Source of the DNA: Penicillus capitatus
Taxonomy: Eukaryota; Plantae; Chlorophyta
Length of the DNA: 64,000 nucleotides
Assembly (NCBI GenBank): GCA_965649825.1
Contig: OZ287702.1
Span: forward strand, 1,044,786 to 1,108,785
Reading direction: 5' to 3'
Positions within the stretch are counted from its first letter, which is position 1. Every line of letters starts with the position of its first letter. Below, one piece after another: positions 1-64,000 of this stretch. Below the pieces are notes generated by a model. It had not been told where the DNA came from. It searched no databases and saw only the letters and a program-made list of their open reading frames with translations. The position numbers were made by a program, and so were the translations under genes.

Positions 1-2943
1 CCAGAGAAGTCACCAGTCCCTTCAGTGTCTCAAACAACAGTCGTGCCCACACCAAAGCCAGTGCTCAGTCATCCAAGTCTGCCAGTTCCGATGGTGACAA
101 GCGCCATGCCCCATGCACCATCACGTATCGCCGTTTCTGAACCTGTCCCGAAGCCACTGACGACTTCTGTCCCAGTACCTGTCACCGTTTCCGCAAAAGA
201 TGCTGTTCAAACTCCGATATCAGTAACTAGACCTGCAGCTCCAACAGTGCCTACTGCCACATCAGTACCAATTGTCCCAGTTCCGCGTCCTGTCATTACT
301 TCAGATGCTTTCCGACATCTCGTCGAAAGTGTCAAGCATGATGCATTAAGACCGCCGCCAGCTGCACCAGCAGCAACGGTTCCAGTTTCACGTGCAGTTG
401 TGACGCAAGATGCCAAGCAGCATCTCATTGATGCCGCCCCGAGGCCGCCATCCGCACCGACAGCAACTGCGACAGTTCCTCGTCCGATTGTGGTGCGCGA
501 TGCCAAACAGCATCTCATTGCTTCTGCTCTGAGACCGCTTTCTGCTTCTACAGCAGCAACGGTTCCAGTGCCGCATCCTGTCGTAACTCAAAATGCTATG
601 CGATCACTAAAGCCAGAATCCAAGAATGCCATGCCAGAATCCTTGCCAGTCGCTATGCTCAATGCCGCCATTCCAGATCAGCGTCCATTGCAGGACAGAT
701 TTCAGCAGTCTTCTTCAGTGATTAGGCCACCTGTTACAAGACCTCCAACGGTCTCCGGAACTGCTGGCCCAACACCTCATCCAATGATCCAGTCGAGTAC
801 CAGCGAATCACTTCCCAGCACCAGGGAAGAAAGTGGTCGCAGTCAAGCTCCCAGCGCATTGCCAATACGACTGTCATCTACTCAGGTGCCAGCCCCTGTA
901 AAAGACGCACTCGTCTCTTCTGTTCCTCTGACAGCCTATGTCCAACACCCATTTGGTACAGCAGATAACGCCAAGATGTCATCCAGCACTGAATCGGAGA
1001 CAGCAATGCAGATGCCGGAAATGGAGAGACCCAGTGCGATGCGACAACCCGTCCCCCTTGCAAATTTGGCTGCTCCTGTCACAACAACTGCCATTTCTGT
1101 ATCCTCGCCAGAACGTGTGATACCGACAGAAAAAGGAAACGCGCCAGTTGGTACGAATAGTCCCAATCTGGAGCCCAGTGAGACCTCGGTTCGCCAGATC
1201 CCTCCGCCCGCTCGCCAAAACTCAGCATCCAGCGCCATGACGATCGATTCTGTCCCGGTTTACATGGAGACGGAAAACCTGTCGGCGGAACCAGACACGC
1301 CCAACGGAGACAATGTGGTGGTGCCAATGGATGCATCGACCTCAGCTCTCTCTTCCAGATCTATCAGAGATAACCACTCACCGAGATTTCTTTCCAGAAG
1401 TTCAACGAGCATGGGCACTTCGATTCTGCCTGAACCTATTGTTGCTGAACACAGCACAAGACCTTCCTACTCTCGGCGAATGGCAAATGACAGAAACGTC
1501 ACGGGTTCTCCGATGGGAGAACGTCGAACCCCGTCCCGTTCGCCAAGACCTATGGGACCGAGCAGTTCCCGTGTTCCGATGCGAGGCCGCGGCCAGCAAC
1601 AGATTGCACGTGGGTGGGGAAACAGAATGCCATCTGCTGGCAGAGAAACGCAATATGGCACTGGCTACGGACTGCGGAGATCGAATGCCAGTCGGCCCGT
1701 TGACCCTCCGTCCCTGGATCCCTTTGTCAACGAACTGCTTAGACAGATCGTCCGAGCGCCATCGATGACAGATTCCGAACGGGTTTGGGAAGGGCTCATT
1801 GAAAGAGCACAAGCATATCTGAAAGAAGGGTTCTCAGGAGTGATGGAGTACACGATGACATCCACCTTCGGAACGTTATGGTTGGAGGCCATCAAGATCA
1901 AGCCGCCATGGCTGGCTAAAGATCTGCTAGAGCTTTTTACCTTTCATCGAAGAGTCCTCTTCGCCCAACTGGTCAGTCGACAACTGATGGAGCTTATTCA
2001 GCATTTCAAAGACTTTCTCAGAGATGTCCTCAAAGAACAGCAATCGGCTGAACACGCGCTTAAAGTCATCAGCCTGACGAAAGAAGTGTTTGGGATGTAT
2101 CGATTCGAGCGTCTAAAAGACATGCCAGGCCCAAGCATCGGACTGATCGTGGAGAATGCCATTACCTTTGACGAAGCCAACAGGGCATTGCAGAAAGGAA
2201 AGGCAGATGTTCAGTTACTCTTTGATGAATGTGTGCACGAAATCCAGTCTCGCATCGATGGAGTGCGCACTTCTCAACTTGTGCGCAGCTCTGGACGCGG
2301 AAGGATGAGTGTCCAAGGTCGTTCACCCGGAAGAGGGTACAGTGCACGGGCATCACGGCTAGATTCTACGCCGCCGGCGGGTAACAAATCGTCCATACAG
2401 GACGCGCATGCGGCTACACCTTCAAGTTCATCACAGCCGCCAGCGATAGGAAATCCAACAACATCTGCCGGAGGGGAAGCTATGGCCTGGATCCGAAATC
2501 TCATGATGACAGTGGCTGGTAATTCATCAAGTGGATATGAGATGCTGAAGTTTGTGCAGTCTATGGTGGAGATTCTGGTGCGTGATACACATACCTCTGC
2601 TTCTGTCATCGCTGCCAATCCCAACAGAGTCTCTGTCCTCAATCGCGTTCTTCAGACTGTTTACCAGATTCTTATGGCGTTGATCGAGATGCACCGCGAG
2701 AAGGAGGAGAAAGTCGACACCGTCCACACAGCCAAGACAGTCTTGACTGGAATGAAAGACTTTATCACGCTAGTGCGCCTGGATGCTCATCGCTTCTGCA
2801 GAAAACTGCAGATGCCAGACGAACGTTTCCTGGATGAGTTCAAAGGGAAGCTTACTGGAGGAAAAGAACACCCTCTCCTGCAGATGGTTTCAGTTTTTGA
2901 TCAGAATTACCGAGCCCTGTACAGCGTTGTGACGCAGAACTAG
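1..2943 (+). CDS. Large hypothetical protein, 5'-truncated; Pro/Thr/Ser-rich N-half with ~30-aa imperfect repeats, helical C-half
   Basis: Frame is open from base 1 (the ORF-track start at 25 is a GTG) to TAG at 2941-2943; more than 970 codons without a stop; no family recognised. Confidence 0.7.
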   Translation, partial: PEKSPVPSVSQTTVVPTPKPVLSHPSLPVPMVTSAMPHAPSRIAVSEPVPKPLTTSVPVPVTVSAKDAVQTPISVTRPAAPTVPTATSVPIVPVPRPVITSDAFRHLVESVKHDALRPPPAAPAATVPVSRAVVTQDAKQHLIDAAPRPPSAPTATATVPRPIVVRDAKQHLIASALRPLSASTAATVPVPHPVVTQNAMRSLKPESKNAMPESLPVAMLNAAIPDQRPLQDRFQQSSSVIRPPVTRPPTVSGTAGPTPHPMIQSSTSESLPSTREESGRSQAPSALPIRLSSTQVPAPVKDALVSSVPLTAYVQHPFGTADNAKMSSSTESETAMQMPEMERPSAMRQPVPLANLAAPVTTTAISVSSPERVIPTEKGNAPVGTNSPNLEPSETSVRQIPPPARQNSASSAMTIDSVPVYMETENLSAEPDTPNGDNVVVPMDASTSALSSRSIRDNHSPRFLSRSSTSMGTSILPEPIVAEHSTRPSYSRRMANDRNVTGSPMGERRTPSRSPRPMGPSSSRVPMRGRGQQQIARGWGNRMPSAGRETQYGTGYGLRRSNASRPVDPPSLDPFVNELLRQIVRAPSMTDSERVWEGLIERAQAYLKEGFSGVMEYTMTSTFGTLWLEAIKIKPPWLAKDLLELFTFHRRVLFAQLVSRQLMELIQHFKDFLRDVLKEQQSAEHALKVISLTKEVFGMYRFERLKDMPGPSIGLIVENAITFDEANRALQKGKADVQLLFDECVHEIQSRIDGVRTSQLVRSSGRGRMSVQGRSPGRGYSARASRLDSTPPAGNKSSIQDAHAATPSSSSQPPAIGNPTTSAGGEAMAWIRNLMMTVAGNSSSGYEMLKFVQSMVEILVRDTHTSASVIAANPNRVSVLNRVLQTVYQILMALIEMHREKEEKVDTVHTAKTVLTGMKDFITLVRLDAHRFCRKLQMPDERFLDEFKGKLTGGKEHPLLQMVSVFDQNYRALYSVVTQN

Positions 2944-2988
2944 ATCGTGGACACTGACGAAATGCTTAAGGCGTATGTGAGATGTGCA

Positions 2989-3892
2989 TCAACAACGCAA
3001 CGTTAAATGTGTGAGACATGTCCATTCAGAAGATGAAAGGTGCTTCAGCGTTTTGTATTCAAACTCGCGGGCAAAGCAATCGATCAGCTTCGCATCAACT
3101 TCTTCCAGACATGCCGGCTCTTCGATCTCTGCATTCAGGTTTGTTACCTTCTGCACACACATATTCAGGTAACGCCATAAATGCCGTCTACGGCGTTGTT
3201 GTTCACCCTGTTATCGAGCCCGCACGGTATGATATTGGCGTAGTGACTCAGATCTGTCTTCACATTGAAAGCGATGCCGTGGGAACTGCACATCATGACA
3301 CGGTACTTTAGCATCTGCGTTTCTGTCTCTGACCTGATGCCTCTCGAGATGCGCACGCCGATCGCTCCAATCTTCTTTTCATCAATCCACACGCCGGTCC
3401 TGTCTTTGATCTGTCCTTTGGCAGAGAGGCCGTATTGGGCGACGAGGTGGATCATGACATTCTCGAGTTTTTCCACAAACCGACGAGCGCCCAATCTCTT
3501 CTCTCTTAGATGAAGGATGGGATACAGCACCAACTGCCCTGGTCCATGGTATGTCACTTCGCCTCCCCGATCGACCCACTCCACATCAAATCCTCCCGAT
3601 CTCAATTCCTCCAGAGCGAGATCGTCTGGGATCACATCGAACAAAATCACACTTCTATGGGTCTGAAGAAATGTCGCTCGTTTCCTCTCTTGCCCACGGT
3701 GTACACGGGTTGGTACTGATACAGCAATGGATGTGTGAACAAAAATGGCTGGCGGCTGAGCACCTGCAACGTCAGGAGAGTGTCAGGTATTTTGGCAGCG
3801 CTCCGCAGCTCATGAAGCTGTTTCTGCACTTTGAGAAATGCACTGTACTTCTGGAGGGCGGTGCCTAATCGAAAAACCTGCAGCAATGACAT
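2989..3892 (-). CDS. LIP2: Octanoyltransferase / lipoyl(octanoyl) transferase (LipB family), multi-exon
   Basis: Motifs [58 protein letters not shown] across exons joined by GT-AG introns; ATG 3892, TGA 2989-2991. Confidence 0.92.
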
Positions 3893-4874
3893 GCGTTTGG
3901 CTCATTCAACGATGGAAGACGCAGATACCTTAACACCGTTCCTGCAATCCTGTCAGGAGCCGGCTGCCGAAGAGATCGAACGTCTCGAAGCCTTTCTATC
4001 AAAGCATTCGGCTCACGACGGCACTCTTCTGCGTCCTGTCGTCGTCCTGACATCTGGCGGAACGACCGTCCCCCTCGAAAGACGCTGTGTGCGTTTCATC
4101 GACAATTTTACCACAGGGTCGCGTGGCGCCCTCTCTGCCGAGGAGTTTCTCAAACGTGGCTATGCGGTGCTCTTCTTGACGCGAGATCAGTCCTACCAAC
4201 CCTTTGGTATGGAGCTCGGAGACGATACCCCTGTCGAAGTGCTGAATAAGTTTCTCACAAGCGATGAAAAGGATGTGTACATTCGAGAGAGCACCAAAGG
4301 ACAGCTGCACACTCTGTTGGAACGATGTGTGACAGCAAGAGAGCAGGGACTGTTACACGTCATCAAATTCAAGACCATCTTTGACTATATGAAAGATCTG
4401 GAATGGATTTCGAAGACCTTGGGAAAGTATGGGTCATCTGTGCTGTTCTATCTGGCAGCAGCGGTATCAGATTTCTACATTCCGTGGGAGGAGATGCTAG
4501 AGCACAAGATTCAGAGCTCCCAAGGACAATTGCAGTTGCATCTTCATGGAGTGCCCAAAGCGCTGGGCGTTCTGCGTCATACGTGGGCCCCTGATGCTTT
4601 CATTGTGTCCTTTAAGTTGGAGACAGACGAAGAGATTCTCATCACGAAAGCAAAAGGGGCGATCGAGAATTACGGTGTCCATGCTGTTGTGGCGAATCTG
4701 CTGCACAATCGCAAGACGCGTGTTCTGGTGCTCAAAGGGGGGAAGGAGATGGATGACGGTCACATCAAGATCATTCAGAAAGAGCCACAAGATATGAAGT
4801 GCATCGAAGCGCCTCTGGTTGAGCACGTCACACAGATGCACAAAGAGTTCTTAAAGGAAACAAAGGCCTCTTAG
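3891..4874 (+). CDS. PPCS: Phosphopantothenate--cysteine ligase (CoaB/PPCS)
   Basis: [58 protein letters not shown]; start at ATG 3891 or 3912. Confidence 0.93.
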
Positions 4875-5291
4875 TTCAAACCGGAGGCATTGAGGATACT
4901 TTCGGAGACAATTTCTGTGGCCTGTGTAACAGAAGAGTGACATTTTTGAACAAATGGAAATCAAAAGAGTGACCTCGGCGTAACGATCGAAGCAGTGAGA
5001 AATGCACTTCTGCTCACTGCTGCCTAGACTCGTCCCCGGTCGTGAAACGCATCTCTCGAAGCATGTATTTCGAATGGTCTGCCACACAGCACTCAGATGT
5101 GCGGGAGAGTCTGTGGGATGATGACCTCATAGAACTCTTGTAGAAAAGCCATTTGCAGCTCCGTCTTGACCTGGATACCCAACCGACGAGATCTGGGGAT
5201 CTCGCCTGGCAGATGATTGGATGACCTGTTCGAGCATCCGAGATTCGTCCAGCTGAGGAGAACTCCCCGATTCGTAGGGCGCTTGACTCAT
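4871..5291 (-). CDS. TIM13: Mitochondrial small Tim chaperone, Tim13-like, 4 exons
   Basis: Spliced product MSQAPY...[41 protein letters not shown]...; twin CX3C motif; TAA 4871-4873. Confidence 0.85.
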
Positions 5292-5407
5292 CGTTGTCGT
5301 CTAGTGTATGGCGTCGTCTTCTTAGAAATAGAATGCCAGTGCGCGCACCGGCAGTGCGCCTTTAAGGATCTCCACGTATGCGCGCTCATCAACAGCACCC
5401 TCGCGAC

Positions 5408-6344
5408 ATGCACTTTGCCGGACGCAGTCTCGTTGCGACACATAGATACCTCGGGCATCGCTCCTGGCAACGTGGACGGCCTTTGCGTTCACGTCGATGG
5501 ACAACGCATCACGCGCAACCTGAATCCGTCGCCCTTCGGAGCGCTCAACCAACGGCCTTAAGCACCTGGAACAAACTGCCCATGATTATGGGAGGTCTCT
5601 TTTGCGGCATGGGTCTCTTTACAGTCTCTTCTTCACGTTTCAGAACAACAAGCGAGGCAGAAGTGACACAAGATGTCATTTCATGGCACGAGTCCTTCGC
5701 CCGCAATGCCGCTCTTGTAAAAGTACCTTCACCTCGCAGCGTGCTCAGCGCATCGCCTCTCACCAAAAACCTCATCCAGCAAGACAATCTGGTACGTCAG
5801 CTTCCCCTTCACTTCCATCGCATCTCATGTTTCAAATAGTTTGACAAAATGATGGAGGTCGAAATGGTAAAAGACATTCACTATTACTATGACCCCAGAA
5901 AGAAAGAGTTCCATTCCATTGTTCACCTCGGAAAGTGCGAGACCATCTGCATCTGCGCACGACTGCCGGCAGCGGTTCTGTTGCAGAGAGGTGTGCGGTT
6001 ACCCATACACCGTCCACGGTGGTCTCACCGCTGCGATCGTGGATGAGACGTTCGGGGGATTGATGTTCAACATCTGGCGTTCAGGAGATTTAGGATTCTC
6101 ATTGCCTGCGGTTACGGCTCGATTGGAAGTGGACTACTGCAATCGTCTGCCACAGAATTCCGTCGTCCGATGCCGGACTAAACTTGAAGAGCTCGGCAAG
6201 AGAGAGGGACGGTCATTCTGGATGGAAGCTGAACTCTGTGATCAGTCGGGCGCCATCACCTATGCAACGGCTCGTGCTTGTTTTGTCTCTCCCAGTTGGA
6301 GCAGATCCGCGATCAAATGGATCAAAGGCATCACGGGAAACTGA
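5408..6344 (+). CDS. HotDog-fold acyl-CoA thioesterase (THEM4/PaaI-like) with N-terminal targeting peptide
   Basis: VCGYPYTVHGGLTAAIVDETFG and AVTARLEVDY motifs; upstream exons at 5408-5940. Confidence 0.8.
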
Positions 6345-6465
6345 ATGCATGGATGGTCGACATTTGATAATTCTTTATTCTGTTATGAATGACTGGCGTT
6401 GCCTCATTGTGTCATCCGTCGCATCGGATAACGGGAACAGACGGTTGGGTTTATTCGCATCTCCA

Positions 6466-7381
6466 ATGGCCACCGCTGCGGCACTCGATCGATCGGACAC
6501 CGCGTCGATGCGAACAGCCGAAGAGAAAACGCGATTTCAAGCCGAACGTATTGCATCGCTCCGCCGCCTTCTCGGCCCGCAACTCGACACCATTGAACAG
6601 AAACTCATAAAAGGTGTCGAAATGCCGAGTGGCCATTTCATGCAGCAGCATTTCGCTGCCTTAGGTGGTGAGTTTCGTGGGGATGAGAGTTTGGATGATG
6701 CTTATCTACGTCGTTGGCTTCGTGCGCGTTACTGGGATGTGGATAATACAGCCCAATCGATCCAGGATCATGCCACATGGCGTCTAACATACTGTCCACA
6801 TCATGGACGCATCCAACCCGTCCATATCCCTTCCCCATAACCAAAGCGTCATGATTGACCTTCAGGACGACATTAAAAATGAGTTGGCAACGGGGAAGAT
6901 GTGTTTGCAAGGATTGGATCGTAAAGGACGGGCTGTGCTGCTCGTCCTCGCTGCACGTCATAGTATGTTCGTGCGGGATGCAGAGGAGGTCGAGCGTCTC
7001 CTGTGCTATGCCATCGATCGACAACTGGATCTGGCCGATGTCCAGCTGAATCCCCAGCGCAAGACATGTGTGCTGTTTGATTTGACAGGCATTGGTGTGT
7101 CCACTCTGGATGTGACGGTTATGCATCAAGTCTATACGATGCTGTCGGGGCATTTTGTGGAAAGACTGGGAAAGCTGTTCCTCTTCAATGCCCCAATGAT
7201 CTTCTGGGCGACATGGAGCGGATTTTCATCCATCATTCCTAAAGCATCGCTAGATCGAATTGAGTTCATTGATCCGAGCGATTTGACATCATTGCATGCT
7301 GAAATTCCTTTAGACATTTTGCCGGAGCCTTATGAAGGCACAGGCACCTACATTCCCATTCAAGACTACAGCCGATGCTGA
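6466..7381 (+). CDS. CRAL-TRIO (Sec14-like) lipid-binding protein, 2 exons
   Basis: DDAYLRRWLRARYWD; GLDRKGRAVL, LFDLTG, HFVERLGKLFLFNAPMIFWATW, IPLDILPEPYEG; intron ~6820-6865. Confidence 0.88.
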
Positions 7382-7505
7382 TCGTGTTGTGTGTCGCTTT
7401 GTCATTCATGCGTAACGACGGAACACTTCTTACACAACAGAATGTGAGACGATATTCAAAATTGCAATATCATCATCGATCTTCTTCTCAAACGACTGCG
7501 TGCAA

Positions 7506-8449
7506 TTAAAAAGGAAGCGCTCGGAATTCGTCTTCCTCTGGACCACCCAACGCTTTCCTCGCTTCCGTGAAGAAAGGCCACAGAGAAGCTATCACGATGG
7601 CCAGTGTCACTTCTCCGCCCACTTTAGATGTGTAGACTGTATGGAATAGACGTGAATGAGTGAGAAAGAGTGATGTTACGTATGGTACTGTTGTTGTTGA
7701 AGGGATCGGCCAGGTGGTCTTTGAAGCATGCGATGGGACCTTTGCCCGTCACGGCTGCTTGTGAGCAGAATCCCAGAAAGGCTAACATCGCCAATCGTCC
7801 GTTCTTCAGTTCCTTCACTTTCATTTCGTCCGATTTCATTCCGGCGGGATCGAAAGGAGCGAAACCGAGCAGACCACACTACGTCTCACACTTTTCACTC
7901 AATGCTACGACGAAGAGATCGCTCACTTCGCCCGTTGCTTTGAAGATTTGGTATCGCTTGTATTCGAGAGCACCCATGATCACGACCTCAAAGATGATCA
8001 GGATGCTCAACGGAAAGGGCAGATCCACCTGGACATGGTGTTGAGCAAGAATGTGTGAGATAATGTGTGACCTTAGCGCCTGCTTCCCAAAAGTTAGGCC
8101 CTCCTGCTGCTTCGACCAAGAGAATGCCGGGAACAGCCATCATCGCCCAACGACCATTCATCAACTCTGCCTCACGATACCACGGCAAAGCTTCTTTGTT
8201 GGCACCCAGAGACAGCGGATCAAACCCATAGTCTCCCGCTAAAGCAGAGGGGCTGCCCTCGAGAACAGCGTACATGTCGAGCGGCGCTTTACCCATGGAG
8301 CCATCGAGGTGGGCGGGAGGCTTTGCTCCTGGGTACCACAGGATACGATTACTGGCCCGAACGGAGACAGTTCGCGTCGCAGTCGAGGTCTTCGTGAACT
8401 TCGACACGAGCGAACGGCCCGAGAGAGACGTAGAGACGGAGGACATCAT
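7506..8449 (-). CDS. LHCA2: PSI light-harvesting chlorophyll a/b protein, algal Lhca2 type
   Basis: [59 protein letters not shown], plus a last exon [23 protein letters not shown] (extra C-terminal TM helix typical of chlorophyte Lhca2). Confidence 0.9.
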
Positions 8450-8615
8450 CGACGTTATCTTCTCGAGACCGAAAAGGCGAAAAACGAAAGAATAGACGGA
8501 AGTGCGTGGACAAGCGGGGGGCGATCTTTAGATCCAGAAAGTCGAGATCGATCATCGGTGCGCGCACCGGCAAAAAAGAAGAGTCTTCTCCCACAGCATT
8601 TCGAAAAGGAACGAG

Positions 8616-11431
8616 TCAGCCGGTATGGCGCACCCGGCGGTGAGGAATGATCTTCTTGAACTCTTCTTGCTGCTTCATAGCTTCGCAGATCTGCCAGATG
8701 TAGGCTTCGTATTTTGGCGTGCGTTTGCATGTAGCATGCAGAAAGGCCAATGAAGCCAAAGAAATCCTCGGAATCCTACAGGCTCTGCTCATTGGACACA
8801 CCATCAGAATAGAGAGAAAAAGTGTGACCTTGAGTTTCTCTTTTGAGCAGGGATCGTTCGGATCATCTTCTCTGCTGCAATGCTCCATTGGAGAAAGACT
8901 TCGATGGCCCAGTCGACTCGTTGCAGCGTACAGCTTGATTCGATGAGCAGTTCGAAGACTTGGCAGACGTCCTTTGCCAGAAGCATGATACCGGATGCGT
9001 TGTTTAGGATCGAAATCTGACGGAAGACGTACATGGCCGTCTGCAACTGACTCTTCTGCACTAGACCGACGATCAAGAAACCCAAAGACGTCACTTTGGG
9101 CAAGGCACTGTATGCAATACGCTCTTTGCGGCGCGAAACAGTCGGGTGCCACTCACGATTGATATGGGATGGGTCAATGGATGGCAGCCCTGCCCTTTCA
9201 AACATATTGTTGGTCACTCGAATCGCCGCCAGCACCTCTCCTGCTTTGCTCAATGACTTGATCAAGGCAGATGCTGCCTCCACACGCACAAAGTGCCGTC
9301 GAGCCGTCATCTCTTTGTAGAGAACGAAGGCGTGTTGACTGTCTGACTCACGGCAGCAAGCGAGTATCAAGCAATTGAGTGTTTCGGCGCTTGGCGCCAT
9401 CGATCGGTGTTTCATCATCCTCAACAGCACCAAAGATCGTGGCAGGTATTCGACGGCCAATGCTCTTGTCATAGAATTCATGGTCTCCTCGGCAATGTCG
9501 CCGTGTTTGCGAACAAGCACCTTGATGAGGTCAAGGGCATCGTCCAAACGGCCGACTTCCGTGCACATGCCGATCAAGACATTGTGGCATTGGTCAGATG
9601 GACTGACGCTGTATAGGCATGCTTCTCTATACAAGGCAAAGGCACCATCGACATTCTCTGTCGCTCGAAAGGCTTCGAACAGACAGCCATACGTCACAAC
9701 TGTCGGTCGTATCTTCTCCCGTTTGAGGCGCTGGAACAGATCGAAAGCCAGATTGAGATTGGGTTCGGAGCCGTCTTTGACACAGGTATCGATGGCCGAT
9801 GTGTAGCATTCCACTGTCGGCGCCAGTCCCTTCTCTCGCATCTCCTCCAGCAAGGTCATAGAACCTGCGACATCTCTTCGATCGGCACAATGGCTCAGCA
9901 GAATGGAGTAGGTCGTGCTGTCCATTGAACAGTCCGCCATCTGCATGTCTTTTAACACGTTCTGAATCTTAGGTGCGTCATCTGCCGTGCTCAGAGATGC
10001 GAGAACCGAGTTGTAGGTAATGCGATCGGGAGAGGGTCCGTGTTGCTGCATGGATGCATACGTGCCCAACGCTTCTCCTGCGTTTCTCGTTTCTGCATAG
10101 AAATGCAGCAAAGAGTTGAATGCCCAACGCATGGTGTCTTCTGCTGATGTCTTGTCTCTCATCGCCAGCCAACTCCCTTTCAATTCGTAAACAATCTGCG
10201 AAACAAATCGCCATCCCCTTTGTTTCAACGTCATTGCCCCACAGGCGTTGATGATCGCCGAGTAGACATATCCATTCGGTTCCACGCCATCACTCTTGAT
10301 CATTTTCCATACGTCCTTTGCTCTCTGCGGTATCTTCTGCCGACAACAGAACTTGATCAGTGCACAGTAGACTTTGTTTCCCGGACACGTCTCTTGACGA
10401 AATTCGCTGACGGTGGAGAAAACGAACTGCAGATGCTCGGCATCGAGTTTCTGCAGAGAGAAGGCGCTGATCATAGCACTCAGTATGTGTTGATTCATGG
10501 GAAGCTCGTGTTGCTTCATCGAAGAGATCATCTCGATCAACCACTCCACATCCACAGAGGCCGTCTTCTTTGTAATACAGTCGAAGAGAATGGTGAAGGT
10601 ATGTGGCATTGGCTTCAACTCTTTCGACTGCAGTTCGGTATAGAGTTCTCGAAATCTGTCAAAGTTCCCTCGATTGCCCCATGCACGCAGTATGGCAACG
10701 TAGGATATGGCATCCGCTTTCATCCCACTCCTCTTCAACTTTTCCCATATCTCTTCTGCCTTTCCAACATTGCCAGTGCGCGCATAAGCATCTATCATGG
10801 TATTGTAGACGTAGATACTGTCCTCCCCTGCTTCTACCGCCGTATCAAACACGGATCGCGCTTCTTTCAGTCGACCCAGTCTGCTGAGTGCAATGATGTG
10901 GGCATTGTATATATACGCATCTGGAGTATTCTCCGGACTCGCTTGCAGATCTATGAGATCGCAGATATACTGATACTGTCCCAGCCTCAGGCATTTTTTC
11001 AGTGCCGTACCAAACAGATATCGATTTGACGGGAATCGTCGAAAGAAGGCAAAGACGAGATCACTGCGTCGCATTTTGAGACACTCGTTCAGAAAGATCT
11101 TCGGTTTTTCATCCATCTCATGTATGGAAGACGAAGGATCCGGGGAATAGGGATCATCGATCTTCTGTCGCGAAGTCAAAAGCTCCAGCATTAAATTCCA
11201 TGACGCGTCCAGATTTCTCTCCGCCAGCGCCCTGTCCAATGGGTTTGTAGAAACATTGTATTGTCCTGGCTCCTCTTGAACAAGAGGCGATGCTTGATTA
11301 GAAAGACGACGATTTGAAAAGGATTGTCGCGTTCCCCTGCGAACAGGTCGCTCTCGGTAGCAGTAGAGCTGCTTCGACGCAACACGCATCCAACGATGCC
11401 CTTGCCATGACCCTAAACGCGAACGTTGCAT
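8616..11431 (-). CDS. Pentatricopeptide repeat (PPR) protein, organelle-targeted
   Basis: 875-aa ORF with many PPR motifs (PDAYIYNAHIIALSRLG, VYVYNTMIDAYARTG, PNGYVYSAIINACG, PTVVTYGCLFEAF); last intron ~8770-8815 joins the C-terminal exon ending at 8616. Confidence 0.9.
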
Positions 11432-11472
11432 GCTGTCCTCAAACGCACATCAATCCGTTCATCGAAAAACGA

Positions 11473-12674
11473 ATGCATCGCGTATGCATAACACGGACGC
11501 CTTTGCCAAGAACAACATGTAAACGGTACACGCGACACCACTGTCCCTGATTTGTGGCTATCAGGCGTCTCTCCACGGTCTATGCATCGACAACATGAGG
11601 TGGATGGATGTGAACGAAAGAGCATCGCGATCTGAGTTCTTTGACGGCCAAGGGTGTGCGCGTGCGTTATTTCGAGGCGTTTGAATTGGCGGGTCCGTTG
11701 AAAGAGACATCTCGTCCAGTCTTCTATACACATACACTCTGTCCTTATGCCCATCGCGTCTGGATGACATTGTTGGAGAAAGCAAGCGGCCACTGCTGTT
11801 CGCTCTGAACGTAAACGAAGGGACAGGAAGTGGATCACGATGTGGTGCATGTTGATTTGCGTGCAAAGCCTGCTTGGTATCGGAAGGTTCATCCAATGGG
11901 TTTGGTTCCGGCGCTCCAGCACCGAGAAGAGATGCACATAGAGAGTCTTGATATCTGCAAGTGGATGAAAAAGCGGATTACTGAGACGCGACAAGCTGTG
12001 ATGCTTCTGATATAGTTATATCGACGGGGCATTCGGTGGTCCGCCCTTAATGCCTTCGGATGAAGAACAGAGGAGAAGAACGCGTCATCTGCTCCAGAGA
12101 ACAGATGCGGTGAGGTCTTGCCTCTCGGAGCAAACGGTCGATGTCTGTGAACAGATCGTGCAAGATGGGCTGAGATGCGTCGGCGGTTCTGATGGACCAT
12201 GGGCCATCGGTGCCGATGCCAGCTTCAATCGAGAGGGCAGTGTGATCAACGAGCAACTGGGAAAACGGAGTCCGACAATGGCATCACACGATGGACCCTT
12301 TCTCACAGGCCCGACTGTGACAACGGTGAGGAACGAATGCTGTAACTCTTGCCTGAAGGTACCATTAGGCAGATCTGATGCTCTTCCCTTTTCTGTGGAG
12401 ATTTGTTTTGGTCGAAGAGCATCTCAGAAACCACTTCTTCGATTGGAGGAGTCCTATGGGGATTTGGCTGGTAAGAGAACAAAAACCTCGTTCCAGTGGA
12501 TATCATACGGGAGGGAGCATTGTATTTCTGCAGAGCACCATGTGTGGTCGCCTGTCGGGCAAAATCTCAAATCCAGACACATCACTGCTCGTCGCAGCAT
12601 ACAAGAAACATAAGAGATTGGATTTCTTTGACTACGAAACCTATCACATTGATCAGCTGCATCCGCACTTATGA
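11473..12674 (+). CDS. Glutathione S-transferase, Cys-type (lambda/omega-like), multi-exon
   Basis: TLCPYAHRVWMTLLEK, VDLRAKPAWYRKVHPMGLVPAL, ESLDIC, DLMLFPFLWRF; start exon uncertain. Confidence 0.8.
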
Positions 12675-13182
12675 CGCACTCAAAGATGACGTTGATGGCA
12701 TTCCGTTTGCACGGCGCGTCAAAATCCGGTAAGGGTGACGCAAGCAACACCGTCAAAAATGTCTTCCAAACATTCGAGTCGATTGACAATGCCTGTTGCG
12801 TGATATTTGGACGCATTCCATTGTTCTCTCCTCCACAACAACGACGACAAGAAAGCGCGTTATTGTCATTTAAAGCAACGAGCAATTCATTCTAGCAAAC
12901 TCCAAAAATGGCGTCAACTGCTCTGTCTACAAAGCTGACATGGCAACGCCGAAGATGTCTGAGTGCACCATTCTAAAACGGCGAAATTCTCAGAGAGTGA
13001 TGCGAAGATTCTAAAGTGATATCGATAGGAATTACACCATCGATCAAAGCGGAAGCATCACATGCGCGCACGTGTTTTGTAAATTGCGACAGGGCCTTCA
13101 TCGACTAAGGCCACCAATCATCCTTTGCATTCGAAACTCAGCGTTCCGTTCAGTGTGATCTGTCGAGGTCGCCTTTGGTCGA

Positions 13183-15475
13183 ATGACTGGAGGCGGTGCA
13201 GCCACAAACAGTCAATCGCTTGGAATGACGTTTCTTTCATTGACGCGTGGTCTTGACCTGACGGCGGACCATGCGAACAACGATACTGCCATGCAGCTCA
13301 AGGGCTGGCGGTTTCCTTCGAGTCGACAGCACTTATGGGATCGCAATGCGATCAGCGAACGCTTTTCGCTACGACCAACAGTAAATTCAGACCGATCTGC
13401 TGACGCATTCTGTCGATGCCTCTCTTGCAACAGCTCTTCTTCCCGGAAACGACACTCTCCCTTGGCGCGCTGAACGAAATCTGCCAGGCGAACGATACAG
13501 CGTCGGTCGAAATGACAGCGACGTGGAGATCAGTGGAGAACGGAGTGTTGGAACTTCGCATCGACACCTCTGCGGATGCACCGTGTCGATCAGCAGGTAC
13601 CATCCATCTCCTCCTCGACAGCCACAGTGTGATGATACCCCAGATCTCATTCTTTGTCACTGCTCGGCGTCGGAACGCGATGACGAAATCGACAAAACGG
13701 CGAAAAGACTCGCCAGCCGCCTCCAGCGATTCTATTCGGATCTGACGGCATCTTCGGACGCTTCCGTTTTATTTCCACTCGTCTTCTCCTTTCACCGACT
13801 GAGAATGAGCAAGGAGAGCATTCTGGAGGGGTTCATCGCATGTCCCGACGGCGCTGTCCATCTGACGCCCATTCGAATGAAGAGTCTCGTCGACACGCCA
13901 CTCGCGTCGTCCCTTCGCTCTGAGATGCGATCGAATAGAGAGCAACGTCCTCAGGTAACTCGGGGCAATGCATGTACCGTTAGGACGATGGTGTGGAAGG
14001 CAGGGTACTTGTCCATGGACACCTGCCGACGGTTGATTCCGTTGATTTCGGATGACGCCAAAGTATGCTCTATGACGCTGGTAGGTATCTGGCTGAGTGG
14101 TCTCTCCAACATCCATGACTGTACAACCGTCGCAGCGTGTCTGCGATTTCACGAGACCGTGAGCATTCGGGACAAAGCGACAGTCGATCGAGCGTTTTTG
14201 GTGCTGTTCTATGAGCGTGGTTCTTATGCTCCTAAGCTCTATGAGTGTCAAGTGGACGGCACAGAGGCAAAACAGAGTCCGTTGTTGTATTCCTGCCGTG
14301 TGCTCGGGAGAAAATCTTCTGGGCGAACGGACGTCAGGATCAAGTGGAAACTCGAAACGATCCAAGAGAAGGAAACACTTGCCTCATCTCAACGGTGCAG
14401 TCATACATCATCGACGGATGGATCTGCTGCCGAGAGCATCATGGATTCTGCCATGCAGCACCGAAAGGAACTCGACGAGGATACACCATTCAGCCACACA
14501 TGCCAAAGAGAAACGCGCCTCAAGAGAACGAGAAACGGAGATCAGATTCCTTCGACGCATACAACGGCAAACAGAGAAGACGATCCAGAAGAGACAGAAC
14601 CTTCGAAAGAAAACCCCCATTCGTTGGTGTCGGATCTTTGTTCGGGAGAATTTATCGGCCATCGTCTGTCTCTCTGCTCCAACGAGGAACACTGTCAAGA
14701 GATGGTTTCGAATCCGAGACCCTCGCAGATACCTCTAGACAATGCACAATGGGAACCGGGCTGGTCTTTTCTTGAATGCATCAGTGCCTCTGATACACAG
14801 TCGCCGAAGGCAACGCCGGACGAGCTATGCAGCACATCTGTTGTAAAAGACAAGGAGATATGCCACGCCAAAGATGTGTCCTGTCAGACAGTGACCGAAT
14901 GGCAACGGGAGACGACACATAGACAAAGGGAACTCGAACAAGAGGTGCTCGATCTGAAGAACAAGGTACGATGCGACACACATCTTTTCTAGTCGATCAT
15001 CCCACAGTTCCCATATCCATAGGTGCTGATGCTCGAGGATCAGATCGAAGGACTATGGATGCATCGACGACAGCTAGCTTCGTTGCCATTGCCATCGAAT
15101 GCGCCGCTCCCCATCTCTGGAGAACCAACGGAACCCAGCACAAATGCATTGGCGCTCGTGGCTGTGAGTGAAGTTCGCGATGCAACGGCCAGTCCGGCCG
15201 AACCACAGGAAAGGGTTCCGGATCCACCCATCGTCTGCGGGGGATCAGTGGTGGCAGTAGAGGAGACCTTTCTGACGCCGATAGAGAATGCGACGGGTCG
15301 ATTCGCCACTCCCGGATTACTGGACCTTCCACTTCCTTTTCTTTCCTGTTCTTTTATGGATCTCCCTTTGCCAGATTTTGATACACACGATTCTGAACTA
15401 GAAATGCTCTCCAGGAAGTATCTGGGGACAGGAGGATTTTCTTCACATGACAACAGTTTCAACGAGTTCGCATGA
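13183..15475 (+). CDS. STIL N-terminal-domain protein (STIL/Ana2/SAS-5-like), multi-exon
   Basis: RFPSSRQHLWD and WKAGYLSMDTCRRLIPLISDDAKVCSMTLVGIWLSGLSNIH match the recalled STIL N-domain; central coiled coil; C-terminal ...LSRKYL. Confidence 0.72.
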
Positions 15476-17160
15476 ATCTATAGGAATCTGTGAGTGCTTT
15501 GTCTTCTCATGGAACACTTTTAGTGAACATCTTCCGGCCTCACACGCTTCTGTGTTAAGAAGCTCTCCATCGTATCGAATCTCGAGGATCTGCTTTTCAA
15601 AGTAGGCACCTTCTGCAGGTCCTGTTACCAAAAACGACACATGCGATACGTATCTTGGAAGATGCCACTTCTTCGCTCCCAGCGCGGATAGTAAACTTGC
15701 TAGGGTCTTGTCATGAGCTGAGAAAATCACTGTCTGCAGGACTGCGTGAACAAATACGTGTCTCTATTCAGTCACCAATGCCACACTGCTTACGTTCGTC
15801 ATCAGCGAAAGGCTGAGGTGAGTATTTGCGGATGCCCCATCGGTTTTTAGTTTTTTGCAGGATTCCAGCAATCTGTGAGGTGATCTCTGTCAACAGCATG
15901 CCTCCAGCCAACCGGCCGTTTTCTGCCGAGAATCTGCAACACCATGCCCAAGTCCATAGGAATGTGTCATGGACAGACAGCGATTCTCACTCTTGTTGCC
16001 ATTTCCACTCCACTGCCTTCTCCAGTGAAGAAAGCACCTTCGTCGAGTTTTTGTAGATGGGAGAAAAGTGCATTCCGGCGTGAACCATCGTCACACAATT
16101 GTCCCAGACTCTCTCCAAAACATGCAGATCTAGTTTCTGACAGTCCTGTTCTATCCTCTCATCCCCATCCATCCTTCTCGCCATCCGATCCATGCAAACC
16201 TCATCTCCGCCCACAATCTGCAAACAGGTCACACTTTGCTACAATGGATCCACACGTGAAGTTACACTTTGCGAAGGATTCCAAACTGACGAGCAAATCG
16301 CGACTCGATCTTCGATGCGTTCTGTGCCCCGTACACATCGGCGATCTTTTGACGGAAGCCTTTGCATCTCTCATACTGCATCATCATTCCAGCCTTCACA
16401 CCAGACGAGCACCATCACCTTGCATCTAGCCAGACAGATGCTCACTTCTTTGTTATTATTTTGAATGATGCGCACATCTGGCAGAGAACCATTCCATCGC
16501 AGTTGTTTGGGGATTCCCAGACATTCTTGCAGACAGGCGTAGGAGGCAGGAACGTGCGGAATGCGACAGTCATCGGCACTTAGTTCATCGACCATCACTT
16601 CTGTGCTGCCATACACAAATCCCAACACCATTGCTCTGGCCGTCTCCGTCGTCCGATCCAGAAACGTGCTGAAAATCTTGAAATCCAGTAATCTTCTCCG
16701 TATCGATGTCGCCTCGCCAAAGTACTGACTCCTCAACTGAGTACCCAACTCGAATGCCTGTCATCATGCACACATTCCAACCAAACCATATGCTGTCAGG
16801 CTATCCACCTGATGCATTCCACGAAGAGAGAGCTGACCGAGGGGTACATCCCAGGTCACATTCTCAAAAGTGTAATGTTGCAGAGCACTTCTGGCACCTA
16901 ACTAGGAACGCTCGCATCCTCTGACTGCACAGAATGCGGAATCACCTACCGTGTCTATTGATGATGACCAGTGCTTTCCGTATGTGCTGCTGCTGCTGGT
17001 CATCCACATCGAATGCGATGGTCTCGTTTGGCGGAGCGCGATGCCAGAAGAAGAACGCACAGAGCAGAAAGACAAGGCCCGTTAACAGAATCCGCTTCAG
17101 CGTTAATATCAACAGAAGGCGACGTTTCTTTCGCGATGGGGCGACCTTCGTAGCTTGCAT
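15443..17160 (-). CDS. Histidine acid phosphatase (clade 2), type II membrane, multi-exon
   Basis: N-terminal TM anchor; RHG|ARS catalytic motif across an intron; LGQLSLRGMHQ; C-terminal IFSAHDKTL (HD motif). Confidence 0.85.
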
Positions 17161-17287
17161 GATAGACGGACTGTCGGTTGGAGAGGATTTCTAACCGGTA
17201 CAATCTATTATCCGCCAAGTGAACGGTGCCTCTTGTCTTCTTCGTCGAGAGAATGCCAAAAGAAAAAAATACGCAGCGAAGCGATCT

Positions 17288-18239
17288 ATGGAGTCACGGC
17301 ACAGAATGAACTGCCGAGCTCAACGATATCTAGGATGTTGGATGTGTGCCGACTGGAGTGTCCGATCTCTCTTCTCTCGACCGTCCGTCGCTTCACGGCG
17401 TATCTGGATCGCATGCGTGAAAGCGTGAGGCGACAGGGCAAAAGCAACAGCCGTTTGGCGTTTTGGACCCCAGAGCTTCCGTCATCTGATGTCGTATCGC
17501 CAATCGGCCAGGCGCTGTCGTTAAGATCGATCGACATTGTCGGATCGCTATGCCACAAGAGACGTCTCCATCATGCTGCCGATGATCCGCATCATCGAGG
17601 CTAAGATTCAGACGTTCCGTCCCGGTCTCCCAGAAGACGAAGATGTCGTCCATCACAAAAGCGTTTCAGGGAATGAAGTCTTTCCTGGCCCGAATGAATA
17701 TCAAGGCGCCGTGGAAGGTATATCGTTCCGAGTGATATCCCTCGTGTCGATGCGCGACATCGGTTGCCGCTCCTGTTGCAGTATACGGGGATCAATTCTT
17801 CCTTTGAGTACCAAGACTACGTTTTGTCGGCAGAAACCTACCGATTACCCAGTCCAGCATCAGCGTCAGCTTTCCTGTTGTGTATTCTTAACCCAGTCGT
17901 GTGTTTCTGTCTGGCAGGACGATAAAGAAGAAGCACTATGTGCCAGATGCCGATCCCGAACACGTATTGGACATCTCTTACTTCAGTAACCTCGAGCATC
18001 CACGAACCCAAACGTCCCATCATCCGTGTCTGTAGATCGCAAATGTGTGGGAACTGATGAAAACCGCTATTCAGGAATCGTCACATACGAGGTGCAAGAG
18101 ATCTCCGCTCTTTCGTAGCACTGTAATGGGGCTGGCTGTTTTTTAGAAGCTGAAGGGAAGGCCTTTCATGAAGGTCTTTGGTACCTTGAAGCGTGTACCC
18201 ATTACAGATGATGGTCCGGACGGAGGATACGCACGCTAA
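17288..18239 (+). CDS. Hypothetical protein, multi-exon (structure uncertain)
   Basis: Successive plus-strand coding-like segments bounded by GT/AG sites, ending ...KVFGTLKRVPITDDGPDGGYAR-TAA 18237-18239; no family recognised. Confidence 0.3.
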
Positions 18240-18294
18240 TCACATTGCACCTTCTGTTATCGTTTGCTGCTAAGCTGAAACGAGGTTACCATCG

Positions 18295-18755
18295 ATGGCG
18301 GTCTCTCTTCCTGTAACGTCGCTGTATGGCGGTCTGTTTGCATTATTCTATCTTGTCCTCGTCGCTCGCGTCGGAATGCTGCGTCTCACGAAGAAAATCT
18401 TTGTCGGAGACGGTGCTGACCTCCAACTGACGTATGCCATACGAGTGGGCATTCCATCTTCCAGTTATCCTCGAGGGCGAGTGGGTCTGTGTCAAAGGGA
18501 CACGGCAACTTTCAGGAATACATACCACTATTCTTGATTCTATTGGGATTGATAGAATTACAACAGCTGTTGTCCACAGTATGGTTGCATGGACTGGCTC
18601 TACTGTGCTGTGCAGGACGTATGTGTCATGCTTATCAGTTCTGTTGGGGAGGACCTGCGCATCTACGCCGCAAAGGCATGATTCTCACCATCATCCCTTT
18701 GACAGTCGAGTCCAGTGTCCTGTTCATTTTCTCTTTAATGTCCATGTTTCCTTGA
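18295..18755 (+). CDS. MAPEG family membrane protein (YecN-like), 2 exons
   Basis: PVTSLYGGLFAL...VGDG...AIR|GHGNFQEYIPLFLILLGLIE...LH...GRMCHAY; about four hydrophobic helices. Confidence 0.85.
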
Positions 18756-18757
18756 CC

Positions 18758-19738
18758 ATGAATCGACGAGAGCGGAAACGGCAGCCGGATGCCGAGGCCG
18801 AACAAGTAAACATAGAATGTCACACACGCACGAGGCGAGGTGTAACGGACGCGGTGGTGCTTTAAGAGTAAGCGTCCACGACTGGAAGAGACGGAGACGG
18901 AGACGGATTGCTGGTTGAGTCTCCTGACGGCGGAAGTAACGTTGAAGATCTTTTCCTGTCTCTCTGCCACCGACCTCGCTTCGGTTGCCTGTGTGAGCCG
19001 CGCTTATCGAAAATTGGCGTCAGAGAATGCCCTATGGCATCGTCTGTATTCTACACGGTATCGCACACAACGTCTTTCTGAAGATCCCATAACTGCCACT
19101 AGGTGGAGAGATGCCAGTGGGATCGAAGATGCGACATCCTCATGGAAGACATGGTACTTCCAGAAGGAGCAACAAGAAACGGGAGATATGTTATTCTCTG
19201 TGGCACCAGATGTCCGAAATCTATTCAAAGACGTTCGTCCATTTCATGAGCCCCATACACAATAGGTGATGGACACGTGTGGATGGTGTAGTTGCAAAAG
19301 GCGAGAAGATGTCTGTCATTGAGTCCGTGTTCCTACGATCTGATCGCCAAACAGTTGCGCAGGATGTCAAGACGCATACCCGAAAAAGCGCAACGGTGGC
19401 TTAAGACACATGGATTCGATACAGAAACTGTGAGGGAGCTCCATGCCACGACGGATCACCATCCGTCTATTGTCGAAATAGCTGGTGTCTTTATCTGTCA
19501 ACGAACAGGACTGGTGCATTTCTGCGACGAACGATGTCAGGAACAGCTGTTGACCTCAGGGCAAAAAGCCTGTCCCATCAGTGGCCACACCGTTCCCACG
19601 GTGCTCCTAAGTCAAGAGGAACGCAGCCAAGAGGAAGGCGAGGAAGAAGATCATGACTACTGTGGGAGACTGGGTCGCGCATTTGCAGCTGGATACGGAT
19701 GCTCAAATGAGACAGAGCTCTGGAAAATGTGGCGCTGA
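18758..19738 (+). CDS. SKIP31: F-box protein, SKIP31-like, multi-exon
   Basis: F-box LTAEVTLKIFSCLSATDLASVACVSR; C-terminal HFCDERC...CPISGH and GRLGRAFAAGYGCSNETEL as recalled for plant SKIP31; first exon ATG 18758 with donor ~18806. Confidence 0.78.
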
Positions 19739-19916
19739 AGGCATTACTGTCATGTCAGATTGTCAACCAGCCCTCAGACTAGTATATTAAATACAAGAAA
19801 AATAAGTTCGACCGACGTTCTCTGTTGTGACTGAATTCCAGACCTTAATCATTTTTCCATCATGAATCCCATAAGCCTTTGAACTTGCAAGTGGCTGCAT
19901 TGCGTGTACGTCGCGG

Positions 19917-21446
19917 TTATGCACGGAGGTGTGATGGTGGATAGAGTGGATCGACCAACGAAGGCTGCATGCCATCTCTTGATAATGGGCCCAGAACAGA
20001 CGGCAGTGCCACTCCTGCTGTGAGCATGGCTTTTCTCTGCTGTTCGTATTGCGCTTCGTTTTGAGGAAAGAACGGAATCGTGAAGACAGGAGGCGAACGG
20101 GCAGGGGGATGGTGTGTATCCAATGCTGCTGAGAATAAAACGCCGCTGTCTGAACTGGGCACCGCGATCTCTCTCTTTGTCTGCAGCTCTTCTTCGGCAG
20201 AGCGCAAGGGTATTCGAATAATATCTTGTGGTGGAAGCTGCACAGAAGTTGGGGATGTCCACGATACCTCTGCCTGCATCATCTCATCGCGTTTTTCCCA
20301 ATGAGCAAACGACTGGCGCTCTTTCTCGCGTCTCAGTTCGTCATAGAGTGCCCTCTGCTGTCCATAGAAGACGGCATCTGATGGTGCTGGATTTGAGCAA
20401 TGCACCAACTGCGAAGGTGCCTCCATCGTCTTCATCTGTTTCTCCAGTCTGAGTCTGTTAACAGTGTGCGATGCCTCCGGTGGCAGCGAATCGATGTTCA
20501 GCAGTCTCTCCGAAGAAAACGGTTGACGAAAATCCGAAGAGGGACTGGATGGTGTTGCCGATCGTCGGATGACGTGACTGGCCGAAAGTGGCCCCAACTG
20601 CGATCTTGGTATCTTCGTGATCCGATGTCGTGTCTCTGCATCTGCCGCAGCTTTGGGTTTCTTCATCTTTCTCTTGGACCAACTGTTCGCTGGCGTCATC
20701 GATGCAGGCTTTCTCTTATCCTGTCCGACAGCAACAGGTGTAGCTCTTTTCGAATCCCACGTGTCCATGAGTTCCTTAGCAGCTGATCGAATCTCCTCGG
20801 TCTTACCGCTCTGTCCCAACCTGAAACCAAACTCCGTAACATTGTCACCAAGTTCTCTGCATGGCAATCAGCCGGACCTCTTGATTTTGATGCGGACTTC
20901 TCGTGCATCTTCTTTCGTTATCGGCAGTTTTCCATATAACTTCAGAATGTTGATCACAATCTCGTTCCATGTTTCTGTCTTGGCATAGAGAAGCAACCAG
21001 TTGTACAGGACAGGCAAAAACTGATTCAATTTCAACAGCCTTTCCAAGATCTTGTTTGTCGTTTTGAGCAGAATTTCTAACACTCCATCATGAATCCAGG
21101 GACGTTTGTCTTCGTTCATGATCATCACCACGGACAGAATATCGTCGGCGCTCTTCAAACCGCCTGATGCGTCGCGCAGTTCTGCCAGATTTTGCAGCAA
21201 AGCAATCTCCGCATTGGTCTGTGGCTCTCGAGGCGGCACTTCTGTCGCTGCCATTTGCCCAGCTCCCGTACGTCGCGATCTCTGTCGTTTGCGACGCGGC
21301 ATCTCTTCCTTCTGCGTCGTTCCCTTTATTCTGCTCTCGTTATCCGACATCTCAAATTCGGTAACCTTAGGCGTTGACGTAGCATCGTGGGAGTGCCCTT
21401 CGGAGTCATCCATCATCGACCGCGGACTCGGTGTCGAATGGCCCAT
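19917..21446 (-). CDS. TFIIS N-terminal-domain protein, PNUTS/LUMINIDEPENDENS-like
   Basis: ILLKTT...FLPVLYNWL...LPIT...EEIRSAAKELMDTW (TFIIS-N); VSWTSP...SAEEELQTKRE resembles the PNUTS/LD post-RVxF region; exon junction and 3' end uncertain. Confidence 0.6.
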
Positions 21447-21659
21447 CTATTGGCACGGATGAGCTCTTCGGTGAAGAAGGGGCCATGGATTCAACGATGG
21501 AGAAGGGAACAACCACTATGGTACAAACACCAATTGTGCGAGGCCGCATCGCGAAGTCTACGTCCTCGATCGAATTCTAATCGAAGGCCTGTATTGCATC
21601 ACGCCGGCTCCGTTCGGTTTTTGAGCAAGGAACGATTTCATTCTGCTTCATACGACTCC

Positions 21660-23505
21660 ATGACATCACGTGCCGTTCTCTGTTCTCTGCGTGCCATCCG
21701 ATTTCCGAGATTGATCTTCAACGGAAGGCGATGGCGTTTCCTGGACTCTGTTGCATTCTACAGCGGACGACCTTGTCCTAGTACATGCCATAGAGCTTGT
21801 AACGCATCGTCTCGTACGTTTCCCAAAGAATCCAGTCAGCACGAACAAACAAACGCAGTGACGAAAGCATTCCATAGCTCGACATCTGCTGTGGTCATCG
21901 ACACCGAGTTTTCGGTTGAGATATCCACAGAGGGGGAGCCGATAAGGAATGATACGGTCCTCCTCAAGTCTCTGGCTCTATCCATTCAAGTTCAGCAATG
22001 TCACATGTACATGCAATATCTGATCATCGCCCTTTGCAGGAAGATGCGATGGAGGCATTGCAGAGACTGATCTTCTGGCATCAATCCTCTCAAAAGCTGT
22101 ACGTCAACAAAGAAATCGTCGAGCTGTCGCTGATTCTATCCGATGACCAACACATACATCATCTGAATAAAAAGTACCTGAATGAGGATCATCCGACAGA
22201 TGTCCTGGCCTTTCCGATGGATGGAATGGAGGACGATGCGATGCCCATCATGCTGTTGGGTGATATCGTTCTCTCCTTAGACATGGCGAAGAGACAGGCC
22301 AAAGAAATGGGACATGACATACTGACTGAGTGTCGTATTTTGTTGGTCCACGCTTTGCTGCATCTTCTGGGTTATGATCATGATCGATCAGAGCAGTCCT
22401 GGGCTGAAATGGCCGAGATGGAAAGGCTGACATTAGCCATGCTTGGATGGAAGGGGAGCGGATTGATTTCCAGTGCAAAGCGACTGATGCTGAACTCGGA
22501 CATCGATCCACCCATCTCATCCTCCTTCTCACAAGATCGTGACCCTCAAGTCAGGAATGGCAACAAAATCGGATTCCCTACGGTGCAGTGCGGCCCCACG
22601 ATGCACGTGCCAAAAGAAGAAGATCGTATTCAGCTGGTCGCCGTTGATTTAGATGGGACGATGCTGACCAGCGATCAACAGATTCGAGATTCATCGAGAG
22701 ATGCGATCCAAGAAGCCATTCGTCGAGGCATTCAAGTGGTTGTTGCTACAGGAAAAGCACGACCAGGTGCCATCAGGGCTTGTCAAAGATATGGCCTTTA
22801 CGGAGAACAGAATCTTATTTCACACAACTCTGCAGGAATTTTTTTACAAGGATTGGTGGTGTACACCGTTGACGGCGACCAAATCACAGGACCTAGCATC
22901 TCGCCGGACGTCACCCGTTCCGTCTTTCAATACGCATTAGAGACAGGCACATCTTGTGTGGCCTTTACTGGGGACGAAGCAGTAACACTGAACAACACAC
23001 CCGAAATCCTAGAATTGCACGAAAGGTGCGTACCATACCATACATTCATGTCTATCTCCCCTGTGCTTGTCTGCTCAGATACTATGAGCCTCTGGCAAAG
23101 GAAATGGCATCGTTGGAGAAGATTCTTGAAGGGACTCCCATCAAGAAGATTGTTTTATTGTCAGACTCCGAATCGATCAAAAACGAAATCCTGCCACATT
23201 GGGAGAATCGCCTGATGAGGACTGGCTCCAAAGCTGTTGTCTCTGTTGCTGACATGCTCGAGCTGATTCCTAAAGGGGTGAATAAATGGGTGGGACTGAC
23301 TTCACTGATGCAGTCAATGGGTATTAATTTTCGTTCCTGTATGGCCATCGGCGATGGCAAGAACGACTATGAAATGGTCAAAAATGCAGCCGTGGGCGTC
23401 GCCATGGGTAATGCAGTCGAAGAGGTGAAGTCGGTTGCCGATCTTATCGTATCTTCCAATGACGAAGACGGAATAGCCGAAGCCTTTGAAAAACTCGTTT
23501 TGTGA
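21660..23505 (+). CDS. YBEY: YbeY endoribonuclease fused to a Cof-type HAD hydrolase (plastid type)
   Basis: LNKKYLNEDHPTDVLAFP, LLGDIVLSLD, LLVHALLHLLGYDH (H3XH5XH); then VAVDLDGTML, VVATGKAR, MAIGDGKNDYEMV. Confidence 0.92.
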
Positions 23506-23857
23506 CCCTAGATCCATAGACTTAATGCGCGCAGTGTCTTTAACTCTTCCTTCCTGCGCCGTCTGATTGTTTTTCTCAATCTCGTTGCCGATGTTTATTT
23601 TACGCTCTCTATGGGGTCTTCACAGAGATGGATGATTTTTCAGCACTTGTGGAGAAATTCGATGGACGGTTTATCCCAGCACAAAGCTGCAATGCTATGA
23701 TATCTGAAAGAAGTCTCTCAGAAACAAATTTCTCTACAGATCTGTGCGTTTTCTGTCACAGAACGGAAGCCTAAGATGTGTGTTCGATATAAGGAAAGGC
23801 GATGTCAAAGACCGTTTAAATGCAAAGCGTCAGTTTTTGTGACGAGACGCCGATCGC

Positions 23858-24483
23858 ATGACACACTACGACGCATTGGAGATCTCGTCCACAGCGACGG
23901 ACGACGAAATCAAGAAAGCCTTTCGACGACTGGCACTCAAACATCACCCCGACCTGTAAGCCCCTCAGCGACGCCATCTTACCGCTCTCCAACGTTACTG
24001 GGAGACATGGCGCATCTGACGCACAAGAGAGAGGTCGCTTTCGCGTGTTTCTAGACATCCGAAAGACCGACACGCGCACAAGCAGAAATTTCTGGCGATC
24101 AAGAAAGCGTATGAAGTGCGATGCGCATCTTTGTGCCAAAACTCCCTTTGGATGTTTGGAATCTTAGGTGCTCATAAATCATCAGTCGCGTGCGCTGTAT
24201 GACCTGCAGCTGATCCGAGAGCGGAAGGTACCCGGAAGCTCGCCGGATGGGGCGCATCCGACCTCTCAGGAAACGCAATTCTATCACCATTTCTACAACA
24301 CCAGGCACGATCCTAAACTCTATCGACATCCCCTCTCTCCAACAATGTCCCATCAGAAAAGCGGAGACGTATACCAAGGCCAATGCCGAGGCGTGGGAAG
24401 CGGACAAGAAAGCAGCGAGATTCAACAGAGTAGCGATCCCCTTGTTGGCGCACATGTCTACTGATGAGAGGTGTTGGATGTAG
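23858..24483 (+). CDS. Small J-domain (DnaJ) protein, multi-exon; absent from the ORF track
   Basis: MTHYDALEISSTATDDEIKKAFRRLALKHHPDL|...KFLAIKKAYE|VLINHQSRALYD; 3' end uncertain. Confidence 0.8.
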
Positions 24484-24807
24484 ATGCGAGCAGAGAGGCG
24501 GCATCATAGGACGACCCAAGCACGCCAAGTACGACGAGCCCAACAGCTGCGGCGTTTTTGGCAGACACATGGAGGTCCATCGTCTTTTGCGATTGGCACC
24601 TCACCATAACACCTGAGCCTTTTAGGGGTCACATGGCAAGATGTTTTGCTGATTTTGGGCTGCCTGGGTTTCAGCTATGCACTGTGGTTTGCCGCACAAA
24701 ATCACTCAAAAATAAATTTAAAGGCCAAAGATTCGTAACACCATTCAGAATGCGACGGGCTAGATTTGTTTCTTCTCAATAAGCGAGCCTCTGCTCACTC
24801 GAATCGT

Positions 24808-25341
24808 CTAGGATCCCAACTGAGAGGTCGAAATGATCAAGTTTACGCCGACAGCGAACAGCACGACCAACAGGCCGAGCCATGCGACCAGTCCTCTTGT
24901 GCCCAGTTGGTAGTTGTCACCACTCGTGGACCACACATCGGGAGTGTAGATGGGCGAATAGCCATCCACATTTGCACCGTACTTGTCAGCAAATCGATAG
25001 ACGCCATATCCCTAGACAGAAGACACTCACCTTGTCTGCTAGAAACGACGCGGAACGACCTTTCCTTTGCGTCCTTGTGAGTCGACCCAGCCTTTCTTCT
25101 TCATGGGTTCGGAGATGCCCATTAAGTTGTTTCGGACAACCGGGTCTTCGACGCTGTTCATTCCTTGTTTGGAAAGGTTCGTCTTCTTACTCGACGCACA
25201 GATCTGCAAACTCAGACGCGCACGCGGCCTAGAAACACGCGTTCTCGCAAGGAGATATCCGTGCGGTCGGGGTGGGTACGCGGAGGAGAAAGTGGCGAGT
25301 TTAGTGCCGGAAAAGGATTTGTGCGAAGCGACGGAAGCCAT
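24808..25341 (-). CDS. PSBR: Photosystem II 10 kDa subunit PsbR
   Basis: Transit peptide, then GWVDSQGRKGK|GYGVYRFADKYGANVDGYSPIYTPDVWS and a C-terminal TM helix. Confidence 0.92.
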
Positions 25342-25452
25342 GGCGGATGTGTTTTGGAAAATGCGAACGAACAGACAAACAATACAATTGACGTGGCCGA
25401 GATCTCTATCACGAGCGATTCCTATCGTATAGCTCTGACGTGACATCGCCGA

Positions 25453-25851
25453 CTAGCGCATTGCTGGCGGATCGAGACCTCGGCGAAGAGCGTCATCAAC
25501 AGCACAATGGTGTTCGACTCGATGCTCGGGGACGAAGAACATCTCTTGCTACGATTGTTCAGGGGAGAACGCCGCCTATAACTGAACAGTCTATGCCAGC
25601 CCATACCTGTCGTGCCAGTGATCCAGACCAAGGCATGGGATCTATACGTTCTCGGAGAGCGGTCGTAAGATAGATGTGCGTCGTGTACCGCAGCGATGTT
25701 TACGGGACGGAAAAGGAATGTTGACCCATTGGGCGCTCGCTGCCTCGATTTCGACGACAATTTGCGAAGATAGCTTCGGAACGTGATCGTCGTCGTCGCT
25801 GTCCACGCCGATAGCGATTCCGTCTATTGACCATTGTGGCCGAGTCGACAT
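25453..25851 (-). CDS. Small hypothetical protein, probably 3 exons
   Basis: MSTRPQWSIDGIAIG...RKHRC|DPMPWSGSLARQ|QEMFFVPEHRVEHHCAVDDALRRGLDPPAMR via two GT-AG introns. Confidence 0.35.
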
Positions 25852-25974
25852 GGGGAATTCGGTATCGCGCAGTGACGTTCTCTCGGTGGATGCATCTTCT
25901 TTGTCGCTGGATGCACTGGGAGGGTGGAACAGACCTGCTGTCAAACGAGGCGATTCGCTCGACAAGAAACTCGA

Positions 25975-26502
25975 ATGGCTACAGGCGAGATAGACACTTC
26001 TCTCTTTGGGTGTCAAGAAAAAGACGGTTTTCGACAGAAAGCTGTACGAAAGCAAGCCAATCTCATGGAACACGAGCTGCTGAAAATGCCAGACCTCGAT
26101 GCCCAGTCGACGAAAGGCTCTATTTTGCAAGAAAGCCGTCTTTGCGATCGTAAGCCGGGATGGGATCATACATTCTGGAATCTCGAGAGCCAAAAGAAAC
26201 GAATCGACAAGGATCTGATGCCGTGTCACAGACGCCTCGAAACGTGCGCAGATATGTCCAACTCACTTGACGGGCTGGAAGAGAAGGCAGAGCAGAAATG
26301 CGGCAGAGATCCGCCGAAGCGTCAGATTTCGTTGTCGAGGCATCGTTCCTGGCGTTGCACTATCAGACAGAAGATCCACGAGCGCTTGCTGGAATTGCGA
26401 CAAGAAGAGATGGAGGAGCGCAAGAACAATGACACAGAGGCTATCAATGAACCATCCAAACATGTGCGTTCGGGGATGTCGTTGTTTCCACGATCTCTGT
26501 GA
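25975..26502 (+). CDS. Hypothetical coiled-coil exon, possibly the N-terminus of the downstream nucleotidyltransferase-like gene
   Basis: Open frame 25975-26502 with a charged helical pattern; further coding-like fragments between 26520 and 26900. Confidence 0.3.
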   Translation: MATGEIDTSLFGCQEKDGFRQKAVRKQANLMEHELLKMPDLDAQSTKGSILQESRLCDRKPGWDHTFWNLESQKKRIDKDLMPCHRRLETCADMSNSLDGLEEKAEQKCGRDPPKRQISLSRHRSWRCTIRQKIHERLLELRQEEMEERKNNDTEAINEPSKHVRSGMSLFPRSL

Positions 26503-26916
26503 CTGACAGTGGCCAGTATGGCGAATTAACGTGGCCAGAGCGAAGGTCAAGATCTTACTCTATTTGCAAAAGGTTATGCTAGATGCCAGAGATGACAAGG
26601 CGCGTCCGTTGATGATCCGAGAGAAGAGTCTCCCGGTACGTGTCTGTTTGAAGGGAAATCCCTCATAGACGATGTGTTCACGGATGACAGGCTTATTTGA
26701 TGGTTGCATTGGGTGCTTCGTTTCCCAAATTCTGTGAACATCAAATTCGGAGTCGTGGCCAACAGGCGACAGAGCAATGCCACATGAGAAAGGCAACTAA
26801 GAGAGTATGATCTCCCAAAGCGATGTAGCGTGGATGTAGAAAAATGCATCGTTCTCTCCTAGGCGCCATCTCGATCGGATAGCGATATTGCCGACTGGAA
26901 AAGCTGTGATGAAAGA

Positions 26917-28580
26917 GTGAGCATTTCTAGTACGGATGTGAACAACGACGTGCTTTTGGAAGACGTCGATACGGACAAGGATAGCGAGATTTCGATCCGG
27001 AAGAAAATCAGTAACGGCAGGTCATCCCTGCTCATGCGGATGCTGGCTCATCGCGCAAATGCAAGATGGGTGGAAAGTGTCGACTGGGTAGATCCACATG
27101 TCTATGATCCGAGCACACTCATCCTCGGACGAGCGGACCTTCGTATCTACCAGCAGCTCCTGATCGATCTCCTGCAGGAAGGAAAGGTGGATGCGCACCG
27201 GGGACAATACCTCATTCGCAACCTGTGTTCTGCAGATCGCATTACACCTGGTCGACGGCGACGTGAGTGCCAAGATCGAAGCGGACGCTGATGGTGCAAA
27301 ATGTGTTCCTGCTCTGGAACTTGATCCTTGGGATCCGGTCAAGAAATTCTTTCCCTGGAAGGTTAGCAGCGTCATTGATTGGTCCGTGCATTTGATTTCT
27401 GTGTTGCTGTGCACATCAGGTTCCATCTGGAAGGCGATTCGAGGGGATATCTTTCTTGGGTCGTCGCTTGCTTCAGGCAGTCATTGATGTCGAACATCTC
27501 GCCGGACCTCAGGCCGTCCAGAAACTCAAACTCATTCTGTGCATCGACGAGCAACAGGAACCGTATGTCAGAGATCTTCTCGTCAAGCACCAGTTCTTTG
27601 GTCTCTGCCGAGATCATGTCCTTCTCTTCAAGATGCCTCGTTTCAAAGGAATGCGATGCAATTCAGTCAGTGAGCGATGCCATCTGAGACTAGACCCCAT
27701 TCGACTGCCTGTAGGCAGAGACAGCAATGGAGCTTTCAGATACAAGTCAACGAAGGAGTGTGGGATCTGGATGGAGTGTCTTGGCTCTGAATTGGCCACA
27801 AACGGCCTATACACTGGACGTCGAAATGGACAAGCCCTCCTTCCTCAAAACCACGGCACTGAAAGTGAGAGCGACCAAGTGGCAACGATCATTATCCGTC
27901 CATTCTTTCATCAGTGGCTCAGAGATCGTGGCGTGGATTGGATGAATTCTCAGTTGATTATGGACTGGGAGCGATGTCGTCCTTATTCTACATTTCACGT
28001 CAAGTTTTGCGCCACGGCTCTTTACTGTCACAGCGAAAAGGAGGCCAATATGGCAATGGAGGTCTTTATGTCTAAAGGCCTTCTGATTTCTGCTGAGAAT
28101 AGAAGTTTGCATTTCAGGTCAAGGAAAGCAGCTCTTCCCGAGAGGTCTGGTCGTCCAACGGTCTGGTCCTTGGCAAATTAGACGATCCAAGGAGCAGCTG
28201 TCATCTACTCTCATCAAATCTCCAGACGCCTAAGACCAGTATCCTCATCTCCGATCAAGAAAAGAAGGGAAAGCTCGTCATCTGTCAACACAGATACATG
28301 ATTCATACCAAGGCACTTGATCACGATGTTAAGGTATAGCACATGAGCCACTGGGTCAGTCTATCGGGATGTTCTGCAGTTAGCTCCGTGCACGATGAGA
28401 TCAGAGATTGATGTGTACAACAACGATGTCTATCTGCGTTTTCACATCTCCAGCATGACATCGTCGCTTGGCGCACGTTGTGCAGCTGTTTTGACGAACT
28501 CGGTCGGGCACTATTCTCAAACAGATGTCTTGGAGAGGAAGTGGTTTCACGGCATCACTCAACAGTACCCCGCGCCCTAG
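26917..28580 (+). CDS. Divergent UDP-sugar/UDP-GlcNAc pyrophosphorylase-like (GT-A fold) protein, multi-exon
   Basis: LKLILCIDEQQEPYVRDLLVKHQFFGLCRDHVLLFKMP and PQNHG...WLRDRGVDW resemble UAP/USPase segments; boundaries uncertain. Confidence 0.45.
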
Positions 28581-28759
28581 AACGATAGACGAGATATGGT
28601 GTTCTTAACAGACTCGTGCAGCAAGATGCCCAACTGGCTTTTGCTTCTGGGGCCGATCGGTGGAATCTTGGACATCGATCCATTGTTGCCGATACAGCTC
28701 AGGAGATGACTCAAAAAGGTCCGTGGAGATTGTTATGCCGCTCATCCAGGGAATATTGC

Positions 28760-29754
28760 ATGCCTGTAGAGGTCATTGTTGTTTTTGTGGTAAACAATCT
28801 TGTCAGTCAGCGGACGGTCTCTCTGGCTAGTGCCTTTGTCCATTGCGAAAGCGACGAGATCCATATCGTCACCTCTGTGATTGGAGAACAACACATTCCT
28901 GCAGCCTCTTCCTTTCTGGAGAGCTTCCAATCGGAGAATCTTCTGAATCCGTGCATCATTCGGAGAAGGGTTCTCGCCAGAGGACAGGGCAGAGTAACAT
29001 TCCCTTCATTTCGATGTGTCGTGCCTTCATGGGAGAAGAGACAGGTGGTTCGCGTGATTGAGGATTACATCGAGAAGGTCGGGGCGACTCTACTGGTCGT
29101 GGGATCCGAGAATTTGGCCAAGGAGAGTTCAGAGACGATCGGATCTTTCTGCGTATCTGTCGTGAAGACCATCCGAGATATTCCCATCTTGGTGGCAAAA
29201 GTGAATTCTGTCGGCAAAAGCCATCGACAACAGACAGGTGAAGGTTCACCGCGTAAGCGACGATTCCAGCGTAGATTCGTATCATAAGCTTCTGAGTCTG
29301 TAGGAAATGGAGTGAAATGCATGATAGAGATTCAGCCAAGTGTCAAGCCACTGATGCAATGGCTGATGCATCGCTTAAGCCCAGTGACGAATAAGCTCTA
29401 CTTAGCCAAGACAAGAGCCATTGATCATACGGATACGGAATCGCCAGCTGCTGGTCGTATGTTACGCGCTTTTCTGGATAGGGCAGTGCAGAATGGGTTC
29501 TCTGCTATATGCCGTCCTTTACAAGGAGATCCCCTCCAGTCCCTCGACAAAGTCAGATCTCTTTCCTGGTCTCATCTTGAGAATTTATGAAAGAACTATT
29601 TATTCAGGCGGCCTGTGAAGATCAGATCGATGTCATGGCAGTGCAAACGAATGCCGCTCAATCTGTTCCGACACATGTCATGAAAATCATCAAGACTGTC
29701 CGTTCCAGCATTCTATTGTTTAGAGACGAACAAAAAACGCGTCCTCGCCTCTAA
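28760..29754 (+). CDS. Universal stress protein (USP)-like, probably two USP domains
   Basis: EVIVVFV..., DYIEKVGATLLVVGSE, GSFCVSVVKTIRDIPILVAK; second domain ends IDVMAV...SILLFR; TAA 29752-29754. Confidence 0.65.
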
Positions 29755-31449
29755 GGTGTTTCCAATCGTCCTTTCTTAAGGTTTTGGTGGCGCTGACGAT
29801 GTTGGTGATGAAACCAACACGTTGAGCGACACGACAATTCTAGACATTCTTCTTTGAAAACGTAAACTCTGCTTCTTGTCATTCGATCGTCGTCTGTTCG
29901 AGTAAACGGAAGGAAAGAATGAACGCATAGTTGCTACGGATCGCTGCAGAGTTTTTGTAGTTCCTTTCGACGAAGATCTGCAGAGTTGGCTTCAGAGGGA
30001 CATGATCTCACGCGTTTTTCGTAGCCTTCTCAGACTTTCCTCCTCCAATCCCTGCTCTCCACGAGGCACTAGTCATCGCACTTCCTTCTCGCGTGAGGTG
30101 ACTGTACGTTTGATGCGATTGCCTTATTGTGTTTGCAGTAGTCGCTGGCCGATCGTCGACCTGATCGGCGCCAAGGTTTATATTGGCTGAAATCGATCCA
30201 CTCAGCTTAAATGCATGACTAGGGAGGGACAACATCGATCTAACTAATACCGTCGTAAAGACGGAAACGCGTTCACTATCACATGCGGCTCAACTGACTG
30301 CGACAAGGAATCGAAGGAAGCAAGGAATACGACGACACCGGGAACGATTGCTCCGAAGTCTCGATGAACCCACGACTCGAAAGACTCCACAAGACACACA
30401 AGCCGACGATGTGACTGGCAGCACCACATGTTTCCTGTCGATACTATTGAGCACTATGCCGAGAGAACCGGCGTGGTTTGCGATCTTCCTGCCTCGGTGC
30501 ACTTCGGCTTCGGCACATGGGATGGACATCCACGTTGCTCCTGTGTGGCAGGCAGGCGTTTGTGATCTCTTTCCAGAGACAGGTTCAGAGAACAGATGAC
30601 TAGACAGGGTGATTAAATCCTCCTCAGTCGAGTTTACACATTCTTGTGGTGCCTGTCAGAAATGAAATCGTCGACTGTTCACAGTCGATGGGAATTGAAC
30701 GGGCACAGCGCGATTGTGTCTGGAATGCATGCAGTTGATGATCTTCGAGTCTCCAATACTGGATATCTGCTGTCGCGTTGTTCAGGTCGCGCAATGTCTC
30801 GACAGTCGAGGTTTCGTGGAGAACGCCGAAGAAAACGATTCTTTGACCTCAGTGTCTCTCACTTCTGACGGTGCAAAATTTGTCGCTCTGTGAAGACAGA
30901 TTAGCAGCAATGCTCCTGTCTTGTCAGTCGCCACATCATGCAGCCAATGATGATTGTCGTCGAACGAAACGAATCATTCTGAAACGTTTGTTCAGACTTT
31001 CTCGTCCTCACGATGCGGCGATTTCTTTCACCTCTAAAACTCTGTCTGCTCTGCTGCGTGTTCGCTTATGGAGTCGGCCAGTTGTGTGCAGTTCAAAGGG
31101 CGCTGCAGCGCCCCCCAGACATCGCTTCTGCAGACGACGGTTTTCAATTGCTAGCTTCGTTACAACTTTTCAGCGGTGCTGTCTCCTGTTAGCCCAACTG
31201 GACGGTGAACTGCAATCCGTGTTGTCCGAAATACCTTCAGCTTTCTCCACTAAACGCAGTAAAAACGTAATGTTCGAATTCGCCTACCACCAGTCGGTGG
31301 CGAGGTTATTAACTAACTCGTCTTTTGTCTGAAGACGGTAAACGAAGCACACGCGCCTTTGCAAACTGGTGTGTTCGGTAGTAGAATTACCACAGGTTCG
31401 GTTTTTTGTTTCCTTCGCGGAGAATCCCTAGTCTTAGTGGTATTACGAC

Positions 31450-34400
31450 GTGTTAGGTTTTGAATGTGCGTTGACGCGAGGGGCTAAAGAAAGATATACG
31501 GCAGCCGACGGCAAAACGTGGCTCATCGACAGCACTGTCCTTAAAGAAGTCGACAGCGATTTGCAGATGATTGTTAACTGCACAGAGGAGGGAGATATTC
31601 TCTCATTCAAGACAACGGACGTTGTGCGCCCATCGTCGCGTATCACGATTCCGTGGCAACTGACACTCGCCACCCAAGCCGAAAACACTGAATTTCACGG
31701 CGGTCTGTACCCGATCGCAAAGACAAAGACAAGATTTACCTGTCCCCGAAAAAACTCTGGACTTTTTCGCGTAGAGTAAGACCACTTCGATCGGATGGTT
31801 AGTCATTCGCTTTTCGTCCGTAGGTCCATAAATGTCACTTTTGCCAATCTTGTCATCGAAAAGTGTACGTTCGATGGCGCAGATGGCGTCCAAGCAGTCA
31901 TTGACGTTGCAGAATGCCATTCTGAAAATGCTTACGGCATCGTAGCTCTGCACAGTGTTGTCTTTCGAGAAAACAGCCTAATTGCAGCTTCTGGACTTCG
32001 AATGTCATCCTCGTCCTGTTATGAAGTCGAGATGGTCGAAGTGGAGATCTCGGAAAACGTCTGCTCTGGCGAGGCCTGTGGAGTCCATCTAGCAAGGAAA
32101 AACAGACTAGAAAACTGCGTCGCTCACGGGAATAGAATAGCCAAAACGAACGAGCAGCAGTCGTCCTTGCTCTATGGAAAAATCTCATCCAACACCTCGA
32201 TCAAGGGATTCACGGCTAACGAGAATGATCTAACAATCATCAAGCTACAAGAAGGTTCACTTACAATGATGAATGCGTCATTCAGACAGAATCATCTCAG
32301 TACACGAATCACCGAAGCTACAAGAACCCACTATATTCATTTAAAAGATTCGGTAGCGGAGTTCAAAAACACAAAAGCGACCGCCAACAATGCACAAAAT
32401 TACGGAGGATTCTTGTTGGCGTTGAGGTCGACGTTGAAGCTGAACGAGACGAACGCGTCAAACAACAGCGCGAAGGAGGGCGGATTCCTAAATGCTCAAG
32501 ACTCAAACGTGACACTCGAGCGTACGAATGCAAGCGGCAACAGAGCACAAGAGTATGGCGGATTCTTGTTGGCGCTAAGGTCGACGCTGAAGCTGGACGA
32601 GACGAGAGCGGCAAACAACATCGCGAAGGAGGGCGGATTCATAAATGCTCAAGACTCAAACGTGACACTCGAGCGTACGAATGCAAGCGGCAACAGAGCA
32701 CAAGAGAATGGCGGATTCTTGTTTGCGCTGAGGTCGACGCTGAAGCTGAACGAACAAATGCGTGCAACAACAGCGCGAGGGAAGGCGGATTCTTGTTGGC
32801 AGCAGATTCGAACGTGACGCTCGAGCGTACGAATGCAAGCGGCAACAGAGCACAAGAGTATGGCGGATTCTTGTTGGCGTTGAGGTCGACGCTGTTGCTC
32901 GACGAGACGTCCGCGTCAAACAACAGCGCGAAGGAGGGCGGATTCCTAAATGCTCAAGACTCAAACGTGACGCTCGAACGTTCGAATGCAAGCGGCAACA
33001 GAGCACAAGAGTATGGCGGATTCTTGTTGGCGCTGAGGTCGACGCTGTTGCTCGAAGAGACGTCCGCGGCAAACAACAGCGCGATAGAGGGCGGATTCCT
33101 AAATGCTCAAGACTCAAACGTGACGCTCGAACGTTCGAATGCAAGCGGCAACAGAGCACAAAAGTATGGCGGATTCTTGTCGGCGCTGACGTCGGCGGTG
33201 AAGCTGAACGAGACAAATGCGTGCAACAACAGCGCGAGGGAAGGCGGATTCTTGTTGGCAGTAGATTCGAACGTGACGCTCGAGCGTTCGAATGCAAGCG
33301 GCAACAGAGCACAAGAGTATGGCGGATTCTTGTCGGCGCTGACGTCGGCGGTGAAGCTGAACGAGACGAATGCGTGCAACAACAGCGCGAGGGAAGGCGG
33401 ATTCTTGTTGGCAGCAGATTCGAACGTGACGCTCGAGCGTACGAATGCATGCGGCAACAGAGCACAAAAGTATGGCGGATTCTTGTCGGCGCTGACGTCG
33501 GCGGTGAAGCTGAACGAGACGAATGCGTGCAACAACAGCGCGAGGGAAGGCGGATTCTTGTTGGCAGCAGATTCGAACGTGACGCTCGAGCGTACGAATG
33601 CAAGCGGCAACAGAGCACAAGAGTATGGCGGATTCTTGTTTGCGCTGACGTCGGCGCTGAAGCTGAACAAGACGAATGCGTGCAACAACAGCGCGAGGGA
33701 AGGCGGATTCTTGTTGGCAGCAGATTCGAACGTGACGCTCGAGCGTACGAATGCAAGCGGCAACAGAGCACAAGAGTATGGCGGATTCTTGTTTGCGCTG
33801 AGGTCGACGCTGTTGCTCGACGAGACGTCCGCGGCAAACAACAGCGCGATAGAGGGCGGATTCCTAAATGCTCAAGACTCAAACGTGATGCTCGAACGTT
33901 CGAGTGCAAGCGGCAACAGAGCACAAGAGTATGGCGGATTCTTGTTGGCGCTGAGGTCGACGCTGTTGCTCGACGAGACGTCCGCGGCAAACAACAGCGC
34001 GATAGAGGGCGGATTCCTAAATGCTCAAGACTCAAACGTGACGCTCGAACGTTCGAGTGCAAGCGGCAACAGAGCACAAGAGTATGGCGGATTCTTGTTG
34101 GCGCTGAGGTCGACGCTGTTGCTCGACGAGACGTCCGCGGCAAACAACAGCGCGATAGAGGGCGGATTCCTAAATGCTCAAGACTCAAACGTGACGCTCG
34201 AACGTTCGAATGCAAGCGGCAACAGAGCACAAGAGTATGGCGGATTCTTGTCGTCGCTGACGTCGGCGGTGAAGCTGAACGAGACGAATGCGTGCAACAA
34301 CAGCGCGAAGGAGGGCGGATTCATAAATGCTCAAGACTCAAACGTGACACTCGAGCGTACGAATGCAAGCGGCAACAGCGCGCAAAAGTATGGCGGATTC

Positions 34401-37400
34401 TTGTTAGCGCTGAGGTCGACGCTGAAGCTGGACGAGACGAGAGCGGCAAACAACAGCGCGAGGGAAGGCGGATTCCTAAATGCTCAAGACTCAAACGTGA
34501 CGCTCGAGCGTACGAATGCAAGCGGCAACACTGCACAAGAGAATGGCGGATTCTTGTTGGCGTTGAGGTCGACGCTGTTGCTGGAAGAGACGAATGCGCG
34601 CACTAACAGCGCGAAGGAGGGAGGATTCATAAATGCTCAAGACTCAAACGTGACGCTCGAGCGTACGAATGCAAGCGGCAACAATGCACAAGACCGTGGA
34701 GGATTCTTGTTGGCGCTGAGGTCGACGCTGAAGCTGGACGAGACGAGAGCGGCAAACAACAGCGCGCGAGAGTATGGCGGATTCCTAAATGCTCAAGACT
34801 CAAACGTGACGCTCGAGCGTACGAATGCAAGCAGCAACGCTGCACAAGAGAATGGCGGATTCTTGTTGGCGTTGAGGTCGACGCTGTTGCTGGAAGAGAC
34901 GAATGCGCGCACTAACAGCGCGAAGGAGGGAGGATTCATAAATGCTCAAGACTCAAACGTGACGCTCGAGCGTACGAATGCAAGCGGTAACAATGCACAA
35001 GACCGTGGAGGATTCTTGTTGGCGCTGAGGTCGACGCTGAAGCTGGACGAGACGAGAGCGGCAAACAACAGCGCGGAAGCAGGAGGATTTATGAAGGCTC
35101 AAGATTCGAATGTGACACTCGAGCGGACGAGCGCGACCGCCAACAGCGCAGTGAAAGATGGCGGATCCATGTGCTTAGTAGAATCGAACGCGATTCTGAA
35201 GCACACGTTTGCGTCTAAAAACATCGCTCAAGAAAGCGGAGGGTTTATCTCGGCGCAAAATTCGACTATGAAGTTGGACGACACAAATGCAATCAACAAC
35301 AGCGCAACAGAGTGGGGAGGCTTCATACACGCGGCTAACTCTAAAGTAGCAATACAGCGCACTACTGCACTCGACAGCATTTCTAATTATGGAAGTGTTT
35401 TCGGGGCATTGAATTCATCTTTGGGCATCTCACAATCACAGTTCTTTCGCAACTCGGCGAAATCTTTTGGTGGTCTTGCCGCGGTTATCAAAAACAGCTC
35501 GATTTTCTTTATCGACTCTGCTATTAAACGCGCAAGGTCCAAAAACGGCGGAGCAATTTGGTTGGAGAAGTCTTGCTTGAGAGCGCACAACCTCTCCATT
35601 CTTCATTGCGAAGCAGACGAAAGCGGTGGTGGTGTGTATAGCATTGGGTCATCAACTGTCCTTTTTTCGGACTGTAAGCTTTATCACAACTCGGCAAAGA
35701 GAGGTAGAGGCGGCGCAATGTTTTTTGATGTTGATCTGGAACAGAATCTTGCTTTGCAATTACTCCAAAGCAGCATCAAGAACAACGTGGCAACGATGGG
35801 AGGTAAGCCCTCACCGTCTTTGTAAACACGACTGTCAACTATATGTGTATTCAGGTGGACTCTTCTTCGTCAGCGGCAAAAAAGAAGATGAATGCCTCGC
35901 CAACGGCACCCACTGTCCCTTCATGGCTTTGACAGAAACACAGTTTTCGAGCAATGAAGCCAGCGTTGCAGGAGGAGCAGTCTTCACTGGATACTTAGAA
36001 GCCATCCGCTTTAGTTGCACCAACGCTTCATCAGATGTCAATCTACGATTCTACGAGGAGATGGAGTGGAAACGCTTGAGGCAAGTTCAATCGGACAAGG
36101 ACATCTGCTCATCGTGGAAGGGCAATCGAGCCGAGGTTTACGGACAAAATATCGCGACGTATGCCGCAACTGCAGAGATGACGTTGCAAGATGCCAAAAG
36201 GTGTGCCTGCGTGAGCGGCAGAGAGAACTGTGTGATAGATGGATACCGTATTGGTACAGATCTTCCAACTGCAACAGTAAAGCTGTTAGATGAGCTCGGG
36301 CAAAAGCCTGCAATAAGCTACATCCTGGTGTATGCAAGCATGTCCTCACCGAATAGCGAATTCTTGTTTTGGCCGATTTCTCTGCCGATGGAGAATGGAT
36401 CCTGTTCTTTCCGATCCGTTAAAGGGTTTGTACCTCCGGGAGAGTACAATTTGACGGTCGAATTTGGCGAAAAAGAGATCGAGGACATCGGAATTACCGT
36501 GAAGGTTCACAATTGTTCTGTAGGCGAGTTTGTGTCGCCTGCTGGTTTTTGCGATAGCTGCAGCAGCACGACGTACAACTTCCTACTTTCAGCGAACGTT
36601 TGTCTACCCTGTCCGGAGAATGGGAACTGTGATCCCATGTGATCACACCAGAAGATGGCTACTGGCAGCAAATGCCGTGCTCAGAACGTCTTCACAGATG
36701 CCTACCGACCTCCGCCTGCGAATTCAAGGACCGCTCCCAAAACTTGAAGACCGTTGTTGAGAATGTAACAAGTTGTGATTTTGAGAGAGAATGGATTGAA
36801 GATTACACACAAGCTCAATGTGCTGAAGTAAGATCCATCCTCTTCTTCGGATGAATTAATCATCTTTCTGCCTGCTCCAAAGGGTTGTACGGGCCCTCTC
36901 TGTGGATCTTGCGAAGAAAACTTCGGCTCTGGTCTATCCTCGAAATGCGAAAGGTGTCTCAAGGGCTTCTTCAATGTGGGCTACATTCTGACGTCGGCGA
37001 TCCTTCTTTTGGTAATGACGAGCATCACGATCCATGGCACGGTCAGCGCCCTACGCAGAAACACCGAGCAGACTCATGAGCAAAGCGCACCGTCTTCATC
37101 GGCGGAAGTGCCCAGATCGCCACGCCTTGGGACGGAAGTGGGTGTAGACTGACATCATCAACTTCCACTTAATGAATGAGATGTAGGTCCAAGTCGCCGG
37201 AGTGCCTGCGTCCGAGAAAACTTTGGCTAAATGGAAGGCCGTCGAAATGTTCAAGGCACAAATCAATTCGTTTATCTCTAACTGAACTCGTCGTTTTGTA
37301 GATCACTCTAGGCTATGTCCAAACAACCGTTCTTCTAGCTTCTCTTGACGTGGGATGGGCGATTCCTGTGATCGTAATGGCAGCAGTGGCAGGCAAGGCT

Positions 37401-38518
37401 ACATTCTCGTGTCCCTCGGCTTATTCACTATTGTGCCGTTTCTAGAGTTGCTTGGCGGTCTCGCGTCTGATGGCATTCGACGCTCTGTCGTTTGTTTGTC
37501 TTCAAAACACCTGTCCTTGCAGCCAACGGCAATGGCACTCGTCGTCAGCGTCTGCGTTGTTCCCTGCGCCGTGTTTCTCTTCTGGACCGTGTTCTGGACA
37601 GCAAAATCAGCAAAATCCGGAAGCGACCGACTTCCCCGCTACCTGTCGAAGAGATGCTTGCTTTCGGCGATGGTCATTTGGTATGTCACCCTCGTCCCGG
37701 TGCTGAAGGCCGCACTAAGCGTCTTCTTGTGCATCAACGTGCACGATTCGACTGACTTGGCAAACGTCAACGTAACTCACATGTATTGGGCTGTCGACAC
37801 AAGCATGAGATGCTATGAAGGAGACCACAGCAAGCTCCTCTACGGAGTTGTCGTTGCGTTTGCGTGTCCAGTGTACGGCGGACTTCTCACACTCTTCGTC
37901 GTCTTCCTCAAAAGTGCGCCTCAACACCTCACCCACAAGGGCAGCTGGGCATACCAGACAACTGGATTCCTTTACCGCTCTTACAGAATGGATCATAGTC
38001 GATACTGGGAAGTCGCAGTCGTAATAAGAAAGATCGCTATCGCCTTTCTTGTATTTTGCGCCCATCTGTTCGACAGCGGATTACCGATCACCGGTGTCGC
38101 GTACATCATCATGCTTGCTATCTTGGCTCAGATTCTGGTGTTGCCGTACCGCGATGACTTTAAGGACCTCAATAGAATGGAACTGGCATCTCTTTTTGTA
38201 TCCGTGGCAACGGCGTTAGCAGCTTCCATGCTCAAAGACGAAGGCTACCCAGAAGACTTCACTCGCGAGCTGCTCACAGTCGCGTGCGCTTTGCTGAATG
38301 TCATTGCATTTATTGTTTTTGGTTTTTATATTCTCAAGTTTGCAGCTGAGTTCTTGAGATATAAGCTGATTGAGCGAGGGGAGCACAGTGCATCTGATGC
38401 TGGTATGTTTTGCATTCTGGCGCGCTGGATCAGCTACGAAGTCAAACATCTCATTAGTAAGATATATCCGACAACCGACCATCCAGAGATCGCCGAACAA
38501 TCGGCCATCGAGGCATAA
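31450..38518 (+). CDS. Giant Pmp-like (beta-helix GGx/N repeat) ectodomain + Cys-rich + multi-pass TM receptor-like protein; two 1-bp frameshifts (possible pseudogene or consensus errors)
   Basis: Repeated N-x-A-x-x-GG[FA] motifs, FSSNEASVAGGAVF, CxxC repeats (CDSCSSTTYNF, CLPCPENGNC, GPLCGSC), TM domain with GFLYRSY..YWEVAVVIRK and LPYR; colinear with the paralog at 58.5-64 kb; first exon not located. Confidence 0.8.
32353..35170 (+). repeat. Intragenic tandem array of ~18 units of 153 bp (51 aa = 26-aa A half + 25-aa B half)
   Basis: Near-identical units, e.g. NVTLERTNASGNRAQEYGGFLLALRS + TLLLDETSAANNSAIEGGFLNAQDS, counted in the translations. Confidence 0.97.
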
Positions 38519-39864
38519 GCAAATCAACATCCATTAGCAAGATAGTCTTTTCTTTTTCCAAGCTGAGCTCGTAAACGGGGCTCAATATTCGAAGCTGTGA
38601 CGGGACTTTTCCTCCTTTTCCATGCTGAAAAGAGTGACCTGCATTATGCACCCTATAGAGTGAGCCATGCGCTTTCTCTGTGACAGTTTTAAGTATGTGA
38701 CGTGACAAAACGTGCGTCTCTCGCCTCTCTTCGCGATAATCGAACAAGAAGAGCTCCATTGTCGTGACCGTCGACGACACCGCATGCAGGCGACTTCATC
38801 AGTCAAAAGTTCTACACAATCGTTTGAGAAACGGCTGTCCATGCAAACATTTGATCTATTCCAGCAACCTTAAATCACATCATCGCCGGTACGAGTGTGA
38901 AAACAGTTTGAATGTGCTGTTGAGAAGGTATCGTCGTGCTCCATCTCCAAATCTCTATCTAGCCGTCGAACCTTTGTTTTTGGAGCACTAGTCAGTTTTC
39001 ACTGAATTCGACAAGGAGAACTGACCACATACACCTGTAGAGGCCAGCGTCGCGAACAGATTGCTAAGTCGCGTTGAGTTCATAATGAATTTGAAAGCAC
39101 GACTAAGACGTCTCGTCCGGGAGATACTCTTTTATTAACAAGTAGAACTGCTTTCTGAACACCTCTATTAGTTAACCTTCTGCACAGCGGAATCGGATAA
39201 CATCCACAAGACGTCCGCGCGTTATGAATCCTGGGGAGCAATCATACATGTCCACTGAGAATGATTAAGTGAACCCAGGAGCCCTTTTAGAAACTGCCGT
39301 AACAAGAACGGAGTGAAGAACAGAGCAACAAAAATTGAAAGACTACTTCGATGCTCTTTCTCACTTATTCGATGGCCTTCAAACTAGCTGACCTAAAAGG
39401 AGAGAAAATAAAAGCACATATATCGCAAGCGTTTCCGTTTGCGGTCAACAGTCGGAAACGCCGTTATCGAATTTGTTGCAAAACGTTTCGCCAAACGCGT
39501 TTCAATTCCGTAGCACAAACGATCCCAGACTGGATGGAGACGAAGAGAGGAATGCCAAACAACGTGTCCTTCCACACTTAATCGTGACTTACAAGAAAAC
39601 ACCGCACATAGCTCAAATTAGCTAATCAGAATGGCCATTTGGTGAAACAATGAACTACACGACACAGATGTTGGCGGATGCCCATCGCGTCACGTAGAAG
39701 CATGTATCGATTCCATACGATCGGCCAGTAGTCATCTAGACGAACCGTTGATATTGGCAGAAATAAACATATCGCCGAATGACCGGTAACGAGTACCTGT
39801 GGCAAACCATCATGGGATTTGAACGATTTTCCTCCCTCAGTGTGCGAGCCGTCGTTTGTATTTG

Positions 39865-40570
39865 ATGACGTGGTTTTGCCATCTACCGTCACTCGATTCG
39901 TGCGTCGGTCTTCCTGTTCGCCGTCTCCGTCCCGTGTTACCACAGTGTAACGCCGCTGAAGCGTCACGTGGTTATCTCGGAGAGACACGCGGATATGTCG
40001 TGTACGTTGAGGTTTTTCCACATCGTCCTCGTAAGTTGTTCTCTTTGACCGCCTTTAAACTTAGCGTTCACGCTGTTTGTTATCGTCGTTTCCAGGTTGT
40101 GGCTCTCTGCAGCTGTTTTCTCGGCGCAGGTGTATTTGAGCTGGTTAATCGTTCATCTGAACAACGGTTTGTTTTGCGCAGAAACGCATGCTTTGACGAG
40201 CAGGCCATTCATCTTCCGAGAGGACGCCGATCTCGAACCGGAGAAGGAACAACTGGTAATGATACACCGACGATTGCTGGATCATCACTGGGGGTTCTTT
40301 GTCCCAAACGTCAGAGCTGGAGTCGCCCGCGCCGCTGTAATTATACGTTTCCTTGGCCCAAACCGAAACCGATGCTTTAAACCGCACGTTTTAAACCCCG
40401 CTTGCCAAAACATTACGTCTGTGATTGTCGCTCGGCGTCTTATCGACGCGGGAGTTCCATACCACATGACAGAAGACGGTCTGTACTTCGAAGCGATATC
40501 ATCTAGTGTATCCATCGAACCACTGCCGTCCGAAGTATCTATTGACGATTACAAATACCACAGCGATTGA
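39865..40570 (+). CDS. Hypothetical protein, possibly a degenerate Tpt1/KptA (RNA 2'-phosphotransferase)-like fold
   Basis: ORFs 39856-40380 and 40097-40570 join in frame through a putative 34-nt GT-AG intron (40096-40129); motif order resembles Tpt1 but catalytic motifs are altered. Confidence 0.35.
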
Positions 40571-41331
40571 TCAGACGAACCCGAGATGAAGCTAACCTGG
40601 ATCATCAAACTGGACGACATCATTTGGACCACTAAGAAGTCGTGACATCTAAAGTGGGAAGTGCAGTTGGTATGGGTTTATCTACTTCAGTAATGGATGG
40701 CATCAACTCTATTATACACATGGCTGTTGCACGTCTAGAACCGGTATCTCTGAATTCTCGAGTTATTGTCATCGTCGCTCAGTTGTTTAGATTATCTGTC
40801 TAGTGCCGACTGTCAACGCTGAACGCCTCTTTAAAAAACAAGACCTGTGAGAGATCTTCTTCGCCGATCGACATCGCACGAGGAGATCGATATGTTCATC
40901 GCGCCCCTTCCGAATAGTTTCATCGCGACGCACACTTGCGCAGTTTGCTGAGTACAGAATGACATTCTCAACAACGTGCTAAAGATTGTGTAGGCAACGA
41001 TTACGATTCGTGTTCTTCGTGCATTTCAGAGTCGATTTGTGATCCTGACGTCTTTACTGCCTTCTTTTCGAAATGCTTCTCATGGATGAGCACTGTCGAA
41101 GGTGCATTCCAGATCTCCAACGTAGTAGTTAACTCAGTCTGATACATCTAAAGGCATAGAACACATGAAGGTCTTTGTTGTCACACGTGGTGGCTGGAAG
41201 CACCTCCATCGCAAATACGGACCGGTGCTTTCCATCATACTTCCTATCTCAGCAATGTCGTCTGCTTATCAAAAGGTGTGTCTGTCTGTCATCTGTGATG
41301 ACATAGATGATAGCTTTTTCGCGCGACCTCC

Positions 41332-41863
41332 ATGATGTCGACGTTACCGACGAGAGATGTCTTTTTTGCCCTCGACAGCTTGGTGTACTCGGCAGACGTT
41401 GTAAGACGACTCGCAGGAAGAGACAAGAAAGAATGGCGCAAACGAGATATCGTGGCCCTCCGCGAAGCCCGTGAGACATATTTTCGAGCAATGGAGAAGC
41501 TCAAGACGATGGCATCGGCATCGGCATCGACATCGGCACAGAGTACAGTTGACCATCATATGGACGAAAACACATCAGGTAACCTTTTGCAGTGCACCTT
41601 ACCTACCATCGCGACCTTTCACTGCAGAAGAACAGATCATCGAGTTGCAGGAAGAAAAGGAGGCATTGGAAAAAGAACTTGCAGCGAAGAACACTCGGCT
41701 TAAATTCCTGCTGGCCACAAGCCGCGAAATTCTCGACATGATGGAGAGATGGGATCGTTGGGAGATGCCGCCAGAGGATCACCTAAAGAGACGTCAGGAT
41801 GATGCTCGACATTTACGAGCGGGTTCAGATATCTCTTCTGTGGACATGGAAAAAGTTGATTAA
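41332..41863 (+). CDS. Small coiled-coil protein, possibly MED30-like, 2 exons
   Basis: C-terminal EEQIIELQEEKEALEKELAAKNTRLKFLLATSREILDMMERW resembles the recalled plant Mediator 30 C-terminus. Confidence 0.45.
41511..41540 (+). repeat. (GGCATC)n microsatellite encoding Ala-Ser repeats
   Basis: ggcatc ggcatc ggcatc gacatc ggcaca. Confidence 0.8.
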
Positions 41864-42360
41864 GCCGAGGCGTCTTTGCAAAGAGCCCTGTGGATGGCGC
41901 GATGAATACCGTAACGCATCTTCGTCCCCGGGGCAACATTCCAGAGTGTACTCGGTTTTATGGATGCGTACAGGGATGCTGATGCCAGCAAAGGTGTTTT
42001 CTGTTTCTGAAGCAGAAATCTGATTCCGGCATCACACATCCTCTCTCACACATCGGCCTTCTGCAGATCGACACTTGATGCGACGATGCTCTTTCTCCTA
42101 TTGGGACCAACAACAACAAGATCTCAGACTGTTGACCACTAATTGCTGTATACGCAAAGACGGCAGTCGCTCAATAGACGTATCCAGAGGTGGCAACGAG
42201 TTGTAGTTTATAGTGCGCTTTGTATTGATTCCTTGTTTCGGCAACTGCGTCATTAAGAGATGCTAGACGAGCGCGACACTTCACAGAGTGATGACCTCCA
42301 TTTGTCATTTTGATTGAAACGGCTTCATCGACTCCGTCATTTCAGCTGTCATTGTGAAGG

Positions 42361-43571
<1,211 letters not shown>

Positions 43572-43605
43572 CGACGTTTTAAACACCATCCGTTCATCCA
43601 GACCA

Positions 43606-44610
43606 TCAGTCCGTCTTCTTGTACACCCACCACTTGTTTCTGTACCGATGAATTGGCAGGTTGTATTTCTTAGCGTGCTCGCGGACAGCTTGTGGAACTT
43701 CGGGCCAAGCCGGGGACCAATCATCGCCCAGCAAAACGCCTCCTTTGCGCAAGACCTCCCACCATAACGTGATGTCTTCTGCCACATCGACATAGCTATG
43801 TCCAGCATCGATATGGATTAACTCTGCTTTCTGTTGCAGCTCTGTCAGCGATTTTGCTGCTATCCTCGATGACGTCGGCATAGGAATAACAAACTCTGTC
43901 AGATTGAGCTGCACCACGTTGGAAACGAAGGTATAGAACAGAGTCGGATATCCGTTTTGAAACTGAAGATCTGTTTTTCGGTTCATCGAATCATGATCCA
44001 TCCAGTACTGCACAATGGGCAACCACATGTCCACGGCGATCAAGACACCGAATCCTTGCTCCTTCAGAGCAGCAGCGAGCTTCATGGCTGAGGCACCCTT
44101 CCAGACACCGATCTCGATGACCAGATAAGGCGACAGGCTCTGCACGAGAAGTCGATAGATATTCCCTCCATTATCCCATCCACTGAGATCTAATGGACGC
44201 AGTGTCAGATTCCGGTAGACGTCATGATCATCGTAAAAGAAATCGAGGCCAACGGAACAGTCCATGGCGCCATATCCTTCATAGCAGACGCAGCGCATGC
44301 CGTCACAGATGCCTCGTCTTCGTGACGCTCCACATTCCTCTGGACATCCCACTGTCCACTCCTCTCGTTGTGTCTCCGGTAGTCCATCCTCCAGAGAGTC
44401 GTCGTCATTGTATGCATGGTATGTGAATTTGTATCGACGCTTCAGGCGTATGAGCGAAGAGAGGCGAGACGGTTGACCGACCCCCGACGACTTTAAGGCA
44501 ACCCAGTTCCAGAATGCAATAAAACTGCCTAGGCAGATCAGGGCGTAGAGACGTGAGGTTCGGATAACATGCACGCGGCCCTTCGATGCATACTTCATTC
44601 TAGAGGCCAT
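43606..44610 (-). CDS. Type II membrane SAM-dependent methyltransferase (Methyltransf_24-like) with an EGF-like Cys module; intronless
   Basis: TM anchor; C-x3-C...C-x4-CVCYEGYGAMDC; VIEIGVWKGAS, AVDMW, GYPTLF, LIHIDAGHSY, GGVLLGDDW. Confidence 0.85.
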   Translation of the reverse strand: MASRMKYASKGRVHVIRTSRLYALICLGSFIAFWNWVALKSSGVGQPSRLSSLIRLKRRYKFTYHAYNDDDSLEDGLPETQREEWTVGCPEECGASRRRGICDGMRCVCYEGYGAMDCSVGLDFFYDDHDVYRNLTLRPLDLSGWDNGGNIYRLLVQSLSPYLVIEIGVWKGASAMKLAAALKEQGFGVLIAVDMWLPIVQYWMDHDSMNRKTDLQFQNGYPTLFYTFVSNVVQLNLTEFVIPMPTSSRIAAKSLTELQQKAELIHIDAGHSYVDVAEDITLWWEVLRKGGVLLGDDWSPAWPEVPQAVREHAKKYNLPIHRYRNKWWVYKKTD

Positions 44611-44669
44611 TCGGCACAGGAGATGGCGCACTCGTCATTTCCCTGCAATGATAGCGGAATGCCATTAAA

Positions 44670-46305
44670 ATGAGCAGCACCGCGTTGCAACAACGTCAGA
44701 GAGCTGTGCGTGGTCGGCGCGGGTTGATGCCGTGAGATGCTGACTGTTGCGTTAGGTGCGAAAACTGAGAACAGTCATCGCACATGGCGGCGTGGTAGCT
44801 GGCGAGAAGCCACTCGGACGCGAAGAGCAGTTCGATGCCATTCAGGGATACATAGGCCAATGCCTTGCCAAATCGAAGGGAGGACTGATCTACGCCACTG
44901 GGATCAGTGGAACAGGTCTATCGCATGGGCGAAAAGATCGTCGACGAATGACGGGCACTTTAGGGAAGAGCGTGACGGTGCATTCTGTCATGGCGGGATT
45001 GTGGAAGTACCCGAGTCCATTCGAAGCACCTCCTGCTCTGGTGTCGATAAACTGCATGAGCCTGACCACGCCCAAAGCTGTGTACGAGGCGATCTGGAAT
45101 GGCTATGAGATGCACAGCGAAATGCAAAGCCCGGCCGAAATTGCCTACCCCTGTCGAGAATCCGCTATCACGATTGGCATTTCGAAATACGACATCATCA
45201 AAGAAGAGATGACAACATTTGTCAACAGCGAAGTCCCGACGGAATCCAAGACAGCAAAACACAAGAGTGGCAAGAAACGCGACAAAACGCATCAGGACGA
45301 TGGGCAACGCAGCATGCTGATCGTGTTTCTCGACGAAATAGACAAGCTCATCGGCGGCAGGGTAAGCACACCTCTTCTCTCTGCAATTGTTTCCGACAGA
45401 GATACGGTGCAGAATATCGAGTTGTTGCTGAATCTCTTCTCCATGGCTGTCTCCAGCAAGAGGCTGGTGTTGATCGGAGCGGCCAATACACTCGATTTGA
45501 CAGACAGATGGATGGAGGACTTCGACAAAGCAGAATGCCTCCCTGAGCTGGTGTCGTTCCCTGCCTATCGTCCAACAGAAGTGTCTGCCGTGCTGAAGAA
45601 ACTCGCAACGCAGAGCGAAGATCCAGTCGTTTTGACCGATCGCGCGATTGAATTTTTGGCACGCAGAGCCTGCAGTACAGGAATGGGTGACATGAGGGGT
45701 GTCTTTCACATCTGTCAGTCTGCCTTGGCCACATTCGAAAAACGTAAGACCCTCGTTGCGTCCGGCTCTAAGAGTGCTGCTCTAGAGGAGAGTGGCGATG
45801 AGTGGGTAGGTATAAAAGAGATCACAGAAGTGTTTAATAAACTCCATACGGGCACAGATAACGAGCCCTACAGTGCTGTGTCTTCCTTGCCTCTCGATCA
45901 GCAGGTTCTGTTGTTGGCCGTTGTGCAACTCCTACAAGGTCATAGACAGAGATGCGACAAAGATTCGCCGGAAAGACAACGTCGTAAGAAATGTACCTCA
46001 CATAAAGGACGACGAGAGAATGTTGGACTCGATGTCGAAGCCATCTACCAACAGTGCGTCGTGCCGAGACCAACCGATTCGGGATGTGCGCTTGTGCGTG
46101 TAGGTACGTCAAAGCATGTAGAAACTTGTGCCTTGATGCGCATTCGAAGGCGGATGTATTGAACATGGTGACCATGTTATGTGACACTGGCCTTCTGTCC
46201 AAAGAGAAACCGAAGAAAGGAAAGCATTTCCGACTCGCTCTGCCCCTATCCACAGTACTGGAGTTCTTTGAGACTTCTCGTCTGTTTGCCGGGATGATGT
46301 TATGA
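44670..46305 (+). CDS. CDC6: Cell division control protein 6 (AAA+ replication licensing ATPase)
   Basis: GREEQ, Walker A GISGTG|KS split by an in-frame intron, INCMSL, Walker B IVFLDEID, LIGAANTLDLTDR, FPAY, GDMR; winged-helix C-terminus. Confidence 0.88.
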
Positions 46306-46832
46306 GACACCGCCAAGAAGGACATGTTCCGTCTAAACGGTTAGAAGAGCGTGCGCGCAGAACGAAGTACAACTTGTCAACTGGTCTGCTCGAACGCGTA
46401 CCTTACTCCAGTACTCGTGTTTTCGATTAAAGGACGCGAAGTTTCTTTATTCCTGCCTGTAAAGCTCCTTCATACACTCTGCCTAGGTAGCGTCTCAGTG
46501 TAGAAATCTGCAGGTATGCGAACAAACATCCCGTCTTCTTCCTAAGCGGAATCTCGCGATGATGCTTGGTTGAACGGCGCGAGCTATACGATCTACCATC
46601 GAGCCGTTATTCGCGTTGCTTTTCTTTGGGCTGGCAGCATCTCGATGGCCGAGAGGCATCTGCTCGGGAAGATCGGATGGCCTAGAAAAGAGGGAATCGA
46701 TGGCCTCTCGTCGCGCCGCCGCCCGAAGTTGGTGTTTTCGTCGACAGATGCGCGGTCGGGATGCTTTCGACATCGCGTTATCTCTCCGGATTTCTCGTCA
46801 TCTTCGTAAGACCGTGGGCCCGTTGTAGGAGA

Positions 46833-47825
46833 ATGGCTCGTCAATGTGGTTCAGGCGACTTCGGCTCTGGAAATGTGCCATTGGATCTCCGAATTGCCAC
46901 TTTTCTGGCCGGTATCCAGGGAGAACCCATCAGTACTACAAGATCCAGTACTGAACACGGATCATCCGGTTCCGAGCAACAACAGCCCGAGCAACCGACT
47001 CCCGTGGCAGCAATCATAGCCGAACAGCCCTCCGCGCCTCTGGCGATGGAGACTTCTGAGCGAACAGCAGCTGGTCGACAACATCGCAGAAGTCAAACCA
47101 CTGGCCGCCGACGGAGATACAGAGATGATCGTCAGAGACTATCAAATTCATTAGCGCAGAAACGATACCGAGAGAGGAAAAAGCAGGCATTCGACAACAT
47201 GAAGGCCCTCGTCGATTCCCTGACTGCCGAAGTGGATCGGCTGCAACATGTCAAACGTGAAAATGAGAAGCTCACGCTGGAGATGGAAGAGTATCGGCAA
47301 CTTGCCGATGTCCATGGAATGAACAGAGCATCGCGTGTTGCTGAGAACAACAGTCCAACGTCGACCTTCAACGATTCAAGTCCCACATCTGTCTGTTCGC
47401 TGACACTTCAGGGCCCAAGTGCACCACTGCCACCAATCGAGCCGATTGCTCAGCCGATGCTGACACTCCAGAGCACGAACGTTGCCGATTGGATGGGCAC
47501 GATGAGTCGAATCTGTCAATGGAGGACGGCGACCGATGTGGACACGTCACGAGGTCTACAGACCGAGATTGAACAGCTCGAAAAGGACTGGAATGAACGG
47601 ATGGCGACGGTCGAGAATTTTATGCGTCTCTATCGAATCTACGGAGGCACGGCGACATCGTCCGACGAACACATGCTTCCCTTTTTGCGATCGTGTATGA
47701 CCAACATGCATTCGATGAATGCTGACGTCACTTCGCTGAAAGTTCAGTTGGTCGCACAGCAGACGCAGGAGAATAGAACCAGAGTGCAGGAAGTCTTTGG
47801 TTTTCAACCCAACGATTCCAAATGA
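46833..47825 (+). CDS. bZIP-like transcription factor (3' end may continue to ~48180)
   Basis: Basic region RQRLSNSLAQKRYRERKK followed by heptads MKALVDSLTAEVDRLQHVKRENEKL. Confidence 0.75.
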   Translation: MARQCGSGDFGSGNVPLDLRIATFLAGIQGEPISTTRSSTEHGSSGSEQQQPEQPTPVAAIIAEQPSAPLAMETSERTAAGRQHRRSQTTGRRRRYRDDRQRLSNSLAQKRYRERKKQAFDNMKALVDSLTAEVDRLQHVKRENEKLTLEMEEYRQLADVHGMNRASRVAENNSPTSTFNDSSPTSVCSLTLQGPSAPLPPIEPIAQPMLTLQSTNVADWMGTMSRICQWRTATDVDTSRGLQTEIEQLEKDWNERMATVENFMRLYRIYGGTATSSDEHMLPFLRSCMTNMHSMNADVTSLKVQLVAQQTQENRTRVQEVFGFQPNDSK

Positions 47826-48399
47826 TCACCATCACTTTATTTCGCGGATTCACCCTTTTGACAGATGTCCATCTGTTCGGCCCACTCCACTCACTCTGTG
47901 GCATTTTTCCTGACATCATATGTGCTTGATTGACCGTACACGATATGGACTCTCTCTTTATCAGGCAGATGTCAAGTGCCCCCTTCCACTGGCACAGAAG
48001 AATGGCATCACAAGCAGCACCTCTGGCAGGTGTTGGATTCCATTTTTCTCAAACCTTCCTTCCTCTCTCTCCCAGAAACGTGGAGCTTTCACGCATTCGT
48101 TCTGCCAAAATTGATAAGAAAATGATCCAATTCATACAAACGAGCAGCCAGCGAGTAGATCTTACATCGTATTGCTGCTTGTGACTATCAGCAAAATATG
48201 ACAGTTTGTTCTTTTTATTTATATAGAAAATGTAGTTAATACATGTCTATCTACATCACTCTTTACTTGGAAGCCTTTTGCTTTCATTGGGAATGAGAGT
48301 ATAATTGTAAGAATGATTGTTGTTCGTGTATTGCTGAATCGAAAGCTCGGCGTCCATGCGCAGCGACTTCCATTTGTCACCTCACGAAATTTTTGAGCT

Positions 48400-49509
48400 A
48401 TGCCGACTAAGGGACACCTTTCGCAGCAACAAAACACAGACGCAGAACGAAACGTGCCGGCGGAGGTTCCACACGGCGCGGCCAATCGTCGGTTAGAGGA
48501 TCGCATCGCTATGTTTTTCCAAGGACTGGAGCATCCGACGGGTGCAACAAATACTGGAAGCGCGCATCAGACAACAGGCTTCTCCGCCATGGACGTCGCC
48601 GATCCGGAGCGGTTGCCGCGGAGTACGGCGGATCCGGTACAGACGCAGTCGCAAGTTTTCGTTCTCCTAAACAACGAAACGGAAGACGGAGTGCCGCGTC
48701 CTCCTTCAACGGACGTCGCCACGTCCCAACCACAGAGGTAAACGACGGACCCCTGCCCACCTTTGGTGACACTTCGGCGTAGACGGCGAGGAAAGCGCAT
48801 TCGCTGCGATGCATTACCGCATGAAGAGATTGTATCGAATCTGTCCGGTGCCTTCACACCATTGGATGTCAGGGAGATGTATGGTGGGAGATCACACCTG
48901 CATCCATTCGCCACAACACCCGTCACAACTTCACGTTTGACACAGCACAGTGAATCGGACATTCGCCAAGGAGCCTTAAGTGGCTGCGGCGGCGGTGGCG
49001 GCGGTGGCGGCGGTGGCGGCGTGACTGGGAGTGCTGCCTTTGCAATGCCATCTGTCTGTCCAGGTCAGACCATGATCGATGTGCGTGTTCTCAGTCACAT
49101 TCATCCGATGGATGTCACCGCATTGGCAACAACAGTATCCGGTGGAACGTCGCCCACCCCATTCCCTGGCGGTATCCAGCCGCCACCTAGGAACAGTCCT
49201 GAACAGACGAGCGACCCTTCGAAGATGAGTGCCATCGAAAAGGCGAAGCTCGATTGGGAAACGCACATCACTGTCATGGAACAGGTTCTTGCCGCCAACA
49301 GAGAACAGGGATTGCCAGAGCATTCGATCTCCTTGGACGCATTGCAGTTGCTGAGTCAAATGATCAGTAACCTCTATTCCCTCAATGCCAAGCTTCTGTA
49401 TGCCGAAACGCAACGCGTTCTCGACGAACACCGCCAGAATGCCAGACGCATTGACGATGTCTTCCAAGGGCTTGCAGGAGTAAAGAGACAGAAAGGGAAA
49501 GAAGATTAA
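48400..49509 (+). CDS. Diverged tandem paralog of the upstream bZIP gene without a recognisable bZIP, 2 exons
   Basis: Shares the N-terminal motif (LEDRIAMFFQGL vs LDLRIATFLAGI) and a C-terminal helical domain. Confidence 0.6.
48988..49020 (+). repeat. GGC/GGT trinucleotide tract (11 Gly)
   Basis: ggcggcggtggcggcggtggcggcggtggcggc. Confidence 0.9.
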
Positions 49510-49973
49510 GCATGGTTGGATCACGATGTGCGTGCTCACCAGCTCATGCTCTTGTCGTTCGATCCGGCATCGAGATCGATCGATGCATTGCTATTGACGT
49601 CATCATCAATTATCATCAATATCTCAACAAGGAACAAGGCATCCAAATCTCAAGCACAAGGCGCTGACAGACAAGAGCCTGTGATGGATTTCGTCGTTTT
49701 TGTTGCATCCTTATGAGGCGATCGGTCAATTTCGTGCCGTTTTTGCAAATCGGGGATTTCGGATTTCAGTCAGGTGGGCGAATCCACCCTCTGTGTTTCT
49801 TCTTGTTTGATGCTAAATGTTCGATGAGAAATATACATCGTTTGACGAAAATTGCCACACTCAGCAGTACCGTTTCAAAACATCGAAAGAAATCTCTGCG
49901 CGTCGTTGACAGCGTCCACGCATTCGGCAAAGGATTTCTCTCCTGCCGTGCTGTTTGCTCGTGCTAAACGACG

Positions 49974-50513
49974 ATGTCCATTTCGCGTTCTGAGCAAGTC
50001 CGTCGACTCTTCGGCGTTGACGTATTGTGTCAGCGATTGCTGCTAGGAGAGGGAGGAGGTCGACGCCACAGGGACGTTCGAAGTTAAGGCAACGGCGGAG
50101 CTAGAGGTGCGCCGGCTGCACCTGCTGTGCCTCGCCCCAATGGTACGAGCAGGAACTCGAGAAGCAACATGAGGGATTAATGGCACACATCGCGACGTTG
50201 AAAGAGGCATGGACCGTTCTGTAGAGTCTCTCTCAACGGTTCTGCGCCGCAGGACGTGCGAAAATGGCAACACAATATCGAAACCGAAGCGCAAGAGCAC
50301 AGTGAAGTGAGTAACCATGTCTGGCGTTTCATCTCTGTGATCCTGTGGATGTCCCATCACGACTAGGCGCTGGATAAGATCCGCAGCCAACTGCGTGGCG
50401 AGGTGGAGTCGTTGCGATCGGAGTTCGAGACCATCAAACATAAGATCAAGGAACAGATGACAGAGGACGACACACCCGTCGCGTCCAACGAAGCGACTGC
50501 TGTTGATAAATAA
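49974..50513 (+). CDS. Small plant-type coiled-coil protein, 5 exons; absent from the ORF track
   Basis: Spliced ...TFEVKATAELE|ELEKQHEGLMAHIATLKE|DVRKWQHNIETEAQEHSE|ALDKIRSQLRGEVESLRSEFETIK...; every junction keeps frame. Confidence 0.65.
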
Positions 50514-50556
50514 ATCATCGCGATTACGATGCAATAATGTGACTTTCTCGCTGAAC

Positions 50557-51665
50557 ATGGGTAAAGGTGGCACACGTTTTGTATCGGACGCCATTTCGGT
50601 GCGCGCACCGAGACAGCGGTCGTCTTTCTCGGCACGCGAGCTGCGACGCGACATGGAGACGTACTGCGAAACGGGAGTTCATCCTGATATCGAAAAAGCG
50701 ATAGAGGAGCATCGAGAACGGCCAGCTGAAAAACCTCTTCCTCTGTTTGACCCGGACCGCCCGTTCGTTTACTTTCAGTTCTCGATCTCCGGCGAAGCCA
50801 TCGGACAGTTCTCCCTCAACCTGTTCGACAACGTTCAGAAGTTTGGTGTTTGTGTGATAGAGTGACTGTTGAGCTATTCCGAGAGCACCATCCACGTGGC
50901 GTCGAAATGCTGCAGAATCTGTGCAAGAGGGGATCGCAGGCGTCACTCGAAAACAGATGTGTGCATAGACTGCTGACGGAATGCGCTTTCTTTATGGGCC
51001 GCTCAAAGTCTGTTTGTTCTCTTCTTGTGAGAATCGGCATTGGACGTTGTGAACGGACAGGTGTACGAGAGAGATCATACGTCGCCCTCGTCTCAACCAT
51101 ACAGAAAAGGGCACGGTCTCCATAAGTGGAGATGGCAACGAAGTAGCCATCACATTACGAGAAGACGCTCTTGCATTGGACGAAACGCATCATGTGTTGC
51201 CATCTGCTTATTGGCGGCGCGTTGTGATCTTGGCCGGTGCTGCAGGTGGTCGGGAGAGTGCATTTGGGATTGGATGTGCTGGACAGGGTGAATACTGTCA
51301 TCGCTGGTCCCTTTGATATTCCGCTGGATGACATCCGCATCACGAAATGCGGAATGACGGATCATTTGGGGAGGATAGACGCGGCCGAGATATCTGGCGA
51401 CAAAAACGCCGTGTCTGCCAAGTCTCCGGACAACGATCAACAGCTCAAACTCGAAGCACAACGCGCACAGGATGACCTAAAGTACGTTCTTGCTGAGCGT
51501 ATACGCGGTCAGGTCTCTGAGTGTTGTTGGATGTCTAGATCGGCATTGGAAGAGGGACTCACTCGAAAACGAAGAGTAAATGAGGCGAGGGAGCGAAGCA
51601 ACAACAAAAAGCGTGTTCTGGATCTGGACCTGTCATCCTCCACCAGTTCAGATGAGGATGCCTAG
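50557..51665 (+). CDS. Cyclophilin-like protein with degenerate active site, multi-exon
   Basis: RPFVYFQFSISGEAIG, RVTVELF, VHRL, LNHTEKGTVSI, LDETHH|VVGRVHLGLDVL, DIRITKCG. Confidence 0.75.
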
Positions 51666-51687
51666 TATCGAATGTAAAAAGTGTTCG

Positions 51688-54154
51688 CTATACGCTGTCT
51701 GATGTCACTGGAGCCACGTCTTTCGTTTCGATCACCGATTGTGGTTTCTGATTCAAGACGCCCAATGTCTGCCGCAGGGCTCTGGCCAGAACACGCGAAG
51801 AGAGTTTGGATGCCAAGATGATCGGAATCTTCACTGCTTCATCACGATCCGCTGCATTCAAACTCTGAATCTCCTGTGAGCCATTCATGAACCCGTGAAT
51901 GTATGATGTTACTGCTGTAAAGACGTACGTTTAAGATCCAAGTCAGGGCAGACGATGCTTGCGTTATTGTGTGGAGGGTCGTCACATTGGCACTGTGTCG
52001 ATCGCGTTGCTCGATCTGCTGCATAGCCTGGGATAACCGTCGCAGTCCAGCAATCTATAACAACGGCTTTGATTGGAGGATGGCATATGCGTGCGGACCT
52101 GTTCTCGGTCTTTCTCTTCGGAGAAGGAAGGGACGGACATCAGCATCTGTCCCCAGAGGCTCTGTGTAAAGGGAACGCCGTTTGTTGGAGCCGAGAACAC
52201 ATTGTTCTTCGTTGACTGGATCCAATCATCCACGCCAAGACGCCACGCAGCGTCGATGCCTTTGGCGATTTCATCCAACAGAATGTCACGCACAAACAGT
52301 CCCTCCTCTTTTAGCAAGAACTGCAGTGGACGTGTATTGGGGGACGCTTTCTCAGATGGGTTTGCTTGGTTCCATGTCCCTGAATGAAAGCTATCGGCTT
52401 TGCCAGGAGAGCGTACGGCTTGGAGCAGCAAGGCCTCGAGTCTCTCAAACTGGAATGTCCCTCTTTTGTAGAGGAGCGCTTTGAGTGTTTGTCGGAGTTC
52501 TGGAGTCTTGTCGGAGAGCAGTCGACGCGCCACCCATGGATACGCTGCATTCAGTACTTTATAAGAGGGGTCACTGGCCAAGGCAATTCCCTCCAGGACT
52601 GTCAGACTGCGAACGAGTAGTGTATAGTAGGGTGGAATCTGGAACTTGTACTGATACATCGTCGTGCCCAGTTTCTCAGAGAAATCGCCAAAGCTCAGGT
52701 TATTCATGCCGCCCACCATAATCGACTGAAAAACGCCTGTCAGCGCAGGGATGATCCGAGAGCGGTCGGATGATGAGGGCAGCATGCCGAGAGAAACAAA
52801 ATCTTCAGCCAATGCTTCGTATTCGCGATTGACGAGATGAAGGGTGGCTCGAATGAGGGCCCGTTGCGTCTCTTTGTTGATCTGTCCCATCATTCCGAAA
52901 TCGATATAGCACAACAGTCCACTCGGCAACTTCATCAAATTTCCTGTCGCGAGATGACGAGATGCCTTAGCTGAGTAGGGTTTGGCCTACCTGGATGCGG
53001 ATCTGCATGATAGAACCCTTCCTCAAGCATCTGCTCCAAACTGCAACGGACGCCCACGTCGACCAACCTCAAATCTTCGTGGCTGCCTCGGCTGGCGCGT
53101 TTGGCAGTGGCACCGGATCGGAGCTTCTGGCCATCGACCCATTCCATCACCAGTACCTTCGGCGTAGTCCACTGGAAATACATTTCGGGTACGTAGACGC
53201 CTTTCATCTGGCCAAAGAGTTGCTTGAAACGCGCTCCGTTTGCCGCTTCCCTGAAAGGAGATTTCTTCGAACGCGGTACAAGAGCACTGCGGAGTACCGT
53301 TCGTAATCCACTTCTTTAAAAAGACTGGTGGCCCATTCGTCGATGAGGAGTGGCAGATTGCTGTTGACTTTCTTCCATTTTCGCACGAATCCTGCCAATT
53401 TTCGCAGAAGGTACACATCCAGTGCAATCTGCTCCACCACGTCCGGCCTCTGCACTTTGACAGCGACTTCTTGCTGCGTTGTCCTTAATCGAGCTCTATA
53501 GACTTGCCCCAACGAAGCCGCCGCGACAGGGTCCGGCGAAACATCGCTGAAGATCTCCTGAATCGGCGCCGCCAACTCCTTCTCGATCACTGTCATGTCA
53601 CATCCACTCAACAGATCTGCACAGAATGGACTGGGCTTCACTTTCGAACGCAGCAGTATTGCTGAAGGGCGGGATGCGGTCCTGAAGCTTCTCCAATTCT
53701 CTCAGATAAGTCGGCGGAACCACATCCGGACGGGAAGATGCCACTTGACCGATCTTTACAAAGGCAGGACCAAGAGAAGTCAAGACGCCCCTCAAATTCG
53801 ACGCTGCCCTTTCTGTGTCTTTTGTCAGAAACGCACGTACAAACCAGAGACCCATAACGGAGCCAATCTCGATGAGACGTGCCGTCGTGGCCACAGGTCT
53901 CTGATCCCAGTACGCTCCATTGCGCTCGGCACTGTAATTGTCTCGAAGATTGAGACCATCACGCTCCAACTGACGACAGGGGCACACACGTGATCCCCGA
54001 CCTTAACAGTGAGCCGCACCTGACCGGCACGTACACGAAGGTATCCCCGTGGACGTAGCTGTCGTCGAGGGTGGAGATAGAGAATCGGAGAACCGCGTCT
54101 GCAGGTTGTGCTCGTGAGTGATACTGCCCGTTCAAGCATTCTCCACGCCAGCAT
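51688..54154 (-). CDS. ABC1/UbiB atypical kinase, plastid type (closest recalled: ABC1K5-like)
   Basis: LGPAFVKIGQ..SSRPD, LQDRIPPF, VAAASLGQVYRA, VAVKVQRP, DEWATSLFKEVDY, GFYHADPHPG, YIDFGMMG. Confidence 0.9.
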
Positions 54155-54197
54155 GTGCCGTACGTCACGCACCTTCGCATCGCAATCGACGTCAACA

Positions 54198-55421
54198 ATG
54201 ACGAATTCGAAAGAGAGCTGGACGACGATAGAGAGCGACCCAGGCGTGTTTACAGAACTTCTGCAGCGTATGGGTGTGCAGTCGGTTCAAGTGCGTTGCG
54301 CCGCGATTTCGAAAGCGAGGCGAAGATGCCAGACAGGTGGAGGAGCTCTACGCTTTGGACGAAGCCCAGCTGCAGTATTTAAAACCCGTCTATGGTTTGA
54401 TCTTCTTGTTCAAGTGGCGTGCGGAAAAGGATGACCGGCCGATCGAATACGCCGCCTTGGAGAGCGTCTGGTTCGCCAACCAAGTCATACAGAACGCCTG
54501 CGCCACTCAAGCGATTCTCTCGGTACTGTTCAACCGACCGGATGTCGACCTCGGCACAGAACTCGCAAACCTGAAGTCCTTCACGGCAGATTTTCCGCCG
54601 CACCTGAAAGGTGACGATCTATCATGTCAGTCCAGAGCGTAAAGGCGATGGTGTTCAGGGCTGACCATTGGGAACAGTGAAGTGATTCGCCAGGCGCACA
54701 ACAGTTTTCGTCCCCCCGATGCGTTCGTTTCGGATGAGGACGCCGGAGGAAAGGACAGCTCTGAGGTCTATCATTTTATTGGATATGTGCCTGTCGATGG
54801 GGTGCTGTACGAATTGGATGGACTGAAAGAAGGGCCAATTCGACTCTGTTCGTGTCAAGAGGTCAAGCCACCGACGGAGCAAAGGAGATCGTGAGATGTC
54901 TGCTTAGGAGGATTGGTTGAATCTGGTGTCTCCGTTTATCCGGGCACGAATTGAGCAATACGCGAAGAACGAAATTCGCTTCAACTTGATGGCCGTTATC
55001 AAGAACAGAACAGAGGTGCTGCAGGAGAATATCCACGGGGCAGAAGAGAAGAAGGAAAAACTGATGGCCTCTTTGGAATCCATGGGTACAGAAGATGGCG
55101 GCGCTGTGCATACAGAAATCGCTCAATTAGAAGATTCAGTTTTGAGGTGACGTTGCTGCAGAGTGAGAAAGTGTGAGATGATGTGACGGCAGATACAAAG
55201 AGGACTTGACAAGCGAAGAGACAAAGCTGAAGAAATGGAAAGAAGAAAACGTGCGGAGAAAGCACAATTACATTCCATTTCTCTTCAATTTTCTGAAGAT
55301 CCTGGCCGAGAAAGATCAGCTAAAAGAACTGATCGACATGGCCAAGGACAAACAGAACCAACAGCAGCAGCAAGACCAAGAGAAGGGAGAGACCGAGTCC
55401 AATACAGAAATGCAGGAGTAG
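54198..55421 (+). CDS. UCH37: Ubiquitin C-terminal hydrolase UCH37/UCHL5 type
   Basis: [76 protein letters not shown]. Confidence 0.93.
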
Positions 55422-55504
55422 GTAGATGTGAGCGACACGTGTTTTAATGGTGTCATCACTTTCACGCACATGGATTGCTCTGTCAACATCGAGTCGCCTG
55501 TTGA

Positions 55505-56035
55505 TTAGATGGCCTGTGCACCCAATCCCCACAGCGACCCGTACGACATGTAGGCGAAGACCAGGCCAACCAAAGGAGTGACGATGGAGATGAGCATCAA
55601 CGCCGTCAGGATGTTCCAATTGCTTCCTATGTATTCATCACCCGCCCTTGAAACGCAAAGGACAGGTGAAAGGTGATTCGATGGACATTGGAGTGCACCA
55701 GTTGTCAGAGTAGAAACCGGAGTCGACCGTTTTCTGAGCGAGTTGTTCAGTGATGACGGAACCGCGACGGTAACGGGCTGACAACAGACAGAACCGTGTC
55801 GGCAAAGCGCCTCGATGGTGATGAACACTTTACTGAGTCGATCGCCAATCGTCTCTTTGCGAACCGGAGAGGAATCGATTTCGGTGTCTGTTGGTACACT
55901 CAGTTCGTCGCTCTCTTCCGCCGTCGCTCTCAAGACACGCAGCCTAGGACGCACTGTCACAAACGGCTTTGTTTTAAGTACCACGCTGTGCGAATAAAGG
56001 TCGAACCGGGGAGACGAGGTGTCGATGCAAAGCAT
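55505..56035 (-). CDS. Small predicted plastid membrane protein
   Basis: Transit-peptide-like N-terminus (RPRLRVLRA); C-terminal EYIGSNWNILTALMLISIVTPLVGLVFAYMSYG TM segment; probable in-frame intron. Confidence 0.55.
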   Translation of the reverse strand: MLCIDTSSPRFDLYSHSVVLKTKPFVTVRPRLRVLRATAEESDELSVPTDTEIDSSPVRKETIGDRLSKVFITIEALCRHGSVCCQPVTVAVPSSLNNSLRKRSTPVSTLTTGALQCPSNHLSPVLCVSRAGDEYIGSNWNILTALMLISIVTPLVGLVFAYMSYGSLWGLGAQAI

Positions 56036-56862
56036 GACGATCGAAGGCGAAACGAAAAGTCCATTGACGGCCGCAATGGCGTCGTATGAACAGAGAGTGC
56101 ACAAGAGTTCATCAGAGCTGCAGTTGCTCGACGCGGACGCGATAATCAACGTGACATGCATCGTTCATTGGACATTTCTGACGTGGCAGCACGGTAGACC
56201 GACAAAGTGATGGAAAGACGTCGCCGCCACAACGCCGATCGCACTTCATAGACGGGATCAGTGCCCAGAAGAAAAGACGTGTTAGGGGACACGACATCCG
56301 GCCGGTTACGAAAACCATTCCGATCGGACTGCGCGTTGCGAAGATCGTCGAATACACGAGAGGCCGCTAAGGATCCCGACGATCGCCGGTTCATCCACTG
56401 ACCCACCCTATCTTCGTCGAATGTCGATTCGATTTCGGCATCGAACACTTAGCCCTCGCCGCGCCGTAACACGAAAGATATCTCCCGTTTCGCATATGTG
56501 GACATTGTTCGCATACAGCATTTGGACCAACTGCCTTCAGAGGAAGTGGATTGGGCATAGCTCTTTGCGAAGAGTCGCGAAACGTCGAGCACATGGAAAG
56601 GAATGCATCAACGTCTTGTCGCCGTCACGACATGCGTCTCCTACAAAGACGTCTTGATGTGTCGCCTGTCGGGGATGGGAGTGTCTGACGTTAAATTTGT
56701 CTTCGCATACCGTCGACAATGACGATCGCTGTTTGTGCCGAAGAGAACATTCATGCTTTCACCAGAGAAACAGATTCATGCAGTTCAGCGACGACATCCG
56801 CGGAGAGATCATGACGTATAGGGATAGGTGGCATTGATTCTCTTTTATAGCAAGGTGTTCCG

Positions 56863-57985
56863 TCAGACATGCCAATCGATGACCTCGAGATCGTGCGATT
56901 CGAGATAGGCATTGCATTTTGAGAAATGCTGACATCCGAAGAAACCACGATAGGCTGATAGCCCAGACGGATGGGCGCATTTTAGTATAAGATGACGATC
57001 GCCATCCAAGTCCTTCCCTAGCACACATCACATCCCAATGGATACTCTCCAACACTGACACTTTTGCATCTCACCCATCTTCTGTGCATGTGCTCCCCAC
57101 AGAAAGAAGACCAAATGTTCTCGTCTCTCGTTTAAGATAGCGAGCACTTTACGGGTGAATCTCTCCCAACCCTTCTTTCGATGTGAATACGCTTGGGAAC
57201 CGCGCACCGTTAGAACTGTATTCAGGAGTAGGACACCCTGTCCACAGTCACAACTCAGCTGCATGACGGAGGGGATAGAGGAGAGACTTGTGTTGCCCAG
57301 TTGGTTAGATCTCCATGGGATCCAGGATCGTACCCAAGATCCGATTTAATCTCTTTATAGACATTTCGTAAGCTGCTCGGTAGACGGGCGCTTTGTGGGA
57401 CAGAAAAGCTCAGGCCAGTTGCCTGGTTTACTCCATGATAGGGATCCTGTCCCAGCAATACCACGCGCACCCTGTGAGCACTGCCCTGTCTACAGGCATG
57501 GCAATAACAGGGAGAGTACTTTTTGAAAGGGGTCATTTCGAAGGCGTTGAAGATGTGACCGACGGGTGGATAGACGACCGTTTTCGGATCATCCCATTCC
57601 ATTTCCAAGAATGTCTGCAGCTTTGTGAAGTAATCACAGCGAAACTCCTCGCTCAGCATTTCGAGCCATCCCGATTCTGTCAAGAGCTTTGAGAGTTCTG
57701 GATGTTCTCCTGCTGTCACAGCCTTGACGACGACCTGCCATGCGAGATCTTCCTTCAGGATGCCAATATGTGCGCGACAGTGACCTCTTGTGCGGGAGAG
57801 GCGAAGGCGGATGACTCTGTTGGTGTCGAAGGATCCGTGGGCGAAGTGCCAGTGGATGCATTGGAAACGCGTTTCTTCACCTTCGGCTTCTTTGCGTTGC
57901 GAGCGGTGCCGCCGGAGCGAAGACGTTTTGGCATTTTGGCGCAACACGTTGGCGCCAGAAGCGATGCGATCCGCAGCGTTTGCAT
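56863..57985 (-). CDS. UNG: Uracil-DNA glycosylase (family 1), multi-exon
   Basis: [62 protein letters not shown]. Confidence 0.95.
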
Positions 57986-58493
57986 TACTGGCATCTAGAC
58001 GTCTGCTATGCGTCCATTCTACAACGGACACTTCGTTCGTAAAGCATAACACACCACACGGCACTCCCGCTACTCTGAGACAGCAGATCGCGAACAGCAC
58101 GCGTTTGTGGTCGGTGTCGGTCGTTTGCTATACGTTGTCGATCGGCCGACACATGTGCCACCAAAATGGCAACGGCCACTGTCGGCTGAAAGAGAAGATC
58201 AATGCGCGAGAAGAAAAAGGGATCTGCATTGATGATGGTTGTCTTTGCTGTCCAGCTCATCTTTCGAGGTGGACGATACAGAAGCAGCCATTCAGATATC
58301 AAAACAGGGTGGGCATTTCAAAACAGTACTGTCACAAATCGTGCACAACGCACACCCATAACCCCACGTCCATTGAACACTCCTGCCTTAAACGTGCCGC
58401 AAATTCTGGCCCAGCGGAAAGTGGACGTTTAGGAACAATACGTTGAGTTGCAACTGGCTATCATGACATGGGATTGAATACGCGTAAGAGAAT

Positions 58494-61400
58494 CTATGGA
58501 TTAGTAGGCACACTGTGCACAGAAGCGTCGCTGGCATTGGTGTTACGTACATAGTCAAGAATAGCTTTAATGATAAACTGAATGACATAGTTGACGACAT
58601 AGACCTTTACAATGTGCCACGTGCCTCGATCAGCATCGTAAGGCACGTTCTCTGAATCGAGCACGGCCTTTAAGTACTTTGTTGAAAAGACGACAATAAA
58701 ATGCAGGAAAACGAAAAACAGCGCAAGATTGCCAACGATGATCCCAAGGGTTACCACAATGCGAATGGCATCAGACACGACATCATCGCCAAAGAACATA
58801 CTCGAAACGAAAGTGAGCAGCGAAACCAGCACCGAGAGATTTTCCAGTGCGTTCAAATCGTCAAACTCCTCACGATAAGGCCGGCAGAGCATCTGAAAGT
58901 AGAGGGCAGCTGATAGGACAAAAACAGCAAGGATGTGTTGGAGATTGGTGCCTAGAGGATAGGACAGAACAACGACTACAGTTAAAATCGCCTTCTTCAA
59001 GAGAATCACCGACTCCCAGAAGACAAACCTCTTCTGGTAGGAGCGATACATAAACCCAGAAACCTCATAAATCCATCCCTGTTTGTAGTCTTCTTGCACA
59101 TTCTTCATGACGAGGTAGGCGATCACTAGGGGGAATCCGAGAGTAAAGAGAAAGAGGAAAGGCCATCCCAGGACGAAGGCGAGGACAGCATGCGATTGTT
59201 GGTAGCAGTGGATGCTGGTGTCTGTCGCCCAGTAATCTGCAGTGCTATCCACTCCAATGATGGCTGAGCTGTGCACTTTGATGCAGGTGACGATCTTGAC
59301 GAGGGTCTTGGTCAACGAGACGTAGCTGATGTAGAAGACGGCCAAAAAACTCAACACAATTTTCTTGACAAGTTCCGTTGTCTCCGTTTTGTTTTTTGCT
59401 TTGTCTGTCATCCAGTAACTGGCGAAAACCAGTACTGCAGCGAGTGGGACACTGAAATCGATCAGCACACTGGCGATGGATCGTTCCATCGCGGCATTGG
59501 TTGGCACCAAACAGTCCACTGAATGGTGAATTGCCTCCGAAGTGACACCACCTGCAAACTCTGTAAAACGCCAAGTGCTCAGTATCTCATCCACTGTGTT
59601 CTCTAAGTCACCTGCTGTCTTGAACAGAACGATGACTGGCTTCGTCCATTCCACGTTGATCGAGATAGCGACAGCCGTCACTTGGAAGAAGTTCAAGGTG
59701 ATCTACAGAGACGATCGATATTGGTCCTCGCAGGAGAGATCATAGATTCCTTACTTTGAAAAGCTCGATCGCTTTCCACTGCGCGAGTTCGATATCTTTC
59801 GCCGTTTGATCTGGATCCGATCTGCTAACCGTCGATGGATGCGCGACGTCATTGGGTACCTCGCCAGTTAGATAACTTTCCATCATATGAGGCTGGGCGG
59901 GTGGCTGAGAGGATGGAGAAGTCGCCTGCTGGGCGTTAGAAATCACTGTCAAGGTGGAGACCAGACTGCCTCTCACGGTGATGCCCGTCAGTACCATCAG
60001 CACCAGAAAAGATAGGAACACAACGAGAACACTTGCAAACTTTGTGCTGCATTTCTCACAGAGGAAAGAGTGAAGCCGCCCGTAATGCGCTTGGCATGAG
60101 CCGCACAGCGGACCATCGTATCCCTGCAAACAGAAAGACGTGACGAGATGTCATCCAACAGAAGATGGTTGGTGCCTCTTTGCACTGAGCATGAGTGTAG
60201 GCCTCGGCATCTTCCTCGGCGAAATGACAACTCTCCAGATCTCTCGTTGCTTCTTCTAGGCGAGACGCACGCTCGTTGAAGTCGCACATCTCAGAGGAAA
60301 GACATTTCTGCAGGTGTTTGGAGCAAGGCGTCGGGTGCCAGTATCCTTTGTCTGGAAGAATGATATGCGATGCGCAGTTCCCATTATCGGGACAGGGATG
60401 ACACCCCGGTTCGTCTTCACTTCCCAGATTGTAAGTGTCAGATGTGCAGGGCTCACAGATCGTGCCATTGGCAGCAGCCACTTCCCCAATTGTGCACCCT
60501 CTGATGTGGACAAACATCGAAAAATGCGCAATCGATTGCTCGCTAAATACAATCGTGCATTCATAGACGCCCTCGATTCCAAATCCGACGACTCTGGAGA
60601 AGTTGCCGATGCCTGCCACCATGGCCACGTTGACAGATCCTGAGAAGAATCCCTTCGATGCTGACATCGATGCTTCAATGACTTCGGATTGCAGGCCCAC
60701 GGCAGGTCCTTGGCCCAATCCATCCACAGCCTCTAATTGAACGATGGGCAGAGGTGATCCGCTCGCATGGTCCATCACATAGTATGCATCGCCACTGGCG
60801 ATCTCGATCTCGGTTCCGTTAGCGAGAACGATGGTCTTCTTGACTTGGACTGCAAAGGTTCCTGCATTGGGGGCATATCTCCCAGCAATGTTGCCGGACC
60901 AAGTCTCGCAAACATCGTCCAATGATTGCAAGAAGTCCAAGGCCATGAGGTCCTCTCCTGTGTAGAGTTGATTTCTGTCTTCCCTCTCGACAGATGCGCA
61001 ACTCAATCGAATGGTTCGGATGTCTGAAGTCATCAGACCACCTCCGGCTACTGTCGCTTCATTGTGCTGGAAGATCGTCCCCGTGATCACGGCAAGGGAG
61101 CAGTTGTTGGTCGAGTTATTTGAGCAGTTGGTCTGAATAGGATCGTTCAGGAGAATCAGTCCACCTAGATGCAGGCAGATTGAACAGATAGATGTTGTCA
61201 GTGGCTGACAGATAACCACACCTCCCCATCTGGCTGTGTTGTGTCGGAACACATTCTGATCGAGTTGGAGAGCGATGGGTCGAAGACCAAAGGAATACAT
61301 CGAGACAGCACCACCTCTCAGTCCAGCTGAGTTGTTGACAAAAAAACAGTCGTTGCAAACAAGGGCGGATTGCCCCGGACTGTGAATGGCGCCGCCAAAC

Positions 61401-64000
61401 GAACTGGCTGTGCATTCTGAAAAATTGACATGCTCTGCTGTAATGGTCGATGTAAAAACATAGATCGCGCCTCCATCTTTTGCATGTGCGTTCGTCAGTG
61501 TCACATTGTAAAGGGCAACCATGGGAGGACCCAGTGCTGCTAAGAATCCCCCATTCTCACTAGCAGTGCCATTAACAAATGAAGAGTGGCTTATGTTTAG
61601 ATTTGCGACAAACGTGCTGAAGCCACCTCCCGAGCTTGCTCTATTTCCATTCATCCTGCAATTTGTGAAATGTACCGTCGATCCAGCAACATGTGCAACA
61701 CCACCAGAATATGAAGCTGCATTCTGATAGAACGATATGTTGGCAAATGTCCCAGTGACAGAGTGGCTGATGTGCATGGCACCTCCGTTCTCGGCACTGT
61801 TGTCTTGAAAGTCCGAATGTCGAATTTCAACCCGACTTCTTTGATCACAGTGTACGCCGCCACCACTGGTGGCCCTGTTTCCGGAAAGAAACATCCGGCT
61901 GCCGACTAAAGTCGCGGTTGCAGCGAGAATGGCGCCTCCTCTGCTATTGGCACGGTTTCTGAGAAAAGTGGAGTTGATGACGGTGGCAGCAGATGCAGCA
62001 TCCAGAGCGATCGCGCCTCCTTCTTCAGCACGGCAGCCAGTTATCGTGACATTTCGAAGCCAAAAGGAGACATTTCCAATGCCATTGAGGCTGCCTCCAT
62101 ATTGGCTGAATCCATCGGCGAAGAAAGAGTCTGTCAGACGCACGTGTCCATCTCTCGTGGCATAGATGGATCCACCAGCAAGAGCACGATTTCTGGAGAA
62201 ATTGCACAAGTGAAAGCTGGCGTTTGCTTGTTCGATGTAGATTGCTCCTCCAGGTCCTTCAGCTTCATTGGAAAGGAATTCGCAACGGGCGATTCTGGCA
62301 AGGGCGCTGTGATGGATCATTAAGGACCCGCCGCTGTACGCTTTGTTCCTGGAAAAGATGGAATCTGTGGCTTCCAATTGACTTTCACCCGCACACGCAA
62401 TTCCTCCGTAGCCCAGTTGTGTGGTGCTGTCAGAGATGTTGCTGATCTGGATGCGCAGGGTGCTGTTTTGCATGTAAATGCTGGCCCCGCTGTCTTGTGA
62501 ATTGCACCCGGTGAGAGAGGAATGGCGAATACTGACCACAGAGCTTCTACTGATTACCATGCATCCTCCAAGTACTGCAGAGCCGTTTGTGAAAGAAGAG
62601 TTCGAAATGACAATCTCGGAGAGCATAACGGAGAGATGACCACCATGGAGTGCTGTTCCCCCTGCAAAACGCGTCCGATTCAAGGAGAGGCTCCCTTCCT
62701 CCATGTAGATAGAACCGCCGGATTCAGAGGCTTGGTTTCGCCACAGAAGGCTGTGACTGATGTATCCACGGCTTTGGGATCGTATGTACAGAGCACCGCC
62801 AAACCTGGCAGCATTTCCCTCAAGGACGGAGTCTGAGATTTCCAGTCTGCTGTTATTGAAACAAGAGACAACGCCGCCGTTCTCCGCCCCTGTGTTGTTA
62901 GCTGCCAAGATGTCCTTGATGACAGTCGTCGAAGCTTTGCTGTAGATGACGTTTCCCTCACTCGCTGCAGTGTTAGAGACGAATGTGACATTTTCGAAGC
63001 CGATTGAAGAGTGGCTTTGCAGATGGATAGCGCCTCCGTCTTGTCTGGCCTTACAGAACTGCACCGATGCGTGTCGGACTTGAGAGCGGCCGTCGTTCTC
63101 GAGTGCGATGCATCCACCGAATTCCCCTGATCCCCTTACGAACACAGATCGACTGATGTTCGAGATGGACTCTGTCGTGGCAAGAAACCCTCCTCGGTTG
63201 GCCGAGCCGTTCTCGAATTGACAATGGCGAATCGTCATGTTGGAGCCTTCTGTGTAGACACTGCCTCCTTTGTCGACCGCAGAGTTGTTCAAGAAATCGA
63301 GACGCGTGGCGTAGACATTGGACTCGGAGGCAAAGAAAGCACCGCCGTCTCTAGAGGCATGGTTCGAGAGGAGCACGCAGTGGTGGAGAAAGGCAGCGCT
63401 GTTCATCTCCAGAAAAAGGACACCCCCTCTGGTCGCGGTGTTCTCTTCAAACGAGGTGTCAGACAGAGAGACGTTGGATGCTTCGATGTAAAGGGCAGCT
63501 CCTGATGGACCTCTGTTCTTCCGGAAGATGCTGCTGGATACAGTGACTGAGCTCCTCGTAAGATAAAGACAGGGACTCGGTTGGTCGCCGTCTTCTTGGA
63601 AACTGACAGAGTTCTTCTGAAAGCTCGATCTTGACAAGGACAGCGATGCATCAGACAGGTGAAACACGGTCAGCACGTTCCGCGATACGACCAGTCCTTC
63701 GATGTTTGTATGAGATCCAGGAGGAGCGTGGAAGAGGTGAGTGTTTCTGTCCCGGGGGTCTTCCAAGCGATTTCTGGAGACGGTACAGTTCTCCATTCGG
63801 TTCTCCTGAGACAGGAGTGCACCGCATGCTTGGCCTGAACAGGTATTGTTCTGATACCGAACTGAGATCATCTCCACCGCCGAACACGACGGAGCTTGCA
63901 CTTTGAGCCCTGTCTCAGCCGCCAATTGATTGTCTCTCACGATGATGCTGATCCATCGGACTGTGCCCTCCATTCCTCCAGATCTGCACGGTGCCACCTC
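58494..64000 (-). CDS. Second Pmp-like beta-helix + Cys-rich + multi-pass TM receptor-like protein, 5'-truncated by the window
   Basis: More than 1300-aa open frame with many FxxN/GGA(I) motifs, CxxC repeats, GYDGPLCGSC, then ~8-9 TM helices with GFMYRSY..FWESVILLKK and RPYR; frame open to base 64000. Confidence 0.88.

Follow-up and report, generated by a model that had tools for sequence, protein, structure and literature searches.

A membrane-protein gene with a coding repeat array

The 64-kb stretch of DNA analysed here (the window) contains a eukaryotic gene with spliceosomal-type introns of ~50 nt, the large exon of which holds an array of 153-bp repeats. The features of this gene and of a paralog within the window are as follows.

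31450..31775, + strand: upstream coding exon (from the ORF and the sequence)
31776-31823, + strand: intron GT..AG of 48 nt, with an in-frame splice to the large exon
31824..32403, + strand: non-repetitive N-terminal part of the predicted beta-helix ectodomain (from the alignment to homologs)
32404..35159, + strand: repeat array, 18 head-to-tail units of 153 bp, anchored on the GGF codons
32753..32754, + strand: 1-bp deletion in unit 3 (GAACGA-ACAAAT against GAACGAGACGAAT in other units)
34392..35006, + strand: higher-order duplication, two K+E double units of 306/309 bp
35160..35802, + strand: degenerate, non-amplified C-terminal rungs
35803-35854, + strand: intron of 52 nt
35855..36828, + strand: exon with the last rungs and the Cys-rich region of the ectodomain
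36631..36632, + strand: second frameshift of the window allele (junction GTG/ATCCC against GTGAATCCC in the other allele)
36829-36882, + strand: intron of 54 nt
36883..37143 (end approximate), + strand: exon with the last part of the Cys-rich region plus the first membrane helix (GYILTSAILLLVMTSITIHG)
37463..38518, + strand: C-terminal multi-helix membrane domain, ~6-7 hydrophobic helices
58494..63997, - strand: paralog with diverged rungs and a Chlam_PMP match, its N-terminus cut by the window end

An ORF of 109 aa equivalent to the upstream exon lies just 5' of the homolog at locus L001, and a signal-peptide exon may tentatively be placed near 31000 (MRRFLSPLKLCLLCCVFAYG). The stretch 31824..32403 aligns to the N-termini of the homologs P0003, P0004, P0009 and P0029-31. 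In this arrangement the array would face the extracellular side, and the ectodomain is probably heavily N-glycosylated. Pfam searches with pieces of the gene gave no matches at E<=0.01, and the only match at E<=1 was Ephrin_rec_like on the Cys-rich region, which is weak and under the Pfam cut-off. The membrane domain has no Pfam match, and its AlphaFold model is poor (pLDDT 53.7). An exact look-up of the window ORFs in a protein collection matched only two proteins, both unrelated. An LHC gene was also recognized, the best PDB matches of which are Euglena LHCI and green-algal Lhca2, and which narrows the source down to a green-plastid alga.

Tandem Repeats Finder identified a single array at 32385-35130 (period 153, 17.9 copies, 89% matches), and the 64-kb window contains no other large tandem repeat. 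When anchored on the GGF codons it consists of 18 units over ~2.8 kb, in agreement with the ~18 units of 153 bp that had been claimed from the sequence alone. With head-to-tail units that lie inside an ORF and have a length that is a multiple of three, the array is a coding minisatellite. Each unit encodes 51 aa, corresponding to two beta-helix rungs, and is composed of a 75-nt B half and a 78-nt A half, which gives 36 half-units of 75 and 78 nt in alternation. Exceptional lengths are found for unit 3 (152 bp, by a 1-bp deletion near 32753 that had been overlooked before) and for one unit of 156 bp. The open frame spans 15 units.

The units can be sub-divided into type K (U1, 2, 14, 16 and 18), type L (U4, 5 and 10-12), type E (U15 and 17), type C (U3 and 6-9) and a C/K hybrid (U13), and they follow each other in the order K K C, L L, C C C C, L L L, hybrid, K E K E K. 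Two of the units, U3 and U13, are unmistakable hybrids. All four B-half variants that the sequence-only reading had distinguished are present, and they do occur in runs. The A half had been described as almost constant, but it does vary, and two main forms (L/I-NAQDSN and LLAADSN) are tied to the B type. The higher-order duplication of 306 bp proved to be real, 34392-34697 and 34698-35006 being identical at 298/309 positions, with a 3-bp insertion (an extra Tyr) in one copy.

Predicted fold and family

The AlphaFold model of units 13-18 together with the C-terminal rungs (pLDDT 96.6, pTM 0.91) has three strands per 25/26-aa rung, which supports the earlier interpretation of the units as beta-helix rungs. 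Foldseek matches of the predicted beta-helix are pertactin, Ag43, PL6 lyases and phage tail proteins, and model and matches together point to a parallel beta-helix with one rung per ~25-aa repeat.

The array protein does not match the Pfam families PF02415 (Chlam_PMP) or PF13229 (Beta_helix), even at E<=1; its rungs read GGF...A..N, against GGA[ILV] ... FxxN in the Pfam repeat. The paralog in the window matches PF02415 with an E-value of 9.9e-22, and BLASTP aligns the array protein to it rung by rung (2e-38 over 778 aa, 25% identical). The phmmer matches include proteins carrying PF02415 or PF13229, and the distant homologs P0007 and P0010 match the Pfam model. Homology to bona fide PF02415 proteins is thus found through the BLASTP alignment with the paralog and through phmmer; the PMP-repeat homology of the array protein is indirect, because it runs via the PF02415-matching paralog. 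As had been proposed, the repeats of the paralog have fully diverged at the DNA level, where 60056-63997 (- strand) is free of tandem repeats.

The family to which the gene belongs is large, unnamed and lineage-specific, with 85 homologs of the membrane domain. Near-identical rungs are present in several homologs and absent from others, and an indel of 179 aa (7 rungs) separates the intact relatives L001 and L006. Nothing specific was found in the literature on eukaryotic or algal PMP-repeat receptors.

The algal rungs resemble those of the Chlamydia Pmp proteins (PF02415; PMC11166332, PMC10715098) in their length of ~25 aa, their GG-hydrophobic motif and conserved Asn, and their predicted arrangement in a long surface parallel beta-helix. 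Unlike the Pmp proteins, the algal protein is encoded by a eukaryotic gene with introns, its array rungs stay under the Pfam threshold, and C-terminal to its beta-helix lie a Cys-rich region and a membrane domain of helices. It is not a chlamydial Pmp in the sense of a bacterial gene product with a C-terminal autotransporter beta-barrel, since its C-terminus is helical and multi-pass and the introns are of the spliceosomal type. PF02415 has also been mentioned for Pmp-like surface proteins of trichomonads (PMC9203502). The algal protein shares its predicted fold with these, and with the Foldseek matches pertactin and Ag43, as well as a surface-exposed, repetitive and variable character. It differs from the bacterial autotransporter adhesins and the trichomonad proteins in its membrane anchoring, and there is no detectable sequence kinship beyond the repeat motif.

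Exchange between units and differences between alleles

In a PHI-type test on 45 informative sites the statistic was 0.244, against 0.354 +/- 0.022 in the permuted data (p<0.0002), and 338/990 site pairs are incompatible among the units. Exchange between units is evident from this test, from the hybrids U3 and U13, and from the 306-bp duplication and another of 687 bp in a second allele (see below). The shuffling that had been proposed is therefore borne out as regards the mosaicism of the units and a length and order that differ in the second haplotype; that it proceeds by unequal exchange is what we infer from these patterns.

The variable residues are 5, 8, 10, 12, 14, 17, 19 and 24 of the B half and 4, 5, 7, 16, 22, 25 and 26 of the A half, and G1, G2, F3, S9, L13, A18, N21 and A23 never vary. 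This per-residue variability agrees with the clustering of changes on a fixed N/GGF scaffold that had been noted earlier. Along the strands variable residues are found in alternation with invariant ones, and the variable side chains at the alternating positions may be read as outward-facing. Judged by the sequence pattern rather than by model coordinates, each of the three strands of the rung contains variable positions. Several of the unit changes lead to the gain or loss of N-x-S/T sequons. Among units pN/pS is below 1 (0.80 for the B halves, 0.46 for the A halves), and the recent within-type changes, 6 synonymous versus 21 non-synonymous, are at about the neutral ratio.

One further allele was compared, on ENA contig ctg340592_344x_l (ENA ERZ25074695), which represents a second haplotype or another individual. 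The flanks show 34 substitutions in 10.6 kb and 50 in 9.6 kb, a divergence of 0.3-0.5% (99.5-99.7% identical), and only 3 indels in 20 kb, one of them being the frameshift at 36631. As assembled, the second allele has about 10 units versus 18 in the window (20 versus 36 half-units), so that the copy number differs between the alleles. Its array is ~1.2 kb shorter and has a different unit order: L- and E-type units are absent, two B halves adjoin each other, and it contains a 687-bp higher-order duplication of its own (533/538 identical). Array length and order vary between alleles, provided that both assemblies are correct.

The ectodomain is the peak of divergence between the haplotypes (28 substitutions per kb), and within 44 kb no stretch is more polymorphic, the exon 35855..36828 being the most polymorphic kilobase between both alleles. 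In 31824..32403 we counted 1 synonymous and 5 non-synonymous changes, and in the membrane domain (37463..38518) 2 synonymous and 1 non-synonymous; the dN/dS, from small counts, is 0.15 for the membrane domain and 0.16-0.49 for the Cys-rich region.

Frameshifts are found in both alleles. In the window the upstream frame terminates after the deletion in unit 3 at a stop at 32815-32817, and a stop at 36640-36642 lies downstream of the frameshift at 36631. The second allele carries two frameshifts of its own, unlike those at ~32753 and 36631. The window array contains one frameshift and that of the other allele two, and all three are located within ~10 nt of each other, where the B half varies most; because of this clustering they could be consensus or polishing errors in the repeat, without biological meaning. 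Among the half-units, the motif AACGAAC is confined to number 5 of the window and number 1 of the other allele. An ancestral frameshift may thus be common to both alleles, but a 7-nt duplication would account for the motif in the other allele just as well. Bypass of the unit-3 frameshift by a 41/42-nt GT..AG intron was considered and rejected, since this candidate is present in every unit and shorter than the introns of 48-54 nt.

Origin and significance of the variation

The explanation that we consider probable, although with considerable reserve, is that of a coding minisatellite reshuffled by misaligned recombination, the window copy most likely being a null allele or young pseudogene and not a case of programmed diversification. 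The minisatellite would reside in the large exon of a gene of a green-plastid alga, encoding a PMP-like right-handed beta-helix, a Cys-rich region and a multi-pass membrane domain. A few older, diverged rung pairs would have been amplified recently, and the units would now be exchanged by unequal crossover, gene conversion, replication slippage or template switching, whereby rung number and order would be altered from chromosome to chromosome. The status of the window copy follows from the frameshifts in both alleles and from the neutral-looking recent substitutions, whereas an old pseudogene fits poorly with the constraint that seems to remain on the membrane domain and the Cys-rich region. 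Most likely the family is otherwise functional, with the allele in the window disrupted.

The high polymorphism of the ectodomain could instead mean balancing or diversifying selection. The protein would then be an adaptive, hypervariable recognition protein, in which selection maintains the shuffling of rungs, and the frameshifts would be due to assembly errors or to null alleles that segregate; it could serve in the recognition of mates, self, symbionts or pathogens via a glycosylated binding surface. Between nearly identical flanks the alleles indeed show strong differences in the number and type of their rungs, divergence peaks in the ectodomain, variable residues appear at putatively outward-facing positions where sequons are created and removed, and whole rungs distinguish intact relatives in a large lineage-specific family. 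Nevertheless, we regard such a role as unlikely for this locus, in view of the pN/pS below 1 among units, the neutral ratio of the recent changes, the apparent spread of variable positions over all three strands instead of one face, and the frameshifts in both alleles. Somewhat less likely still is that unit number, unit order and in-array frameshifts stem from collapse, expansion or mis-polishing of a 90-99% identical repeat. The three in-array frameshifts do sit where the unit types differ most, as if reads from different units had been piled up, and contig names like ctg340592_344x_l suggest that the assembly with the second allele is metagenome-style. However, the flanks are very clean, the frameshift at 36631 lies outside the repeat, an array of 2.8 kb is short by the standard of long reads, the label of the other assembly gives 344x coverage, and both arrays have a coherent internal higher-order structure.

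Lamprey VLR and sea-urchin Sp185/333 are immune-type receptors that are diversified combinatorially; Sp185/333 displays mosaic patterns of elements, and its genes are often frameshifted. The algal array is similar in being a mosaic of short modules with allele-specific module content but, unlike these receptors, has no immune context. The sequence-only reading had suggested a combinatorial variable receptor and an undescribed system. Apart from the mosaic look of the units nothing speaks for programmed, possibly somatic, cassette assembly of the VLR type or for another dedicated diversifier, and we hold it to be highly improbable. The donor copies that such a system would draw on were not found: there are no unit-like copies, and hence no silent donor cassettes, outside the array in the 64-kb window, none in the related loci compared, and the scan of JGI metagenomes for the unit gave 0 matches. 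Both alleles are, as assembled, complete germline tandem arrays, the variation of which is explained by exchange between resident units. Further points against the suggestion are the pN/pS of 0.46-0.80, the neutral-looking recent changes and the frameshifts in both alleles, and variable sites that seem to be distributed over all three faces of the rung rather than concentrated on one binding face. The repeat instability looks like an ordinary, but very active one, rather than a new diversification system.

Unequal exchange in coding tandem repeats of surface proteins is well known, for instance in the FLO/ALS/EPA adhesins of yeast (PMC3899988). As in those adhesins, the repeats of the algal gene are in-frame, head-to-tail and, by prediction, extracellular, their copy number shifts between alleles, presumably by recombination or slippage, and they have been amplified independently in different members of the family. 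The algal unit differs in that it is a structured rung pair instead of part of a Ser/Thr-rich stalk, and the protein ends in a multi-pass membrane domain and not in a GPI anchor. The locus fits known tandem-repeat dynamics, with a probably disabled copy in the window.

What stands out under the minisatellite explanation is the speed at which an ectodomain of structured repeats can change, with 18 versus about 10 rung pairs between flanks that are <0.5% different. The locus also points to a large unannotated family in green-type algae that combines a PMP-like beta-helix, a Cys-rich region and a novel multi-pass membrane domain. A more far-reaching view, to which we assign little probability, is that of a large undescribed surface-receptor family specific to one green-alga lineage with rungs as exchangeable modules, in which shuffling and frequent nulls would be kept by selection for a glycosylated recognition surface that varies from individual to individual. 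If this were true, selected rung shuffling would be a germline, population-level analogue of the modular variable receptors. Should there be functional recognition or adhesion proteins among the family members, surface variation would readily arise from the number and type of their rungs.

Gene architecture and unit types of the array

The region is eukaryotic, and the array lies in a gene whose ORF pieces join in frame once short GT..AG introns are removed (31776-31823, 35803-35854, 36829-36882).

Parts of the array gene (window coordinates)
31450-31775, upstream exon
31824-35802, giant exon with the array between a non-repetitive N-terminal region and degenerate C-terminal rungs
35855-36828, Cys-rich ectodomain exon
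between the Cys-rich exon and the C-terminal domain, exon carrying the first membrane helix
37463-38518, C-terminal domain of ~350 aa with 6-7 hydrophobic helices

A Pfam search with the array protein gave no match. AlphaFold modelled units U13-U18 plus the C-terminal rungs very confidently (pLDDT 96.6, pTM 0.91), with each 25/26-aa rung forming three strands, whereas the model of the membrane domain was poor (pLDDT 54). The Foldseek matches are beta-helix proteins, including pertactin, Ag43, PL6 lyases and one phage tail protein; the predicted structure is of the same type as the beta-helix of chlamydial polymorphic membrane proteins (PMPs) (PMC11166332, PMC10715098). The array translation has 54 N-x-S/T sequons over 919 aa, a density that fits a glycoprotein of presumably extracellular orientation.

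Tandem Repeats Finder reported one array (period 153, 17.9 copies, 89% matches, 32385-35130), the sole sizeable tandem repeat within the 64-kb window. Elsewhere in the window are a (GGC)n / GGCGGCGGT microsatellite (48982-49021, within ORF 48763-49509), a 972-aa ORF (25-2943, plus strand) with a Pro/Val/Thr-rich N-terminal third and a degenerate ~30-aa repeated motif (..VPRP.V..DAKQHLI..), and an intron-split light-harvesting chlorophyll a/b protein gene (7624-8449, minus strand), the best PDB matches of which are LHCI polyproteins of Euglena gracilis and green-algal Lhca2. This light-harvesting gene places the host among the green-plastid algae.

When unit borders were anchored on the recurrent GGF codons, 18 units were obtained (32404 to 35159), each composed of a 75-nt B half and a 78-nt A half. 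Pairwise differences sort them into four types.

Unit types of the array
K type, U1, 2, 14, 16, 18: TLKL[ND]ET[NR]A..
L type, U4, 5, 10-12: TLLLDETSAANNSAIE
C type, U3, 6-9: AVKLNETNACNNSARE, the next A half being of the LLAADSN form
E type, U15 and U17, differing at one position: TLLLEETNARTNSAKE

U13 is a hybrid of C and K; in U3 the left end is of K type and the right end of C type. A K+E double unit has been duplicated (34392-34697 versus 34698-35006, 298/309 identical). For the 45 informative sites, no single tree accommodates 338 of the 990 site pairs, and incompatibility is lower between neighbouring than between distant sites (0.244, versus 0.354 +/- 0.022 in 5000 permutations, p<0.0002); the mosaic character of the units is therefore statistically real. 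The sequence-only description of a mosaic array with about four B variants and a 306-bp duplication is borne out. To this description we add that the A half comes in two linked forms and that U3, which is frameshifted, measures 152 bp.

A second allele and its frameshifts

The PPR protein of the window has an exact copy on the 6.93 Mb ENA contig ERZ25074695:ctg340592_344x_l, and P0039, an N-terminal protein of 97% identity, pointed to the corresponding locus on that contig (L004). The left flanks differ by 34 substitutions and one 6-bp indel over 10.6 kb, the right flanks by 50 substitutions and two indels over 9.6 kb. Since the flanks are nearly identical, with long difference-free stretches, L004 is a second haplotype of the species or comes from a different individual of it. 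Across window positions 1-44719, divergence between the two haplotypes (window versus L002/L004) is very patchy: between patches of 0.5-2.8% lie stretches of 6-8 kb without a single difference (7-13 kb, 15-23 kb, 39-44 kb). In the ERZ25074695 sample, related algal contigs carry the labels 344x, 34x, 20x and 16x, so it seems to contain several genomes or strains of related algae.

The L004 array is ~1.2 kb shorter (20 half-units versus 36). L and E units are missing from it, its C- and K-like units lie 0-5 nt from units of the window, and in two places a B half directly follows a B half. It also has a higher-order duplication of its own (10770-11303 versus 11457-11994, 533/538 identical). Provided both assemblies are correct, the array is thus not invariant among haplotypes, in keeping with the variation expected by the sequence-only reading. 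An assembly artefact is a less likely source of these differences, given that the flanks align cleanly and each array has a coherent higher-order structure.

As assembled, both alleles are interrupted by frameshifts.

Frameshifts in the two alleles
~32753, window allele: 1-bp deletion in U3
36631/36632, window allele: 1-bp deletion relative to L004, with an immediate stop
10650-10665 and 11655-11665, L004: +7 and +4 indels in two B halves

The three in-array indels fall within ~10 nt of one another, at B-half codons 15-17 (E15-T16-N17), the most variable spot, and two of the three coincide with a switch of unit type. Imprecise joining during template switching or heteroduplex repair may have left them, and consensus error in a repeat is an equally possible origin. 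Within the two arrays, an AACGAAC motif is confined to the frameshifted half-units W5 (fifth of the window) and L1 (first of L004). Because the 36631 frameshift lies outside the repeat and the alignment around it is otherwise very clean, the window allele at least is probably truly broken.

Residue variation and the protein family

In the B half, invariant residues (G1, G2, F3, L4, L7, S9, L13, T16, A18, N21, A23) alternate with variable positions (5, 8, 10, 12, 14, 17, 19, 24), with a comparable pattern in the A half. This is the in/out pattern expected of beta-helix strands, and the variable side chains are therefore most likely solvent-exposed; they are spread over all three rung strands and not confined to one face. 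Summed over unit pairs, B halves have a pN/pS of 0.80 and A halves one of 0.46, and the private mutations of near-identical units (6 synonymous, 21 non-synonymous) are close to the neutral expectation.

dN/dS by region, window allele versus L004 (small counts)
N-terminal region: 1.47, based on 1 synonymous and 5 non-synonymous changes
C-terminal rungs: 0.71
Cys-rich exon: 0.49 and 0.16 for the two segments that the 36631 frameshift separates; dS here is 0.05-0.08, much higher than in the flanks
membrane domain: 0.15

Over the 44 kb compared, divergence from the ENA haplotype peaks at 36001-37000, in the Cys-rich ectodomain exon, with 28 substitutions/kb; other 1-kb bins mostly have 0-14, and one has 23. 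Balancing selection, conversion from a paralog and an older coalescence are possible causes of the peak.

Towards the far end of the window, at 60056-63997 on the minus strand, lies a paralog with a Chlam_PMP (PF02415) match of 9.9e-22; the array protein aligns with it rung by rung (2e-38, 25% identity). The paralog span (58494-64000, minus strand) comprises ~30 PMP rungs, fully diverged as had been claimed from the sequence, followed in the list of its parts by a Cys-rich region and a membrane-domain ORF of 400 aa. The paralog is apparently intact over 1313 aa, its N-terminus lying beyond the window end. PF02415 or PF13229 is also present in more distant database matches. The array gene is not a chlamydial Pmp: it encodes no autotransporter barrel, the gene is eukaryotic, and the array rungs score below the Pfam threshold.

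The membrane domain matches no Pfam family. At least 85 homologs (P0060-P0144, 29-100% identity) were found, in ENA assemblies only and often several per contig (up to 8 or more); none is named and none has a Pfam domain. The array gene belongs to a large lineage-specific family. Two syntenic loci with intact ORFs and 92-96% DNA identity, L001 and L006, come from lower-coverage genomes (20x, 16x) of the sample that holds L004. A 179-aa (7-rung) indel separates their orthologous genes (L001 10001-13429, L006 5446-9408), whose rung zones are far less similar than the remainder of the protein. Near-identical rungs are many in the homologs P0030, P0031 and P0038 and absent from P0029, P0033 and P0034. 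Relatives thus behave in the same way as the array.

Origin of the array

A coding minisatellite is the most economical account of the array. A few diverged rung pairs would have been amplified recently, and misaligned exchange among units would rearrange them, yielding alleles that differ in rung number and order. The same process would also be at work in other family members; at the array locus it would now run in alleles that appear disabled, and for that reason the recent change looks neutral. It is possible that selection for surface diversity maintains the variation while null alleles segregate, a reading favoured by the polymorphism peak and the behaviour of the family, but the pN/pS values and the frameshifts count against it.

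The sequence-only reading went further, proposing a combinatorial, undescribed receptor system and a search for donor copies. No donor cassettes were found in the window, the related loci or JGI metagenomes, nothing points to a dedicated diversification system, and the proposal is not borne out. By none of the criteria tested is the array VLR-like. In its function it would resemble the intragenic tandem repeats of many surface proteins, fungal adhesins among them (PMC3899988).

The array is thus probably a known kind of surface-protein repeat, carried by a family (beta-helix, Cys-rich region and novel membrane domain, with many unnamed paralogs) of which the sources searched hold no description. 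It is this family that most deserves attention.
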